Of a stretch of 64,000 nucleotides of DNA, positions 1 to 64,000 are shown piece after piece. The translations under genes were made by a program, and so were the position numbers. Numbering within the stretch: position 1 is the stretch's first letter; each line of letters begins with the position of its first letter. Location: positions 23,102 to 87,101 of the forward strand of contig JBAYPM010000005.1 in assembly GCA_041677705.1 (NCBI GenBank), read 5' to 3'. The notes below the pieces were generated by a model that searched no databases, had not been told where the DNA came from, and was given only the letters and a program-made list of their open reading frames with translations. Origin of the DNA: Weeksellaceae bacterium. GTDB taxonomy: Bacteria; Bacteroidota; Bacteroidia; Flavobacteriales; Weeksellaceae.

Positions 1-1
1 T

Positions 2-1210
2 GCTTCGGAAAGAATTTCTTTTCAGCTCAAAGGCTATATGAAACAGACGGTTGGAGCGATGAGCCACAGCAGCAAATACGAGAGCGTGATGACCACCTGG
101 AAGGAATTGAACAAACAAATCAGCGACGAATACATCAAATTTTCAAATGACGGAACCGGAAAGGAAATTGCGGCTTCGATTCCGGGCGGAAAAAATGATA
201 TGGAAACACTTGAAAATGTTTTCAATTATTTCAAAGCAAATTACAATTGGAATATGTATTACGGCATCAGCCCGAGAAAAACCAACCGAGAAGTTGAAAA
301 GACAAAATCCGGAAATTCGGCTGATTTGAATCTGCTGATGAATACGGTTCTGAAATCAAAAAATCTGAAACCCGAACTGGTGCTGATCAGTACCAGAAGA
401 AACGGAAAACCAATCGGGAATTATCCGTACCTCGGTCAATTTGATTCACTTGTGAATGCAATCAAAACTTCTGACGGTACACTTTATCTAATCGATGCAT
501 CCGATATGACTTTTGGTTTGGGTTATGCGCCATTGCAGAATTACAACTATTCGGGTCTGCTGGTAGACCCTCAAAAAGAGGGATTTATCGAGCTGATTCC
601 GCCGATTTCAGATTATCAGTCCACCCAAACTTATGTGGTGAAAGACAGCCATTTTGTGATGACCCGAATTGAAAAAAGGAGTGGGTATTTCAGACAGCAG
701 GACAGAAAAATTCCTGCCGGTATCATCAAATACAATCCGATTGCAAATTCTCTGGATTTACGGACAAATGAGATCAATGCTCAAACAAAAGATGCAGAAG
801 ACCATCAGATGGAAAGGATACAGTCAGAGACGGTTGATTTTGCAAATGCAAACTTTATTTCGTTTTCAAATCCGCTGAAAGAAATAATTTCGAGTTACAA
901 ATTATTTGAAAAAGACAGAGAAAGAGCACTCGAATTTGATTTTCCGTTTCATTACAATGTGAATGCTGTGCTCGATATTCCTGTAGGTTTCAAAGCTGAA
1001 ATTCCGGCGGGATATGACTCACAGTCAATGGCTTCAAACAGAGATCTGGGTTATATACAGTCGGCTGAAATCAAAAACGGAAAACTGATTCTGCATGTTG
1101 AATTCTATCTGGCAAAACCGGTTTTGTCAAAAAATTACAGTGAAATCAAATCGTTTTTTGACCAAATCATTCAGGATTCAAACCAATCACTGCTAATCAA
1201 AAAACAATGA
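2..1210 (+). CDS. DUF3857/transglutaminase-like/DUF3858 protein, 5'-truncated by window edge
   Basis: Frame is open from position 2 (ASERISFQLKGY...), aligning with AAEKIIFQRKGY of the next gene; shares the GNSADLNLLL transglutaminase-like segment (no catalytic Cys) and the C-terminus with it. Confidence 0.8.
   Translation, partial: ASERISFQLKGYMKQTVGAMSHSSKYESVMTTWKELNKQISDEYIKFSNDGTGKEIAASIPGGKNDMETLENVFNYFKANYNWNMYYGISPRKTNREVEKTKSGNSADLNLLMNTVLKSKNLKPELVLISTRRNGKPIGNYPYLGQFDSLVNAIKTSDGTLYLIDASDMTFGLGYAPLQNYNYSGLLVDPQKEGFIELIPPISDYQSTQTYVVKDSHFVMTRIEKRSGYFRQQDRKIPAGIIKYNPIANSLDLRTNEINAQTKDAEDHQMERIQSETVDFANANFISFSNPLKEIISSYKLFEKDRERALEFDFPFHYNVNAVLDIPVGFKAEIPAGYDSQSMASNRDLGYIQSAEIKNGKLILHVEFYLAKPVLSKNYSEIKSFFDQIIQDSNQSLLIKKQ
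1130..1194 (+). repeat. Direct repeat copy 1 (64/65 nt identical to 3019..3083)
   Basis: aaaaattacagtgaaatcaaatcgttttttgaccaaatcattcaggattcaa[a/g]ccaatcactgct present at the 3' end of both paralogs. Confidence 0.9.
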
Positions 1211-3099
1211 AACTGATCTGTTCCTTTTTGGCTTTATCGATTTATGTTTCAGTATTTTGTCAGCTCAACCCAAAGACGAAATGGGGAAATGTAAATCAGT
1301 CGGAATTTGATTATACAGAGGTTCCGTATGAGAAAGATGCTTCTGCTGTTATTCTGTACGAAAAAGGTGAGTTTACAATTGCAAGACTCGACAATGAGAA
1401 CAAAATATACAGACGAATCAAGATTCTGACCGAGGAAGGAAAAAAATATGCGACTCAGGAAATTTTCTATTACGATTTTTATCCGTTTGACGAAATCAGA
1501 AATATCAAAGCACAGTCAATCAATCTGGTGGATGGGAAAATTGTAAAAACGGCTGTCAAAAACAGTGAAATTTTCACTTCCGAGACCAGCGATTTGGGAA
1601 GATCGATCCGTTTTGCGATCCCAAATGTAAAGGTCGGTACCATTATAGAAGTCGAATTTTCTTCATTTGGCATCAACAATTATGCTATCGAACCCTGGGA
1701 ATTTCAGCACGAGATTCCAACACTGTACAGCACTTTTGAAATGAATGTTCAGGCGCCGGTCGATTATACTCCGATTTGCTTGGGTGAGAAAATTGTAAAG
1801 TACGCAAAAGAAAATCAGAGAAAAAGAGAATATCTGAATGTTTGGACGGTTGAAGATCTGCCGAGTATCGAAAAAATTGAACTTGTGTATAACAAGCGAG
1901 ATGCAGCCGAAAAAATAATCTTTCAACGGAAAGGATACCGAAATATCAATTTTGATTATGTAAAAGAGGTGACGTCCTGGTTTGACTTGAGAAACAGCAT
2001 CATTGAATCAAATTCAAAAATGATCAGTCAGACAGTTGTCAATAAAATTTCGCTCAATATTTCACCGGGTCTTGACGAGCAGGATCAGTTAGAGAAGGTG
2101 CTGAAATATTTCAGAGACAATTTTAAATGGAACAATGGATACAGAGTTCAGCCTTTCCGCTCATTTGCCGATATTGAAAAAGAAAAAAAGGGAAATTCGG
2201 CCGATCTCAATCTGCTGTTAAATCAGCTGCTCAAAAAGAAAAACATTCAATCGGAGCTGGTGCTGGTCAGTCAGCGGGACAACGGAAGGGTAAAAGTGAT
2301 TTCTCCTTTTGCCAATCAGTTCAATACCATTGTCAATCTGGTCAAAATGAAGGATGGCAGAACAATTTTTATTGATGCCGCATATCTTCCGATCAAGGAT
2401 TACGATTTTATGCCTTTGATCAATTTCAACCAATACGGACTGATTCTCGACACCGGCGCAGACCGCTTTATCTTGATGAATCCGCCGAATTCAGAATACC
2501 ATTCGGTTCAAAATTACAGTCTGAAAGACGGAAAATTTATCTATGTCAGAAATGACAAAAAAAGCGGATATTTCAAAAAAGATCTGTCTGAACTGTCCAA
2601 AAAATGGAGAAAATACAACGAACAGACACAGGGTCTTGATTTATTTTTTAAAGATGTAAAAACGGATTTCAAAGAATCGGATGAAAATAGTTTTGAGATG
2701 GAACGAATGATTTCGGAGTCGCCAAAATTAGGAGGCAACAGTTTCTATCAGATCGAAAATCCGCTGAAACCCGTGATTTCTCAGTTCAAACTTTATGAAG
2801 CGGATCGGGAAAGACCGCTTGAATTTAATTTTCCTTTTTTTTACAAAACCGATCTGATCATCGACATTCCAGACGGTTATCGGGTCGAAATTCCGGAAGC
2901 TTATCAATCTCAAATCCAAACCGGTTCTAAGGAACTGATGTATTATCAGAATGCGGAAGTTGAAAACGGAAAACTGAAAATGCATTTTGAATTTTTGCTC
3001 TTACAATCGGTTTTTGACAAAAATTACAGTGAAATCAAATCGTTTTTTGACCAAATCATTCAGGATTCAAGCCAATCACTGCTGCTGAAAAAATTATAA
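1207..3099 (+). CDS. DUF3857/transglutaminase-like/DUF3858 secreted protein
   Basis: Signal peptide, YEKDASAVILYEKG, RFAIPNVKVGTIIE, PWEFQHEIP, KKGNSADLNLLL motifs; ATGA overlap with upstream paralog. Confidence 0.85.
   Translation: MKLICSFLALSIYVSVFCQLNPKTKWGNVNQSEFDYTEVPYEKDASAVILYEKGEFTIARLDNENKIYRRIKILTEEGKKYATQEIFYYDFYPFDEIRNIKAQSINLVDGKIVKTAVKNSEIFTSETSDLGRSIRFAIPNVKVGTIIEVEFSSFGINNYAIEPWEFQHEIPTLYSTFEMNVQAPVDYTPICLGEKIVKYAKENQRKREYLNVWTVEDLPSIEKIELVYNKRDAAEKIIFQRKGYRNINFDYVKEVTSWFDLRNSIIESNSKMISQTVVNKISLNISPGLDEQDQLEKVLKYFRDNFKWNNGYRVQPFRSFADIEKEKKGNSADLNLLLNQLLKKKNIQSELVLVSQRDNGRVKVISPFANQFNTIVNLVKMKDGRTIFIDAAYLPIKDYDFMPLINFNQYGLILDTGADRFILMNPPNSEYHSVQNYSLKDGKFIYVRNDKKSGYFKKDLSELSKKWRKYNEQTQGLDLFFKDVKTDFKESDENSFEMERMISESPKLGGNSFYQIENPLKPVISQFKLYEADRERPLEFNFPFFYKTDLIIDIPDGYRVEIPEAYQSQIQTGSKELMYYQNAEVENGKLKMHFEFLLLQSVFDKNYSEIKSFFDQIIQDSSQSLLLKKL
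3019..3083 (+). repeat. Direct repeat copy 2
   Basis: Matches 1130..1194 with one mismatch. Confidence 0.9.
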
Positions 3100-4074
3100 A
3101 TCGGAAACCATCAGATTGCAGCCTCTGACATCAGAATGATCAAAACGACCAACCACTTCAAACGAGCCGTCGGGATTTGATTTTCCCAAATCGTCGGTGG
3201 CAATGAAGCTGCAGGAATTGAGATTGGCGAGGTCTATTGCATTGATTCCGCCGGTTTTTCCAACTGCTGAATAAGAAAGCGGATCTTCGGTGTCACGGAT
3301 CAGAACCTTCATCCAGGGCGGCGTTACAAATCCGGCACCGTCGTCTGAATAGGCCTGAGAAAGCAGCTCGGTCATACCGTATTCGGAATGGATTTTATCA
3401 ACACCAAAACCGTTTCTCAATATCAAATGCAGTTCGTCTCGTGTGATTTCCTTTTTCCGGCCTTTCATTCCGCCGGTTTCCATCACGATGGTATTTTTCA
3501 GGTTCATTTTGTAATTCTCAACAAAATCAATCAACGCAAATGAGACACCAATCAGAATTGATTTTCTTCCCTCCTTTTCGCTGTTGACCAGACCACGATA
3601 CAATTCATCATGATTGTACAGATAAAATCCGCCACTTCCCGACTGTGCAATCCAAAATTCAACCATATCGATCAGCGACGAACCGCTCCTTTCCAGATAG
3701 GAAGGCAAAAGTCCGAAAATGGTGTAGTCCGAAAAATCTCCGTAGAAATGTTTGAAACTGTGATTCAGACTTTCTCTGTAGAAATCAAGATTTGTAACCA
3801 AATGCCTGCTCTGTTCAGTTCCTGAAGTACCCGAACTGGTGAAGGTTTTTTCAACCTTCTGGTTTCCTGTAATCACCCGATGGCTTTTAAAAAATCGGAT
3901 CGGTAAAAAAGGAATATTTTCAATTGATTTGATTTGATTGGGATCAACTCTAAGATAACCGATAAATTCAGCATACACCGGATTGTTTTTTGCCTGAAAA
4001 TTGAAGACTTCCATTGCGGCTTCTCCAAATTCACGACGGTTTCGGATATTGAAAATCTGATCCTTTGAAATCAT
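3094..4074 (-). CDS. LuxE/PaaK-like acyl-protein synthetase (acyl transferase)
   Basis: FTSSGTSG P-loop, METGGMKGR, SEYGMTELLSQAY, GRFDHSDVRGCNL. Confidence 0.85.
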   Translation of the reverse strand: MISKDQIFNIRNRREFGEAAMEVFNFQAKNNPVYAEFIGYLRVDPNQIKSIENIPFLPIRFFKSHRVITGNQKVEKTFTSSGTSGTEQSRHLVTNLDFYRESLNHSFKHFYGDFSDYTIFGLLPSYLERSGSSLIDMVEFWIAQSGSGGFYLYNHDELYRGLVNSEKEGRKSILIGVSFALIDFVENYKMNLKNTIVMETGGMKGRKKEITRDELHLILRNGFGVDKIHSEYGMTELLSQAYSDDGAGFVTPPWMKVLIRDTEDPLSYSAVGKTGGINAIDLANLNSCSFIATDDLGKSNPDGSFEVVGRFDHSDVRGCNLMVSDL

Positions 4075-4129
4075 CTGACAAAGTTAACCATTGTCAGCAA
4101 TCGGATGGCAGTCTGAAAATAAAAAGAGG

Positions 4130-4873
4130 TTATTTGAAAATCAATTCGGCTTCGGTTATGCTTTCGGGCTTTCCGACATCGATCAGATGACTGCCGCTGT
4201 GGTCAAAACCGAGTATTTCTTCGGTTTTCATCAGTTCCATATAGGTTTTCATGATCGAAAATTTTCCGGACGAAGGCATCATCTCAAAAATCCTCGGATT
4301 GATGATGTGGATACCGCTGAATGCCATCTCTTTCAACGGTTCGTCTGTGGTCAGAATTTCCTCTCCCGTATTGAGGTTCTTCCATCCGGCAAGCTGTCTG
4401 TTTTTTTTGAACAGCAGTTTCCGGCTACTGTCTCGGTCAGAAACCGCAAGTGTGACCAATGGCTGATACTGATAATGAAACTGAATCAGATCTTCGAGAT
4501 TCAGATCGGTAAGTATGTCCACATTCATCACCAGAAAAGACTGGTCGCCGATCATCTCTTTTGCTTTGACCAGACCGCCGCCGGTTTCGAGCAGTTCTGC
4601 GGTTTCATCCGAAATCTGAATATGGATACCAAAATTGCTGTTTTGTTTTAAAAAATCGATGATCTGATCTGCAAAATGATGAACATTGATCGTCAGTTCG
4701 GTTACTCCGATTGTTTTCAGATACTCAATATTTCGTTGCAAAAGCGTCTTTCCGTTCACTTCTGCAAGCGCCTTGGGATGATGGTCGGTAAAAGGTTTCA
4801 GCCGAGTTCCCATTCCGGCAGCGAAGATCATTGCTTTTGGGAGGCCGGCGGTGATTAGTTGTGATCTGTTCAT
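4130..4873 (-). CDS. murU: Nucleotidyltransferase, MurNAc-alpha-1-phosphate uridylyltransferase-like
   Basis: AMIFAAGMGTRLKPFT...PKAL, LETGGGL, NVDILTD; in operon with amgK-like kinase. Confidence 0.8.
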   Translation of the reverse strand: MNRSQLITAGLPKAMIFAAGMGTRLKPFTDHHPKALAEVNGKTLLQRNIEYLKTIGVTELTINVHHFADQIIDFLKQNSNFGIHIQISDETAELLETGGGLVKAKEMIGDQSFLVMNVDILTDLNLEDLIQFHYQYQPLVTLAVSDRDSSRKLLFKKNRQLAGWKNLNTGEEILTTDEPLKEMAFSGIHIINPRIFEMMPSSGKFSIMKTYMELMKTEEILGFDHSGSHLIDVGKPESITEAELIFK

Positions 4874-4889
4874 GAGTTTGATTTTGTTG

Positions 4890-4911
4890 GATGTTGGGCG
4901 TGGGATGTTGG
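4890..4911. repeat. Left arm of 22-bp inverted repeat (7-mer units) flanking four-helix-bundle gene
   Basis: gatgttgggcgtgggatgttgg is the reverse complement of 5307..5328 at 20/22 positions. Confidence 0.85.
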
Positions 4912-4930
4912 GTGAATTTGATGTTCATCA

Positions 4931-5284
4931 TTATTCGACCTTTTTTCTGAATGAAATAATCGTATTCATCAATTTATATGAAAATTCATAAACTGATTTA
5001 AACTCAGTTTCATCGATATAATTTCTTTCCTTAGCCTTGTACAGGCAAGTTACAACTTCTGCTGTTGATCTGATGGAATAACCCAAGAATCTTTGAAATT
5101 CCAATTTTGACTGAAGTATAGAACCTTCTGCGATATTTAGGGCAATTGAATCTGCGGCACGTTGAATCTGAGAGGTTAAATTAAATTTTTCAGTTTCAGA
5201 AAACTTTTTGGAAAGTTGAAATATTAATTCTCCAAACTTCATTGATTCCTGCCAGATAATCAATTTTTCAAATTTAAAACTCAT
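4931..5284 (-). CDS. Four helix bundle protein (23S rRNA IVS-like / TIGR02436 family)
   Basis: MSFKFEKLIIWQ...EKFNLTSQIQRAADSIALNIAEG...FLGYSIRSTAEV; start placed at ATG 5284 because the longer track start only translates the repeat arm. Confidence 0.9.
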   Translation of the reverse strand: MSFKFEKLIIWQESMKFGELIFQLSKKFSETEKFNLTSQIQRAADSIALNIAEGSILQSKLEFQRFLGYSIRSTAEVVTCLYKAKERNYIDETEFKSVYEFSYKLMNTIISFRKKVE

Positions 5285-5306
5285 ATCTAATTTTTTTAGT
5301 ATCCAT

Positions 5307-5328
5307 CCAACACCCCACGCCCAACACC
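5307..5328. repeat. Right arm of 22-bp inverted repeat
   Basis: ccaacaccccacgcccaacacc, continuing as ccacatcc in 7-nt register. Confidence 0.85.
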
Positions 5329-5344
5329 CCACATCCGGGCAAAT

Positions 5345-5761
5345 TCAATTTTTCCAATTCTTTCCGTCCTGAACTACGTGCTCAACCGTAATATTTATTC
5401 CCGAAAACTTTCCTGTCAGATGTTCGGCAGTCCGGTCAGCCGAATAAACCGATCTGTGCTGACCGCCGGTACAGCCAAAATTAACTTCAAGATTTGTAAA
5501 TCCTCTGTTTAAATAATCTTCAATCGTCAGATCCAAAAGCCGATAAACAGCATCCAGGAATTCGTGAATTTTGGTTTTACTTTCCAGAAATTCAATCACC
5601 TCCCCGTCCCTTCCGGTCAGTCGTTTGTATCCTTCAAATCTTCCGGGATTCAGTATGCCTCGACAGTCAAATACAAAACCGCCGCCGTTGCCTGAAGGGT
5701 CAGCGGGAATTCCGTTTTTGTACGAAAAACTTCTGATGTTGATATTCAGCTTATTATCCAT
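5345..5761 (-). CDS. RapZ C-terminal-domain protein (stand-alone)
   Basis: SFSYKNGIP, GGGFVFDCR..NPG, FGCTGGQHRSV. Confidence 0.9.
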   Translation of the reverse strand: MDNKLNINIRSFSYKNGIPADPSGNGGGFVFDCRGILNPGRFEGYKRLTGRDGEVIEFLESKTKIHEFLDAVYRLLDLTIEDYLNRGFTNLEVNFGCTGGQHRSVYSADRTAEHLTGKFSGINITVEHVVQDGKNWKN

Positions 5762-6773
5762 TAATTTTTTGTTTTAATTCAATAAAAAATTCAGGTTCGG
5801 CCAGTTTTCCAATCACAGATTTCAGTTCGGAATATTGATTGATCTGATCAAGATTTTTGATCTCATTCAAATTTTTTAAACCAAATTCAATGCTTTTCAA
5901 AAAATGGGGTTTTCGTTCATAAATTCCTCTGAAACCATAAGTTCCCAGCACCTGAATCAGTCTTTCAATCAGACAGAGCTGATAGCCTTTTTGGAATTCG
6001 GATTTGTCAACATTATTTTGACCGATTTGATTCAATTCATTCAAATACAGATCATAAAATTCCTGTTTCCATTCATTTGAAAGATTTGCCTTTGCCTGCC
6101 AGATCAGCGAAACCAAATCATACTGAACCGGTCCTTTCAGTCCGCCCTGATAATCTATAAAATAAGGCTGATCGTTTTGAACCATTATATTTCTGGATTG
6201 AAAATCACGAAATACAAAAAAACGGTTTGGGATTTTCTCAAAATCATAAGCGAATTTCTCAAAATCCTGAAGCAGTTTTCCGTGATTGAATTCAATTTCT
6301 GTCAGATTCAGAAAATAATTTTTAAACGAAAACAAATCTCTTAAAACCAGCAGGTAATTGAATTCGGGATAGCTGAAACATTTTGAATAATCAAGCCCTT
6401 TGTCACCACAAACCTGTAATCTCACCAATTGTCGGATTGATTTTATTAAAATTTCTTTTGACTTTTCTCTGTCATTTTCAATCAGGTTCATCAGCGACAG
6501 GTTGCCCAGATCGGTTTGTGTATAAATGCTGAAATCATCCGAAACCTGATCGATTTTTGGCAGATGATCTGTGATTTTTGAAAAATGAGAAGTAAAATAA
6601 ACAAAGGTTTTGTTTTCCTCAATATTGTCGCTTTGGGTCAGAATCAGTGAGTTGTCCTGAAATTCAAAACGATAATATTTTCTTGAAGAACCGCTCTGTG
6701 CCAACGGAATCAGCGAGTCGGCAGCCTCCGAATTGTAGTGGTCGACCAAAAAATTTTGAAGTTCTGTATCCAT
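5754..6773 (-). CDS. amgK: Aminoglycoside-phosphotransferase-family kinase, anomeric MurNAc/GlcNAc kinase-like
   Basis: SGSSRKYYR, RDFQSRNIM, IDYQGG, YDLVSL; clustered with murU-like gene. Confidence 0.8.
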   Translation of the reverse strand: MDTELQNFLVDHYNSEAADSLIPLAQSGSSRKYYRFEFQDNSLILTQSDNIEENKTFVYFTSHFSKITDHLPKIDQVSDDFSIYTQTDLGNLSLMNLIENDREKSKEILIKSIRQLVRLQVCGDKGLDYSKCFSYPEFNYLLVLRDLFSFKNYFLNLTEIEFNHGKLLQDFEKFAYDFEKIPNRFFVFRDFQSRNIMVQNDQPYFIDYQGGLKGPVQYDLVSLIWQAKANLSNEWKQEFYDLYLNELNQIGQNNVDKSEFQKGYQLCLIERLIQVLGTYGFRGIYERKPHFLKSIEFGLKNLNEIKNLDQINQYSELKSVIGKLAEPEFFIELKQKING

Positions 6774-6967
6774 CCGAAACTTTGCCCAAAGTTAGCAATT
6801 TTGAAACTGAAAAATAAGGAATAACAGTAACTTAAACCTGAATAGTATCAATTTTTCATAAATTTATTAACCGCAATTTATTTGGGCACAGTTATTGGAA
6901 AGTTCGGGAGGTTTTTAGATTTTTAAACAGTAAAAAGAAAAATAATCAATCAAATAAGAACCAAAAA

Positions 6968-7768
6968 ATGTATTGTATGAAAACAACAATTTTCAATCTG
7001 ATTTTGGCTGCCGGCCTCAGTTTAATGAGCTGCTCGCCGCAATCAATCTCATCAACAGTAGAAAATGAACCAAATCTTCAACTCAATGATGAACACAATT
7101 CACAAAATTCGCTTGACTGGTCCGGAAGCTATACCGGCGTTGAACCCTGTGCGGACTGTGAAGGAATCAGGACCACACTGAAAATCAGTGAGGATGGAAA
7201 TTACACTTTGGCATCAGAATATCTGGGAAAAGACAAACCGACTGTCAATGTTCAAAACGGAAAATTCAGCTGGATAGACAGAAATACAATTGAGCTGGAC
7301 GGTTTCAAACCGGGTGAAGGTTCACCTTATTTCAAAGTTGAGGAAAACAAAGTGAGACATCTGGACACCGAAGGAAAGATTATTGGTGGCGGTCTTGCCA
7401 ATCATTATGTGCTGAACAAAACCGGAAATCCTGAAGCTGAAGACATCAGATGGGAAATAACTGAATTGTACGGAAAACCAATCAACGGAAATCCTGAAAA
7501 TTATTATCTGATTTTCAATTCTGAAAAAGGAAATCTGAATGCAAAGGCAAACTGCAATACGATGACCATGCCGTATGTAATCGAAAACAGGTACAAACTG
7601 ACCGTCGGAGACGGAATTTCAACCCTGATGGCCTGTTCTGACTCAAACGATGAATCCAATCTGGTAAAAGCATTGAAGCAGGCAGACAATATCTCTGTCG
7701 GAAACGGAGTCTTGACACTCAACAAAGCAAGAATGACACCTTTGGCGAAATTTAAAAAAGCAGAATAA
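6968..7768 (+). CDS. Lipoprotein with NlpE N-terminal (copper resistance) and META domains
   Basis: Lipobox LSLMSC, SLDWSGSYTGVEPCADCEGI, C-terminal ANCN...STLMAC. Confidence 0.85.
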   Translation: MYCMKTTIFNLILAAGLSLMSCSPQSISSTVENEPNLQLNDEHNSQNSLDWSGSYTGVEPCADCEGIRTTLKISEDGNYTLASEYLGKDKPTVNVQNGKFSWIDRNTIELDGFKPGEGSPYFKVEENKVRHLDTEGKIIGGGLANHYVLNKTGNPEAEDIRWEITELYGKPINGNPENYYLIFNSEKGNLNAKANCNTMTMPYVIENRYKLTVGDGISTLMACSDSNDESNLVKALKQADNISVGNGVLTLNKARMTPLAKFKKAE

Positions 7769-7790
7769 ACAATAACACATTCACTGATCA

Positions 7791-7818
7791 AAGCCCTGAA
7801 TTTTTCGGGCTTTTTTTT
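7791..7818 (+). terminator. Rho-independent terminator
   Basis: aagccctgaa-ttt-ttcgggctt hairpin followed by T run. Confidence 0.7.
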
Positions 7819-7875
7819 GACCTTTTTTGATTGAACTTTGATTTGAATCGTTTCCGGATGATATGAAAAAAAGTT

Positions 7876-8790
7876 ATGAATTATTTCTTATTTTTGAACC
7901 GACTTATAATCAATTTTCGGGTGAAAAAAAAGATTAGAATTTTCAGAGCTGCGCTAAGAAGCATTCAAAATCAATATGTCGGGAAACCGTCAAAAAAACT
8001 CAAATTCAGCTTTCTGGTTATCCTTCACTATTTTTATAAAACCATTGGAATCAAAAAAAAGGTCAATTTTCCTGAATCAAAATTCAAATTGCAGAACATC
8101 ACACTGATCACCCGACCCGATACCATCGACTTTTGGGCCTGTCTTGAATCTTATGAACCCGATCTGACTTACTTTCTGACTGAAATCATTAAAAATCAAA
8201 AAGGAAATTTTATCGACATCGGCGGTCACATCGGCCGTTTTACGGTGCTGATGGCAAAAAGCGGATGGAAAACAATCACTTTTGAACCGATGGAGTCCAA
8301 TTACAACAGTCTGATCAGAAATCTTGAATTCAACGACTGTCAGAAAAACGCAATCGTTTACAATCTTGGTCTGAGTGAAGAAAACCGAACTCAGACGATT
8401 TATTTTGACCCGCGCGAAATGGGTGAAGCTTCTGTGATGAATACAAATCAAGGTTCGGAAACTCAAATTCGGATAGTTCGTTTTGATGATTTTATGAAGG
8501 ATACTGAATTTGAAGATTTCTGTATGGTCAAAATGGACATTGAAGGAAATGAAGAAAGAGCGATCAACGGAATGCGAAATTTTCTGACCCAACACAAACC
8601 GCTGCTGGTCATCGAGCTTTGGAAAGAACATTCAAAAACGCTGATTCCTTATTTGAAATCATTGGGTTACAAAAGACTTCATATCTTCTGGTACATCGAA
8701 CAAAAACACGGCGGTCCGATCGGTGAGATGAGAAAACTTTATGAAAATTCCGGCATGAAACTGAATGAAGAAGGTGAACTTTTGAACTGA
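7876..8790 (+). CDS. FkbM family methyltransferase
   Basis: FIDIGGHIG, FEP, KMDIEGNE. Confidence 0.85.
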   Translation: MNYFLFLNRLIINFRVKKKIRIFRAALRSIQNQYVGKPSKKLKFSFLVILHYFYKTIGIKKKVNFPESKFKLQNITLITRPDTIDFWACLESYEPDLTYFLTEIIKNQKGNFIDIGGHIGRFTVLMAKSGWKTITFEPMESNYNSLIRNLEFNDCQKNAIVYNLGLSEENRTQTIYFDPREMGEASVMNTNQGSETQIRIVRFDDFMKDTEFEDFCMVKMDIEGNEERAINGMRNFLTQHKPLLVIELWKEHSKTLIPYLKSLGYKRLHIFWYIEQKHGGPIGEMRKLYENSGMKLNEEGELLN

Positions 8791-9744
8791 TCAGCTTTCA
8801 ACCCCCAATTTAATTTTTAGATTTTCGAGCATTGCGCGGCACATTGCATCCAGATCGAATTCGGGTTTCCAGTTCCAGTCTTTTTGAGCAATCGAATCAT
8901 CGATGCTCGCCGGCCAGGTATCCGCAATCGCCTGTCTGAAATCGGGTTTGTAACTGATTTCAAAATCGGGCAGGTATTTCCGGATCGCTTCAGTCAGCTG
9001 TTTGGGTGAAAAACTCAATGCATTCAGATTGTATGAAGTTCTGATGCTCAATTTTTCGGCATCAGCCTGCATCAGCTCGATGGTCGCACGGATTGCGTCA
9101 TCCATATACATCATTGGCAATGCGGTTTCTTCTGAAAGAAAACATTCATATTTTTCGGTTTCCAGTGCCTGATAAAAAATATCGACTGCATAATCGGTCG
9201 TTCCTCCGCCCGGCATAGTTTTCCAACTGATCAGTCCCGGATAACGTATGCTTCTGACATCGACTCCGTATCTTTTGTGGTAATAATTGCACCAAAATTC
9301 ACCGGCTCTTTTTGAAATTCCGTAAACGGTAGTCGGTATGGCAAGCGCATTTTGTTCTGTATTATGTTTCGGCGTGTCGGCTCCAAAAATTGCAATACTG
9401 CTCGGCCAGTACAATTGCAAAATCTTTTTTTCGCGTGCCAGTTCCAGAAAATGCAAAAGAGAATTCATATTCAGATCCCAGGCTTTCATCGGGATTTTTT
9501 CGGCAGTCGCAGAAAGCATCGCTGCCAGATGGTAAACGGTGTCGATCTGATGTTTTTGAACCATTTCCGAAATTCTTTCAGTATCGTTTACATCCAGCTT
9601 TTCGTAATATTCATCAGTCGTCTCTGTGGTCTCTTTCAGGTCGGTCGAAAGCACATTTTGATTTCCGTAAATTTTTCTCAGTGATGCAACGAGCTCAGAG
9701 CCGATTTGACCAAGCGCTCCGGTTACCATAATTTTTTTTGACAT
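8791..9744 (-). CDS. NAD-dependent epimerase/dehydratase, SDR-type L-threonine 3-dehydrogenase-like
   Basis: GALGQIG, HLAAMLSATAE, YGISK, PGGGTTDYAV. Confidence 0.85.
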   Translation of the reverse strand: MSKKIMVTGALGQIGSELVASLRKIYGNQNVLSTDLKETTETTDEYYEKLDVNDTERISEMVQKHQIDTVYHLAAMLSATAEKIPMKAWDLNMNSLLHFLELAREKKILQLYWPSSIAIFGADTPKHNTEQNALAIPTTVYGISKRAGEFWCNYYHKRYGVDVRSIRYPGLISWKTMPGGGTTDYAVDIFYQALETEKYECFLSEETALPMMYMDDAIRATIELMQADAEKLSIRTSYNLNALSFSPKQLTEAIRKYLPDFEISYKPDFRQAIADTWPASIDDSIAQKDWNWKPEFDLDAMCRAMLENLKIKLGVES

Positions 9745-9918
9745 AATTCTCTTTTAAAAAAGTAGTACAAAGATAAGATTTAAACCAAAATCGGCTGACA
9801 AAAAAACAGGCTTTAATTCAATGATAAAATTCAAGGATCGGAATTGAAAAAACCGGCTTCAATTATTGTTTTCTGTCATTTGGCTCATTTCAAATCAGCA
9901 AACAATAAACTATTTTGC

Positions 9919-9926
9919 TAAATTTG
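9919..9926 (+). promoter_or_regulatory. Bacteroidota -7 promoter box (TAnnTTTG)
   Basis: taaatttg about 45 nt upstream of the M13 peptidase ATG. Confidence 0.55.
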
Positions 9927-9970
9927 TATCCTTAATCTTATCAAATAACCGATACAACAAATCCAATCAA

Positions 9971-11989
9971 ATGAAAAAATTATTAATCATGGGTATTGCA
10001 TTATTGGCAGTAAACGGCATGAGTCAGGAGAAATTTCATGCCATTAATTTAGAAAATATGGATACCGGCATAAGACCGCAGGATGATTTTTACAATTTCG
10101 TCAACGGCAACTGGATGAAAACCGCAGAAATTCCTTCGGACCGATCACGATGGGGAAGTTTTGACGAATTGAGAGAAAATACAGACCAGACGACTTTGGC
10201 GATTCTGAAAGGTTTGCTTGGAAAAAATTTCCAAAAAGGAAGTGACGAACAGAAAATCGCAGATTTGTATGAATCTTATATCGATTTTGATGCAAGAAAT
10301 AAGGTAGGTCTCGCTCCAATTCAGCCCTATTTGGATAAAATCGACAAAATCAAAAATCTGAAAGAACTTCAGGATTATCTGACCGAAGTGACTCCGCTCG
10401 GATTCAATTCTCTGTATGGATTTTATGTTCGTTCACATATGAAGAACAGCGCCGAAAACGCAATTTATCTCGGCGGAATGAATCTTGGGATGGGGAGAAA
10501 TTATTATCAGAAAGACAACCAGGAAAACAGAGACAAACTTGAGCTGTATTCAAATTATATCGATAAAATTTACAGATTCACAGGCGAAAGGACAAGAGAT
10601 CTGAAAGGTCCGAAAGTTCTGGATTTTGAAAGACAGATTGCATCCAATCTGTGGACTGTGGAAGAGCAGAGAGACAGCAGAAAAAGATTCAATCCCTATT
10701 CGGTAAACGATCTGGTTCAGCTTTCAAAAAATGTGGATTTTAAAAAATTCCTGACCGATCTGAATGTAAAAACGGATTCTGTCATCATTGGCGAAATCAA
10801 TCTGTACAAGAATATGGATAAACTGATCAATATGGAAAATCTTCCGGTGATCAAAGAATATCTGAAATTCCATCTGATCGACGATGCAAGCGGTTATCTG
10901 ACCAAAGAACTCGATGAACTCAGTTTTGAATTTTACAGCAAACAATTGAGAGGTCAGCTGGAACAGAGGTCTCTTGACAAAAGAGGACTTGAATTTGTAA
11001 ACGGTTCCGCAGGTGAGCTTTTGGGTAAAATTTATGTAAAAGATAATTTTCCGCCCGAAGCAAAAGCAAGTGCAGTTGAAATGGTCGATTATCTGTTCAA
11101 ATCATTCAAGGTGCATATTAACAATCTGGAATGGATGTCGCCCGAAACCAAGGTGAAAGCATTGGAAAAACTGAGTAAGTTCACTGTAAAAATCGGTTAT
11201 CCGGACAAATGGAGAGATTATTCAAATCTTGAAATTTATTCGCACAACGAAGACCAGGCATTGTTCAAAAATATGATGAATCTGAAACTTTGGAGATACA
11301 ACTACAATTTTGACAAAATCGGAAAACCGGTTGACCGCACAGAATGGGGAATGAATCCTCAGACTGTGAATGCCTATTTCAATTCTTCTAACAACGAAAT
11401 CGTATTTCCGGCTGCCATTCTTCAATATCCGTTCTATGATTACAGGGCAGATGCGGCAGTGAATTTTGGCGGTATGGGTGCTGTAATCGGGCATGAAATT
11501 TCGCACAGCTTTGACGATTCGGGCGCTTTGTATGACGGCGACGGAAATCTGAAAAACTGGTGGACAAAAGAAGACGAAGAAAAATTCAAAGCGGCAGGCC
11601 AGGCATTGGCTGATCAGTACAGCAAATATGAACCTGTCAAAGGATCATTTGTCAACGGCAAATTCACTTTGGGTGAAAACATCGGTGATCTTGGCGGTGT
11701 TAGCGTTGCATTTGATGCATTGAAAATGTATCTGGAAGATCATGGAAATCCGGGACTGATCGACGGTTTTACACCAGAACAGAGATTCTTTATTTCATGG
11801 GCAACCATCTGGAGAACCAAATCAACAGATGAGGCGCTCAAGAATCAGGTGAATACAGATCCTCATTCGCCGGGTTATTACAGAGCATTCGGACCGATCA
11901 TCAATGTGGACGGATTCTTTGATGCATTCAATATCAAACCGGGTGACAAAATGTACAAGGCACCGACGGACAGAATTAGAATATGGTAA
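9971..11989 (+). CDS. pepO: M13 family (neprilysin-like) metalloendopeptidase
   Basis: QDDFYNFVNG, VNAYF, HEISH zinc motif, GENIGD; signal peptide starts at ATG 9971. Confidence 0.92.
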   Translation: MKKLLIMGIALLAVNGMSQEKFHAINLENMDTGIRPQDDFYNFVNGNWMKTAEIPSDRSRWGSFDELRENTDQTTLAILKGLLGKNFQKGSDEQKIADLYESYIDFDARNKVGLAPIQPYLDKIDKIKNLKELQDYLTEVTPLGFNSLYGFYVRSHMKNSAENAIYLGGMNLGMGRNYYQKDNQENRDKLELYSNYIDKIYRFTGERTRDLKGPKVLDFERQIASNLWTVEEQRDSRKRFNPYSVNDLVQLSKNVDFKKFLTDLNVKTDSVIIGEINLYKNMDKLINMENLPVIKEYLKFHLIDDASGYLTKELDELSFEFYSKQLRGQLEQRSLDKRGLEFVNGSAGELLGKIYVKDNFPPEAKASAVEMVDYLFKSFKVHINNLEWMSPETKVKALEKLSKFTVKIGYPDKWRDYSNLEIYSHNEDQALFKNMMNLKLWRYNYNFDKIGKPVDRTEWGMNPQTVNAYFNSSNNEIVFPAAILQYPFYDYRADAAVNFGGMGAVIGHEISHSFDDSGALYDGDGNLKNWWTKEDEEKFKAAGQALADQYSKYEPVKGSFVNGKFTLGENIGDLGGVSVAFDALKMYLEDHGNPGLIDGFTPEQRFFISWATIWRTKSTDEALKNQVNTDPHSPGYYRAFGPIINVDGFFDAFNIKPGDKMYKAPTDRIRIW

Positions 11990-12043
11990 CAGATGATTGT
12001 TCAGGGTTTATTCAGAAGATTATTTCTAAGAAAAATTATCAAA

Positions 12044-12328
12044 ATGACAACAGCAGATGCAGTTAAGAATTCAAATGCGACCTTTATAGATATCAGGGAA
12101 GCCTACGAACTTGAAATCGACGGAAAGATAGAAGGTGCAATCAATATTCCGCTGACCCAGATTCCGGATCGTGTGGATGAAATCAAGCAGATGTCAAAAC
12201 CGATCGTGGTATTTTGCAGAGGCGGCAACCGAGCCACTTCGGCATTCAGCTTTCTGATTGAAAAAGGAGTTGAGGAACTTTATTGCGCCGGCGGATATGA
12301 GGATGTAAATCAAATTTTGAACTCATAA
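12044..12328 (+). CDS. Rhodanese-like domain protein
   Basis: IDIRE..E, GAINIP, FCRGGNRA; alternative start 11993. Confidence 0.85.
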   Translation: MTTADAVKNSNATFIDIREAYELEIDGKIEGAINIPLTQIPDRVDEIKQMSKPIVVFCRGGNRATSAFSFLIEKGVEELYCAGGYEDVNQILNS

Positions 12329-12404
12329 AATCACCGGAAAATTACGCCTTGTCATTGGATTTACTAATGACAGGGCATTTTTTGTAAATTAAAACTCAAA
12401 ACCG

Positions 12405-13028
12405 ATGACCAAAAAAGAGAGAGCGGCGGTCGTGATGGAAGAACTTGAAAAACTCTATCCGAAACCGGCCATTCCGCTTGATCATTATGATCCGTTTACT
12501 TTATTGGTGGCTGTTGTGCTTTCTGCCCAGACCACCGACAAAAAAGTAAATGAAATCACACCCGAACTGTTTGCAAGTGCATCCAATCCAAAGGAGATGA
12601 GTCTGCTCAAAATCGATGAAATCAAACATCTGATCCGTCAGATCGGTCTTTCAAATACAAAGGCAAAAAATCTGAAACGACTGTCGGAAATACTGGTCGA
12701 AAAATACAATGGCGAAGTGCCCCAGACTTTTGAAGAACTCGAGGAACTGCCTGGCGTCGGTCACAAAACCGCTTCTGTGGTGATGTCTCAGGCATTTGGC
12801 CATCCTGCTTTTCCGGTCGATACCCACATTCACCGGCTGATGAAACTCTGGAAACTGAGCAACGGGAAATCTGTGGAACAGACAGAAAAAGATGCCAAGA
12901 AACTGTTTCCGAAAGAAGCCTGGAACAAGCTTCATATTCAGATCATCTATTACGGCAGGGAATATTCGCCGGCACGCGGCAGAAATGATGAAAAAGACTT
13001 TATCACCTGCAAATTATTTGAGAAATAA
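12405..13028 (+). CDS. nth: Endonuclease III
   Basis: LVAVVLSAQTTD, HhH LPGVGHKTA, FPVDTH. Confidence 0.92.
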   Translation: MTKKERAAVVMEELEKLYPKPAIPLDHYDPFTLLVAVVLSAQTTDKKVNEITPELFASASNPKEMSLLKIDEIKHLIRQIGLSNTKAKNLKRLSEILVEKYNGEVPQTFEELEELPGVGHKTASVVMSQAFGHPAFPVDTHIHRLMKLWKLSNGKSVEQTEKDAKKLFPKEAWNKLHIQIIYYGREYSPARGRNDEKDFITCKLFEK

Positions 13029-13068
13029 GTCAGTTCCAATTTAAAACCGATTCACACCATTATTTTAT

Positions 13069-13076
13069 TAAATTTG
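13069..13076 (+). promoter_or_regulatory. Bacteroidota -7 promoter box
   Basis: taaatttg 20 nt upstream of the fabH-like ATG. Confidence 0.55.
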
Positions 13077-13095
13077 CATTCTAAACAATTTTCCT

Positions 13096-14175
13096 ATGTT
13101 GAATACAGTAATCACCGGCTCAGGTCATTTTTTACCCGAAAGGATCATAAAGAACGATTTTTTTCTGGGTTATGATTTCTTTGGAGAGGACGGTCAGAAA
13201 ATCGAAAAACCGATTGAAGAGACCATCGCAAAATTTCAGGAAATCACAGAAATCGAGGAAAGAAGATATGCAGACGATCGCATGTACACTTCTGATCTGG
13301 CGGCGATTGCAGCAAAAAAAGCATTGGAAGAAGCAGGGATCGATAAGGAAGAACTCGATTATGTGATCGTTGCCAACAATTACGGAGACATCGATCCGGT
13401 GTACAGGCAGGTGGACAGTATGCCTTCGATTGCGACCCGTGTAAAAAACAAACTCGGCATCAAAAACAACCATTGCCGTCCGTACGAAATGCTGTTTGGT
13501 TGTCCGGGCTGGATCGAGGGAATGATCCTGGCACATCATCTGTTTTTGTCGGGTACTGCAAAAAAAGCTTTGGTGATCGGCGCCGACACACTGTCAAGAG
13601 CTGTTGATCCCCACGACCGTACCGCAATGATTTTTTCGGACGGAGCAGGTGCAGTCGTTCTCGAAGCGGTAGAATCCGATAAAAAAGAAGGAATCATTTC
13701 TTACGATACACTTTGCGACAGTCTGGATGAAATGGATTATCTGACCAATGACGAATCGCTGAAAACAGATTATGAAGGTTCAAAAGTCAACATCAAAATG
13801 AGAGGAAGAAAGGTGTATGAATATGCACTCAGAAAAGTTCCGGCGCTGATCAAAAGGACGATTGACAAATCGGGACTCGACATCTCTGACATCAACAAAA
13901 TACTGTTGCATCAGGCAAATGCAAAAATGGATCATGCCATGATTCAAAGACTTTTCAGACTGTACAATCTGAAAGAAATTCCGGAAGGGCTTGCACCGAT
14001 GACGGTCCAAAAATTCGGGAACTCTTCGGTGGCAACCGTTCCGACTATGTACGATCTGATTTCAAAAAATATGCTCGACGATCACAAATTCAATCCGGGT
14101 GACCATCTGGTATTCGGTTCGGTGGGCGCGGGAATGAATATCAATGCGGTGGTTTATAAAATTCCCGAAAAATAA
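13096..14175 (+). CDS. fabH: 3-oxoacyl-ACP synthase III family protein
   Basis: Catalytic Cys in FGCPGW, His in LHQAN, Asn in FGNSS; GSVGAGM. Confidence 0.85.
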   Translation: MLNTVITGSGHFLPERIIKNDFFLGYDFFGEDGQKIEKPIEETIAKFQEITEIEERRYADDRMYTSDLAAIAAKKALEEAGIDKEELDYVIVANNYGDIDPVYRQVDSMPSIATRVKNKLGIKNNHCRPYEMLFGCPGWIEGMILAHHLFLSGTAKKALVIGADTLSRAVDPHDRTAMIFSDGAGAVVLEAVESDKKEGIISYDTLCDSLDEMDYLTNDESLKTDYEGSKVNIKMRGRKVYEYALRKVPALIKRTIDKSGLDISDINKILLHQANAKMDHAMIQRLFRLYNLKEIPEGLAPMTVQKFGNSSVATVPTMYDLISKNMLDDHKFNPGDHLVFGSVGAGMNINAVVYKIPEK

Positions 14176-14299
14176 TCAGCCGACCGAAAATATCTACGCA
14201 GCTGATTCTCAGACAACAGTCTGAATCCTATTTGATTTAATTGTTAACGATATGTTAAAGTTTGTGACTTTTTCAAATTGATTGTGTCCAAATAGTAGT

Positions 14300-14878
14300 A
14301 TGGTGTCAATGGCGGCACAGAATCCAAAGGAGAAAATAAGTGATGAAGCACTTATCAAAAAAATAAATGAGACGAGTGATACCCATTTGTTCGGACTGCT
14401 TTATGACCGGTATTCGGGCGCAGTGTACAACAAATGCATCAGTTTCACATCGGATATGGAGGCCGCACAGGATTTGACACAGGATATATTTGTGAAGCTC
14501 TTTGTCAAACTGAAAAGCTTTAGAGGTGAATCAAAATTTTCAACCTGGCTGTACACATTTACCTACAACCACTGTGTGAATTTTGTTCAAAGGGAAATGA
14601 AAACTGAAAATAACATCCAAACGGCGGTAGAGGATTTGGAAGAAGAACCGGTCGAAGAAATTTCTGATCGTGAAATCTTTGAACTGAAAGCCGAAAAATT
14701 GAAAAAAGCGCTTCAAATGCTGAATCCGACCGATCGGATGATGCTGTTGCTGAAATATCAGGACGACATCAGCATCAGGGAAATTGCGTCAACAACGGAG
14801 TTGAGCGAAAGCGCGGTAAAAATGAGGCTGTCAAGAGCCAAAATGAATCTGGTTAAATTTTATAATGATTTGAAGTGA
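14300..14878 (+). CDS. ECF (sigma-70 group 4) RNA polymerase sigma factor
   Basis: AQDLTQDIFVKLF, SKFSTWLY, EIAS...SESAVKMRLSRA; start could be 14309. Confidence 0.9.
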   Translation: MVSMAAQNPKEKISDEALIKKINETSDTHLFGLLYDRYSGAVYNKCISFTSDMEAAQDLTQDIFVKLFVKLKSFRGESKFSTWLYTFTYNHCVNFVQREMKTENNIQTAVEDLEEEPVEEISDREIFELKAEKLKKALQMLNPTDRMMLLLKYQDDISIREIASTTELSESAVKMRLSRAKMNLVKFYNDLK

Positions 14879-15084
14879 TTGAGAATCCGTTTAAAAATAT
14901 AATCGAACACCGACAGGTTCCGGAAATATTGAAGGAACGGGTGATGAACGACATCAGACTGATCAAACTGTCTATGGATATGGCTGATCTGGTGGCGGTC
15001 AAATACCCGTCCTCGATCTTCAATCTGCTCAATACTGCCACAAAAAAGAAAAAGGACGATAACAGAAATTCAGATAAAAATTAA
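14875..15084 (+). CDS. Small hypothetical protein (possible anti-sigma)
   Basis: 69 aa, 4-nt overlap with the sigma stop codon. Confidence 0.65.
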   Translation: MIENPFKNIIEHRQVPEILKERVMNDIRLIKLSMDMADLVAVKYPSSIFNLLNTATKKKKDDNRNSDKN

Positions 15085-15095
15085 AAGTATGCTTT

Positions 15096-15917
15096 ATGGA
15101 AAGATCCACTGAACTGCTCCAGAACCTGTATGATTATTTTATAGAAGTTTCACCCAAGATTCTGATCGGAATCGGATTTGTCATTTTGGCCATTCTGATT
15201 TACCGGATCATTGTCTGGGTCATCAGAAAACTTTTGAAATTCTCAAAAATCAACAAACTGAATTCAAAAATCAATAAGATTGAATTTTTTGAAAGCTCAA
15301 ATTTCAAAATCGATATTTCAAAAATCATTGTCGGATTTGTTAAATTCATTCTGATTTTGATTCTGTTGGTCGTCGGAAGCGAAATGCTGAATCTTGAAAT
15401 TATTTCGGAACAAATCGGTGTACTGCTTGCCTATATGCCGAAATTTCTGTCGGGACTGCTGATTTTTTCAATCGGAATCTATATTGCGGCACAGCTCAAA
15501 AAAGTGGTTTACAACACTCTGAAATCATTTGATGCGGGCGGGTCAAAACTTATCAGTTCACTGGTTTTTTACCTGATTTTCATTTTTATGACAATCACTG
15601 CAATCAACCAGATCGGAATCGATACAGCAATCATTTCAACCAATCTGTCGTACATCATCGGTGCGGCGCTGGTTACGGTCACCATCGCAGTGGGACTCGG
15701 TTCCAGAGACATCATCCACAGACTGCTGTTGGGCTATTACACCAAAAAGAATCTGAAGACAGGAATGAAAATCAGGATGAATGAGGTAACCGGAATCATC
15801 GAATCGATTGACAATATCTGTATGATTTTGAAAACCGACGAACAGAAAATCATCATACCGATTAAAGAAATCAACGAATCCAAGGTCACCATCATCGAAG
15901 AATCCGAACAGGAATAA
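15096..15917 (+). CDS. Mechanosensitive channel MscS-family / TM-helix-repeat membrane protein
   Basis: Multiple TM helices, AVGLGSRDII, C-terminal beta domain GIIESIDNI. Confidence 0.75.
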   Translation: MERSTELLQNLYDYFIEVSPKILIGIGFVILAILIYRIIVWVIRKLLKFSKINKLNSKINKIEFFESSNFKIDISKIIVGFVKFILILILLVVGSEMLNLEIISEQIGVLLAYMPKFLSGLLIFSIGIYIAAQLKKVVYNTLKSFDAGGSKLISSLVFYLIFIFMTITAINQIGIDTAIISTNLSYIIGAALVTVTIAVGLGSRDIIHRLLLGYYTKKNLKTGMKIRMNEVTGIIESIDNICMILKTDEQKIIIPIKEINESKVTIIEESEQE

Positions 15918-16043
15918 GGACTTATCCAAATCATTTTTCAATACTTTAACCAAACTTGACCTTATCCGGCCAACCGATCAAACTTAACCTAAATTTTGGA
16001 GGGCCCTATTGCTCGATCTCCAACCTACGGGCAATAGTTTTTT

Positions 16044-16076
16044 GCCGGCTGTGTTTTCAGCCGGCATTTTTTTTAA
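16044..16076 (+). terminator. Rho-independent terminator
   Basis: gccggctg-tgttttc-agccggc followed by a long T run. Confidence 0.65.
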
Positions 16077-16201
16077 TGTTTTGTTAATTGATTTTAACAT
16101 TTGTTAATTTTTTACTAAAGTTCGTTGAGCAGCCCAAAATTAAAGCTTTTAAAGTTTAGTTTTGTAAACAAATCAAGGGGGTTTTCTTAGTTAAGGGACA
16201 A

Positions 16202-16837
16202 ATGAAGGGACTGAATTTAGTAATTTTTATTGCAATTGCAATTGTGGCCGCATCCTGCGGTTCACTAATTCCCGCAAATCAGGCAAAAACAAATTATCTT
16301 CCCATCGATCGTTCCTACTACGCAGAAAGCTCAATCATCAACAAAACTCTTTTTGAGGAAAACAAAGCCAACGAAGCAAGTCAGGTAAAAGTCAAAAAAG
16401 AAAAAACCGCAATCGAGGAACTCAATGACATCCACACTTTTGCAATGGCTTCTTTTGTAACCGGCATACTTTCGGAAGCAGAATCTTATCTGGGTGTTCC
16501 TTACCGTTACGGCGGAACTTCAAGAAGCGGAATTGACTGTTCGGCGTTTGTTCAGCGGGTTTTCGAAATCTTTGATCAGGATCTGCCGCGGGTTTCTTCT
16601 GCACAGGCAAAAGAAGGTCATCCGGTTTCAAAAGACGAACTGAGAGCCGGCGATCTGATCTTTTTTGCAACCAACGGAGGCAGCCGTGTAAGCCATGTCG
16701 GGATTGTTCACAATGTTTCAGATCAGGGTGATGTTGAATTTATACATGCATCGACTTCAAAAGGAGTGATCGTTTCTCCGCTCAGCGATTCATACTGGTC
16801 AAAAAGATATCTGTACGCAAAAAGACTGATCGACTGA
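16202..16837 (+). CDS. NlpC/P60 (C40) peptidoglycan endopeptidase lipoprotein
   Basis: Lipobox AASC, YLGVPYRYGG, GIDCSAFV, SHVG, FIHAS. Confidence 0.92.
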   Translation: MKGLNLVIFIAIAIVAASCGSLIPANQAKTNYLPIDRSYYAESSIINKTLFEENKANEASQVKVKKEKTAIEELNDIHTFAMASFVTGILSEAESYLGVPYRYGGTSRSGIDCSAFVQRVFEIFDQDLPRVSSAQAKEGHPVSKDELRAGDLIFFATNGGSRVSHVGIVHNVSDQGDVEFIHASTSKGVIVSPLSDSYWSKRYLYAKRLID

Positions 16838-16986
16838 TCGGAAATCTATTCTTATCTTACAATCCTTTAATTTATAATTGTTTCGGCACTGTTTTGGGAG
16901 CGAAGCGATTCAAAAATTGTAACGAAACAACTGAAATTTTATTTATAGGAGCCTGTTTATATTTTATTTTCATGTCCTCTGAAAGG

Positions 16987-17211
16987 TCATGTCCGCCTGC
17001 CGGCAGGCAGTACAAAACTTTTTGTAAATACAGGCAGCTGCGGTGCACCAACCTGTGAAGTAAAAGTATTTGTTTGTTGAGTAGTAACCACTTTATAAGT
17101 TTGTTCGGGTGTGATTTGGTAATTTGATACCTGTGAGGTAAAAGTATGCGATACCTGTGCGAGAACTGTGGTTGCTATACAAAGCAACACACAGGAAATT
17201 AAATTTTTCAT
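16987..17211 (-). pseudogene. 5' fragment of a secreted protein with a C25-propeptide-like start
   Basis: Signal peptide then VGAPQLPVFTKSFVLP, ending after 74 aa at a 14-bp palindrome. Confidence 0.5.
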
Positions 17212-17222
17212 GATGAATAGGT

Positions 17223-18440
17223 TTAGTTGATGATGATTTTTTTGGTCAAGGTTTTATCTCCGGTTTTTACCGAGAGAATGTAGGCTCCTTTTGGAAATCC
17301 TTGTGTATTTATTGTCGTCTTGTTTGTATTAAGTGTAATTGAATAAGCCTGTTTTCCGGTTATGTCAGTCAATGAAATATCTACTCTCATTGGTCTATCA
17401 AAAACAAGATTTAATTTATTAGATACCGGATTGGGATATATTTTTATATTATTATAACTCAATTCATTTTCTGAAATGCTCATAGTATTGATTCCGGTTC
17501 CGTTTTTCCAGATTGTACCTTTATTATACTTCATTCCCACTACATATCCTGTTGTTTCATCCGAAAAATGAATGGAAAGCATATCAATTTCATCATTATG
17601 CTCCCAGGCGATTGTTTCGATATAATTTTCGGAATCCAATGAGGTAATATTAGCAATCCCATGACTTGAAGGGTCCCCTCCTAAATCTCCCGGAATTATG
17701 CCCCAAACATTATTTTCATTTATAACAAAAATATCAAATAGAAGACCAGCACCTCCAAATCCTAAATTAACAAAATTATCTCCTCCATCTGTTGTTTTTA
17801 ATAAACTTCCGTTATAACAAAAACCTATTTCCTCATCTAAAAAATGAGCCGGGCCTGCTGCCAATCCTGTTAAATTATTCCATACCCCCCCCCCATTTTC
17901 TGTTTTTGACAAGACAGAACCAAATGACTCCCATAGAAAACCGATATCACTATTTAAAAATTGTATTTGAGACAAAAGAGGTAAGGTTACTTCTATAGTT
18001 TCCCAGTTTTCTCCTCCGTCTTCCGTTTTTAATATAGCATTGTTACTGGTGGAAATAAAAATCAGGTTTTCATCGACACAGGACAACCCTGCAAGACTAA
18101 AGCCACTTTCTGTATCAATTACATTCCAGGTTTCACCACCATCTATAGTTTTGAGAAGCGTGCCTCCATCTGCCGTTATGTATCCAATATCCGGTGTTGG
18201 GAATTGAATTTCGCCTAATCCGCTTGTGGTACCGGAGGGTTTCTGTACCCAAGTTTCACCACCGTCTGTAGTTTTGAGAATGGTGCCGTTGGCACCCACT
18301 ACGACAACAATATCGGGTGTTATAGCATAAACATCATTGAAAACAGGCGGGTTTTCCATACCTGTGTCAAGCTCTACCCACTGGGCTTTTCCATAAGAAA
18401 GACAAAGGATAATGCTAAAAAGAGAGATAAGTGTTTTCAT
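17223..18440 (-). CDS. T9SS type A cargo with BNR/YCF48-like repeats
   Basis: Repeated ILKTTDGGETW motifs; CTD IKIYPNPV...KGAYIL...TKKIIIN; start placed at MKTLISLF. Confidence 0.88.
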   Translation of the reverse strand: MKTLISLFSIILCLSYGKAQWVELDTGMENPPVFNDVYAITPDIVVVVGANGTILKTTDGGETWVQKPSGTTSGLGEIQFPTPDIGYITADGGTLLKTIDGGETWNVIDTESGFSLAGLSCVDENLIFISTSNNAILKTEDGGENWETIEVTLPLLSQIQFLNSDIGFLWESFGSVLSKTENGGGVWNNLTGLAAGPAHFLDEEIGFCYNGSLLKTTDGGDNFVNLGFGGAGLLFDIFVINENNVWGIIPGDLGGDPSSHGIANITSLDSENYIETIAWEHNDEIDMLSIHFSDETTGYVVGMKYNKGTIWKNGTGINTMSISENELSYNNIKIYPNPVSNKLNLVFDRPMRVDISLTDITGKQAYSITLNTNKTTINTQGFPKGAYILSVKTGDKTLTKKIIIN

Positions 18441-18789
18441 GTTTTGCAGTTTTTTTAATGTTATGATTCTAAAGGTAATAAGTTTTTTTCTTATAAAAGA
18501 TATTCCGGTATTATTTTCTAAAAATTCATCAGCCAAAACATTTTGCTTCTTTTATTTGCAGGCAGCTCATTTTCCGGTGAATCATAAAAAAACTGGTTTT
18601 TCAAAAGATTTCAATCGCTATAGGTTTTGGCTCACAGGAAAAGGAAAAAAGTTTTTGGTTTTCGAAGTATTTTTGTCGCACAGCAATACAAAAATAATCA
18701 CAGGATAATGTGAATCAACTTCCTGCAACAAATCTTATTATCTCATTTCAGAATGCGTCCTAATTTCTTAATTTCGTCAAAAAATTAAT

Positions 18790-19710
18790 TTGAAACCCAA
18801 ATCACTCCATCCAAACGATCAGGTTGCAATCGTTGCGCCTTCGGGAAGGGTTTTCCCGGAAGAACTGAATGCCGGTTTGAAACTGATCCGAAGCTGGCAG
18901 CTGACCGCCAAAACCGGAGAAAATATTTTTGAGGATTATTTTTTGGGTTATCATTATGCCGGAACCCAACAGCAAAGAACAGCAGATCTTCAAGATGTTT
19001 TGGATGATGATTCTGTCAAAGCAATTTGGTTTGCACGGGGCGGATACGGCGCAGTCCATCTGATCGACCGGATCAACTGGACAAAGTTTCTGCAAAATCC
19101 AAAATGGCTGATTGGCTATTCTGACATCACCGCTTTTCACAATCATCTGAATAATTTTGGCATCCAAACCCTGCATGCCGTCACCGTCAAACGACTGAAA
19201 ACCGAATATACAGACGAATCTTTTGAAAGTTTGAGAAAAGTTCTTTTTGGCGAAAAATTAAACTATCACCTCAAAGCCAATCCGTACAATCGTTTTGGAA
19301 AGGCCGGCGGAAAACTTGTCGGCGGAAATCTGTCGCTGATCTGCAGTCTGACCGGCAGTCGTTCCGAAATCAAAGGCGAAAATCTGATTTTGTTTATCGA
19401 AGACTGGTGCGAAAACTGGTATCATCTCGACCGTATGCTGATGAATCTGAAACGCAGCGGACTGCTTGACAGTATTTCGGGTCTGATTGTTGGGAATTTC
19501 ACAAAAATGGATATTGAAGATGAAAACCCCGATTATGAAAACGGTTTTGATCCGGTTTCTTATCAAATAATTTATAATTTTATAAAAGATTACAACATAC
19601 CGGTCTGTTTTGGTTTTCCGGCAGGTCATACCGGCGACAACCGTGCGCTGATCATGGGCGCAGAAATCAGCCTGGAATCGGATCCGGGCGGTGTAAAAAT
19701 AGAATTCTGA
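18790..19710 (+). CDS. ldcA: LD-carboxypeptidase (S66)
   Basis: ARGGYG, IGYSDIT, GGNLSL, LFIED, PAGH. Confidence 0.9.
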   Translation: MKPKSLHPNDQVAIVAPSGRVFPEELNAGLKLIRSWQLTAKTGENIFEDYFLGYHYAGTQQQRTADLQDVLDDDSVKAIWFARGGYGAVHLIDRINWTKFLQNPKWLIGYSDITAFHNHLNNFGIQTLHAVTVKRLKTEYTDESFESLRKVLFGEKLNYHLKANPYNRFGKAGGKLVGGNLSLICSLTGSRSEIKGENLILFIEDWCENWYHLDRMLMNLKRSGLLDSISGLIVGNFTKMDIEDENPDYENGFDPVSYQIIYNFIKDYNIPVCFGFPAGHTGDNRALIMGAEISLESDPGGVKIEF

Positions 19711-19713
19711 AAA

Positions 19714-20343
19714 ATGAAAAATGTAATTGTACTCGATCATCCGCTGATCAAAAGCAAAATGACACAGATCCGAAGAAAGGACACGCCGACCAAGATGTTC
19801 AAAGAACTGGTCAAGGAAATCTCAACATTGATGTGTTACGAACTGACACGCGATCTGGAAACCGAAGAAATCCAAATTGAAACACCGATCAGCAAAACCG
19901 TCGGCTATAAAATCAAAGGTGAGGACATCGTTCTGGTGCCGATACTGAGAGCCGGTCTGGGAATGGTCGAAGGAATTCAGGATCTGATACCCAATGCAAA
20001 AATCGGTCATATCGGAATTTATCGCGATCACGAAACCCTTCAGCCGGTTGAATATCTGTGCAAACTGCCGCCCAATATTGAAAAACGCGATGCGATCGTC
20101 GTCGATCCGATGCTTGCCACCGGCGGTTCCGCGGTCAAGGCAATTGAAATCCTGAAGTCTCACGGCGTGAAATCCATACGGCTTGCCTGTCTGGTCGGCT
20201 GTCCCGAAGGGATAGAAACGGTGCATAACCATTATCCCAAAATTCCGATTTATCTGGCTGCGCTTGACAAAGGTTTGAACGAAAAGAGCTATATTGTTCC
20301 GGGTCTCGGTGATGCCGGCGACCGATTGTTTGGAACCCAATAA
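19714..20343 (+). CDS. upp: Uracil phosphoribosyltransferase
   Basis: [37 protein letters not shown]. Confidence 0.97.
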
Positions 20344-20352
20344 AAATTTATC

Positions 20353-20721
20353 ATGGCAGACCATAATCTTTTTGGAATTGAAGCTGAAAAACAGGCTGCC
20401 GATTTTTTGGAGAAAAAAGGTTATGAAATCATCGAAAGAAACTGGACTTTTCTGAAAGCCGAAATCGACATCATCGCAAGAGCTCCCGAAAAAGACGAGC
20501 TTGTAATCGTAGAGGTCAAAGCAAGAAAAAAAGATCCGCTGGTACTGCCCGAACTGGCGGTCAACAAAAAGAAACGAAGACTGCTGATTACAGCGGCAGA
20601 CGAATACATCGTATCAAATGAAATCGATCTGGACTGCCGTTTCGACATCATCAGCATTGAAAAATCAAAGGACGAATGGTTCATCGACCATATTGAAAAT
20701 GCATTTTTTTCATTTGAATAA
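20353..20721 (+). CDS. YraN family protein
   Basis: GYEIIERNW, EIDIIA, IVEVKAR, RFDII. Confidence 0.9.
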   Translation: MADHNLFGIEAEKQAADFLEKKGYEIIERNWTFLKAEIDIIARAPEKDELVIVEVKARKKDPLVLPELAVNKKKRRLLITAADEYIVSNEIDLDCRFDIISIEKSKDEWFIDHIENAFFSFE

Positions 20722-20842
20722 ATTTTCGGATAAATTTAAATTAACAGAAATTCTCCAATTTACAGTCAAATTGAATTTGAATTCGAATGGTGTATATATC
20801 AAAAATATATTTTAATTTAGTCCTTATCAAATATTTGAAATT

Positions 20843-21271
20843 ATGAAAAAACTAATCTTGGCAAGTTTTATCTTTCTTTTTGGTGTAATCGGATACGCAC
20901 AGTCTGCGATCGGCACCTGGAAGACGATTGACGACAAAACCGGAAAAGAAAAATCCTATGTTCAGATTTATGAAACCAAAAGCGGAAAACTTCAGGGAAA
21001 AGTGGTGAAAATCCTTACTCCGGGCAAGGAACACGAGACATGCAAGGACTGCAGCGGTGACAATAAGGACAAACCGATCATGGGAATGGTGATTATGTGG
21101 GGTCTTGAAAAAGACAGCAGCGGCTGGTCCGGCGGACATATACTCGACCCAAACAACGGAAAACAGTACAAATGCAAAATCAGTCTGACCGATGCAAACA
21201 CTCTCACTGTCAGAGGATTTCTGGGTGTGTCTCTTCTCGGAAGATCTCAGACCTGGTACAGAGTGGAATAA
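20843..21271 (+). CDS. DUF2147 domain protein
   Basis: GTWKTIDD, GGHILDPNNGKQYKC, VRGFLG..LGRSQTW. Confidence 0.9.
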   Translation: MKKLILASFIFLFGVIGYAQSAIGTWKTIDDKTGKEKSYVQIYETKSGKLQGKVVKILTPGKEHETCKDCSGDNKDKPIMGMVIMWGLEKDSSGWSGGHILDPNNGKQYKCKISLTDANTLTVRGFLGVSLLGRSQTWYRVE

Positions 21272-21442
21272 TTAAGAGCGGAATAATTAAAGGACAAAAA
21301 AATTAAAGAAAATCTCTTTCAATTCGTTTTGGAAGAGATTTTATTATTTGGGTTGAAAAACAAATTCGGAAAACTTTCACAGTCCGAACTTTGGCATAAA
21401 ATATTATTCGCTTAATTTCGTAACCGCAAACCGAATACAGAA

Positions 21443-22357
21443 ATGAAAAAACTGATTCCGATATTTTGTTTTTTGATGATCTTCATCGGCTGTTCAGAGA
21501 CCGATATCATCAACGAAACCGGCGAAATGGAGATTACAGACATCAGTCTGCCCGAACTGCCAAACGGATATTTTTATCAGGGCTGGCTGCTGGTTGACGG
21601 CAGCTTTGTATCTGCGGGAACGATTACAAATGACTCGATTGCAAACAATTATGCACGATTTTCAAAAATCGATGCAAGCGATTTGAGCAATGCGCAGTCT
21701 TTTGCGGTAACAGTTGAAACTTCAAGCGGTGCGCCTTCAGACTATGTATTGCTGATCGGTAATTTTGAAGGAAATACAGCACAACTGAGCCCTACTGTGA
21801 CTGCAGCCAACGGTGTAAAAACTTTGGGTCAGAAAATTTCTGCGGGCTATACGGTTCAGAATGCTTCTGTTCCGCCCGAAGAAGCCGGAAACTACGGCAC
21901 CAACGGAATCTGGTTTTTCAAAGGAAGTGATGAAAACAAGGAACCGACACTTCAGCTTGATTATCACGGTTTGAGATATCAGGCGTGGCTAATCAAAACG
22001 CTGGAGGGAAACGACTGGTATCTGAATATGGGTCAGATCGAATCGGATACGATTGCAGATAACTGGCGAAATTTTATACCGGCACCTTTTGCACCGAATA
22101 TTCCGAATTTTCCGGGCGAAGACTTTTTGCAGCAGCCGGGTTCCGGGACTTCTTATCCCGAAGGATTTTTTCCGGCAGATGTGAGAGGTTCAAAGATCAT
22201 TCTCACTCCTATTTTTACAAATTACAACAATGCCGAAATTCCGTTCCCAATCTGGCTTCTTCGTTCTGATGTGCCGGCTGATGCGGTTAAAGATCCGAAT
22301 CTGGTCAGAGAAATGGAGATTAACAACAGCTACAGTCTGAAGGCAAAAAAATTATAA
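21443..22357 (+). CDS. Hypothetical lipoprotein with two RskA-like (YQGW/YQAW) segments
   Basis: Lipobox FIGC; LPELPNGYFYQGWLL and LRYQAWLI segments. Confidence 0.6.
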   Translation: MKKLIPIFCFLMIFIGCSETDIINETGEMEITDISLPELPNGYFYQGWLLVDGSFVSAGTITNDSIANNYARFSKIDASDLSNAQSFAVTVETSSGAPSDYVLLIGNFEGNTAQLSPTVTAANGVKTLGQKISAGYTVQNASVPPEEAGNYGTNGIWFFKGSDENKEPTLQLDYHGLRYQAWLIKTLEGNDWYLNMGQIESDTIADNWRNFIPAPFAPNIPNFPGEDFLQQPGSGTSYPEGFFPADVRGSKIILTPIFTNYNNAEIPFPIWLLRSDVPADAVKDPNLVREMEINNSYSLKAKKL

Positions 22358-22414
22358 AATCAATTCAAAATTTGGGGAGATCATTTCAATTCTTAATAAT
22401 AATTTGAACTACAG

Positions 22415-22556
22415 CGTTTTGTCATCATTTTTGTTTTGCTTCGCAACAAAAATGCCGCCAAAACGATAACACTCACACTTCTTTAATCCCGATTTGCTCT
22501 CCGCTGACGCTCCGTTTAATCGGGGCTAAAAATATTTGACCCGCTGCTGCGGGTCA
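22415..22556. repeat. Cluster of three REP-like palindromes
   Basis: cgttttg...caaaacg hairpin (22415-22465), cccgatt...aatcggg (22488-22524), tgacccgc-tgct-gcgggtca (22537-22556). Confidence 0.6.
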
Positions 22557-22647
22557 GTCCAAATCATAATTTTTAATCCGTGATTTGATTAAAGCATTTT
22601 AAAAGTTTTCGGCTTCCGCAAATTAGTATTAACTTCGCAGCACAAAC

Positions 22648-22722
22648 CGAAAGGGGTGCTTCCGTCAGGAGGCTGAGATTATACCCGAAGAACCTGGACA
22701 GGTAATGCTGTCAAGGGAATTT
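22648..22722 (+). ncRNA. TPP riboswitch
   Basis: ggggtgc...gctgaga..ataccc...gaacctg...gtaatgct...aggga consensus, upstream of a TonB receptor. Confidence 0.92.
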
Positions 22723-22841
22723 TCAAAATTATTCCCTGTTCAAAATCTCAAACACCGGATGCTGCAGAATCCGGATGATTGAACGAACAGCGAATTTTAA
22801 AAAAGGGATAATCCGCCTTTCATTTAAAAAATTAATTTAAA

Positions 22842-24977
22842 ATGAAAAGTAGGATTTTTTTATTTGGGCTCATTTGCGGAGCCTTTGTATCGGCACAGGA
22901 AATCATTGAAACCGATACCACAAAAATCGAACTCGGAACGGCTGAAATCATTCAGAAACTTCCGCTCACAACTAAAAAAGTCAGTAAGAAACAGTTGAAT
23001 CAAAAAAATCTGGGACAGGATATGGCGTCACTGCTCAGCAATGAAACCTCGGTGGTGGTAACCAGCGATGCAGGCGCGGGCGTCGGCTATTCTTCGATCC
23101 GGATCAGAGGGGTCGCTCAGGACCATATCAACATCACCATGAACGGCGTACCGCTCAACGATCCCGAATCCCAGAATGTATTTTGGGTCAATATGCCCGA
23201 TCTGGCGACCAATGCTTCGTCGGTGCTGATTCAGCGCGGCGTGGGAACTTCTGCTTCGGGAACGGCTGCTTTTGGTGCTGCGATGAATATTGAATCAGAG
23301 AATCCGTCGAATCGGGAATTTATTGAATTTTCGGCTTCGGCAGGAAGTTTCAATACCCGGAAATATTCGCTCAAAGGCGGAACCGGTGCAATACTCAACG
23401 GCAGGCTGACACTCGATCTGAATGCTTCACTGATCAAATCGGACGGATACATCGACCGTGCTTTCAGCGATCTGTATTCCTTCGGACTGAATGCAAAATA
23501 CCGGCTTGGACAGAATACGGTTTTTACATTCTGGAATTTCAACGGAAAGGAAAAAACCTATCAGGCGTGGAACGGAATCGATGAACAGACTTTGAAAACC
23601 AACCGCAGATTCAATCCGGCGGGCGCGATTTATGATTCGGACGGAAATATTATTGATTATTTCAAAAATGAAACCGACAATTACAGACAGAATCACAACC
23701 ATCTGGGCTGGCAGCAGAATTACGGAAACGGCTGGAAATCGTCGGCAACGCTCTATTACACCCGAGGAATCGGTTATTATGAAAATTACAAACAGGATGC
23801 AAAACTGTATCAGTACAAAATTGAATCGGATACCGAAAGAGCAGACCTCATCAGACAAAAATGGCTGGACAGCAATCTGTACGGTTTGAATTTCAATTTT
23901 GAAAATCAACGGCTTGGGAATCTGAAATATTTTGGCGGATTTTCGGTCAATCATTTCAACAACAAACATTACGGAAAAGTGATCTGGCTGAAAGATGTTG
24001 AAAATTGGGATTCCAATTTTGAATTTTACAGAAATCTGTCAAACAAAAACGACCTGTCGGTTTACTCAAAAGCGGTTTTGGAACTGAATGATTTTGAATT
24101 GTTTGGAGATATTCAGTATCGTCATGTTTCCTACAAAACCAAGGCTGCACCCGGCGGTGAAAACGAATATGAAAACTTTTTTGCGTTTGATGATCAATTT
24201 GATTTTGTCAATCCCAAAATCGGAATCAATTACAATCCGAATCTGTATCAGACCATTTACTTTTTTTACGGATTGTCACATCGCGAACCGATCCGATCCG
24301 ATTATCTGGACAACGGCAGAAAGCTCGATCCCGAAAAACTGCATGATTTTGAATTGGGTTACAAAAAATCGGGCCGATTGAAACTGAATGCAAATCTGTT
24401 TTATATGTATTATCTCGATCAGCTGGTGGCGACCGGACAGCTGAACCAGACCGGAAATTATATCAGAACCAATAGCGGAAAAAGTTTCAGAACCGGAATT
24501 GAAATCAGTTTTGGATACGAACTCATCCCGTCTAAACTTGATCTTTTCGGAAATCTGAGCCGAAGCATCAGCAGAAATATCGATTATTCGGAGATCGGTT
24601 ATGACTCGGACGGAAATGAACTGCTGACCGAATACGGAAATACACCGATTTCTTTTTCGCCCGATTGGGTGGGTGCGGCCGGTCTGGACTGGCAGTTGGT
24701 CAAAAATCTGTATTTCAATCTCAGCGGGAAATATGTGGGCAGTCAGTATCTGACCAATACAAAATTAAATGACGGAAAGCTAAATGATTATTTTCTGACC
24801 GATCTGCTGATTCGTTATCAGCCAAAAATCAAAACGTTTAAAAATCTTGAATTTTCGATTTTGGTCAATAATCTTTTTGACCGGAAATATGAAAGCAACG
24901 GATTTTATTATGAAGGCGCTTATTATTATCCGCAGGCGGGAATCAATGTATTGGGCGGCTTGAGTTTCAGATTTTAA
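22842..24977 (+). CDS. TonB-dependent receptor, probable thiamine uptake
   Basis: Plug SDAGAGVGYSSIRIRG, C-terminal YYPQAGINVLGGLSFRF; TPP riboswitch upstream. Confidence 0.88.
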   Translation: MKSRIFLFGLICGAFVSAQEIIETDTTKIELGTAEIIQKLPLTTKKVSKKQLNQKNLGQDMASLLSNETSVVVTSDAGAGVGYSSIRIRGVAQDHINITMNGVPLNDPESQNVFWVNMPDLATNASSVLIQRGVGTSASGTAAFGAAMNIESENPSNREFIEFSASAGSFNTRKYSLKGGTGAILNGRLTLDLNASLIKSDGYIDRAFSDLYSFGLNAKYRLGQNTVFTFWNFNGKEKTYQAWNGIDEQTLKTNRRFNPAGAIYDSDGNIIDYFKNETDNYRQNHNHLGWQQNYGNGWKSSATLYYTRGIGYYENYKQDAKLYQYKIESDTERADLIRQKWLDSNLYGLNFNFENQRLGNLKYFGGFSVNHFNNKHYGKVIWLKDVENWDSNFEFYRNLSNKNDLSVYSKAVLELNDFELFGDIQYRHVSYKTKAAPGGENEYENFFAFDDQFDFVNPKIGINYNPNLYQTIYFFYGLSHREPIRSDYLDNGRKLDPEKLHDFELGYKKSGRLKLNANLFYMYYLDQLVATGQLNQTGNYIRTNSGKSFRTGIEISFGYELIPSKLDLFGNLSRSISRNIDYSEIGYDSDGNELLTEYGNTPISFSPDWVGAAGLDWQLVKNLYFNLSGKYVGSQYLTNTKLNDGKLNDYFLTDLLIRYQPKIKTFKNLEFSILVNNLFDRKYESNGFYYEGAYYYPQAGINVLGGLSFRF

Positions 24978-24997
24978 CAGCAAAAAAAAGGATTTTG

Positions 24998-25151
24998 TTT
25001 TGGCTAAAGCCGCTGATCGACACAATTTATGATAAACGGCCTAAAGGCCGTTCCTATTCAAAATTTCAAAAATTTGAATGTTGTTTAATTGAATGGGCCC
25101 CGGCTTCAGCCGGGGTTCAAATTCATCCTGTTCAATAGGCTTTAGCCAAAA
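24998..25151. repeat. 154-bp MITE/REP-like element with 14-bp terminal inverted repeats
   Basis: ttttggctaaagcc ... ggctttagccaaaa; internal ggcctaaaggcc and cccggcttcagccggg hairpins. Confidence 0.7.
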
Positions 25152-25249
25152 TATCTTTTAAACAATCTGAAATTTAGAAGAAAAAATCAAAGCCATAAAA
25201 AAAGCATTGAAGTCAGGAATTTGACCTAAAGATGTACAATTATGGGAAT

Positions 25250-25277
25250 GTAGAGACGTACGGTCGTACGTCTCTAC
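25250..25277. repeat. GTAG-type REP palindrome
   Basis: GTAGAGACGTACG-gt-CGTACGTCTCTAC, perfect 13-bp stem. Confidence 0.75.
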
Positions 25278-25401
25278 CCTAAAAATCGAAATATTTTCGC
25301 ACAATTTTCTGAAATAATTATAAAATTGATGCAGTAATCTAAATAACAGCTGAATATCAAAAACCTGAGTTTCTGAATAAGAATAAGGTGGAAGTCACAA
25401 A

Positions 25402-25428
25402 AAAAGCGTCCCAAATCGGGACGCTTTT
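25402..25428. terminator. Terminator hairpin downstream of the endonuclease gene
   Basis: aaaagcgtccc-aaatc-gggacgctttt. Confidence 0.75.
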
Positions 25429-25451
25429 GATTTTTATAATCGAATCAACTT

Positions 25452-26600
25452 TTATTTGATTACCGCTTTGGTATTGAATTCAAGACGTTTTCCTTCTGCT
25501 TTGATGATATAGACACCTTTGCTGAACAGACTGATTTTGACTTGGTCCTGACCGTTTGAATTTTGGATGGTTTTGACCAGTCTTCCGTTCAGATCGTAAA
25601 CCGAAATCTTTTCAATCGATTTTTCGGGATTCTGAAGTTTGAGCGTCACCTCATTTTTTGAAGAATTATACACCAAAACATCATTTCTTTTCTGATAATC
25701 GGTATCGTTCACATCCATGCCTGAACCCCAGATAATCTGTACAAATTCGGGGTGATCTATATACGGATTCCTGTTTCCCTGATGATTGTAATAAATCAGA
25801 TCGTTGATATCCTTTTCTCGCTGGCTCACCGGATCCATCACATGCCACTGGATCAGCATTTCAAGAAAATCCTGACTGAAAACCTGTGTAAAAGTTCCGT
25901 CAAACATTGCTTTCACACCAGCATTTGAGCTGTTGTAGAATCCAGTCATTTTGTCCTGATAACAGGTCGCAAAATAAAAATAAGCACGGGCAACATCGCC
26001 TTTGAATTCATCGATCGGTTCAAATACGGTGATTGAATTGTTTTTGGTAAATTTTCCCTTCAGCGAACCGTTTTTGGTTTTGCAGGGCATATTGGTGGCT
26101 CCGCTGTTGCATGGAGTTGCGCTGCTTCCGTTGGTAACCGTTCCGAAAGCGAAATTGTCGCGCCAGCCGTTCACCTTGCTGTCTGTCGGCCAGATGTGAA
26201 ATGCGTCTGTGCGCATCGGCAACTCTTCGTTGAAATAAGATTGTGGAATCAGGTGTTCACGATTGAAGGCATCACCCTCCGAACCGCCCGAACCCATCGG
26301 ATCGTCCGGATTAAAATTATACGGATCGGGACCGTCCGGATTTTCGGAATAAATATCCAGTACGGTATTGTCATTTTCATAATATTTGTCCTTGAAACCG
26401 TTTTTTGAACTGTTGGACTGATAGAGACCTTTGAGTGCGGCATAACTCTGCACATTGAAATCTCTGATGATGTAGAACAATTTTGTCTTCAGATCGTAGC
26501 CGGTCAGCCCTTCGGTTCCGTCATAGTATCCGCTTGGGATTTGGCCAAACATCAGACCTGAAAGAAGAATTCCAAAAAGTGTAAATCTAAATTTATTCAT
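25452..26600 (-). CDS. Extracellular endonuclease I family nuclease with T9SS CTD
   Basis: NREHLIPQS, GDVARAYFY, QGNRNPYIDHPE; CTD KISVYDLNGRLV...KGVYIIK. Confidence 0.9.
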   Translation of the reverse strand: MNKFRFTLFGILLSGLMFGQIPSGYYDGTEGLTGYDLKTKLFYIIRDFNVQSYAALKGLYQSNSSKNGFKDKYYENDNTVLDIYSENPDGPDPYNFNPDDPMGSGGSEGDAFNREHLIPQSYFNEELPMRTDAFHIWPTDSKVNGWRDNFAFGTVTNGSSATPCNSGATNMPCKTKNGSLKGKFTKNNSITVFEPIDEFKGDVARAYFYFATCYQDKMTGFYNSSNAGVKAMFDGTFTQVFSQDFLEMLIQWHVMDPVSQREKDINDLIYYNHQGNRNPYIDHPEFVQIIWGSGMDVNDTDYQKRNDVLVYNSSKNEVTLKLQNPEKSIEKISVYDLNGRLVKTIQNSNGQDQVKISLFSKGVYIIKAEGKRLEFNTKAVIK

Positions 26601-26709
26601 TTTTCAATTTTCTGTAAGCGCAAAAGTATTAATTTTGGCAGGATTAATTTCCATCAAAACACTTAAAATAATTTTTCGACAAAACTATTGCAGATATTAA
26701 ATTTTGTAT

Positions 26710-26717
26710 TAATTTTG
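26710..26717 (+). promoter_or_regulatory. Bacteroidota -7 promoter box for rpsT
   Basis: taattttg with ttg about 20 nt upstream. Confidence 0.55.
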
Positions 26718-26792
26718 CGCACTCATTCAATTTGAATGGAAAACCCAAAAATTAAGTCGGATTAAATTCCGGTTTTAAAAGAATAAAAAATT

Positions 26793-27047
26793 ATGGCAAA
26801 TCATAAGTCGGCATTAAAGAGAATCAGACAGACAGAAGTCAGAACAGAGAGAAACCGTTATTATCACAAATCTGCACGTACAGCGATCAAAAATCTGCGT
26901 GCCGAAACTGATAAGAAAGCAGCTGAAGAGCAGCTCGCAGCGGTATCTTCAAAGATCGACAAATTGGCAAAGAGAAACATTATTCACAAGAATAAAGCTT
27001 CCAATTTGAAGAGCAAACTGACCAAGCACGTCGCTTCACTGGCATAA
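26793..27047 (+). CDS. rpsT: 30S ribosomal protein S20
   Basis: MANHKSALKRIRQ...IHKNKASNLKSKL. Confidence 0.98.
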   Translation: MANHKSALKRIRQTEVRTERNRYYHKSARTAIKNLRAETDKKAAEEQLAAVSSKIDKLAKRNIIHKNKASNLKSKLTKHVASLA

Positions 27048-27057
27048 AAATACAGTT

Positions 27058-27129
27058 GGCCCGTTCGTCTATCGGTTAGGACTTCAGATTTTCATTCTGG
27101 CAAGAGGGGTTCGATTCCCCTACGGGCTA
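27058..27129 (+). tRNA. tRNA-Glu(TTC)
   Basis: Acceptor GGCCCGT/ACGGGCT, anticodon arm TCAGA-TTTTCAT-TCTGG, T-arm GGTTCGATTCC; CCA not encoded. Confidence 0.95.
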
Positions 27130-27223
27130 CAAAAATAAACCTCTAACGATTTGATTAAAAGATTGCTAGAGGTTTTTTCTTGCTTAAAACTCCCGACATA
27201 TTCCCGATTCTGAGGAGACCATA

Positions 27224-28201
27224 TTATTTTTCCTTGTATAATTCTATATAAAATTTAGACGTTTTATAAACCTCCTCCAATGCTTTAAAGTTTATAAATA
27301 AATGCCATTCTTTTCCATAGTCATTTTCTAAACCGTGTAAAATTAAATCTCTGTCCTCTTTGAATCGTCTTCTTAGAAAATCTAATCTCTCTTGAAAAGT
27401 TATCATAATTTCGTTTGGCTCATTTCCTTTACAGAAATCGCAATCTCCAGTTATCAATCTATATTTACTATAACTTACAGGATAATCCTTTTCCCATTCT
27501 ACTTTTCTCAGAAAACCGTCTAAAGAATTAGCATAATCTTTTGATTTAATTTTCAAATCTCGTTTTTCTATCAAAAAATGACCTAATTTTCTTACTATAC
27601 CCTCAATAGAGGTTAATATGAGCAAACTACAAGCTCTGAACAATTTAACTTTATACGCTTTTTCAATTTCCTGAAAAGTGTCTTTAAATTCTTTAAAGAA
27701 TTCTTCTGATTTAAAATAGTTATGAATATCCGATTTAAAATTTTTAAAAGTAGTTGGAAGATAGGAAGCTAATTCATCTACATTTTTATTACCAACACTT
27801 ATATCTAAAGCATCATATAATTTTAAATCTGTAATCCAATACAAATCATATTTTATGCTTCCATAATAAGAATTTGCAACTATAAAAGGAATATCTATAT
27901 CATAATTAGCAAAAAGCAATTGTTGTTTACTGAAAAAATTTATGATTTTTTCTCTTTCTAATTCTTCCGCTAAATAATCTATATAATCAGAATATCTTTT
28001 AAGACTTCTTTTAACTCTTATATCTTTGTAATAGGAAACATTCACTTCATCAGGAAGACTTACGAGTTGAATACAATGACTAAATACCACATTTATAAAT
28101 TTCTTTAATAAAATCTCCCTTTCTATATACCTACTTGGTTCGTCATCTTCAAAAATTTGACGGTTTAGTTTATCTTCAATATCTCCGATAGTCATATTCA
28201 A
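27224..28201 (-). CDS. Hypothetical protein with C-terminal HEPN-like motif
   Basis: CSLLILTSIEGIVRKL helix and RDLILHG (R-x4-H). Confidence 0.55.
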   Translation of the reverse strand: MNMTIGDIEDKLNRQIFEDDEPSRYIEREILLKKFINVVFSHCIQLVSLPDEVNVSYYKDIRVKRSLKRYSDYIDYLAEELEREKIINFFSKQQLLFANYDIDIPFIVANSYYGSIKYDLYWITDLKLYDALDISVGNKNVDELASYLPTTFKNFKSDIHNYFKSEEFFKEFKDTFQEIEKAYKVKLFRACSLLILTSIEGIVRKLGHFLIEKRDLKIKSKDYANSLDGFLRKVEWEKDYPVSYSKYRLITGDCDFCKGNEPNEIMITFQERLDFLRRRFKEDRDLILHGLENDYGKEWHLFINFKALEEVYKTSKFYIELYKEK

Positions 28202-29337
28202 TATTTAAAGGTCATTAAATCCAAATACAACTTTTCATAATTTTCATCAGTATATAAGGTTTGAGGCACTTTATAATACTTGCGAAGAATTTTATTAAAA
28301 TCGTTTTCTATAATCTCTTTTTGCATAAAAACTTTTGGTATTACATCCTCAACCCCCTTTTCAAAATTATTTGATGCTATATATTCAATCTTTAAATTTT
28401 GATTTTCCTTTCCAATAATTTTACCTATTCCGAAGTCAAATATTGCAATATTCCCAATGGCTACATTATTAAGATTTTCAGTATTTAAATCCGTATTGAG
28501 AGTATTAAAAACATCAGTAAATGTTTTTGTTATGTTATCTTCAAATTTTAGTATCTTAGATATATCTCTATAAATTCCCACAATAAGTAACAGAGACCAA
28601 TCCAATAAAGTTTTAGGTGTTAATGTACTTACTATTACATTAGAATATGAAAAGTGGTTTTTCTTACTTAAAAAAGCATAACTTGTTAAATAGTCCATTC
28701 CGAGCAACAATCTTTCTTGTTTGGAATTTCCCTTAATGACATCTAAAAGTTTACTCTTAGTATTTTTTAGTAGAGATAAATTCTTTTGAGTTAGTTGCGA
28801 CCTAAAACTATTTATTGTTTTTCTATTATCCTCACTTACTTTCTTATAATATAATGGCTCACAATTATAGAAATCTTTAGAAACATTTAATTTCAATTCA
28901 TCGTAATTAAATCTATCCCCTAAATAGACCAATTGCAGTAATAACTCAATTGCTTCGTCTGTTTCATTATTTAGCTTTGCAAAAGTAAGGTTAAAGGATT
29001 TCAGTTCTAAATACAATTCAAATAAAGGTCTTAATATACTTGCTATTAATTCAACCTCTGCTTCATCCTGAAATTTAGAATTTAATTCCGCTTTTGTTAA
29101 TATATTTTCACAATCATTAATTCTTATTACATCAAGAATAGACAAAATCCTAATGTAATTTATTCCTAATGTAGAAAGTTTATCAAAAATTCTCGAAAAA
29201 ATAAAATCTCTAAAAGAACTGATTTTATTATAATCGTTTATATTTTCGATGTAATTGATATTTTTCTCAATACTAAAAAGAATTTGTTTTACAGTATTAA
29301 TTCTCCCATTCCTATCCATTGAATTCCTACATTTCAA
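28198..29337 (-). CDS. Hypothetical protein, DUF5677/HEPN-like fold
   Basis: ASILRPLFELY and SYAFLSKKNHFS segments; 4-nt overlap with the next gene. Confidence 0.45.
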   Translation of the reverse strand: MKCRNSMDRNGRINTVKQILFSIEKNINYIENINDYNKISSFRDFIFSRIFDKLSTLGINYIRILSILDVIRINDCENILTKAELNSKFQDEAEVELIASILRPLFELYLELKSFNLTFAKLNNETDEAIELLLQLVYLGDRFNYDELKLNVSKDFYNCEPLYYKKVSEDNRKTINSFRSQLTQKNLSLLKNTKSKLLDVIKGNSKQERLLLGMDYLTSYAFLSKKNHFSYSNVIVSTLTPKTLLDWSLLLIVGIYRDISKILKFEDNITKTFTDVFNTLNTDLNTENLNNVAIGNIAIFDFGIGKIIGKENQNLKIEYIASNNFEKGVEDVIPKVFMQKEIIENDFNKILRKYYKVPQTLYTDENYEKLYLDLMTFKY

Positions 29338-29635
29338 ATTTAACCTCCGTATTCCATTTTGTATAGAAAACTATTTTATCCGCTTTCGATTTTTCTTCTG
29401 TCATATAGAGAATTAAATCAGCTTGATTTTTCCATTCTATGAAATACCATTTTCCTTCTTTGGCTTGATTTATCCAATCGGTTTTCATTAGAATCCAATC
29501 GGCTTCATTTTTTTGCGTGGTTTCGTAAACAATATAATCTGCTTCCGTTTCATTATCGGTTATGTATATTTTTTGAGAAAATACACTTACTGAAAAGAAG
29601 AAGAAAAAAACGAATAAAATAATTTGACTTTTCAT
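29327..29635 (-). CDS. Small secreted protein, DUF6150-like
   Basis: Signal peptide MKSQIILFV...; three repeats of the ..EAD/QAD/KAD..IVY type. Confidence 0.6.
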   Translation of the reverse strand: MKSQIILFVFFFFFSVSVFSQKIYITDNETEADYIVYETTQKNEADWILMKTDWINQAKEGKWYFIEWKNQADLILYMTEEKSKADKIVFYTKWNTEVKFEM

Positions 29636-29820
29636 TTTAGGTTGAATTTTACCAAAATTAACTAAATTTGTAAGCTCCCCTTTTTCCAACAACTCAAAAC
29701 TAAACAAAATTATGCACTTCTATTCAATTTTTTAAACATCCACCTTATAGATATGAACGATATTGTAATGTTAGTACTTTACCCGCTATGCGCCAATGGG
29801 ATTTATAGGCTTTGGCTTTT

Positions 29821-30723
29821 TTAAAGGTTTTCCAAAGCGTCGTACAAGTCAAATTCATGTACTATAACAAGATTTGAACCTTGCTTTCTATGCGCCATTG
29901 CTTGTTCTATTTTCTTTCCATAACAAGTAAAGGCCCAACAAGAGTTTTTCTCGTCGCAAACTATAAGGTAATTTAGTTTCGAGCTCACAGAATTAACAAC
30001 GAAACCACCATATAATTCTATTTTTTCTGCAATTTCTCTTCTTTTTAAAATCCGTGAAACCCCTGTAATGCAAAATGTTTTTTCTTGGACAATTATGTCG
30101 GGATCTATTTGATAAAATCCGGTCTTGAGTGATTGTATTAAATCATTGTTAGTGTTATCATCAGAATTTCCTACAATACTTTTACAAAAGTCTAAAACGG
30201 CTTTATGTTCTTCTTCGGTAATTTTTTTATCTAATATCACATTTAATGTAAGATTATAAATTTCATCATATGGGTATGTGTTTTTTAGGTATTCATTTTC
30301 GTCTAACCAATCTTTTAAATAACGGATTTCATCATAATTAATTTCATTGTCAATGGAAATACCCATTAGGATGCCAATCAATCTTTGGATTCCTGCGGTA
30401 ATTGCGGAGTAATAACCGCTCTTATCAAGATATTGATTGCAAAACCAGATGATATTTTCACATTCTTCTTCCGTGAGAATTTCATCAGTTAAACTTTCAC
30501 GCAGTAGATTAATAATTCCTTTATACGGATTTCTTTCTTCATAAATTTTAGTTTCATTTATCCATTTCTGAACTCCTTTTTTTTCAATTTCTGTGATTTT
30601 TTTATCACTCTTTATTCCCTTTATAATTCCAACTAAAGTTTGTAAATCTTTTTCAACTATTGAAGGATTTATAAATTGCTTGTATTCTTCGTTGTCAAAT
30701 TTGTCAAAATCGGCTGTATTCAT
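29821..30723 (-). CDS. TerB-like tandem helical repeats plus C-terminal BRCT domain protein
   Basis: Two repeats (LVGIIKGIKSDKKITEIE; LIGILMGISIDNEINYDE) and BRCT FCITG...GG...SVSSKLNYLIV. Confidence 0.75.
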   Translation of the reverse strand: MNTADFDKFDNEEYKQFINPSIVEKDLQTLVGIIKGIKSDKKITEIEKKGVQKWINETKIYEERNPYKGIINLLRESLTDEILTEEECENIIWFCNQYLDKSGYYSAITAGIQRLIGILMGISIDNEINYDEIRYLKDWLDENEYLKNTYPYDEIYNLTLNVILDKKITEEEHKAVLDFCKSIVGNSDDNTNNDLIQSLKTGFYQIDPDIIVQEKTFCITGVSRILKRREIAEKIELYGGFVVNSVSSKLNYLIVCDEKNSCWAFTCYGKKIEQAMAHRKQGSNLVIVHEFDLYDALENL

Positions 30724-30757
30724 TTTGGTTTGTTTTTTAAGGAATCTTTAATGTTAT

Positions 30758-30935
30758 TGCCATTAACGTTTTAGGTATTTTCGAAAACGGGAAAATCGAT
30801 CCGCCGCGGCGGATCGATTTTGCACCGAGCCATAATATGAAGTAAATTTAAGAAAAAACGAATGATATTCATTTTAGCGAGTCTCGGAGTATAAAGCATC
30901 AGCTTGCTATTGTGATAAACCCTCGTTATATGGCA
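30758..30935. repeat. attC-like folded spacer with TAAC...GTTA termini
   Basis: tgccattaac ... gttatatggca terminal inverted repeat with one extra base; internal perfect 30-bp palindrome aaaatcgatccgccgcggcggatcgatttt. Confidence 0.55.
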
Positions 30936-30991
30936 GGCTTTTCCGCTATTCTTTTTTCGTCTGCCTGTCAGCGTTGAGTTAGGTTTCCTCT

Positions 30992-32017
30992 TCATAGCTC
31001 ATTTATTTCCTTTTCAATCAAACGATATTTATCTTTGATATCTTCTCCTGAATAAAAGTCTAGCAAGTCTTTTTTAGTTAGTGTTCCTTGGCTTAAGAAA
31101 CGTTTTAAATATTCCTGATTAAACTCCATTAGAAGAATGGATTTTTCTAATTGTTTTAGAATTGCTTTGTTGTTATCAATGTTGTTTAGAACCAAAGATT
31201 TTATTGCCAGAATTTCATTAATATCTTTAATGATACGGTTTACTATCACCGCCAAAATATCTTTGTCTAACTCAACTTTCGTAGCATTTAAAGCAATGTC
31301 ACGAGCTAACATATACGCAATAGCCAAATTGCTGTAATCTCCTTTTTGAGAATTGATAATAGCAACGAATCCAATACTAGGGATATACCCCACGTTTTCA
31401 TAGTTCCTTAAGATTGAATTTTCTATTAATGAAATATCAAATACAATTATACTTACTTTACTATCTCTATTGGCTTGTGCTTCAATTAGCTGACTCCAAG
31501 CGGTATCTGTTTTTCGTGTAAAGACGTCTTTACTTTCAATATCTCCCAAACGAATACTTTTATCAAATTTGCACTCAATGGCAATTTTCAAATCGGGCGT
31601 TCCATTCACTTCACAAATAATATCACCCGTTTTATTTTTGGGTAAATTGCCTGTAGTATTACCTGTTAAAAACGCTCTGTCTTTTAATTTTTTGTCTGCA
31701 AAATATTGATTTAAAAATTCTGCAATTTCTTCCTCAGCCAATGTTCCTTTGATAGTTGACTTGTAGAAAAGTTCTTTCTTCATTTCAAAAATCATCTTCA
31801 AACTTTCGAGCTCTGTTCCCAACTCATTTGATGTTTTTGAAAGGAAAGATGAAATACGGTCTTCCATTAGGGCCAATACACCAATGTAAATGGCTCTTAG
31901 CAATTTTTCATCTCTTTCACTTGCAGGAAGATTATCAAAGTAATTAAAAACGATTTGATTTTCGATTTCAAATTCTTTGATTTCAATTCTTTTGAGTTGT
32001 TGGTTTATTTTAAGCAT
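30992..32017 (-). CDS. Coiled-coil plus PD-(D/E)XK (RmuC/restriction-endonuclease-like) nuclease
   Basis: KGTLAEEEI, KTGDII, IAIECK. Confidence 0.65.
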   Translation of the reverse strand: MLKINQQLKRIEIKEFEIENQIVFNYFDNLPASERDEKLLRAIYIGVLALMEDRISSFLSKTSNELGTELESLKMIFEMKKELFYKSTIKGTLAEEEIAEFLNQYFADKKLKDRAFLTGNTTGNLPKNKTGDIICEVNGTPDLKIAIECKFDKSIRLGDIESKDVFTRKTDTAWSQLIEAQANRDSKVSIIVFDISLIENSILRNYENVGYIPSIGFVAIINSQKGDYSNLAIAYMLARDIALNATKVELDKDILAVIVNRIIKDINEILAIKSLVLNNIDNNKAILKQLEKSILLMEFNQEYLKRFLSQGTLTKKDLLDFYSGEDIKDKYRLIEKEINEL

Positions 32018-32019
32018 TT

Positions 32020-32229
32020 CTAAACCTTTGAATATCTATAAACCCCTTTTATGTTTTGTGCCAAATACTTACCGTGAGAGTCAGCCTGCATTAGGTCTCT
32101 ATAAATATGTTGTGGTACGTCAAAATACTGGTAAATAGAATTGTTTAAAAATTCAATCTCCAAAGTTGATGATGCCTCATCATAGCCTATTGACGCTATG
32201 TTTGATGATGTTACTGATTTTCTTTCCAT
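32020..32229 (-). CDS. KTSC domain protein
   Basis: SSNIASIGYD...LEIEF...YQYFDVP..IY..LM.ADSHGKY. Confidence 0.92.
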   Translation of the reverse strand: MERKSVTSSNIASIGYDEASSTLEIEFLNNSIYQYFDVPQHIYRDLMQADSHGKYLAQNIKGVYRYSKV

Positions 32230-32237
32230 TTTTATAT

Positions 32238-34103
32238 TTATTTAATTATACGTTCAATTTTAGGGTTTTGAGCTCTCCAAGTTTCAACAAATTCTTCATA
32301 ATTTGGGTTTTCTTCCATTTTGTTACCCCATCCACCTGGATGCAGAGAGTTTTCAGATGCAATTTCATCAAAAATAATAGGGTCTTGACTGTCGGGGCGT
32401 CTATCTTTCGGTGGGGCTTTTATAAAAGTTCGCATTGGTAACTTAACGGCTTCACCTAAGATAATTGCTTCTCCTGTTTTTAGAATTGGTAGCATACTTG
32501 TAAGACCTTCAAGATTATCAGAAACAGCACCAGTTATATGTCCTCGGTCAGAAGAATTTGAAAGTCTTAGTGCAAAGAAAGTTCCACATTGTGAAAGTAT
32601 TGTAGAATTAATTTCCGAAGGCCTTTGACTAACTATCATAGCTCCAATACCGTACTTTCTTCCTTCCTTTACTATTTTTTGAACAATAGAGAGTGCACTT
32701 CCTTCGGAATTCAAATAATTATGCGCCTCTTCCATTAATAGTAATAAAGGTCTTTCTTTTCCACCTTGGGAAAGATTTCTTGCCCAAAATAGACCATCAT
32801 AAACTATTCTAAGCAAAACTCCTATTATAGTATTTAAAATTGTGATTGGAACGCCTGATAAGTCTAGAATTGTAATTGATTTATCACTCCCAACCCAACC
32901 TTTAATTAAAGTATCTAAATCTTCATCCGTTTTTCCGTCTTGCTTAGGCATCCAATTCCCTGGCTTAAATATGAAGTCATATCTTGGAATCCTTAATTTG
33001 GAACCTAATGAATGTAATTGTTGACTACTTCCTAAAGGCGATTCGTTTGGATGCTGAACTCTATCGCCATTAGCCTTGTTTGTATTGATTTTTTTAAAGA
33101 CAGGTGGTGTAGCAGTTTCTGGGTTTCCTTTTAACTCATTTCCATCTTTGTCTATTTCGTATGCTAAAGGCTTTCCATCTTTATCTGGATAAAATTTCCC
33201 TAACGTTTGAGTGTATAGATCAAACCATAAATGATTAATACTAAATGGGACTGGAGAGTCAACATTTATCGTTTCTTTATCAACCCCTTTAAGAGGATAT
33301 TTTTCGATAGTCTTAATTTTTTCTTGTAGAATTCTTTCGAGAATAGTATTTTGGTCTTTTTCGTTATTAAATTTCCCAAAACTTATTTCACATAATTCCT
33401 CAAAACTTAATGCCCAAAAAGGTAAATACAATTCTTTTTCTTTTCTGTCAACACTTTTGTCTGCATTTATTTTATAAATATTTGCTTTGTCTTTTAGTGC
33501 CTGACTGTACTCGCCGTGAATATCAAAAACCAAAATGCGGGATGAAGGATATTTTGTTGTATCAGATAGCGCATTTAATAGACTTGCTACTGTTGTTGAT
33601 TTTCCTGACCCTGTAGTGCCAACAACAGCAGAATGTCTTGTTATTAATTTGTTTACATCAACTAATGCTGGAATAGATTCGGCACCTGCTATATACCCAA
33701 CATTCACAAAATAAGGTTTGTCTGGTTGTCCGTATATTCTTTTTAAATCTTCCTCTGAAACTAAATGAACCTCGTCACTTATAGTTGGATATTGGGAAAT
33801 ACCTCTATGAAATTCACCTGATCTTTGTCCTTCACCAACTAATTGAATTGTAATCCACCTATTGCCATATGGTTGATTTGGAATTTGATTTTCAGGTACA
33901 GCACCTGCTCCAACTTGTGTAATAATGCCAAATAAATAATTGTAACCAATAGGGATTTTCACAAAACTTCCAATTTGTCCAATTCGATAACCTTCACCGT
34001 TAACATAAGTCAAACCTGATAGTGAATCATTAACCATTGCTACCCTTATAGTTGTCCCAGTTACATCTTGAACTGTTCCTAAATATGTAGAATTATTTTT
34101 CAT
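32238..34103 (-). CDS. herA: HerA/FtsK-family ATPase (HAS barrel + DUF87)
   Basis: N-terminal GQIGSFVKI barrel, Walker A GTTGSGKST, Walker B LMEEAH, KEGRKYG, SQRPSEI. Confidence 0.92.
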   Translation of the reverse strand: MKNNSTYLGTVQDVTGTTIRVAMVNDSLSGLTYVNGEGYRIGQIGSFVKIPIGYNYLFGIITQVGAGAVPENQIPNQPYGNRWITIQLVGEGQRSGEFHRGISQYPTISDEVHLVSEEDLKRIYGQPDKPYFVNVGYIAGAESIPALVDVNKLITRHSAVVGTTGSGKSTTVASLLNALSDTTKYPSSRILVFDIHGEYSQALKDKANIYKINADKSVDRKEKELYLPFWALSFEELCEISFGKFNNEKDQNTILERILQEKIKTIEKYPLKGVDKETINVDSPVPFSINHLWFDLYTQTLGKFYPDKDGKPLAYEIDKDGNELKGNPETATPPVFKKINTNKANGDRVQHPNESPLGSSQQLHSLGSKLRIPRYDFIFKPGNWMPKQDGKTDEDLDTLIKGWVGSDKSITILDLSGVPITILNTIIGVLLRIVYDGLFWARNLSQGGKERPLLLLMEEAHNYLNSEGSALSIVQKIVKEGRKYGIGAMIVSQRPSEINSTILSQCGTFFALRLSNSSDRGHITGAVSDNLEGLTSMLPILKTGEAIILGEAVKLPMRTFIKAPPKDRRPDSQDPIIFDEIASENSLHPGGWGNKMEENPNYEEFVETWRAQNPKIERIIK

Positions 34104-35313
34104 CTAATTTAGTTTGATTGTAACCGATTAATGCTTGAAGAAAATCTCCCAATATAGAAAAATCTCCTAGTTTTAAGAGATGCTTCTCTTCTGTATCTTC
34201 ATCGGATTTAATTTTTTGAATGCAATTGGCTAAGTTATCTTCATCTTCCATTTCAGATGGGGTTTTCCATTTAGCTCTTACTGTTCCTATTATTGCTTCA
34301 TCAAAAGACCATAAAGCAAGATTATTTCTGTTTAGTGCCAATTGCATAGCTTTTGGATAACGTTCAATTTTCTTTTCATCTTTTTCATAGGTTAAAGTGT
34401 CAAATAGTAAAGCAATAGCCATAGAGTTTGGATTAGCTTTTAACGCATTCAAGATAGTATCATTCAAATGTTCATCATTAAATGAATAACCAATTAATAC
34501 CATCAGCGAATTAGGTTGCCTTAGAAATTTATTAAGTTGGTCTATTAAAGCTAAATATGGCATTTTTCTACTTTGCTCATACTTTAAGTGAGAAGGATAT
34601 ATCAGAGAAGAATCTCCGCTTTCCTTTGTAGCTATTGATCTATAGACTTCTTTGCTCTCTTTTTGAAACCAATTTATAGATCCGTGTATCTTCCATAATC
34701 GCGTCCAATGCTTGGGTATCAAGTTGTCCTCTACTGCACGTAAGTCAAAAAAAGATTGTCTTGAGCCTACAAAACCATCAAAGTAGGGGATTGACAAGGC
34801 CTCAAAGGCTTCTTCTAGTAGTACGTCGTAATTAGTAGTAAAAACTTCAATGGGTTTTTCTCTATCAATTGAAATCCATTGTGCGAGTTTGTGATATGGC
34901 GTGTCATTATCAGGAAGATTTACCATAAGTTTTTCAACTATCTTCCTGCAAATATTCTTTTCGAGCTCTATCAAGTTTTCATTTGTAAATCCTCTAACAG
35001 AATTACCGATTGAAACTTCTTTCAATCCACGAAGAAAACTCAATATATCTTCAATATTATTACTATCCTTTTGAGAAAGAATTACTTCGTCAACGAGTCT
35101 GTCATAATCATTTTTTGTGTCTGTTTCTGACTTTAGTTCTTTGGTGACAAATTCGGTTAGTTTTGCGACATCAGGAATTAATGGCCATTTGCCTTCTGGC
35201 ATCTTTACAGCAAGTGGACAACCTGCCGAAATAAAAAATCCTAATGGTTTTTTGTCTTGAGATAATGTTTGCCTCAGAAACTTTATATGCTTTACGGGGT
35301 CGTGTGTAATCAT
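34093..35313 (-). CDS. SIR2_2-family sirtuin (predicted NADase of a SIR2-HerA defence system)
   Basis: SAGC, FTTNYD, KIHGSINW, IGYSFNDEH; overlaps the HerA start. Confidence 0.9.
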   Translation of the reverse strand: MITHDPVKHIKFLRQTLSQDKKPLGFFISAGCPLAVKMPEGKWPLIPDVAKLTEFVTKELKSETDTKNDYDRLVDEVILSQKDSNNIEDILSFLRGLKEVSIGNSVRGFTNENLIELEKNICRKIVEKLMVNLPDNDTPYHKLAQWISIDREKPIEVFTTNYDVLLEEAFEALSIPYFDGFVGSRQSFFDLRAVEDNLIPKHWTRLWKIHGSINWFQKESKEVYRSIATKESGDSSLIYPSHLKYEQSRKMPYLALIDQLNKFLRQPNSLMVLIGYSFNDEHLNDTILNALKANPNSMAIALLFDTLTYEKDEKKIERYPKAMQLALNRNNLALWSFDEAIIGTVRAKWKTPSEMEDEDNLANCIQKIKSDEDTEEKHLLKLGDFSILGDFLQALIGYNQTKLDEK

Positions 35314-35422
35314 ATTTTCAAACTATTTATTCCTATTTAACCTCTATTTCAATAACTTTCTCCAAATACTATCAGCTGGTCTTATTTCCCTAGTGAAACC
35401 GTATAAGAAGCCGAAACGTTAG

Positions 35423-37480
35423 TTACAGGGCTTTTAATTCTTCAAATTCTTGTGGAATACTCAATCCTTTTTTGTAATTTTCAATATTTGAATGATTTCT
35501 GTATTTTCCAATTAATGTATTTATCGTTATAGCTGTAAAAAGAAAAACAATTATTGAAAAGCTACCAGAAATTAGAATGTTTGTTTGTAGTGTTTTGAAG
35601 TATTCAATGGCGTCATTAATATTCCAATTTGAGTTAATCAAAAGATATAATATACCACCTATAAACAGTCCAATACCAAAAAAAAGCTCAATCCAACTTT
35701 TTCTTCTCCATTTTGATACCTCCTTCTTAATCCATTCATCTCTTAAAAGTTTTCGAGAGTAATTCTGTTCAATTAGTAGTTTGTTTTCAAGTTCTGATAC
35801 TTTTTTATTGCTCTCATTTCTTTCTTCCAAAACTTGACCAAATACTTTGATTTTGTTGTCATAATTTATCTTGGACTTTTCAAGTTCATCAGTTCGCAAT
35901 GCAATATCCTTAAAAACTTTTTCTAATTTTTTAATTCTACTCTCTTCAAGTCGTTTTTGTTTTTCAGCCTCTCCTTCAAGTCGTTTTACAAATTGTTCTT
36001 TGTCTTTTTCAGCAAGAATATTTAACTCCTCAATATCTTTTAATTGTTTATTTGTAATTCTTGTTGCAACTCTTACAATATCGGCATCACTTATAGCCTC
36101 CTTTGCATATTTATGAATATTATTATCTAACTCTCTTAAAATATTTGATTTGGGTAAATTTTTGTTTAGTGTTAATGATATTATTGAAGTTAAACCAATC
36201 TCTGCTAAATCTCCCCCTTCAATTTCTCTATTTGTTTGAGGATTACTTAACCATAAAATATTCAACAAATCGTCAGCTTTTATAGTTTCTGGCTGAAACC
36301 CCTCTTTTAAAAAGATATTATCTCCTTCAACAGAAGCTGAATTATTAACAAACCAAGCATTTACTTTTTCAAAATCCTTAATCCTTTTACCTCTTTTCTT
36401 TTTGATGTAAAGAATTGCAACTGCATCGTGTAATGCAGATTTTCTCGTGGTTCTAACCTGTTCGAAAATTTTAAATTCATCGGTAAATTTTGCCTCATTT
36501 TTTAATTTGTCTGTATTATACAATACACTTATACCAAATTCATGTATTGAACTTTCCAGATTGTCCGCAACGCGCTCTAAATCTGTTTTAGAAAAACCTT
36601 TTCTATCACAAGCGTTATACACGTCTTCTGGATTAACTTTTTTCTGTAAAAAAGATTTGTCAAAAAATGCGGCCTTTGTTTCTAAAAGATTTTTAGTTTC
36701 TTCTATTGTGTCTTTTAAAACATGGATTTTAAAGCCTTGCTGTTTACTAATTTTTACTAAAGTTCTACAAGTGTGAGTTGATTCAGGTGTGTTCAAGTCT
36801 AACAATGCAACAATAAAATTAGTATCCAATAATAGCTCTATTTCACTTTTCACACTGTCTGGATTGTACTCAATGTAGCCAGATATGATTGAGCCTAGAT
36901 AAATATTTTTAATTCTGTCGTAAATTGTGGGTATTCTTCTGAAGAAATTAATAAATTGAGCTTCTGCTGTATAGTCCTCGCCATTAATATGTTGATTATT
37001 GGATATGTATTTTGAAAGAGTGAATTTATTCTTCTCAATAAAATTGAAGATAGTATTTCCATTTTCGATTTCTAATTCAGATGTTTCGCAAAATTTTTTA
37101 AATAATTCTTCTAGTTCATTTATTTCATTTTCTTGATTTGCAATAATATCCTCAAAGTCGGTAAATGTATATTGATTAATACTAAAAGCACCATCTTTAT
37201 ATAGTATAAAATGCGTTGTTTCTTCTGTATTTACTTCCTTACAAATTTCTTCTAGGATTTTTTTCAAAACGGGAATTGGGAAGTCTAAAGAATACAGAGA
37301 GTCTGTTTTGCTTTTTATTTCTAAAATACTTTTTCCTTTAAAAATTCCTTCAATGTTCATCTTTGATAGGGCCCTCTTAACAAGAGGGATAAATATATCA
37401 ATTGGACCTTTTACTAATGTCCCAGTATTTCGAATATGAGCCAACAAGCCATAAGTTACTGCTCTTTCCTTATTATTCAT
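35423..37480 (-). CDS. Large protein: central PIN-like domain, coiled coil, two C-terminal TM helices
   Basis: LLLDTNFIVALL, DTIEE, ALHDA acidic motifs; charged heptad region; WIELFFGIGLFIGGILYLLI and ILISGSFSIIVFLFTAITI. Confidence 0.65.
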   Translation of the reverse strand: MNNKERAVTYGLLAHIRNTGTLVKGPIDIFIPLVKRALSKMNIEGIFKGKSILEIKSKTDSLYSLDFPIPVLKKILEEICKEVNTEETTHFILYKDGAFSINQYTFTDFEDIIANQENEINELEELFKKFCETSELEIENGNTIFNFIEKNKFTLSKYISNNQHINGEDYTAEAQFINFFRRIPTIYDRIKNIYLGSIISGYIEYNPDSVKSEIELLLDTNFIVALLDLNTPESTHTCRTLVKISKQQGFKIHVLKDTIEETKNLLETKAAFFDKSFLQKKVNPEDVYNACDRKGFSKTDLERVADNLESSIHEFGISVLYNTDKLKNEAKFTDEFKIFEQVRTTRKSALHDAVAILYIKKKRGKRIKDFEKVNAWFVNNSASVEGDNIFLKEGFQPETIKADDLLNILWLSNPQTNREIEGGDLAEIGLTSIISLTLNKNLPKSNILRELDNNIHKYAKEAISDADIVRVATRITNKQLKDIEELNILAEKDKEQFVKRLEGEAEKQKRLEESRIKKLEKVFKDIALRTDELEKSKINYDNKIKVFGQVLEERNESNKKVSELENKLLIEQNYSRKLLRDEWIKKEVSKWRRKSWIELFFGIGLFIGGILYLLINSNWNINDAIEYFKTLQTNILISGSFSIIVFLFTAITINTLIGKYRNHSNIENYKKGLSIPQEFEELKAL

Positions 37481-37604
37481 TATTTCTATGGTTCTGATTT
37501 TCAAGCTTTGCCTATTACTCCCAAATATCTAAAATATTCTCAAATTTCACAAAAAAATTCATAAATTAGACCCGTAAGATTCAATAATTTGTTTGACATA
37601 ATCT

Positions 37605-38075
37605 ATGACAACAACTTCCAAAATATTATATCTTACATTTTTCTTATTACCACTTCTTGCCTACTCGCAAGTCACGGCAAAAGTTGTTGGTATAAAAGAC
37701 GGAGATACTATTGTCGTACTTCTAAAAAATAAAACCCAACAAACCCTTCGATTAGCAGAAGTAGATTGCCCTGAAAATGGTCAAGCCTTTGCAAGAAACG
37801 CAAAACAGTTTACTTCAGATGCCGTTTTTAGAAAAGAAATAACATATATAGAAACAGATCGGGACAGGTGGGGACGCATAATCGCCAAGGTATATTACGA
37901 TGACAATTTATACCTCTCTGCGGAAATCATAAAAGCAGGTATGGGATGGTGGTATTATAGATATTCTGATGATGAAAGTTTAGGCGATTTAGAAAATGAT
38001 GCTAAAACAAATAACCGAGGTTTATGGCAAGACTCCAATGCAATTGCCCCATGGGAATTTAGGAAATTAAAATAA
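37605..38075 (+). CDS. Thermonuclease (SNase-like) with signal peptide
   Basis: IKDGDTI, RLAEVDCPE, DRWGRIIA, GLWQD..PWEFR. Confidence 0.92.
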   Translation: MTTTSKILYLTFFLLPLLAYSQVTAKVVGIKDGDTIVVLLKNKTQQTLRLAEVDCPENGQAFARNAKQFTSDAVFRKEITYIETDRDRWGRIIAKVYYDDNLYLSAEIIKAGMGWWYYRYSDDESLGDLENDAKTNNRGLWQDSNAIAPWEFRKLK

Positions 38076-38414
38076 TTTCATTTATTCTTTGTTTCATATC
38101 CACATAATATTTTTCCTTTTTACCTGTAAGTTTATTGTCCAGTTTATAACATTCTTCAACAATTTGAAGAATTTCCCTCTTCTCTTTCACGACTAATAAC
38201 TCACAAAAATTTAGGTTTAGAAATTGTATAACTTCTATTAGCTTATTCCATCCACTAAAATGTCAGCTCTTTCTATACGACCAACTGATGTGTTTGTAGA
38301 GCCAATCCTTAAAGCAAGATCAAATTGGGAAATACCCAATTTTAAACGAGCAAGCTTAATTCTATGCCCAAGATAAATATTAACCTTCTTAAATTCTTTC
38401 TCGCTGAATATCAT
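38059..38414 (-). pseudogene. Frameshifted XRE-family HTH regulator
   Basis: MIFSEKEFKK...LGHRIKLARLKLGISQFDLALRIGSTNTSVGRIERA, then continues in another frame (GWNKLIEVIQFLNLNFCEL...) after about 38263; not in ORF track. Confidence 0.65.
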
Positions 38415-38423
38415 ACTTCTATA

Positions 38424-38675
38424 TTAGTAATTAAATAAATCCCTCAAAGAAACATTTAGGACTTTAGATAGTGCCAATAGGGTTTCAAATGAAGGATTTG
38501 TCTCTCCTCTCTCAATCTCCCCAATTGTTTTTTTAGACAAATATTCACTTCTATCACTTAATTCTTGTTGTGATATTGACCTATTATTATATTCAGTGCT
38601 TTTGATTTTCTTTCTTAATTTAAGAACATGCTTACCAAGCTTCTCTTTCTCAATTTCAAAATCTATTTTATTCAT
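38424..38675 (-). CDS. XRE-family HTH regulator
   Basis: LGKHVLKLR...SQQELS...TIGEIERGETNPSFETLLALSKVL; start placed at MNKIDF. Confidence 0.88.
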   Translation of the reverse strand: MNKIDFEIEKEKLGKHVLKLRKKIKSTEYNNRSISQQELSDRSEYLSKKTIGEIERGETNPSFETLLALSKVLNVSLRDLFNY

Positions 38676-38741
38676 TTTATAAATTTCCTTGTTAAAGAGG
38701 AATTTTTTGGTAACGTATAGGGTACTATAAATAATTTTATT

Positions 38742-38749
38742 TATATTTG
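38742..38749 (+). promoter_or_regulatory. -7 promoter box pointing into ncRNA-like copy 1
   Basis: tatatttg (TAnnTTTG), divergent from the XRE gene. Confidence 0.55.
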
Positions 38750-38802
38750 CCTCGAATAACATATTGCAATTCTTCCAATAGGAATAAAATATTGAAGCAA
38801 TT

Positions 38803-38951
38803 GCTTGGAATCTCGCCCGAAAACTGGTAATTTTCAAAGAAACGAGACCAATAAGCAAGATGCTCACGTCCCGGGCGTGGCCTTCTTATCGTTCCTTAGG
38901 CGTACCAGTGCCTCGATTCGGTAAGTTGAGTTCACGCCCTTTTTCTTGCGT
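38803..38951 (+). ncRNA. Candidate structured ncRNA, copy 1
   Basis: Non-coding, strongly similar to 39374..39526; complementary blocks ACTGGTA/TACCAGT and GGGCGTG/CACGCCC; ends in a T run. Confidence 0.6.
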
Positions 38952-38979
38952 AGTAACTCACAGCCATATCATTCTTAAT

Positions 38980-39219
38980 CTAATACTTCTTTATATCGAA
39001 TTCAAAATCAAACAATTGTTTTGGTTGAACATTTAATGCTTGTGCAAATTTCAACAAAGTACTTATTGTGAGATTTATTTTCCCCTGTTCATATCTGCTA
39101 ATTTCTGAATTCTCAATCCCGGTAAGAAAACTTAAGTCATTTTGTGTTTGCTTATTCTTTTCCCGAAATTCTGCAATCTTGTTACCAATTCCCTCTAAAA
39201 AATCGCTTTTAATATCCAT
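38980..39219 (-). CDS. XRE-family HTH regulator
   Basis: IGNKIAEFR...TQNDLSFLTGIENSEISRYEQGKINLTISTLLKFAQAL. Confidence 0.9.
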   Translation of the reverse strand: MDIKSDFLEGIGNKIAEFREKNKQTQNDLSFLTGIENSEISRYEQGKINLTISTLLKFAQALNVQPKQLFDFEFDIKKY

Positions 39220-39300
39220 AGTAAGCTTTGTTTTAAAAGCAATTTCCCTTTATTTTGATAAAATTTTATTGGGATATATCACAATATTGAAATAAATTCT

Positions 39301-39308
39301 TATATTTG
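39301..39308 (+). promoter_or_regulatory. -7 promoter box pointing into ncRNA-like copy 2
   Basis: tatatttg, same arrangement as in copy 1. Confidence 0.55.
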
Positions 39309-39373
39309 TTCAATAGTTACATCAATAGATGTAATTTAGCGATTCTTCGATTAGGAAAATATTAGAAGCTTTC

Positions 39374-39526
39374 GCTTAGAATCTCGCCTTTGGAAACTGG
39401 TAATTTAAATCGGAACGAGAGGATAAGCAGAAGGCTCACGACCGCGGGCGTGGGCTTTCTTACTGTTCCTCGGTATACCAGTACCTCAAAGGCGGTAAGT
39501 TGAGTTCACGCCCTTTTTTCTTGCGT
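39374..39526 (+). ncRNA. Candidate structured ncRNA, copy 2
   Basis: Homologous to 38803..38951 with compensatory changes in the outer helix. Confidence 0.6.
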
Positions 39527-39918
39527 ATTCTTCAACTGATTTTCTAGGCATCTTCTCATTCTTCCGGAGATTGCAACAATTAACTTGTAATAAATCAAAA
39601 AAAAAGTGCCTATGTAAAAAAACATCTGAAACAACTGCAGTAAGAGAAAAATTATTCTTTCACAAACCTGTCCAATAAAGCGTGTGTTAATTATTTGGTC
39701 CCTCTGCTTTGGCTCAAGAAGTCAGGGTAAGCACATCCAAAGCCGACGCAGAGGGTTTTTCAAAAGAAAGAAAAAGGGGCAAAAACACCTTTGCCCGAAC
39801 GATCCACCGCTGCTTACTGTCCCACCATTACATAAAAATGCCCTCTGCAACTGACTTGACAAACAATGCAGAGAGCACGGATTTTAAAATAAAGTATCAC
39901 TAAAACCCATTCAAAATT

Positions 39919-42900
39919 ATGAAAAAAATTTTATCATTAGGGAAGAAGTTTGTGCCGGGCTGTACCTTTTTACTCGTCCTCATAGCCTTAAACGCCTTCG
40001 CGCCGGCACATAACTCTCCCATAAAATCAAACCTCAATACACAAATCGACCAGGACGACTTCATCACCGGCACAGTCTCCGATTTGGGAGGGCCAATACC
40101 CGGTGTCCTGATTACCGTCAAAAACACAAATATTTCTGCTGTAACAGATGAAAACGGTCATTACACCATTTCTGCCCTACCCGGAGATATCCTCATATTC
40201 TCATACGAAGGCTACGAAACCATTGAACTGGAAGTAGGCATTGACCCAATCATTGACGTTGAACTCTATGAAGCCGTAGCCCTCGAAGAAGCCGTGATCA
40301 ATGCAGGATACTATCAGGTTAAAGACCGTGAACGTACCGGAAGTATCTCCCGAATAACAGCAGAAGAAATTGAAAACCAACCGGTCGGAAATGTACTTGC
40401 TGCCATACAGGGAAGAATGCCGGGCGTCAATATAATTCAAAATTCAGGAACTCCCGGCGGTGGATTTGAAGTACAAATCAGGGGAATAAACAGCTTGCGA
40501 AGAGAAGGCAATTATCCATTATACATAATCGACGGTGTGCCTGTCAATGCTTCCACTCCGTCTTTTTTTGGCAGCCGGGCACTTCCTTACGCAGAAATCA
40601 ACCCACTCAATTCAATAAACCCAAACGATATTGAAAGTATTGAAGTCTTGAAAGATGCAGACGCTACCGCCATATATGGTTCCCGTGGAGCCAATGGTGT
40701 GATTCTGATTAATACAAAGAAAGCAAAATCAGACAGAACGAATTTCAGTTTTCAGTCAAGTTACTCGATTAGTCAGCTTGGAAAGAAAATGAAAATGATG
40801 AATACAGACCAATATATTGAAATGAGAAAGTATGCTTTCCAAAATGACGGTATTTCGGAATATCCTGCCAATGCATTTGATTTAAACGGAGCATGGAATT
40901 CCGATCGTTATACAAATTGGCAGGATCAAATTTTAGGTAAAACAGCAGCCGGTTTAAATTTGCAATTCACTTTAAGCGGCGGAAAGGATAAAACACATTA
41001 CCTCCTGAGTGGAAGTCATAACGAACAACAAACTGTATTTTCAAACAAATTTCTGTACAAATACAATAATCTTGTGGGAAATTTCAGTCACAAATCCGAT
41101 GACAGCAGACTGGAATTAAATGTCTCTGGATTGTTCTCAGCACAGCAAAATGATATAATCAACGGAGACCTGACCAATAGTGCGCTTACACTCAGTCCAA
41201 ATGCTCCAAAATTATACGATGAAAACCATAATCTCAATTGGGAAAATAACACATTTGAAAACCCGTTGGCAATTTTTGAAAGCACTTATGATAATGAAAG
41301 CATTGATCTCAATTCAAATCTAAACCTCAGATATGAATTATTTCCTTCATTCTTTCTGAAATTCAACGGAGGTATAAATTATCAGGAATTTGAAGAGACC
41401 GTACTGCGCCCCAGCACTATGTACAACCCGTCAATGGGAGTTACGCCTGCAAGTTCCAGTATTACAAGAGGAAACAGACGTTACCTCTCTTATCTGTTGG
41501 AACCCCAGCTGAATTACAAAACGACCTTTAAAAATCATGAGTTAGATATATTAATTGGAGGAACCTTTCAACAAAGTAATTCATCCTATTTGGGGCTGTA
41601 TGCATCAGGATTTGAGACAAACTCTCTTATCACAAACTTAGCGGCAGCAAATAATCTTTCAGTAACAAATGATGATTTATCACAATATAATTACGCCGCA
41701 TTATTCGGCCGAATTAACTATCAATTCCGGAATAAATACATTTTAAATCTGACCGGTAGAAGAGATGGCTCAAGCAGATTCGGCCCCAATAACAGATTTG
41801 CAAACTTCGGGGCTGTTGGCATCGCCTGGATTTTTTCACAGGAGAATTTATTAAAAGACCTGTCCTGGTTGAGTTTCGGAAAATTAAGAGGGAGTTTTGG
41901 TATTACCGGAAATGACCTGATCGGTGACTATCAATATCTGGATACCTATGGGATTAGCAGTAATCAATATGGCGGAAATTCAGGATTATATCCTTCAAGG
42001 CTTTACAATCCGGATTTCAGCTGGGAAAAAACACAAAAAACAGAATTTGCTGTCGAACTTGGGTTTATAAAAAACAGATTAAACTTATTTGTAAACAGGT
42101 ATGAAAATAAATCAGGAAATCAACTGGTTGGAATCCCTTTGCCGGGAACAACCGGTTTCAGTTCTGTGCAGGCAAATCTGGATGCTACAGTTAAAAATAC
42201 CGGATGGGAATTTGTGCTGACCGCAAAACCCATATCAGGCAAAAGCTTTTTGTGGGAAACAAATTTCAATATAAGTTTCCCAAAAAATAAACTTGTTTCA
42301 TTCCCAAACTTAGAAGGCTCCACATATACCAACAAATATGTAATTGGGCAACCGGTTACTATTGTAAAAGTTTACAATTTCGAAGGTATTGACCCTGAAA
42401 CGGGTCTCTACTCCTTTACAGATTATAATAATGACGGCAACCTCTCTGCGTCGGATGATGCTCAGGCAATCCGAAATCTCGGTATTCGCTATACCGGAGG
42501 ATGGAGCAATCAGTTCTCTTATCGAAATTGGAAATTATCTTTCCTCTTTCAATTTGTGAAACAATTGCAGTGGAATTACAACAATATCATGAAAATGCCG
42601 GGTACTTTTTACAATCAGCCGGTTGAGGTTCTCAATGTTTGGTCAGCTTCCAATCCAAAAGGACAATATATGCCTTATTCAACCGGGATGAATCCTGAAA
42701 TATCTCAAAGACACCTGATGTTTATGAATAGTACGGCCGCTATTAGCGATGCTTCATTTATCCGTTTGAAAAATATTCAGATAAATTATCAAATACCGCT
42801 TAAACAATCAGAAATGAGGATAAATGTATTTGTTCAGGGTCAAAACCTTTTGACTTTTACTGATTATTTCGGACTTGATCCGGAATTTCGTCTGGGTGGT

Positions 42901-42951
42901 TATCTCCCACCTCTAAAAACTTATGCTTTTGGATTCCAATTAACATTCTAA
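39919..42951 (+). CDS. SusC/RagA family TonB-linked outer membrane protein
   Basis: CarboxypepD-like N-domain, IEVLKDADATAIYGSRGANGVILINTK signature, C-terminal F. Confidence 0.95.
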   Translation: MKKILSLGKKFVPGCTFLLVLIALNAFAPAHNSPIKSNLNTQIDQDDFITGTVSDLGGPIPGVLITVKNTNISAVTDENGHYTISALPGDILIFSYEGYETIELEVGIDPIIDVELYEAVALEEAVINAGYYQVKDRERTGSISRITAEEIENQPVGNVLAAIQGRMPGVNIIQNSGTPGGGFEVQIRGINSLRREGNYPLYIIDGVPVNASTPSFFGSRALPYAEINPLNSINPNDIESIEVLKDADATAIYGSRGANGVILINTKKAKSDRTNFSFQSSYSISQLGKKMKMMNTDQYIEMRKYAFQNDGISEYPANAFDLNGAWNSDRYTNWQDQILGKTAAGLNLQFTLSGGKDKTHYLLSGSHNEQQTVFSNKFLYKYNNLVGNFSHKSDDSRLELNVSGLFSAQQNDIINGDLTNSALTLSPNAPKLYDENHNLNWENNTFENPLAIFESTYDNESIDLNSNLNLRYELFPSFFLKFNGGINYQEFEETVLRPSTMYNPSMGVTPASSSITRGNRRYLSYLLEPQLNYKTTFKNHELDILIGGTFQQSNSSYLGLYASGFETNSLITNLAAANNLSVTNDDLSQYNYAALFGRINYQFRNKYILNLTGRRDGSSRFGPNNRFANFGAVGIAWIFSQENLLKDLSWLSFGKLRGSFGITGNDLIGDYQYLDTYGISSNQYGGNSGLYPSRLYNPDFSWEKTQKTEFAVELGFIKNRLNLFVNRYENKSGNQLVGIPLPGTTGFSSVQANLDATVKNTGWEFVLTAKPISGKSFLWETNFNISFPKNKLVSFPNLEGSTYTNKYVIGQPVTIVKVYNFEGIDPETGLYSFTDYNNDGNLSASDDAQAIRNLGIRYTGGWSNQFSYRNWKLSFLFQFVKQLQWNYNNIMKMPGTFYNQPVEVLNVWSASNPKGQYMPYSTGMNPEISQRHLMFMNSTAAISDASFIRLKNIQINYQIPLKQSEMRINVFVQGQNLLTFTDYFGLDPEFRLGGYLPPLKTYAFGFQLTF

Positions 42952-42961
42952 AACAAAAAAA

Positions 42962-44335
42962 ATGAAAAAAATATTCTTTATTTTATTGAGCATATTTATA
43001 GCAATTGCTGCAATACTCACATCTTGTGAAGACCTAATCGAAACAGATTACCCAACCAATCAGATTGGCACCGCACAGGTTTTTGACAATGTTCATACAG
43101 CCAATTCAGCTCTTAATGATATATACGCTGAATTAAGGACTCAATCATTCTTTTCCGGAGTTGACACAGGTACAGGTATTTTATTGGGAATGTACACAGA
43201 TGATATAGATTGTTATTACAACGATCAAAACGGATTCAGGGATATATATCTTAACATGCAGCAGGCATCAAACTCGGTTGTGGAACTTTCTTGGGACACT
43301 GCTTATAAAATTATCTATGCTGCAAATTCCATCATTCTTGGTGTTGAAAATTCAACAGGGTTGAATGAAACAGAAAAAGATCAAATTAAAGGAGAAGCTT
43401 TATTGATCCGCACTGTTTTCTATTTTTATTTACAACAATTATTTGGCGGCATACCTTATACAACCAGTATTGATTATGAATACAATCGTACACTTTCAAA
43501 AACCAATGAAAATGAACTGCTTACAATACTTTCAAATGATTTGGTTGAAGCCTCCCAACTTCTGAACGATGATTATCGACATCCGGAACGTATTTATGTC
43601 AACAAAAAAGTTGCTGAGTTGATGTTGGCAAAAGTTTACCTGACACAAGGTAATTATTCCCTCGCTGAACAAACCATAATGTCCGTTCTTCAATCTCCGT
43701 TGTATCAGTTTCAGCCTGATTTGAATGAAGTTTTCCATAACACCGGAAATCATATTTTATGGCAGCTGCAACCTATGGTTGCATTATTTCCAACTTGGGA
43801 ATCGCTGTTTTTTTACTTTACGGATGCACCGCCGCATGCATTTGCATTAACTGATAATTTAGTCAGTTCGTTTTCAGAAAATGATTTAAGAAAAACAGCA
43901 TGGATTGAACCTGTCACATTCAATAACCAAGTTTGGTACAGACCAAACAAATACAAAAACATTGATGTTAATCCGGATGAATACTCTGTGGTTATAAGAA
44001 TTGAAGAAGCCTATTTCATTATGGCTGAGGCCTTGGCTCGGCAAAATAGGATCAGTGAAGCTTTGCCTTATATAAATATGACTCGCGAGAGAGCAGGCTT
44101 ACAGCCGTTAGGCAGTGTTTCTCAGGAAGTATTTATAACAGAATTACTCAATGAAAGAAGAAGAGAATTCTTTACAGAATTCGGACACAGATTTATTGAT
44201 TTAAAAAGATTGGAAAAACTTCACATTTTATCAGGTGTAAAACCCAATTGGGTTGAAAGTAAAAAAGTATGGCCAATTCCACAAAAGGAATTACTGCTAA
44301 ATCCAAATCTTAATCCCCAAAATGAAGGTTATTAA
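42962..44335 (+). CDS. SusD/RagB family lipoprotein
   Basis: Lipobox ILTSC, GEALLIR, ERRREFFTEFGHRFIDLKR, WPIP. Confidence 0.95.
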   Translation: MKKIFFILLSIFIAIAAILTSCEDLIETDYPTNQIGTAQVFDNVHTANSALNDIYAELRTQSFFSGVDTGTGILLGMYTDDIDCYYNDQNGFRDIYLNMQQASNSVVELSWDTAYKIIYAANSIILGVENSTGLNETEKDQIKGEALLIRTVFYFYLQQLFGGIPYTTSIDYEYNRTLSKTNENELLTILSNDLVEASQLLNDDYRHPERIYVNKKVAELMLAKVYLTQGNYSLAEQTIMSVLQSPLYQFQPDLNEVFHNTGNHILWQLQPMVALFPTWESLFFYFTDAPPHAFALTDNLVSSFSENDLRKTAWIEPVTFNNQVWYRPNKYKNIDVNPDEYSVVIRIEEAYFIMAEALARQNRISEALPYINMTRERAGLQPLGSVSQEVFITELLNERRREFFTEFGHRFIDLKRLEKLHILSGVKPNWVESKKVWPIPQKELLLNPNLNPQNEGY

Positions 44336-46811
44336 TCTTATCATCTTTACTCTTGGCCTGGCAATTTTGTCAGGTCAGGAGTCAAAAGATAGAAATACTA
44401 AAATATTTAAAAGTTTATCCGATAAGACATACCTGCCAATCAATCTTCAAATGAGCGAAAATGGTAAATGGATAAGTTTCTTGAAGTCTTACGATTCAAA
44501 TAGGGATACTTTGGTTATTTTAAAAAGCACAAAACCAAATTCTTTTCAATTCTTTAGAACTGGTTTCAATTCAGTATTATTCAGCAAAAATGACTATGTG
44601 CTTTTAAACAATGAATCTGAAACAGAGTTTCTCAACCTGAATTCCGGAAACGCCTTAATATTTCAGAATGTTTGGAGAAGTGCGTTCCTCAACCAAAAAG
44701 AGCAATTTATATTGCATTACAACGACAACAATCAGAATAAATTAGAATTGCGTGATTTTAATGGGAATATCATAAATAGCGAACATCATATTAAAAATTT
44801 CTTTTTATCTGATTTCGAAAATCTTTACCTTATATCTGAAAGTGGCTATGGAATTTCAGAAATCATAACTTTCAACAACAAGGAAAAAACTGTCTGGTAC
44901 TCTTCTTCCAACCCTATTCAGGATCTTTATATAGATCCAGGCGAAAAAAGTTTAATTATATACTCTGAAAACAATCAGGACAAAAGTAAATTAATTACAT
45001 TTTATGAGCTCCAAACCAAAACAGCCTATCATTTAAACAAGCTGCTGGAATTTCAGCCTCTCTGGGGAAACAGTAAAACAATCATCGAAGGGGATTGCTA
45101 TTTTATCAGACTCTTTAAAAAAACTGAAACTGCCGGTGATTTAGTTGATTTATGGTACGGAAGCGATAACCGGCTCGAGAAAAAGTTCGAACAGCCCATA
45201 GAAGAAATAGATTATTTGTGGTTCCCTAAAAAACAAAAGATTCAAAGAATTGGAACAGATGAATTAAGCAAAAATGCTCCACTAAATAAGGATGGTTTAT
45301 TTTTAAGTTTTAACCCTTATTTACTCGAAGATTACACAAAGGAAAAAGCAGATATACTGCTGTATATATTTAACAGCACCACAAATCAAATTGAGCCATT
45401 AGACACCCTGACTCCCGAGATTCATATTTCTCCTGATGGAAATTTTCTTCTTTCACCAAAAAATAAGGAATGGCATTTATTTGATCTGAAACGAAAGAAA
45501 AGAGTAACAATAAACAACCCGAATCTAAAAAGACCGGTTTTTACTTCAGATGGAAAATCTGTGTATTTTGAGGGAGTTGGTGGCCTGTGGGAATACCTTC
45601 TTTACAAAAATAAGCTTCAAAATATATTAGATTTTAGAGAATATGAAACCAGTATCTTAAACTACAAAATGAATATTGTATTGGATGGCTACAATTTCTT
45701 TCAAAACTCAATAGATCCGGATACCCCCCTTATTATAAAATTATTTGATGAGGAAAAAAATACATCTGCCATTGTCAGGTTTTACAAACAAAATGCTTCG
45801 TATATCGTCTATCCGACTGACAATCATATTCGGTCTGTAACCTATGATTTGAATTATCAGAATTTTGCTTATTGGGAAGAAAATTTTAACTCTCCTCCTG
45901 TTTTGTTCAATTTGCCTTTTAACAAAAAGAAATTTCCAATATATTTTACCAATAAAAATGACAGTCAAATAAAGAATGTAAAACAGCGAGTCATTTCCTA
46001 TCAGGATTCTTTTGGAAATGATTTAAAAGGGATATTGTATTTCCCCATAAACTACGAACCCAATAAACAGTTTCCGCTTGTAACACATATCTACGAAAAG
46101 CAAAATCATTTAAGAAATCGATATTTAAACTTTGATTACAAAACAGGAGTGGGTTTCAACATAAGGTCTTTGATTGAAAAAGATTATTTCGTATTCCTGC
46201 CGGACATTCAGATAAATCAAAACGGGCCCGGACAATCTGCATTGGATTGTATTGGTAATGCAATTAAAGCATTAAGAAAGGAATCACTTTCGGTGAGTAA
46301 AATGGCTCTGATAGGACATTCCTTTGGCGGCTACACAACAAATTACATCGCGACTCAGTCAGATTTCTTTGCAACTTATATCTCAGGTGCGGGAAAGAGT
46401 GATTTAATCCATAGTTATTACTCCTTTAATTACAATTTTTTGACCCCGGATTACAGACGGATAGAATCAAGCATTTACAACATGAAATTCTCATTTTCAG
46501 ATAATAAAGAATTATATTATATCAATAATCCCATTTATTATGCTGACTCGGTAAAAGCACCCGTTTTATTATGGTCTGGGGAGAATGATGAGAATGTTCC
46601 CAAAAGCGAAAGTATTGGTTTTTACCTTGCGTTAAAAAGAAATAATAAGAAAGTTATTACTTTATTTTATAGAAATGAAATACACAGTCTGCAACGCAAA
46701 GAATCTCAAATTGATCTTATGCTGCGTATTTGGGATTGGTTGGATTATTTTTTGAAAAATGCCAATGACATAGAATGGATAGACAATGAAATAAAAAAGG
46801 GTGCTCTTTAA
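44322..46811 (+). CDS. S9 (prolyl oligopeptidase/DPP-like) peptidase with N-terminal propeller
   Basis: GHSFGG nucleophile, DENV, EIH triad residues; signal peptide. Confidence 0.9.
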   Translation: MKVINLIIFTLGLAILSGQESKDRNTKIFKSLSDKTYLPINLQMSENGKWISFLKSYDSNRDTLVILKSTKPNSFQFFRTGFNSVLFSKNDYVLLNNESETEFLNLNSGNALIFQNVWRSAFLNQKEQFILHYNDNNQNKLELRDFNGNIINSEHHIKNFFLSDFENLYLISESGYGISEIITFNNKEKTVWYSSSNPIQDLYIDPGEKSLIIYSENNQDKSKLITFYELQTKTAYHLNKLLEFQPLWGNSKTIIEGDCYFIRLFKKTETAGDLVDLWYGSDNRLEKKFEQPIEEIDYLWFPKKQKIQRIGTDELSKNAPLNKDGLFLSFNPYLLEDYTKEKADILLYIFNSTTNQIEPLDTLTPEIHISPDGNFLLSPKNKEWHLFDLKRKKRVTINNPNLKRPVFTSDGKSVYFEGVGGLWEYLLYKNKLQNILDFREYETSILNYKMNIVLDGYNFFQNSIDPDTPLIIKLFDEEKNTSAIVRFYKQNASYIVYPTDNHIRSVTYDLNYQNFAYWEENFNSPPVLFNLPFNKKKFPIYFTNKNDSQIKNVKQRVISYQDSFGNDLKGILYFPINYEPNKQFPLVTHIYEKQNHLRNRYLNFDYKTGVGFNIRSLIEKDYFVFLPDIQINQNGPGQSALDCIGNAIKALRKESLSVSKMALIGHSFGGYTTNYIATQSDFFATYISGAGKSDLIHSYYSFNYNFLTPDYRRIESSIYNMKFSFSDNKELYYINNPIYYADSVKAPVLLWSGENDENVPKSESIGFYLALKRNNKKVITLFYRNEIHSLQRKESQIDLMLRIWDWLDYFLKNANDIEWIDNEIKKGAL

Positions 46812-46822
46812 AAAGGCACCCT
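46798..46822. terminator. Possible bidirectional terminator between convergent operons
   Basis: agggtgc...gcaccct stem spanning the S9 stop codon. Confidence 0.55.
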
Positions 46823-46834
46823 GATCCAATTAAA

Positions 46835-47101
46835 TTATGGTTGATTCAATTGGATTCCACACATCGTCTGTTGTGACGGATTAAACCTATACAAAGGACT
46901 GCCATCAGTCCATGTACAGGTTGGATTTGGCAAATGCGAACAATTCACTGTCGTGACTATGCATTTCTTAGTGACGGTATCATAACGATACCCCTTTTCA
47001 AGCACAGCATCTGAATCTTGTGAAATGTTTGTTGCCAAAGCAGCACCGGTCCCTATTAAGGCAATAACAACCGGAAAAACAAAATTTTTGATTTTTTTCA
47101 T
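46835..47101 (-). CDS. Small secreted 4-Cys peptide (DUF6520-like)
   Basis: 88 aa; signal-like MKKIKNFVFPVVIALIGTGAALA; core with four Cys. Confidence 0.8.
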   Translation of the reverse strand: MKKIKNFVFPVVIALIGTGAALATNISQDSDAVLEKGYRYDTVTKKCIVTTVNCSHLPNPTCTWTDGSPLYRFNPSQQTMCGIQLNQP

Positions 47102-47134
47102 AATATCAAAATTTAAATAGAACCTACTCTTTTT

Positions 47135-48655
47135 TTAAGGGTTTTCGGCTTCTCCCTGTTTGAAATACTGCATTACTGACGGCGCCAGTCTGTAACCCAA
47201 TATCTCAGTTCCGGACAATACATAAAAATGAGTGTCCGTTACAAGCATATGTGTCATTTTTTCCTTGCCCCGGGTTTCAATGAAAAAACTTCCCAGATAA
47301 ATCTTTTCGTTTATATTGTATATGTCAATGACAACTGCCTTATCCCAGATTTCCTTTGATTCGTGTTTCCCCATTAAATTGGATTGATTGAACAATATCC
47401 CCTTGTATAGTATTGCTCTTTCATTTACCCTCAATGGGGGGGCTTCCATTTTAATGTTGCCGTTTGATAGTCTTTTTACTTTAACTTGAGCACGGCTTAT
47501 GGTATCGATGGTTTTGAGCTTCCTAAGAAACTTTAAATCACCATCAAAAACAGGAATTTCATTTCGATAATAATATACATACACAAATTCATTCTTGCCT
47601 TCCGCTCTATCTCCCAATAAAATTCCATCGGTATCAAATATCCCGTCAGACTGTTTGCTTAGCAAGTCGTAATTCAACCTGACATCTGAAGAATCTCCAA
47701 CTTTTAAAGCACCTATAATTCTTGACTTTGTTTTTGCAGACTGGGTATTAATTACAAACCTGGCTGAATCAGCAATCTCTAATTGTGTGAAAAATGCATC
47801 ATTAAAACTTAGAGTTTTCGCTGTACTTTCATTTAAATTCCCTCTGTATAAAACCGGAACCGATCCATCGTAAATATAATAGTATGGCGGTTTTACCTTA
47901 ATCTCAATGAAGCGAAAATTATAACTCGAATAATCCGGTTCGATTTTCGTACTCCTTTCTTTGATAAACGCCGTGTCTGTAACAGTCAAAACCAGAGGTG
48001 CAGTATAATTGCCCAAGTAAATTTGCCCATTATCATACCCTGCAAAATAATAAGAATTGAATTTCAAATCATAATATTTCTCCAATGTAATGGCATGCGG
48101 GATAAACCTCCTTACAAAAGGATTTTCCTTTTTTATAATATGTTCTGAAGAGAAAAACAAACCGATTACAATACCTGTTGAAAAAACAAATGACACAATA
48201 CCTCTTGTCAGTATCCTCCTGAAACCCTTTGTTCTCCTATTCTCCATTATCCATAAGGCCCAGCCCCCTAACAATATGAATCCTATATTAAAAACCAAAT
48301 GCTCCGTCCAGCCCATATCTTCCAATATTCCGCCGCAGGAGCAGGGTATGAATTCACTGTAATTTAAGATAAGGGAAATGTATATGGTGAAAGCTGCCAT
48401 AAGAGAGAATGACAAATACAGCCCAACCAATCTTGTAACCCTAAAAGACAGGAAAATCACAGTAATCAATTCAATCGCTATAATTACCGGTGCCACCAAT
48501 CCGGCATAAGCACTTAATAAAGGAGATTGAGCCAGTTGTATCTGAAAATCCTCAAATTCTATCAGTTTGCTCACTGCCGCATACACAAAAAGCAATACAA
48601 ATAGATAGGCGGCTGCATCAGCCGATAGATTTTTTAATTGAGTCAGGGATTTCAT
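47135..48655 (-). CDS. MauE/DoxX membrane domain fused to a large extracytoplasmic domain
   Basis: LFVYAAVSKL, QLAQSP, IPCSCGGILE..GWTEHLVFN, then a TM and about 340 aa soluble region. Confidence 0.85.
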   Translation of the reverse strand: MKSLTQLKNLSADAAAYLFVLLFVYAAVSKLIEFEDFQIQLAQSPLLSAYAGLVAPVIIAIELITVIFLSFRVTRLVGLYLSFSLMAAFTIYISLILNYSEFIPCSCGGILEDMGWTEHLVFNIGFILLGGWALWIMENRRTKGFRRILTRGIVSFVFSTGIVIGLFFSSEHIIKKENPFVRRFIPHAITLEKYYDLKFNSYYFAGYDNGQIYLGNYTAPLVLTVTDTAFIKERSTKIEPDYSSYNFRFIEIKVKPPYYYIYDGSVPVLYRGNLNESTAKTLSFNDAFFTQLEIADSARFVINTQSAKTKSRIIGALKVGDSSDVRLNYDLLSKQSDGIFDTDGILLGDRAEGKNEFVYVYYYRNEIPVFDGDLKFLRKLKTIDTISRAQVKVKRLSNGNIKMEAPPLRVNERAILYKGILFNQSNLMGKHESKEIWDKAVVIDIYNINEKIYLGSFFIETRGKEKMTHMLVTDTHFYVLSGTEILGYRLAPSVMQYFKQGEAENP

Positions 48656-48783
48656 ATCAAACCAAACTGTTTGTACAAAATTAAATACCCCCAAACAATA
48701 AATTATTTACCAAATCCGGACAATAATTGACTGAATCTGAACCGGTTTTGCCCCGGTCAGCAAATATTAACCAATGGTCGGAC

Positions 48784-50409
48784 TTATTTCCTGAAACCCT
48801 CCAGATACTCGGTCAGCGTTTTGCCGATTCTCAATTTGAAAGCACGGACAAAACGGTCATTCGAACTGAAGCCAACTTCCCTTGCAAGCGATTCACTCTT
48901 ATACAAACGCAATTGGCTGTTTTCATTCAGCAGTTTAACCAAATGATCTATACGGAGATCATTGATGTAATTTGAAAAATTCTTTTTTCTGTAATATTGA
49001 ACAGCCTTGTTCAGATACATAACATTTGAACCAAAATAGGCCGCAAGTTTTGCCTGTGTCCAGTCCCCTTTCAAAAACCTTCCCGACGCCTCAAATTCAT
49101 CCAGCTTTCTTTTCAATCGCTTAACACTCTCTGAATTTATAAAATAATCATCATCCGGGATTTTTACCGTTGGCCGGCCTGACTCAGGCGGAATCAAAAC
49201 CTTAACCCCGTTAAAAATTGATTTACCGCTTAATAATACTGTGAAAACAAGAGTGAAAAATGAAAACAGTGAAACACGAATCCAAAAACCAAATTTGTTT
49301 CTCCCCTCTGAATCGGTATCATTGAATTTTTTCGAATTGACATATTCTTTAACATCATAATGATGAAAAACACTTTTTGACAATTTACGGTATTGGGTTT
49401 CAAGTATCCTGTCGGCTTTTACAAGCTGTTTCAGATAATATTCCTGTAAAGCGAAATCCTCTCTTCCTTTATAATGATTGGCAAGATAGGTGTATGCCTC
49501 ACGCAAATCGGAACGGATGTATTCCTTCTCATTAAAAATCCTGTCAACCTCAACAAAACATTCTGTCGCTTTCTCAATCTCATTCATTCCAAAATAACTG
49601 ACACCCAGATAAAACCAGCTGACAGCCTCATTTGCAAAATCATTCTTGTTTCGAATTGATTCCAGACTCTCACTTAACAGAAATATTGCTTTTTTATGAT
49701 CCCGCCGAATGCTTTGATTAATCCCTTCAATTTGAGTAAAATAACCGTCAAGATTCGAAATTGACAATCGCTTGGACTCACTTCTTCCCTTTCTTATGTA
49801 GGCATCACTGTGTGAATAACTCCCCAAACGGCTGCTGCAGAGCGCAAGAGCGTGCAGTGTATTGATATAGCCTCTGGCATTATTCATTTCAAAATAAACA
49901 GCACACTCTTCATATATTTTAATCGCCTCATCATAATATTCCAGATAACTTTTAATCTGAGCGATATTGTACCTTGTTTTATAATACAGATATTCATCCT
50001 TTGTTTTATCAACTAAGGAATCGGCAGCCAGATAATACTGAAATGCTGTTTCGTATTTTTTGTATTTGTAATGCTGAATACCCGCAGAAAGATAGGCAGT
50101 GGCTTTTAAGCCCGTATCATTGCTCAGCATTGCAGCCCATATCATACTGTCACCATACATACAGGCTTCTTTTTCATCGGATTGATGACCCGTCCTGCGA
50201 TAAGCCTTGATAAGCTCCGGATAATTCTTTTCTGTTTTATAAAATTGAATCCTGCACCGTAAATCCATCGTATCCTCCAACTTGCTTTGATAATGATCCT
50301 CCGGCAGATTTTCAGTTTTCAAACCATCGCGGATATGAGCAAACGACAATAAAACAGTGTAAATCAATAAACAGATTACCAACCTGAATGCAAATAAAAT
50401 ACCCTTCAT
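48784..50409 (-). CDS. Transmembrane TPR-sensor / AraC-HTH one-component regulator
   Basis: N-terminal hydrophobic segment, TPR-like helices, TM FWIRVSLFSFFTLVF, C-terminal YLNKAV...NFSNYINDLRI...EVGFSS...F.RAFK. Confidence 0.85.
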   Translation of the reverse strand: MKGILFAFRLVICLLIYTVLLSFAHIRDGLKTENLPEDHYQSKLEDTMDLRCRIQFYKTEKNYPELIKAYRRTGHQSDEKEACMYGDSMIWAAMLSNDTGLKATAYLSAGIQHYKYKKYETAFQYYLAADSLVDKTKDEYLYYKTRYNIAQIKSYLEYYDEAIKIYEECAVYFEMNNARGYINTLHALALCSSRLGSYSHSDAYIRKGRSESKRLSISNLDGYFTQIEGINQSIRRDHKKAIFLLSESLESIRNKNDFANEAVSWFYLGVSYFGMNEIEKATECFVEVDRIFNEKEYIRSDLREAYTYLANHYKGREDFALQEYYLKQLVKADRILETQYRKLSKSVFHHYDVKEYVNSKKFNDTDSEGRNKFGFWIRVSLFSFFTLVFTVLLSGKSIFNGVKVLIPPESGRPTVKIPDDDYFINSESVKRLKRKLDEFEASGRFLKGDWTQAKLAAYFGSNVMYLNKAVQYYRKKNFSNYINDLRIDHLVKLLNENSQLRLYKSESLAREVGFSSNDRFVRAFKLRIGKTLTEYLEGFRK

Positions 50410-50621
50410 AAGTAAAAGACTTTTTTGTGATAAATTATGCGCTCTTAAATTTATGAATTTATTAACAAACTGCACTTCTTTTTTCTTAAAACACAGTTGA
50501 ATTTTCTTAAAATCAGTAAACAGTGTCTTGTCATACCGGAACCTCCGGTTTAATTTTGCTCTGAATCATAAATTCAAATTTGCTTATTTACCCTGATTTT
50601 TTAATTCTAAAACCAAATATT

Positions 50622-51359
50622 ATGTACACTTTAAAATTCAATCCAAAGCCCGCTGTTTTCCTTTGGCTGACAGCAGCAGTTTCATGTTTTGATAACAGTG
50701 ATGATTTGTCCCTGTATTACAACGAAACAAACAATCCTCCGGCAAACATTGAGATGAAAGAAAATTTCATTTCACCCGAAAACTCACTAAATCCATACGA
50801 TTCGGTGGGTATTTCACACAATGAATTATTACAGGATTTTCTTGACAGCTCGGCTGTCCCGGAAGACATTCGGGAAGTTGTTGAATTGGTAAACTCATTG
50901 GATGTTTTTGACAATGCAATTGACCTCAATAGTTTTTCTTCCATTTCAGAACTGAATCTCATTCAGCAGATTCTGGACAGTCCCGAACAGGAATTCAATC
51001 AAATTCTAACAGCTTCATTGCTTTCAAATCAGGCAAAAGACAGCATTATAAGCTTACTGACATACATAGACTCTCACAGCACTGACCCGTACCAGTCACT
51101 GCATCTGTATATTGTGGACTTCGAAGATCAGATCATAAACGACAATTTGCTGGATACTTATGACAAAAAAACTGTTCTTTGTTTTACTTCCTTTGTCAGA
51201 CACAACCTCTATTTCTGCAAAAAGAAAGAAGAAGATGACGACACGGATTGGGACGATTCTACAGCAAGCAGAACCGCTGCTTTGATGGGTGCTTTAACCG
51301 GACCTGAAGATACTGTTTACTGGTCGCTCATACTTGGCATAAGTCATAATTTTCTGTAA
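50622..51359 (+). CDS. Hypothetical acidic lipoprotein
   Basis: Lipobox AAVSC; NPYDSVGISHNELL motif; hydrophobic/Gly-Ala C-terminus. Confidence 0.65.
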   Translation: MYTLKFNPKPAVFLWLTAAVSCFDNSDDLSLYYNETNNPPANIEMKENFISPENSLNPYDSVGISHNELLQDFLDSSAVPEDIREVVELVNSLDVFDNAIDLNSFSSISELNLIQQILDSPEQEFNQILTASLLSNQAKDSIISLLTYIDSHSTDPYQSLHLYIVDFEDQIINDNLLDTYDKKTVLCFTSFVRHNLYFCKKKEEDDDTDWDDSTASRTAALMGALTGPEDTVYWSLILGISHNFL

Positions 51360-51574
51360 TACAAACAAAAGAAGATCCCGATACTGTCAAATTAATTTGT
51401 TGACATTCACACCGGGTTGGTGATTTTTCCGGCTGATTTGCACATCGGCTGACAAAAATCTTTAAACGCTGAAAATAAGCCGCTGTCCGCTGCTTAACAA
51501 ACAGCTGAAATTCATTTTGCCGAAAATTGAATAATCCATGCTTTTTAAGACGATAACTGTTTCAATAAATCTGT

Positions 51575-52411
51575 ATGGTCATGATACTGGTCAAACAAAA
51601 CAATTTAAGAAAATGGGAATTATCCCCCATTGGTACAGTCAGAATAATTCTGAATTGCAATGGCAGTTTATTGCTTAAAATTTGCGGCCGGAAAATTAAA
51701 ATAAAAAGAAAAACCATTATTCTGATACCCCTGATTTTTCCGCTTAAAATCAAAACCAAAACCGGACCGTCCATAAAAATCTTTGAGCTTGCCTTTTCCG
51801 AAAATGAATTAAATACCGGTTTCAATCCTGAAAAAATCAACGGTTTGGATCAGTTCAAATTTTTTGAGTCAGACAAAATAACGGCAATAGATCTCAATAC
51901 TTTTGATTACCTCTATCTCGCAGCCCTGTTCCGGATCCTGTATTTCCATCTGAACTACAGAACCGCCTACAGATATTATACCGACTGTAAAACAATTTTG
52001 TTATACACCATCCTTAAGGAACTTGAAGCCGTATCCGTCAGAAACAGACTGAACATCAAACATTTCAAATCTGCCGGCAACCCTCTGATTCGTTCTTTTC
52101 TTGAATTGCTGTTACAAAACTGCAAAAGCCGGCACAACCTTGATTTTTATGCAGCTGAACTCTCGGTAACAACTGATTATCTTAACAAACTTGTCAAAAA
52201 GGAAACCTCAGAGGCGCCTTCAGTCATCATTCGCAGATTTTTATTAAACCGGGCAAAATACTTATTGTCAGAAACAAATCTGCCGCTCAAAATGATTGCC
52301 GAAGAACTCGGATACTCTGAGATTTCAGCATTCTCCAGATTTTTCAAAAAACAGCTTTCGATAAACCCCGGAGATTTCAGAAAAAAAATGCAGCAAAAGT
52401 CAAATCAGTAA
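51575..52411 (+). CDS. AraC-family transcriptional regulator
   Basis: FYAAELSVTTDYLN...IAEELGYSEISAFSRFFKK...PGDFR. Confidence 0.85.
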   Translation: MVMILVKQNNLRKWELSPIGTVRIILNCNGSLLLKICGRKIKIKRKTIILIPLIFPLKIKTKTGPSIKIFELAFSENELNTGFNPEKINGLDQFKFFESDKITAIDLNTFDYLYLAALFRILYFHLNYRTAYRYYTDCKTILLYTILKELEAVSVRNRLNIKHFKSAGNPLIRSFLELLLQNCKSRHNLDFYAAELSVTTDYLNKLVKKETSEAPSVIIRRFLLNRAKYLLSETNLPLKMIAEELGYSEISAFSRFFKKQLSINPGDFRKKMQQKSNQ

Positions 52412-52424
52412 AAAATCTTCCGCC

Positions 52425-52721
52425 ATGAATTCTTTCCATTTACTCAGCCGAATTCTCAGTCATATAAACAGAGACAATGACCTGAGGCCTTCGCACTTCT
52501 GTCTGTATTTGGCACTTTTTGCAGAATGGCATCGAAACCAATTCCAAAACCCAATCAGAATTACCCGGATTGAAATGATGAAATTAAGTAAAATAAGCTC
52601 GGTTGCCACTTATCACAAATGCATTCGCGATCTTCATCAGAAAGGGATTATCATTTACAAACCAAGCTTCCATCCCCAAAAAGGAAGTGAAATAATTCTT
52701 ACAAACCTGAAAACTGAATAA
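52425..52721 (+). CDS. Winged-helix protein of the type found in Bacteroidota integrative elements
   Basis: LRPSHFCLYLALFAEW...MKLSKISSVATYHKCIRDLHQKGIIIYKPSFHP. Confidence 0.7.
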   Translation: MNSFHLLSRILSHINRDNDLRPSHFCLYLALFAEWHRNQFQNPIRITRIEMMKLSKISSVATYHKCIRDLHQKGIIIYKPSFHPQKGSEIILTNLKTE

Positions 52722-53045
52722 ACGGTTCGCAGAAATTGATCTGCATCCTTAATCATCCGATCCTGAAAGGATCGCATGTGTATAAAACAAATGAACTGCC
52801 CCCGATTCCGATCCGCCGCTTTGCATCGATTAAATTCTGACTGACATTAAATAATTTATCCCATTTTTCAATTATTAAAAAACCGAATTCGCAACCCTTC
52901 TCCACCGTGTTTTCCTCTGGAGCTGAATTGTTTATTTCATCTCCCAACTATTGTTCATTAATTATTTTGAATTGCGGTAAATAAAAACAGTAAAAAAAGA
53001 GAACCCCGGCAATAACCGGGATTCCCAAACAATTTGACAATTGGT

Positions 53046-53225
53046 TTACTTATCAGAATGCTTCTCTAAAATACATTTCAGCAAAAACGATACAGTAAAA
53101 CTGACAGCGGCTCCGACAGCAGCCAGGATAATCGTATCCGCAATATTGCTCAGTCTTATTTGATGTGTCGCCAGACTGAAAAATGTACCGCCAATTGTCC
53201 CGATTTTTAACGAATCAGCATACAT
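53046..53225 (-). CDS. Small two-TM membrane protein (holin-like)
   Basis: 59 aa MYADSLKIGTIGGTFFSLA...IILAAVGAAVSFTVSFLLKCILEK; below the ORF-track cutoff; abuts the previous stop codon. Confidence 0.65.
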   Translation of the reverse strand: MYADSLKIGTIGGTFFSLATHQIRLSNIADTIILAAVGAAVSFTVSFLLKCILEKHSDK

Positions 53226-53465
53226 TCAGCCCGATTCGTTTTGTTGAGTTTCTTTTACGCAACTGTCATCAACAGCACATTGACTGACCGCCGACAGTAC
53301 GCCGCCGGCAACTGCCAGGTATCCGCCAATCGATACCAGTATGACCGGCAGCTCAACAGGTGACGTTAAAAAAACTCCGCCAATCCCGGCACTCACCAGA
53401 CCAATTGTCCGAAGCACTCTGAAAAACTTTGGTGTGGGAGACTGGGCTCTTTTTATCAAATTCAT
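53226..53465 (-). CDS. Small two-TM membrane protein (holin-like)
   Basis: SPTPKFFRVLRTIGLVSAGIGGVFLTSPVELP..GGYLAVAGGVLSAVSQ. Confidence 0.7.
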   Translation of the reverse strand: MNLIKRAQSPTPKFFRVLRTIGLVSAGIGGVFLTSPVELPVILVSIGGYLAVAGGVLSAVSQCAVDDSCVKETQQNESG

Positions 53466-53476
53466 AATTTACAATT

Positions 53477-53872
53477 TTATGATTCAACAATAAGATCAAC
53501 TCGTCTGTTCAGCTCCAATTCCCGATAAATCGATTCTCTGAGCTTTCCAAACGCTGCACGGGACTGAAAACCCACTCCGGCTCCCGATAATTTAAATACG
53601 GGAGCAATACAGCCCTTGAGTTCTTTCAGTGCATAGTTCGCCGGATGGATCAGAATCAATTCTCTGTCAGGTACATCCAAAAGCTCGATATGCCATGAAA
53701 ATTTTCGGCTGAAACGCTTCTTTAGGGCATAAACTCCCTCCGGGATACAGGAAACAATCCGTCGATTGTTTTTCCACGGCAGTTCTATCGTATGACAGAC
53801 CCTGACATCATTCACAGTCAGAATGCCGTTTGTTCCTTCAGGATAATATGTCCTTTTAAGCAGAAGTTCCAT
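53477..53872 (-). CDS. DUF5675 family protein (predicted peptidoglycan hydrolase-like)
   Basis: LKRTYYPEGTNG, CHTIELPW, SCIPEGVY, LIHPAN..ELKGCI. Confidence 0.8.
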   Translation of the reverse strand: MELLLKRTYYPEGTNGILTVNDVRVCHTIELPWKNNRRIVSCIPEGVYALKKRFSRKFSWHIELLDVPDRELILIHPANYALKELKGCIAPVFKLSGAGVGFQSRAAFGKLRESIYRELELNRRVDLIVES

Positions 53873-53873
53873 T

Positions 53874-54632
53874 TTACACGCCATTTTCAACTTCCACCGC
53901 AGACATCGGATTGAACGCCCCGTTTCTCAACGGATACATCGTACCGTTCACCTCCTGAAAAAAGGAGATACCAAGCAGCAAAAACAGTGACAGTGTAGAA
54001 CCGGGACTCAAAATGTTCTGCAAATTCAGAGCTCCGCTCGCCGTCTCATCATATGCCAAAATAGCGGATTCAGAGGTGGCCACAGTGTATTCCTCATTGT
54101 CAAAATCAATTTCCGCTGCACCGGATACGATTTTAAAATGAGTAGTACCTTCCGGAGCGGTAATCATCTCAATGGGAACAAATGATTCAATATCAACATT
54201 CATCTCACCGCTGCTTCGGTTGAGACTCGCATTGTAAGGTACAAACAGCGTAGTGCTGAGTTTACCGAATGCATTGAATTCAAATCCTTTGACAATACTG
54301 AGATCACCCTCGGAAACCTTACGTTCTCCACGGGCGCTTACCGGATCACTCTGAATGACTTTCAGCATTTGACGGGTTAAACGACTGACCATCCGACCGT
54401 CGGAGGCCTTCATCAAAATCGGACGAAAAGCAGTTCGGATCAGTTTCCCCGATTTGCCCGCACGGCCAAATTCAGCCCCGTTTTCGCGGGTACGCTGAAA
54501 TGCCGGATCATTGGCAATACGGCTTGCTTCAACTCCGCCTTTCTCACGGACCATATATCCGTCCCTCGACTTGTAAAAGGTCATATCACCGATAGTACCT
54601 TTAATCTTAACAATTCCTTTTTGTCGTGCCAT
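53874..54632 (-). CDS. Conserved Bacteroidota hypothetical protein (basic N-terminus, beta-rich C-terminus)
   Basis: MARQKGIVKIKGTIGDMTFYK...DPAFQRTRENGAEFG. Confidence 0.7.
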   Translation of the reverse strand: MARQKGIVKIKGTIGDMTFYKSRDGYMVREKGGVEASRIANDPAFQRTRENGAEFGRAGKSGKLIRTAFRPILMKASDGRMVSRLTRQMLKVIQSDPVSARGERKVSEGDLSIVKGFEFNAFGKLSTTLFVPYNASLNRSSGEMNVDIESFVPIEMITAPEGTTHFKIVSGAAEIDFDNEEYTVATSESAILAYDETASGALNLQNILSPGSTLSLFLLLGISFFQEVNGTMYPLRNGAFNPMSAVEVENGV

Positions 54633-54875
54633 AATTCTAATTTTTTTAGTTAAACAAATGATTTTAATTAATTAAATCCTATCCGATTGCAATCATTAAT
54701 TATAGAATTCACAACAAATCTTTCACTTTTTTTGAACCTAAAAAAAAATGCATGACACTGCTGACCGCCCATGACACAAAGCGACCCAAATGACCTGATA
54801 TCCAATCAGATTTCCGGCTCCTGTCCGCCCCATTCAGCGCCTTAAACCCGGCTAATCCCAATTGCCGAAATTTTC

Positions 54876-55058
54876 CCCATTGCCCCATAGCCCCAATCAC
54901 CTCCACCGTCACCATTGTCTCCATCGTCCCCACCGTCCCAATCACCACCATCATTCCCATTGCATCCCTTTGCGCCAATCGTCCCTACCGTCCCAATTGT
55001 CCCCATTGCCCATTGCCCATTGCCCATCGTCCCCATCGTCCCCATCGTCCCCACTCCC
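54876..55058. repeat. Degenerate C-rich 9-mer/7-mer tandem repeats
   Basis: ccatcgtcc / ccattgtcc units and cccattg x3. Confidence 0.75.
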
Positions 55059-55484
55059 AAATCCAAAATCTTACAGATTGATCATTTTACCTGTCCACAC
55101 TCAATTAAAACCCTCATTTTATTTTTGAAGAAACAAAGAAACACACCTGTCAGCACCTGCTTGAAACCCTTGAAATACCTTTGTTTTAGCAAAATGAAAG
55201 GAGTACAAAAAATTGTATCCTTTCCAAAAGAGTGTTTGAATTTTATTGTAACTGTTTTCGTAAGGATTTTGAGATTTTTTTTTGCTTTTCATTTGAGTAC
55301 TTATCGGGATAAATCAAAAATAAAAAATGAAAAACAGGCTCTCAGACAATAAAGCAATAAATCTTCATCTGATAAAATACATAAAAAGGGGAAAAAGCCC
55401 CTCAAAAAAACAGGAAATCTCCTATGGCCACTTTAAATTCAATTTATAATATTTGAAAAAAGAACAGCAAAACATCAGATTACT

Positions 55485-56930
55485 ATGAAAACTTTTATCA
55501 AGTACCTTTTAATTAAACTATTATTAGTTTGTAGTTTTTGTTACTCCCAAAATCAGTTTCCTAATTTTGGCGATGTTAAGTTAGAAAATTTTTTCGACAT
55601 AAGGATGCTAACGAATTCTGTGCACTCAAATTGGCATCATGGAATACAGTTTGAAAATGATTCAACAGCTTATAATCATGATAATCCAGGGCCTTGGGCT
55701 GGTGTAGGGCTTGCCGGACACGTTATAGATGATGGCAAATTTATTAGAAAAGATCAACTCTACATCACTCATGGCGCCGAACCCTGGAACAGTATCCTTG
55801 GCATAAATATACTCCCGGACGGCTTTGTGGGAATCGGAACACTGACTCCGTCAGCAAGGCTGGAAATCAACAGCAATGCATCAAACAGCAGCGGATTGAA
55901 ACTTACCAATCTGACCTCTTCTTCGCCTTCAACTTCCGGTGCCAAAGCGATCGGAGTAACTTCAACCGGTGAGGTGGTGACAATTGATACAGAAGGCAGT
56001 GAAGTTTCAGGAACATGGTTAATAACCGGAAATAATGGAACCACTGCCTCAACTTCTACCTATCCGAACAATGTAAACAATAATTTTTTAGGTACAACCG
56101 ATAATCAGCCATTGGTTATTGCTACCGACAACAAAGAAAGATTGAGAATCAGCACAACAGGACGGATTACTTTTCACAACAATGATATTTCTCCCAACAA
56201 TGTGAATAACTTATATCTGGGAGGAGGAAATACTACTACTTATACGGATGGTGGCAATTATGCCAATACAGCAGTCGGTCTGGGATCTTTGGCGCTTATC
56301 AGTAGCGGATATCAGAATCTGGCAGTCGGCAGCAACGCACTCAGATTAAATACTTCGGGTAAAAATAATATAGGGTTGGGTTACAATGCCGGAACAAACA
56401 TTACAACAGGTTCAGATAATATTTTGATAGGCAGCGGTGTTGATGCGCCGATTTCGGCCACTGCCGATAATCAGATCAATATCGGCAATCAGGTTTTTGG
56501 ATACAACGGACAGATTGCAATTGGGAGTTATACCGACATTGCTCAGGCATTTTCAAACAGCCCGGGCTATAAATTGATTGTTAAGGACGGAATCAGAACC
56601 GAAAAAGTAAGAGTTGACCTGTCAGGCGTCAATGATTGGGCGGACGATGTGTTTGAAGACAATTACGATCTGCTGCCAATTGAGAATCTGAGAGAATTCA
56701 TTGAGATCAACAGGCACTTGCCGGGCATTCCAAAAGCGGAACAGTTGGTTGATGAAGGCATCGATGTAGTGGAAATGGATTCAAACCTTTTAAGAAAGAT
56801 TGAGGAACTTACATTATACAATATCGAACTGTATGATGAAAACAAAAGGCTTAAAGAAGATCTTATGAATCAGCAGATTATTCTGGAAGATCTGATAAAA
56901 AGAATTGACCGCATAGAATCAGCACAATAA
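55485..56930 (+). CDS. Secreted tail-fibre/trimeric adhesin-like protein with S74-chaperone-like C-terminus
   Basis: GIGT motif, NTAVG/NLAVG/NIGLG repeats, WADDVF...HLPGIP...LLRKIEELTLY coiled coil. Confidence 0.75.
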   Translation: MKTFIKYLLIKLLLVCSFCYSQNQFPNFGDVKLENFFDIRMLTNSVHSNWHHGIQFENDSTAYNHDNPGPWAGVGLAGHVIDDGKFIRKDQLYITHGAEPWNSILGINILPDGFVGIGTLTPSARLEINSNASNSSGLKLTNLTSSSPSTSGAKAIGVTSTGEVVTIDTEGSEVSGTWLITGNNGTTASTSTYPNNVNNNFLGTTDNQPLVIATDNKERLRISTTGRITFHNNDISPNNVNNLYLGGGNTTTYTDGGNYANTAVGLGSLALISSGYQNLAVGSNALRLNTSGKNNIGLGYNAGTNITTGSDNILIGSGVDAPISATADNQINIGNQVFGYNGQIAIGSYTDIAQAFSNSPGYKLIVKDGIRTEKVRVDLSGVNDWADDVFEDNYDLLPIENLREFIEINRHLPGIPKAEQLVDEGIDVVEMDSNLLRKIEELTLYNIELYDENKRLKEDLMNQQIILEDLIKRIDRIESAQ

Positions 56931-56951
56931 TTTCCCAATAACCGGACAGTC

Positions 56952-59327
56952 ATGAAAAGAGTTTTTTTATACGGGAAATTAATATTATCGCTTTTGGGAA
57001 TTGTGCAATTGACCTATGGTCAGAATCAGGCTGACAGAACCAGGATTGCAACGACTGTAAACCAACTGAAGCTTGAGTCGATTATTACAAATGCAGAACA
57101 GCAGAGCAAAATTCAACAAAGAGAAGTCAAACGTTTCATAAAATTGGGTTACCCTGAATTTATTGAATCAGATGACGGTACCTTTTCACAGCTGATCGGA
57201 TCCAATGAATTGGGAAGCCCGGTTTATCTTCAGACCATGAATCAAAATGTGGTCAATACCACAGGTGCAAACATCTTGCACAACGGATTTGACGGATTTA
57301 ATCTGACCGGCAATGATATGACCATTGGACTGTGGGAACCTTCGAGCCCCCGTCTGTTGCATGAAATCTTGAGATTTAGTTCCACATCTTCCCGCATTAC
57401 CTACGCAACCGGACAAATATCGGGAATTAATTCTCATGCTACGCATATTGCAGGCACACTCATCGGAAATCAGACCAATATAAATTCACCCAATCAGCAG
57501 GAAGTAAGGGGAATGGCTTATGAAGCCGTAATAAAAGCTTACGATTGGAATTTGGCAGCAGCTGAAATGGCCTCCGAAGCACAAAACGGACTGTTGGTCG
57601 CAAATACGAGTTTTGGCTATGCACCCGCTCCGTTGGATGAATCGGAATACGGAAGATATTCTCTGACTTCCCGGGAATGGGACGCTGTCATGTGTGCGGC
57701 TCCCTTTCTGCAAATCGTGAAACCTGCCGGAAATGTAAGAGATGACTCGCCCTACATAGTACCGCAGGTAGCAATTAAATCGGGATTTGACCTTTTGGAA
57801 AGTTCCGGAACTTCAAAAAATGTATTGGTTGTCTCTGCTTTTGATTTAACAAAGGACCAACCATCCGAACAATCTCCGGTATATGATGTTTCATTGGTAG
57901 AAGTTCCGTACAGCAGCTGGGGACCGACAGACGACGGTAGAATTAAGCCGGATATTACTGCGCATGGCCACAAAGTATATTCTTCTTTGCAGGATACCAA
58001 TAGTGCCTATGGGCTGCTGTCGGGGACTTCAATGGCGACTGCCGGGGTGTCGGGAGTTATCACACTGCTGCAGCAATATTACAACGAAAAGTTTGGCCAT
58101 CTGCTCGATCCGTCCGAAGTACCTTATTTATGGTCTTCTACCATCCGCGCATTGATTATACACAGTGCAGATGAAGTAGGTGACCCCGGACCGGATTACA
58201 AATACGGATGGGGAGTAATCAATGCCGTTTCTGCTGCCGAAATTATTGAAAAGAGAGGAACGGGTACAATTATCAGAGAGGAAACTTTGGAAGATCAGTC
58301 AGAGTTTAAGCTGAATGTAATTTCAAACGGATATGAACCGCTTGTTGTTACGATTGCCTGGACGGATCCTGAAGGTGAAGTGAGTCCGAATAACCCGCCG
58401 GTTGTGGATGACACCACACATAAACTGGTAAATGATCTGGATGTGAAGCTTGTCCGCCTGGATTCAAACGGTGTTCCCGCAACTGTAATCGACAGCAACG
58501 GAGATAATTTGCTTTTACCATGGAAAAGACTTGAAGGAATTACAGCTGACATCAGCCTGCTCTCTGCCCGTTCAACCCGTGGTGTCAACAATGTGGACAA
58601 TGTGGAAAAAATAGAAATCCCGATTGATTATCTTCCGCAGGATGGAGGTTTGTTTCAAATAGTGGTTTCGCACAAAGGAGTTTTGGAAGAAGATTGTACA
58701 TCGGCAGGTCAGAATTTCTCTCTGATTGTTTCAGGTGTGTCTTTTTGTGAAGATTCAATTGTACTGTATCAGCATGAAGATGATGTACAGACTGTGAATG
58801 GTGAAGGACTGCATGTTAAGGCGGATAACATAACGGCATCCAATGTACTGGAGCCGGTGCCGGACCCGAATACAGACGATTATTTGGTAGAATACGAAGC
58901 AGCGTCTTTTATAGAGCTGGTACCTCAGGGAAATCACGGTTTCACATCAGAATACGGTTCGGACTTTTTGGCTCATATCAATTGTCAGACCGGGATGACT
59001 GAAGCATTCAGCAGCAGAGAACTCCGTTCTTTAAAAGCAGATGAATTACCCGACAGTAATCTTAAAATGACAAATGCACTGATTGTATATCCCAATCCGA
59101 TTATCAGCAGCTTTCTCAACGTTCAGTTTGAGCTGAAAGAACCATCAGCCGTTGATATACGGTTGTATGATATGCAGGCTAAGCTTGTTTTGACTGGCGG
59201 TTCAAAAGAATTCAGCAGCGGCCTGCACAAACAGGTATTGGATATCTCAACACAGCCAAAAGGAATATACATCCTGAAAATAATTATGCCGGACGGCACC
59301 CATACCCGAAAGATTATCAAAAAATAA
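56952..59327 (+). CDS. S8 subtilisin-like protease with T9SS CTD
   Basis: HATHIAGT, KPAGN, GRIKPDI, SGTSMA; CTD VYPNP...KGIYILKI. Confidence 0.9.
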   Translation: MKRVFLYGKLILSLLGIVQLTYGQNQADRTRIATTVNQLKLESIITNAEQQSKIQQREVKRFIKLGYPEFIESDDGTFSQLIGSNELGSPVYLQTMNQNVVNTTGANILHNGFDGFNLTGNDMTIGLWEPSSPRLLHEILRFSSTSSRITYATGQISGINSHATHIAGTLIGNQTNINSPNQQEVRGMAYEAVIKAYDWNLAAAEMASEAQNGLLVANTSFGYAPAPLDESEYGRYSLTSREWDAVMCAAPFLQIVKPAGNVRDDSPYIVPQVAIKSGFDLLESSGTSKNVLVVSAFDLTKDQPSEQSPVYDVSLVEVPYSSWGPTDDGRIKPDITAHGHKVYSSLQDTNSAYGLLSGTSMATAGVSGVITLLQQYYNEKFGHLLDPSEVPYLWSSTIRALIIHSADEVGDPGPDYKYGWGVINAVSAAEIIEKRGTGTIIREETLEDQSEFKLNVISNGYEPLVVTIAWTDPEGEVSPNNPPVVDDTTHKLVNDLDVKLVRLDSNGVPATVIDSNGDNLLLPWKRLEGITADISLLSARSTRGVNNVDNVEKIEIPIDYLPQDGGLFQIVVSHKGVLEEDCTSAGQNFSLIVSGVSFCEDSIVLYQHEDDVQTVNGEGLHVKADNITASNVLEPVPDPNTDDYLVEYEAASFIELVPQGNHGFTSEYGSDFLAHINCQTGMTEAFSSRELRSLKADELPDSNLKMTNALIVYPNPIISSFLNVQFELKEPSAVDIRLYDMQAKLVLTGGSKEFSSGLHKQVLDISTQPKGIYILKIIMPDGTHTRKIIKK

Positions 59328-59331
59328 TGCT

Positions 59332-61395
59332 ATGAAAAAACTCATACCTTTAGTTACTGTTCTCCTGTTCTCAACGCTTGCGGCACAACTGCCCGGAGGC
59401 GTAACCGGTGAGGATTTATGGTATAAAACCGATGCATCCGCCGTATCTGGAAACCAATACCAGGATTACGGTCCGAATGCGTACTCCATTGCCGGGAACG
59501 GGACAATACAGGCCGGATTGTTCAATTTCAACCACAGCCTGAATTTTGGCGGAGGCTATCTGAGATTTCCTTATTCGGTGGAAGATATGAAAGTGGCAAC
59601 GATTTTCATGGTTTACACCTATCCTGCCGAAGCAAATTTGTCGCTGATTCATTCGGAATGGACTTCAGGCGGTTATGACGGCAACGGAACCAATGAAAAA
59701 CGATTTTCCTATACCACCCAAAAACTGGAAAAGGAGGAATTCACATTGTCCTATCCCGAAGATGCCAATGAATCCGTTCAGAATGCACTGATCAACACCT
59801 TAAACTGGTTTGATTTCAATTCAAACTACATCAACAATGCGATGGGTACAGGTGGAGAAAGCACTGTCTTTATTGGTAAATCTAACCCCGGAGCCGCCGG
59901 TTTTTCGGGTTCAATTCCCGAATTTCTTATTTACAGAAAAGCACTGAGCAAAGAAGAACGGCAGCGAATAGAAAGTTATCTCGCCATTAAATACGGCATC
60001 ACACTGACCAAAGAAGTTGGGTATTACAACTCAAACTATGATGAAATATGGAAGGCTGACAACAATATTGTATTTGGGAACCGGATTTTTGCAATCAGCA
60101 GAGATGATGTTTCCGGACTTTACCAGAAACAAAGCAAGAGCAGCCATACCGAAAACGACGAACTTATTTTGAACGCGGGAGAACTGGAAGAAACCAATGA
60201 AGAAAATATTTCTGCGTTTGACAATGACCATTACATTTTCATTGGTGACAATGACGGTGATGACGATCCTGAGGATGTCGGAGACTGGGAGCTGCACCCA
60301 TTGGATCGTGTATGGCTGGTACACCCCTATGGAGAGACAGCTGATACCATCACCACCGGACTCCGGTACAACGCAGCCCACCTGTTTGACAGGATTCATC
60401 AGGACTATGACCAGACAGACTGGGACGATATAAGTATTTGGCTGTTAATCAATCGGGATGCGGACGAACAACAGGAAGGAAATTTTGATTTCAATCAGGT
60501 GGAAGCTTATAAATATCATGCGGTTGAAGGAGACCATATTGTTTATTACAATCAGAAATGGGATGAAGACAACAGCGGATTCGATCAGTTTACATTTGCC
60601 ATAGCGCCCAAACTGATAGTGAATGTGCATCTCCATGAAATGGAATGCGAAGACGAGGAAGGAGATATAGATGTAAACATAAAATTCGGAGAACCGGATT
60701 TTGATGTAGAAATTTTTGACGAGAATGACCTTCCGGTCGATTCACAAACCGACTGGCCTACCCGCACTGTTCCATTCACCAGCCTGCCCAACGGCTGGTA
60801 CACCGCAAAAGTGACGGATTCAACCAATGTCATCAGAATCGTTGAATTTGAGGTGTCTCCTACTGCCGGCATGTACGTCGGTCTCGAAGATGAATATGTC
60901 TTAAATCCGGATGTGACAATCGATGCTTCTGAACATGTAACCGCCCAAAACATCACCTACGAATGGTTCAGAGAAGATATATTCTTCTCTTCCGGTGCTG
61001 TTCTGAACACCGATAAACCCGGACATTACAAAGTTGTGCTGACCAATCCGATGGGTTGTACGGCAGAAGCAGAAACCGATGTCGTGATTTCAGAAGGGAT
61101 GATTGAAAAAGAATCGCAAAAAGAACTGCCGACAGGCGATTTTGCCACAGCCGATATTCGTATCTACCCCAACCCTACCCGTGCCAATCAGGAATTTACG
61201 GTTGAGATGAATCTGATTGAAAAACAGAATGTGCAAATTCAGATTTACGATATGTCGGGCAGACTGATCCATAATGAAGACTTAAAGGAAATCTCAGATT
61301 ACAAATGGAATCACAGGATTTTCCAATCCGGTTCATATCTGATATCGGTAACAGCCAAAGACAGGAAATACAGCAAAAAAATAATTATCCAATAA
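59332..61395 (+). CDS. T9SS cargo with LamG-like/DUF8202-like and Ig/PKD-like domains
   Basis: IPEFLIY..ALS..ERQRIESYLAIKYGITL; CTD IYPNPT...GSYLI...KKIIIQ. Confidence 0.8.
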   Translation: MKKLIPLVTVLLFSTLAAQLPGGVTGEDLWYKTDASAVSGNQYQDYGPNAYSIAGNGTIQAGLFNFNHSLNFGGGYLRFPYSVEDMKVATIFMVYTYPAEANLSLIHSEWTSGGYDGNGTNEKRFSYTTQKLEKEEFTLSYPEDANESVQNALINTLNWFDFNSNYINNAMGTGGESTVFIGKSNPGAAGFSGSIPEFLIYRKALSKEERQRIESYLAIKYGITLTKEVGYYNSNYDEIWKADNNIVFGNRIFAISRDDVSGLYQKQSKSSHTENDELILNAGELEETNEENISAFDNDHYIFIGDNDGDDDPEDVGDWELHPLDRVWLVHPYGETADTITTGLRYNAAHLFDRIHQDYDQTDWDDISIWLLINRDADEQQEGNFDFNQVEAYKYHAVEGDHIVYYNQKWDEDNSGFDQFTFAIAPKLIVNVHLHEMECEDEEGDIDVNIKFGEPDFDVEIFDENDLPVDSQTDWPTRTVPFTSLPNGWYTAKVTDSTNVIRIVEFEVSPTAGMYVGLEDEYVLNPDVTIDASEHVTAQNITYEWFREDIFFSSGAVLNTDKPGHYKVVLTNPMGCTAEAETDVVISEGMIEKESQKELPTGDFATADIRIYPNPTRANQEFTVEMNLIEKQNVQIQIYDMSGRLIHNEDLKEISDYKWNHRIFQSGSYLISVTAKDRKYSKKIIIQ

Positions 61396-61410
61396 CCCAA
61401 AGCCATCATC

Positions 61411-64000
61411 ATGAAAAAACAATCTCTGTTAAACCCTGTAAAAAAGCAAAAAAGAGCGGTGGCACTTTTGGGACTTGCGGCTGTCCTTTTCGCTTATTCG
61501 TGTTACAATGAGAACCGCAAAAACGGTGAAAACACAATGCTGACCCAGTTGTTTGACGAGGCTCAATACCTGCCTGAAAAAGACAACCTCAATATCCGGA
61601 GCCGTTTGAACAAAGAACCGGCACCGCCATTTGAAAACAGGGAAGATATCCCTGAATCATCCCCGGTTTTCAAAACCGAAATCCCAGCCGAAAAACAATT
61701 TTCACTGCCCGAAGTTTCCATTCAGACCGGTCAGCAGACTATTTCTGCACCATCCGATGGGTCAAAAGAACCGGATCCCGGTTTTTCTGAAAACCCGCAG
61801 GGCATCATCGGCAAAAGTGAGGAATTCCCGATAGACGACCCGCAGGACAATACTTTTCCGGTGGTTTTAAACGAACTGCCCGGTGCGGGTCAGGGGGTTT
61901 ACCTGACTTATGAACTCATCGGATTGGAAGACGCTGCCGGTGCCGCCGTATCCATCAATGACCATTTTTCCCGTGGCGGCTATCTGGTAAAAAAATCAAA
62001 AGGCAGGATTACCCACAGAGAAAGAATCAATCCAGAGGAACTCAACAAAGGCGTTAACTACATCCGGTTCTCCACACTGCCGTCAGCCGCTTATGCCTAT
62101 ATCGTAAAAAATGTACGGCTTGAAATCTCGGACTCAATGCAGCAGACCGAAGCAATAACGCTGAACCGGACACAATTGAAATCATACGGCGGCAGCGTAT
62201 ATGTTTCCGGATTTGCCGACAAATCCCTTCAAAGCATAACGATTAACAGAAAAGAAACCGGGCTGAGAGACGGCGTATTTGAAGCGGTTGTGGAAAATGC
62301 AGAAACAGAAATTGTGATAAGCGCAGCAGGTCAGGATTACCATTTTCCGGTATCTGAAGAAACAGAAGAAGAACCCGACAAAATCACCCTGCCTGAAACC
62401 CAAAATGAAACCGTTTCGGCCTATTTTACAGCCTCGTCAGAAAACACAATTTCCGACTTCGGTGCCACCCTGAACGTCCCGGCGGCAAGCATGGAAAAAG
62501 ACCGGACATTTTATCTTTCCGCATTGCGGTTTCAGGATGTATCCGCACTGTCCCCCGAAATGGTCAATGTGACAGCGGGACATTCCGGATTCAGACTGCT
62601 GCCCCACGGAGAACATTTTGTCAGCAGCCCGGCGACATTGGAAATTCCGTATGATGAAACCATGATTCCGGCAGGCTACAGACCGCAGGACATCAAAACC
62701 TTTTATTTTGATAACCGGCAGAGAAAATGGATTGCACTGGAACGGGATACAGTGCTGTTGGATAAAAAAGTCATTGTCTCAAAGACTACCCATTTCACCG
62801 ACTTTGTCAACGGCATCATCAAAGTGCCGGAATCTCCCGAGACGGGCAACTTTACGCCGACCAGCATCAAAGACATCAAAGCCGCCGACCCTGCGGCAGG
62901 AATAGTGAGCATCGCTCCGCCCACACCCAACAACATGGGAACCGCCACAACCGGCTTCCCGATAAAGCTTCCGGCAGGCCGTGCAGGAATGCAGCCCTCA
63001 CTCTCGGTCAACTACAACTCAGAGGGCGGAAACGGCTGGATGGGCATCGGCTGGGACTTGTCCCTGCCCTCCGTGAGCATTGACACACGATGGGGCGCAC
63101 CGAGGTATGATACCGCCAAAGAAACCGAAATATACTCACTGGCCGGTTCCATGCTGACCCTGAGTACGGATGGTGGATACACCAATCCGCATCGTACTGA
63201 AAACATTTCAAGGACTTCCGAAAGGCAATTTTATCCCCGGATTGAGGGCAGTTATGCCAAAATCATCCGACACGGCAGTAATCCGACCAATTACTGGTGG
63301 GAAGTAACCGACAAAATGGGCAACAAAAGTTTTTACGGCGGATATACCGGATCGGGAGTTGTGAGCAATGCAGTTATCAAAACATCCGATGGCAATATCG
63401 CACACTGGGCGCTTTACCGCACCGAGGACACCAACGGAAACTATGTGCAATATTCGTATGCGCAGGGAACCGGGACGGCCGGATACGAGTTTTACCCCAA
63501 AGAGATTAGCTATACCCGGCATACAGACCAGCAGACACCGCAATACTATAAAGTAACATTCATACTGGATTCCGCTATTGGGACTCCGTCGTCAAGAACC
63601 GATATACAGACCAATGCCCGATTGGGATTGGTACAGTCCACCTCCAAACTGCTCAATGAAATTAAAATTGAATTAACAGACGGCCTGAATCCCGAAAAAA
63701 TCCGTTCCTATAAATTCGATTATGATGACAAAGCATTTTCCAAAAAACAGCTGATCAAAATATCGGAATTCGATGCCAATGACGACCTGTTTTATTCCAA
63801 CACAATGGATTACTACGAAGAAGTGACCGACGGAAACTTTATGGACACAGAACCGAAAACAGATTGGAACGGTGTAAATGACGGCATAAACGGAAACCCA
63901 AAACTCCCATCTGTTGGAGAGAAGTTTGTATGGAAAGGGAGCCTATTGGGATTTAACAGAGGAAATGGTTTTACAGGAGGTCTGTCAGCCGGAGTCGGTT
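61411..64000 (+). CDS. Large lipoprotein-type ZU5 + SpvB/TcaC-N (Rhs/Tc-B-like) protein, 3'-truncated by window edge
   Basis: Read by hand, no stop to the window end (absent from ORF track); lipobox LFAYSC; LLPHG..F and TTHFT; SpvB motif IKLPAGRAGMQPSLSVNYNSEGGNGWMGIGWDLSLPSVS. Confidence 0.85.
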   Translation, partial: MKKQSLLNPVKKQKRAVALLGLAAVLFAYSCYNENRKNGENTMLTQLFDEAQYLPEKDNLNIRSRLNKEPAPPFENREDIPESSPVFKTEIPAEKQFSLPEVSIQTGQQTISAPSDGSKEPDPGFSENPQGIIGKSEEFPIDDPQDNTFPVVLNELPGAGQGVYLTYELIGLEDAAGAAVSINDHFSRGGYLVKKSKGRITHRERINPEELNKGVNYIRFSTLPSAAYAYIVKNVRLEISDSMQQTEAITLNRTQLKSYGGSVYVSGFADKSLQSITINRKETGLRDGVFEAVVENAETEIVISAAGQDYHFPVSEETEEEPDKITLPETQNETVSAYFTASSENTISDFGATLNVPAASMEKDRTFYLSALRFQDVSALSPEMVNVTAGHSGFRLLPHGEHFVSSPATLEIPYDETMIPAGYRPQDIKTFYFDNRQRKWIALERDTVLLDKKVIVSKTTHFTDFVNGIIKVPESPETGNFTPTSIKDIKAADPAAGIVSIAPPTPNNMGTATTGFPIKLPAGRAGMQPSLSVNYNSEGGNGWMGIGWDLSLPSVSIDTRWGAPRYDTAKETEIYSLAGSMLTLSTDGGYTNPHRTENISRTSERQFYPRIEGSYAKIIRHGSNPTNYWWEVTDKMGNKSFYGGYTGSGVVSNAVIKTSDGNIAHWALYRTEDTNGNYVQYSYAQGTGTAGYEFYPKEISYTRHTDQQTPQYYKVTFILDSAIGTPSSRTDIQTNARLGLVQSTSKLLNEIKIELTDGLNPEKIRSYKFDYDDKAFSKKQLIKISEFDANDDLFYSNTMDYYEEVTDGNFMDTEPKTDWNGVNDGINGNPKLPSVGEKFVWKGSLLGFNRGNGFTGGLSAGVG

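Follow-up and report, generated by a model that had tools for sequence, protein, structure and literature searches.

In the 64,000-nucleotide stretch of DNA analyzed here (the window), which comes from a Weeksellaceae bacterium, six genes form two convergent operons whose stop codons lie 23 nt apart. The plus-strand operon encodes a SusC/SusD pair and an S9 peptidase, and the minus-strand operon encodes a TPR-AraC regulator, a MauE-β-propeller fusion, and a DUF6520 mini-protein (Table 1). An initial annotation had described all six open reading frames and their convergent arrangement, and had judged that this is not a normal polysaccharide locus. The genes are present as described, no glycoside hydrolase is encoded within ~10 kb of them, and the view that this is not a polysaccharide locus is supported.

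Table 1. Features of the convergent locus, with positions in the window.
Feature	Position	Strand	Supporting evidence
SusC	39919-42951	+	TIGR04056, 708.9 bits (cut-off 368)
SusD	42962-44335	+	Lipobox Cys; PF14322 and PF07980 above cut-offs
S9 peptidase	44322-46811	+	PF00326, 80.9 bits; motif GHSFGG
Hairpin at S9 stop	46799-46821		gggtgc / gcaccc
DUF6520 mini-protein, 88 aa	46835-47101	-	PF20130, 26.3 bits (cut-off 25.4)
DUF805b RNA leader	47121-47158	-	Rfam RF02914, 39.7 bits (gathering score 35.6)
MauE-β-propeller fusion, 506 aa	47135-48655	-	PF07291, 105 bits; motif PCSCGG
Regulator (TPR, 2 TM, AraC HTH)	48784-50409	-	HTH_18, 39.9 bits; weak TPR matches

SusC (1010 residues) is a SusC/RagA-type TonB-dependent transporter with an N-terminal CarboxypepD_reg-like domain and a Plug domain (PF07715), and it lacks an STN signalling domain. 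Its closest relatives of solved structure are the SusC homologue 8aa4 (E 9e-85) and RagA (6sli, E 1.5e-68). SusD (457 residues), which always adjoins SusC in related loci, is a SusD/RagB-family surface lipoprotein with acidic residues following the lipobox cysteine (LTSCEDLIETD). The S9 protein (829 residues) has a signal peptide without a lipobox and a C-terminal α/β-hydrolase catalytic domain, and its N-terminal ~580 residues have no Pfam match. The catalytic triad of Ser667, Asp756, and His788 is invariant in 70 of 70 homologues from related cassettes. Relatives in the PDB are acylaminoacyl peptidases, matched over the catalytic domain only; assignment as an Atxe2 lasso isopeptidase was rejected, as the score of 43 bits compares with a model cut-off of 400. 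The hairpin between the operons holds the S9 stop codon in its loop. An equivalent hairpin spans the S9 stop in most related loci, where the median stop-to-stop gap is 22 nt, and it probably acts as a shared bidirectional terminator.

On the opposite strand, the MauE fusion had been called a MauE/DoxX protein with a CSC motif. The MauE domain (residues ~12-135, ATG at 48655) and the motif are borne out, but a profile search of the 506-residue protein gave no significant match to DoxX, and the propeller had been overlooked. In the predicted topology, five transmembrane (TM) helices precede a periplasmic propeller, and CSC lies in the loop that joins TM3 to TM4 on the periplasmic side. Across 20 homologues, C105 and C107 of the PCSCGG motif do not vary, nor do K30 and E35. 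The disulfide-handling role initially ascribed to MauE agrees with recent work: MauE is a disulfide-forming enzyme with its CXC active site on the periplasmic side, between TM3 and TM4, and MauE homologues substitute for DsbB in E. coli (bioRxiv 10.64898/2026.03.05.709764). The fusion shares with these oxidases the PF07291 domain, the helical core, the location of the CXC motif, and the conserved Lys and Glu in the membrane part. It differs in carrying C-S-C-G-G in place of the usual C-G/A-C-F-G, in its fifth TM helix and β-propeller, and in adjoining one particular small putative substrate. Some MauE proteins (about 8%) are fusions with a thioredoxin-fold partner, and others pair with DsbA or MauD, whereas the cassette encodes none of these; propeller fusions are not mentioned in the preprint (bioRxiv 10.64898/2026.03.05.709764). 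The four-Cys DUF6520 protein would be the obvious substrate of the cassette MauE.

An AF2 model of the C-terminal 330 residues of the fusion (bases 47138-48127) is a β-propeller (pLDDT 94.4, pTM 0.92), predicted to be of the six-bladed type. Foldseek matched the model to generic propellers, with a best TM score of 0.57 to DUF4221 (3s9j) and NHL domains. The propeller family comprises 1647 clusters at 50% identity, whose members are fusions of ~500 aa or separate proteins of ~355 aa, and the polar motifs DGxFDTDG, YxYxYRN, and TIDT are kept across the family.

The neighboring DUF6520 product had been described as an 88-residue secreted peptide with four Cys. The signal peptide and the cysteines stand, but the product is better described as a folded mini-protein, with ~65 residues left after cleavage of a type-I signal peptide (GAALA/T). 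The label RiPP-like fits poorly, given an ordinary Sec signal at the N-terminus and disulfide formation as the sole encoded tailoring function. Alignment of 70 homologues shows that the four Cys and the Sec signal are invariant and that the motifs Y[RY]xD, CS, CTW, and CG..L[FY]KP are kept, with the CTW segment missing from one clade. Since neither a lipobox nor a T9SS C-terminal domain was found in the protein or in the alignment, its default location is the periplasm. The gene always lies directly 3' of the MauE-propeller gene in related loci, including those in which MauE and the propeller are separate genes (split-type cassettes). Between close relatives the mini-protein diverges no faster than MauE, which weighs against a strain-private pheromone or an arms-race bacteriocin. 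Its core is conserved across orders, and it is under purifying selection.

The DUF805b leader of the mini-protein gene consists of a 4-bp hairpin and a 3-bp pseudoknot. It ends 20 nt 5' of the ATG and overlaps the final codons of the MauE fusion (GEAENP and stop). The motif is kept at the nucleotide level with the upstream stop codon before, inside, or after it, and is present in nearly every cassette. Covariation supports the RNA structure: 95% of cells are paired, there are 47 double changes, and 0 of 500 shuffles were as good. Split-type cassettes carry a compensatory GAC/GUC change in the pseudoknot. The leader scores above the gathering threshold of RF02914 and shows no structural difference from that family. 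In relatives DUF805b is a general leader that precedes many unrelated exported-protein genes, and it is therefore not specific to the cassette.

Conservation was surveyed in 80 loci fetched from other Bacteroidota genomes. The order MauE-propeller, DUF6520, converging on S9, SusD, and SusC, was found in ~74 of them, with SusC in the cassette position in ~70. The lineages include Prolixibacteraceae, Chryseobacterium, Flavobacterium, Pedobacter, Sphingobacterium, Chitinophaga, Proteiniphilum, and others, and the recurrence of the convergent arrangement far exceeds chance. Split-type cassettes, at only 31-36% identity, have the same order, with separate genes for MauE (145-161 aa) and the propeller (356-373 aa). 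As the two are fused in some cassettes and separate in others, this Rosetta-stone evidence indicates that MauE and the propeller work together. Among 41 relatives, the propeller, a cassette-type S9, and DUF6520 lie on one contig in all 6 complete cases and are absent elsewhere. The related loci, the split-gene versions, and these relatives together show that the two convergent operons form one co-inherited unit, and the two modules are almost always inherited together. Of the six genes expected to be co-conserved, five form a core conserved across Bacteroidota; TPR-AraC lies outside it. MauE-propeller and DUF6520 occur without SusCD or S9 in two of the 80 loci (L012 and L053). The cassette is accessory, patchily distributed, and horizontally transferred. 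Mobile-element or defence genes often flank it, and a second cassette or an additional mini-protein gene is present in some genomes (locus L076). Searches against PADLOC and toxin families gave no matches.

Distances are highly correlated among all five cassette proteins, as linkage alone would give, and the proposed co-variation of the mini-protein with SusD left no specific signal. No other parts of the cassette evolve as fast as S9 and the mini-protein. With MauE controlled for, the partial correlation is highest for this pair, at 0.45, which is weak evidence in favor of the model preferred below.

The regulator has TM segments at residues 18-36 and 395-413 of its 563-residue frame. Its TPR domain lies between these helices and is thus periplasmic, and the AraC-type HTH is cytoplasmic. 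TPR-AraC homologues are found in 29 of the 80 loci, mainly in Weeksellaceae, usually divergent and beside RteC and excisionase-like genes; in Chryseobacterium the divergent gene heads an operon with them. Other lineages carry instead a cytoplasmic AraC-like, a NusG+Crp-like, or an XRE-S24 regulator. A congeneric genome encodes a 42%-identical TPR-AraC homologue that converges on a SusC-SusD-S9 operon without MauE or DUF6520. A search of the regions upstream of the two operons yielded no common operator.

We found no published study that states a function for the cassette, and its interpretation draws on related systems. Where a gene for a TonB-dependent transporter clusters with one for a small secreted ribosomal product, the transporter usually takes up that product, as with methanobactin and MbnT, hemophores, and astexin-type lasso clusters. 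The latter comprise a precursor, maturation genes, a TonB-dependent transporter, and the S9-family isopeptidase Atxe2. Like them, the cassette places an exported ribosomal product beside a TonB-dependent importer and a hydrolase of the prolyl-oligopeptidase family, which suggests a similar logic of release, recapture, and cleavage. The phylum and the chemistry differ, however: the cassette has no lasso cyclase or leader peptidase, its product is a Sec-exported disulfide mini-protein, and its transporter is a SusC/SusD pair. It shares with RagAB and polysaccharide utilization loci (PULs) a SusC/SusD core and a co-encoded hydrolase for the imported substrate. Unlike PULs it has no carbohydrate-active enzyme, S9 being its only hydrolase, and the pairing of mini-protein with oxidase is found in neither PULs nor ragAB. 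A further parallel is BfUbb of Bacteroides fragilis, a small SPI-exported disulfide protein imported by the SusCD pair ButCD, whose locus, like the cassette, contains a protease and no glycan enzymes (PMC11467351). Yet BfUbb is a ubiquitin-fold toxin encoded away from its transporter and has no dedicated oxidase. Moreover, in target cells the toxin hijacks ButCD, a conserved chromosomal system, whereas the cassette encodes importer and mini-protein in one cell.

We tentatively favor a model, to which we assign a probability of about 0.4, in which the MauE-propeller folds the mini-protein, which is then released, retaken by SusCD, and cut by S9. The minus-strand module would supply the exported ~65-residue mini-protein and a dedicated folding enzyme, a quinone-linked, DsbB-like MauE domain with a periplasm-facing CSC. 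The propeller may hold the mini-protein while its four Cys are oxidized to two disulfides. The DUF805b pseudoknot could provide the mini-protein gene with its own translation start, consistent with a substrate made in excess over its enzyme. Because no export gene is present, we propose that the folded protein exits in vesicles or by another route. Outside the cell it might act as a public good or shuttle, perhaps with a bound ligand. The plus-strand module combines the SusC/SusD importer with a periplasmic S9 with an intact triad; recapture by the former and trimming by the latter are plausible, and cleavage in the periplasm would release the cargo or end the cycle. In Weeksellaceae, including the window, TPR-AraC probably senses the product in the periplasm and regulates the genes.

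Several observations sit uneasily with recapture. No gene of the cassette provides a way across the outer membrane, the modules are sometimes found separately, as in L012, L053, and the congener, and a folded 7-kDa protein is large cargo for SusCD, though BfUbb shows that such import can happen. A purely periplasmic role is nearly as likely. Under this possible, if less favored, scheme, external oligopeptides or small proteins enter through SusCD as nutrients, in the manner of RagAB, and are degraded by S9, while the oxidized mini-protein stays in the periplasm, docked on the propeller or S9, and could serve to adapt substrates, to regulate or inhibit a peptidase, or to support redox reactions of disulfide-rich cargo. 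A protein with a Sec signal but neither a lipobox nor a T9SS domain is expected in the periplasm. With the propeller anchored in the inner membrane and S9 bearing a plain signal peptide, all soluble parts would meet there. The solved structures most closely related to SusC include RagA, although the glycan-type SusC 8aa4 is nearer, and purifying selection on the mini-protein is what a structural partner would experience. SusC-SusD-S9 also stands alone with the same type of regulator, which shows that this module functions without a self-encoded mini-protein. What this scheme leaves unexplained is the phylum-wide tie of a general peptide importer to one mini-protein and a private oxidase; we know of no peptide-uptake locus that needs such a partner.

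The quorum-sensing circuit of the initial annotation, whose overall interpretation is partly supported, posits an oxidized pheromone that is exported, returns through SusCD, undergoes trimming by S9, and is then detected by TPR-AraC, which in turn induces the locus. The regulator gene lies directly upstream on the same strand in the window, its TPR domain is periplasmic, where a trimmed peptide would appear, and in Weeksellaceae it repeatedly accompanies the module, including SusCD-S9 alone. It also resembles the RRNPP proteins Rap, NprR, PlcR, and PrgX in joining TPR to a DNA-binding domain near a small exported-peptide gene. RRNPP receptors are cytoplasmic, however, so the cited logic does not transfer to a membrane-anchored periplasmic TPR with an AraC-type HTH, and import would go via SusCD rather than Opp. 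Most lineages have unrelated regulators instead, the Chryseobacterium gene belongs to its RteC/excisionase-like operon, a shared operator is lacking, and the mini-protein is conserved in a way that private signals are not; we consider the circuit unlikely. Slightly more doubtful still is a bacteriocin that enters competitors through their SusCD, with the producer's S9 destroying re-entering toxin as immunity. The BfUbb precedent (PMC11467351), the horizontal transfer and flanking genes of the cassette, and its occasional duplications favor this idea. Yet nearly every locus would equip the producer with the receptor for its own toxin, contrary to known systems; the mini-protein diversifies no faster than housekeeping-like parts; no exporter or lysis gene is present in the cassette; and the toxin searches were negative. 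Methylamine dehydrogenase combines the MauB propeller with the small Cys-rich subunit MauA and the helper MauE. The cassette echoes this cluster in MauE, a β-propeller with family-wide polar motifs, and an exported small protein, rich in Cys, whose CTW motif has an invariant Trp, and might thus encode a quinoprotein-like enzyme with a propeller heavy subunit and a cross-linked DUF6520 small subunit, acting on SusCD-imported substrates. This is very improbable: the cassette lacks MauD and the MauG-like dihaem enzyme, radical-SAM enzyme, or flavoprotein that make tryptophylquinones, one clade has no CTW segment, the propeller matches the six-blade type and not MauB, and MauE is now viewed as a general oxidase whose distribution is unrelated to MauA (bioRxiv 10.64898/2026.03.05.709764).

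The cassette is thus a real gene set, inherited together, that unites a tiny exported four-Cys protein, its presumed disulfide-forming membrane enzyme, an outer-membrane importer, and a peptidase.

ORF listing and translation confirmed the two convergent gene sets described in the initial annotation (see table), with a CSC motif (PCSCGG) in the MauE protein and four cysteines in the small protein. The view that this is not a normal polysaccharide locus also held. The S9 peptidase is the sole enzyme, no glycoside hydrolase, lyase or esterase family was found in the operon or in the ~10 kb searched around it, and the locus is thus not a PUL; related loci likewise lack carbohydrate-active enzymes. 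The length of the MauE protein is counted from the ATG chosen by the database gene call.

Features of the two convergent operons and of the RNA motif inside the cassette
Feature	Position	Strand	Length and family assignment
SusC	39919-42951	+	1010 aa; TIGR04056 and Plug PF07715
SusD	42962-44335	+	457 aa; PF14322 and PF07980
S9-type peptidase	44322-46811	+	829 aa; PF00326
DUF6520 mini-protein	46835-47101	-	88 aa; PF20130
DUF805b RNA	47121-47158	-	RF02914; 39.7 bits (gathering 35.6)
MauE-family protein	47135-48655	-	506 aa; PF07291
TPR/AraC protein	48784-50409	-	HTH_18 and weak TPR matches

Inspection of the sequence revealed a shared hairpin at 46799-46821 that ends both operons and carries the S9 stop codon in its loop. 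Equivalent hairpins lie at the S9 stop in most related loci; the median stop-to-stop gap is 22 nt. The hairpin is probably a bidirectional terminator. The long susC leader contains two further hairpins, at 39840-39876 and 39700-39760 (+); one, ccctctgc…gcagaggg, runs into a stretch of T, and the second is ~45 nt away from the ATG. In many related loci a hairpin (e.g. AAAAGCCCTTTCC…GGAAAGAGC) is found 40-80 nt upstream of susC, the same in position and different in sequence. The susC-leader hairpins had no match in Rfam.

Scanning prokaryotes at one genome per species with an alignment of MauE-fusion homologues yielded 450 confirmed loci. The best 80 of these 450 were examined: their six-frame ORFs were searched by profile with the window proteins. 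Nearly every locus on a long enough contig contains the same cassette: a gene for a MauE-propeller fusion, then one for DUF6520, facing S9, SusD and SusC. Cassettes occur in Prolixibacteraceae, Draconibacterium, Proteiniphilum, Chryseobacterium, Kaistella, Empedobacter, Myroides, Flavobacterium, Pedobacter, Sphingobacterium and Chitinophaga. The exceptions are loci L012 and L053, which have only the MauE fusion and DUF6520, and L011, which has only an S9 fragment. The three distant propellers that were looked up, at 31-36% identity (P0143 and P0267, stand-alone; P0170, fused), were also all found inside a cassette, and for the two stand-alone proteins a separate MauE gene of 145-161 aa lies ahead of the propeller gene. 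Because the two domains are fused in some genomes and encoded by adjacent separate genes in others, this arrangement is classic evidence that MauE and the propeller act jointly and that the pair forms one set with DUF6520, S9, SusD and SusC.

The distribution of the cassette among relatives is patchy. It is present in 8 of 41 relatives of the window genome; the propeller, cassette-type S9 and DUF6520 genes share a contig in 6/6 complete cases, and all three are missing from the other relatives. The window propeller shares 52-56% identity with its Prolixibacteraceae counterparts, as opposed to 36-38% with those of its own genus, and the G+C content is 0.36-0.42 over the cassette compared with ~0.30-0.33 to its left (36000-39500). 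RteC and Xis-like genes lie beside the cassette in other taxa, and several genomes carry two cassettes (e.g. locus pairs L021/L055, L028/L053 and L031/L081). Together, the identities, patchiness, base composition, neighbouring genes, RteC/Xis flanks and double cassettes indicate that the cassette is an accessory, horizontally transferred module.

In the window, a tRNA-Glu gene is found at 27058-27130 (+), ~13 kb upstream of the cassette, and the stretch from 27131 to ~54000 contains genes that could not be annotated, defence genes, the cassette, AraC genes and a DUF5675 gene. The stretch from the tRNA to ~54000 may be a genomic island; Pfam recognised no integrase in it. A SIR2-HerA gene pair for anti-phage defence (32238-35313, -; PADLOC SIR2 E 1e-144, HerA E 5e-164) lies ~4.6 kb upstream of the cassette, separated from it by genes for a 693-aa unknown protein, a staphylococcal-nuclease-like protein and two XRE-type HTH proteins. 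A ~165-nt direct repeat at 38794-38955 and 39365-39530 (81-100% identity in blocks, spacing ~573 nt), which had no Rfam match, adjoins a small XRE-type HTH gene at each copy (38424-38867, -; 38980-39219, -). The run of large secreted-protein genes at 55485-63999 (+) encodes a 481-aa unknown protein, an S8 subtilase with a T9SS C-terminal domain, a 687-aa T9SS substrate and an SpvB-type protein of >863 aa, and appears unrelated to the cassette.

The MauE protein of the window matches PF07291 with 105.3 bits (cut-off 27) and is thus a MauE family member. Hydropathy analysis gives five TM helices, with the CSC motif in the periplasmic TM3-TM4 loop. C105-S-C107, the membrane residues K30 and E35, and a QSPLLSAYA loop are invariant among 20 MauE-fusion homologues. 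Because of the positive-inside loops RVTR and ENRRTKGFRR, the CSC loop and the entire C-terminal domain are predicted to be periplasmic. MauE proteins can replace E. coli DsbB and have as their active site a CXC motif between TM3 and TM4, and docking predicts that they bind ubiquinone in a DsbB-like manner (bioRxiv 10.64898/2026.03.05.709764). The window MauE domain has the sequence hallmarks of a DsbB-like disulfide-forming MauE, and this activity is predicted for it. A second MauE gene in the same genome was considered as a relative of the cassette and rejected as unrelated, given its housekeeping context.

An AF2 model built from 64 diverse aligned sequences shows the C-terminal domain as an all-beta propeller (pLDDT 94.4, pTM 0.92). 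This propeller-only model was used in place of a model of the whole fusion, which reached a pLDDT of 56.7 with 20 close homologues and was set aside. Foldseek returned only generic propellers and no functional match, the best at a TM-score of 0.57 (a Bacteroides DUF4221 protein, NHL domains), and the modelled fold therefore suggests a binding platform and does not indicate a chemistry. The fusion sequence had no match in the PDB, and a Pfam search with the propeller at E up to 10 gave none. The propeller family, taken as the C-terminal 330 residues, comprises 1647 clusters at 50% identity with two architectures: proteins of ~500 aa fused to MauE, and proteins of ~355 aa in which the propeller stands alone behind a single TM helix.

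The mini-protein of the window is a borderline member of DUF6520 (PF20130, 26.3 bits against a gathering threshold of 25.4); its cassette homologues, congeneric as well as distant, reach 42-63 bits, and PF20130 matches are present in the precomputed annotation of split cassettes. Alignment of 70 homologues revealed a type-I signal peptide (…GAGAAFA, cleaved before T), four invariant cysteines and the conserved motifs Y[RY]xD, CS, CTW and CG..L[FY]KP, and neither a lipobox nor a T9SS C-terminal domain. The N-terminus is an ordinary SPI signal, which does not fit the earlier description of the system as RiPP-like. RiPP enzyme families (rSAM, YcaO, LanB/C/M, cyclase and the like) are absent from every cassette, which leaves a disulfide oxidase as the sole modifying function.

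Among close relatives, at MauE distances of 0.02-0.2, divergence of the mature mini-protein does not exceed that of MauE (0.047 vs 0.059 and 0.108 vs 0.146). At long range the mini-protein and S9 evolve fastest, with a mean distance of 0.68 compared with 0.44-0.49 for the other parts. Mirror-tree comparison of the mini-protein with SusD, SusC and S9 gave no discrimination, all distances being correlated because the genes are linked. In one Flavobacteriaceae locus (L076, 10537-11184) two tandem DUF6520 genes lie behind the MauE-fusion gene. Several Chryseobacterium loci (L069, 8500-8751; L022, 8546-8794; L058, 4834-5085) carry, between divergent TPR-AraC and MauE-fusion genes, a gene for a ~83-aa acidic lipoprotein that ends in …KQHW… and has no Pfam match.

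A DUF805b RNA overlaps the last codons of the MauE fusion and ends 20 nt ahead of the mini-protein ATG. Its motif, AGGGGAAGCCGAAAACCU…AGAGUAGGCA, is kept at the nucleotide level across the 80 loci. The upstream stop codon may fall before, within or after the motif, and when within is often the UAG of GAGUAGGCA. Because the motif is kept wherever this stop codon falls, the 'GEAEN' tail that is nearly invariant in the MauE fusion is a consequence of the RNA; as a protein motif it was rejected, its conservation being independent of frame and stop. A 4-bp hairpin with a 3-bp pseudoknot between loop and tail is supported by pair counting, which found 95% of cells paired and 47 cells changed on both sides; none of 500 shuffles equalled this. 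In split-type cassettes the middle pair, otherwise invariant, shows a compensatory change (GAC/GUC). In relatives, the motif also precedes unrelated exported-protein genes. In our reading, the DUF805b RNA lets translation of the mini-protein start independently and probably strongly. No papers on its function were found, and the text of Weinberg 2017 does not discuss DUF805b.

The facing operon encodes a SusC/RagA protein (TIGR04056, 708.9 bits, cut-off 368.25; Plug, 91.8 bits) and a SusD/RagB protein (PF14322, 73.2 bits; PF07980, 69.2 bits; both over the cut-offs). The latter has an 'LTSC' lipobox, and susD begins 11 nt past the end of SusC. The peptidase is a member of family S9 (80.9 bits, cut-off 22.6), and its triad S667 (GHSFGG), D756 and H788 is invariant in an alignment of 70/70 homologues. 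The N-terminal 550 residues are weakly conserved among these 70 and had no match in a Pfam search at E up to 10. The relatives in the PDB are acylaminoacyl peptidases, with alignment limited to the catalytic domain. We also considered an Atxe2-type lasso-peptide isopeptidase and rejected it: NF033523 scored 43.3 bits against a cut-off of 400, in the catalytic domain only.

The regulator of the window belongs to the AraC/XylS family (PF12833, 39.9 bits, cut-off 33.6). Because its TPR domain is flanked by two TM helices and its cytoplasmic HTH is C-terminal, the TPR sensor is predicted to be periplasmic. This placement disagrees with RRNPP logic, in which the TPR receptor is cytoplasmic. Nor does the receptor accompany the peptide gene as supposed: TPR-AraC homologues are found in 29/80 loci, mostly of Weeksellaceae, where the gene usually diverges from MauE and has RteC and excisionase-like genes behind it. 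In other loci the gene upstream of MauE encodes a cytoplasmic AraC-like protein (24 loci), NusG-like and Crp-like proteins (11) or an XRE-S24 repressor. A comparison of the regions upstream of both operons for a shared operator gave no common 11-mers beyond permuted controls. At a congeneric locus (L102, G005:C1:831000-850000, 6409-15335), a TPR-AraC 42% identical to that of the window converges directly on SusC-SusD-S9, and MauE and DUF6520 are both missing in between. This importer/peptidase-only version demonstrates that the SusCD-S9 and MauE/DUF6520 modules are separable and that, in Weeksellaceae, the regulator travels with the importer/peptidase module.

From these sequences we infer securely that the MauE domain would oxidise the four DUF6520 cysteines while the propeller would serve for docking. 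The tie between this pair and SusCD-S9 is certain genetically. As its mechanism we favour, at a probability of roughly 0.4, release of the mini-protein followed by its recapture by SusCD, because a TonB-dependent importer acts only on something outside the cell, because the exported mini-protein is the only other conserved content of the cassette, and because BfUbb offers a Bacteroides precedent. This small toxin is an SPI-exported disulfide protein imported by a SusCD whose locus is without glycan enzymes (PMC11467351). Against release and recapture, the cassette encodes no export route and each module is at times found alone. A doubtful but serious rival holds that the soluble parts all stay in the periplasm, which is the default location of every one of them.

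The two roles originally suggested fare worse. Quorum sensing through TPR-AraC is improbable, and a bacteriocin with immunity even more so, as the regulator is not conserved, the mini-protein shows no diversification and the 'receptor' is present in every producer. A methylamine-dehydrogenase-like enzyme is very improbable. The cofactor-making genes are missing, there is no mau cluster (no MauA, MauB, MauD or MauG in the window cassette or related loci), and the propeller matches generic six-bladed folds and not MauB. The cassette was also tried as an anti-phage defence system and rejected: PADLOC matched none of S9, DUF6520, the MauE fusion and TPR-AraC, and near the cassette it matched only the neighbouring SIR2 and HerA genes.

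A more elaborate form of release and recapture, which we regard as unlikely, would make the cassette a new class of extracellular shuttle. The mini-protein, folded by its private MauE-propeller oxidase and stapled by two disulfides, would be released and bind a ligand in short supply, for instance a metal or a cofactor. A dedicated SusCD would then take it back and a dedicated S9 would destroy it, freeing the cargo. Such a shuttle would be the protein equivalent of siderophore/esterase or methanobactin systems and would have been carried from order to order by mobile elements, and loci with only SusCD-S9 would be 'pirates' that take up the mini-proteins of neighbours.

Every part of the cassette can be assigned to a known family. 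In the searchable literature we found no description of the cassette as a unit, of the MauE-propeller fusion or of DUF6520 function, and searches for DUF6520 and for 'MauE DoxX' returned no papers. The cassette is common (450 confirmed loci, >1600 propeller clusters) and moves between Bacteroidota orders. It offers MauE oxidases, a class recognised only recently, a concrete candidate substrate that is defined genetically, and the pairing of MauE with a propeller instead of a thioredoxin may mean direct, substrate-specific disulfide formation. It also adds a protein- or peptide-handling type of SusCD with its likely ligand encoded next door, which makes SusCD specificity for folded-protein import directly testable. 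If the mini-protein is recaptured, the cassette would represent a shared-goods or scavenging mechanism among Bacteroidota from soil, water and hosts; if it stays in the periplasm, peptide uptake would gain a new accessory.
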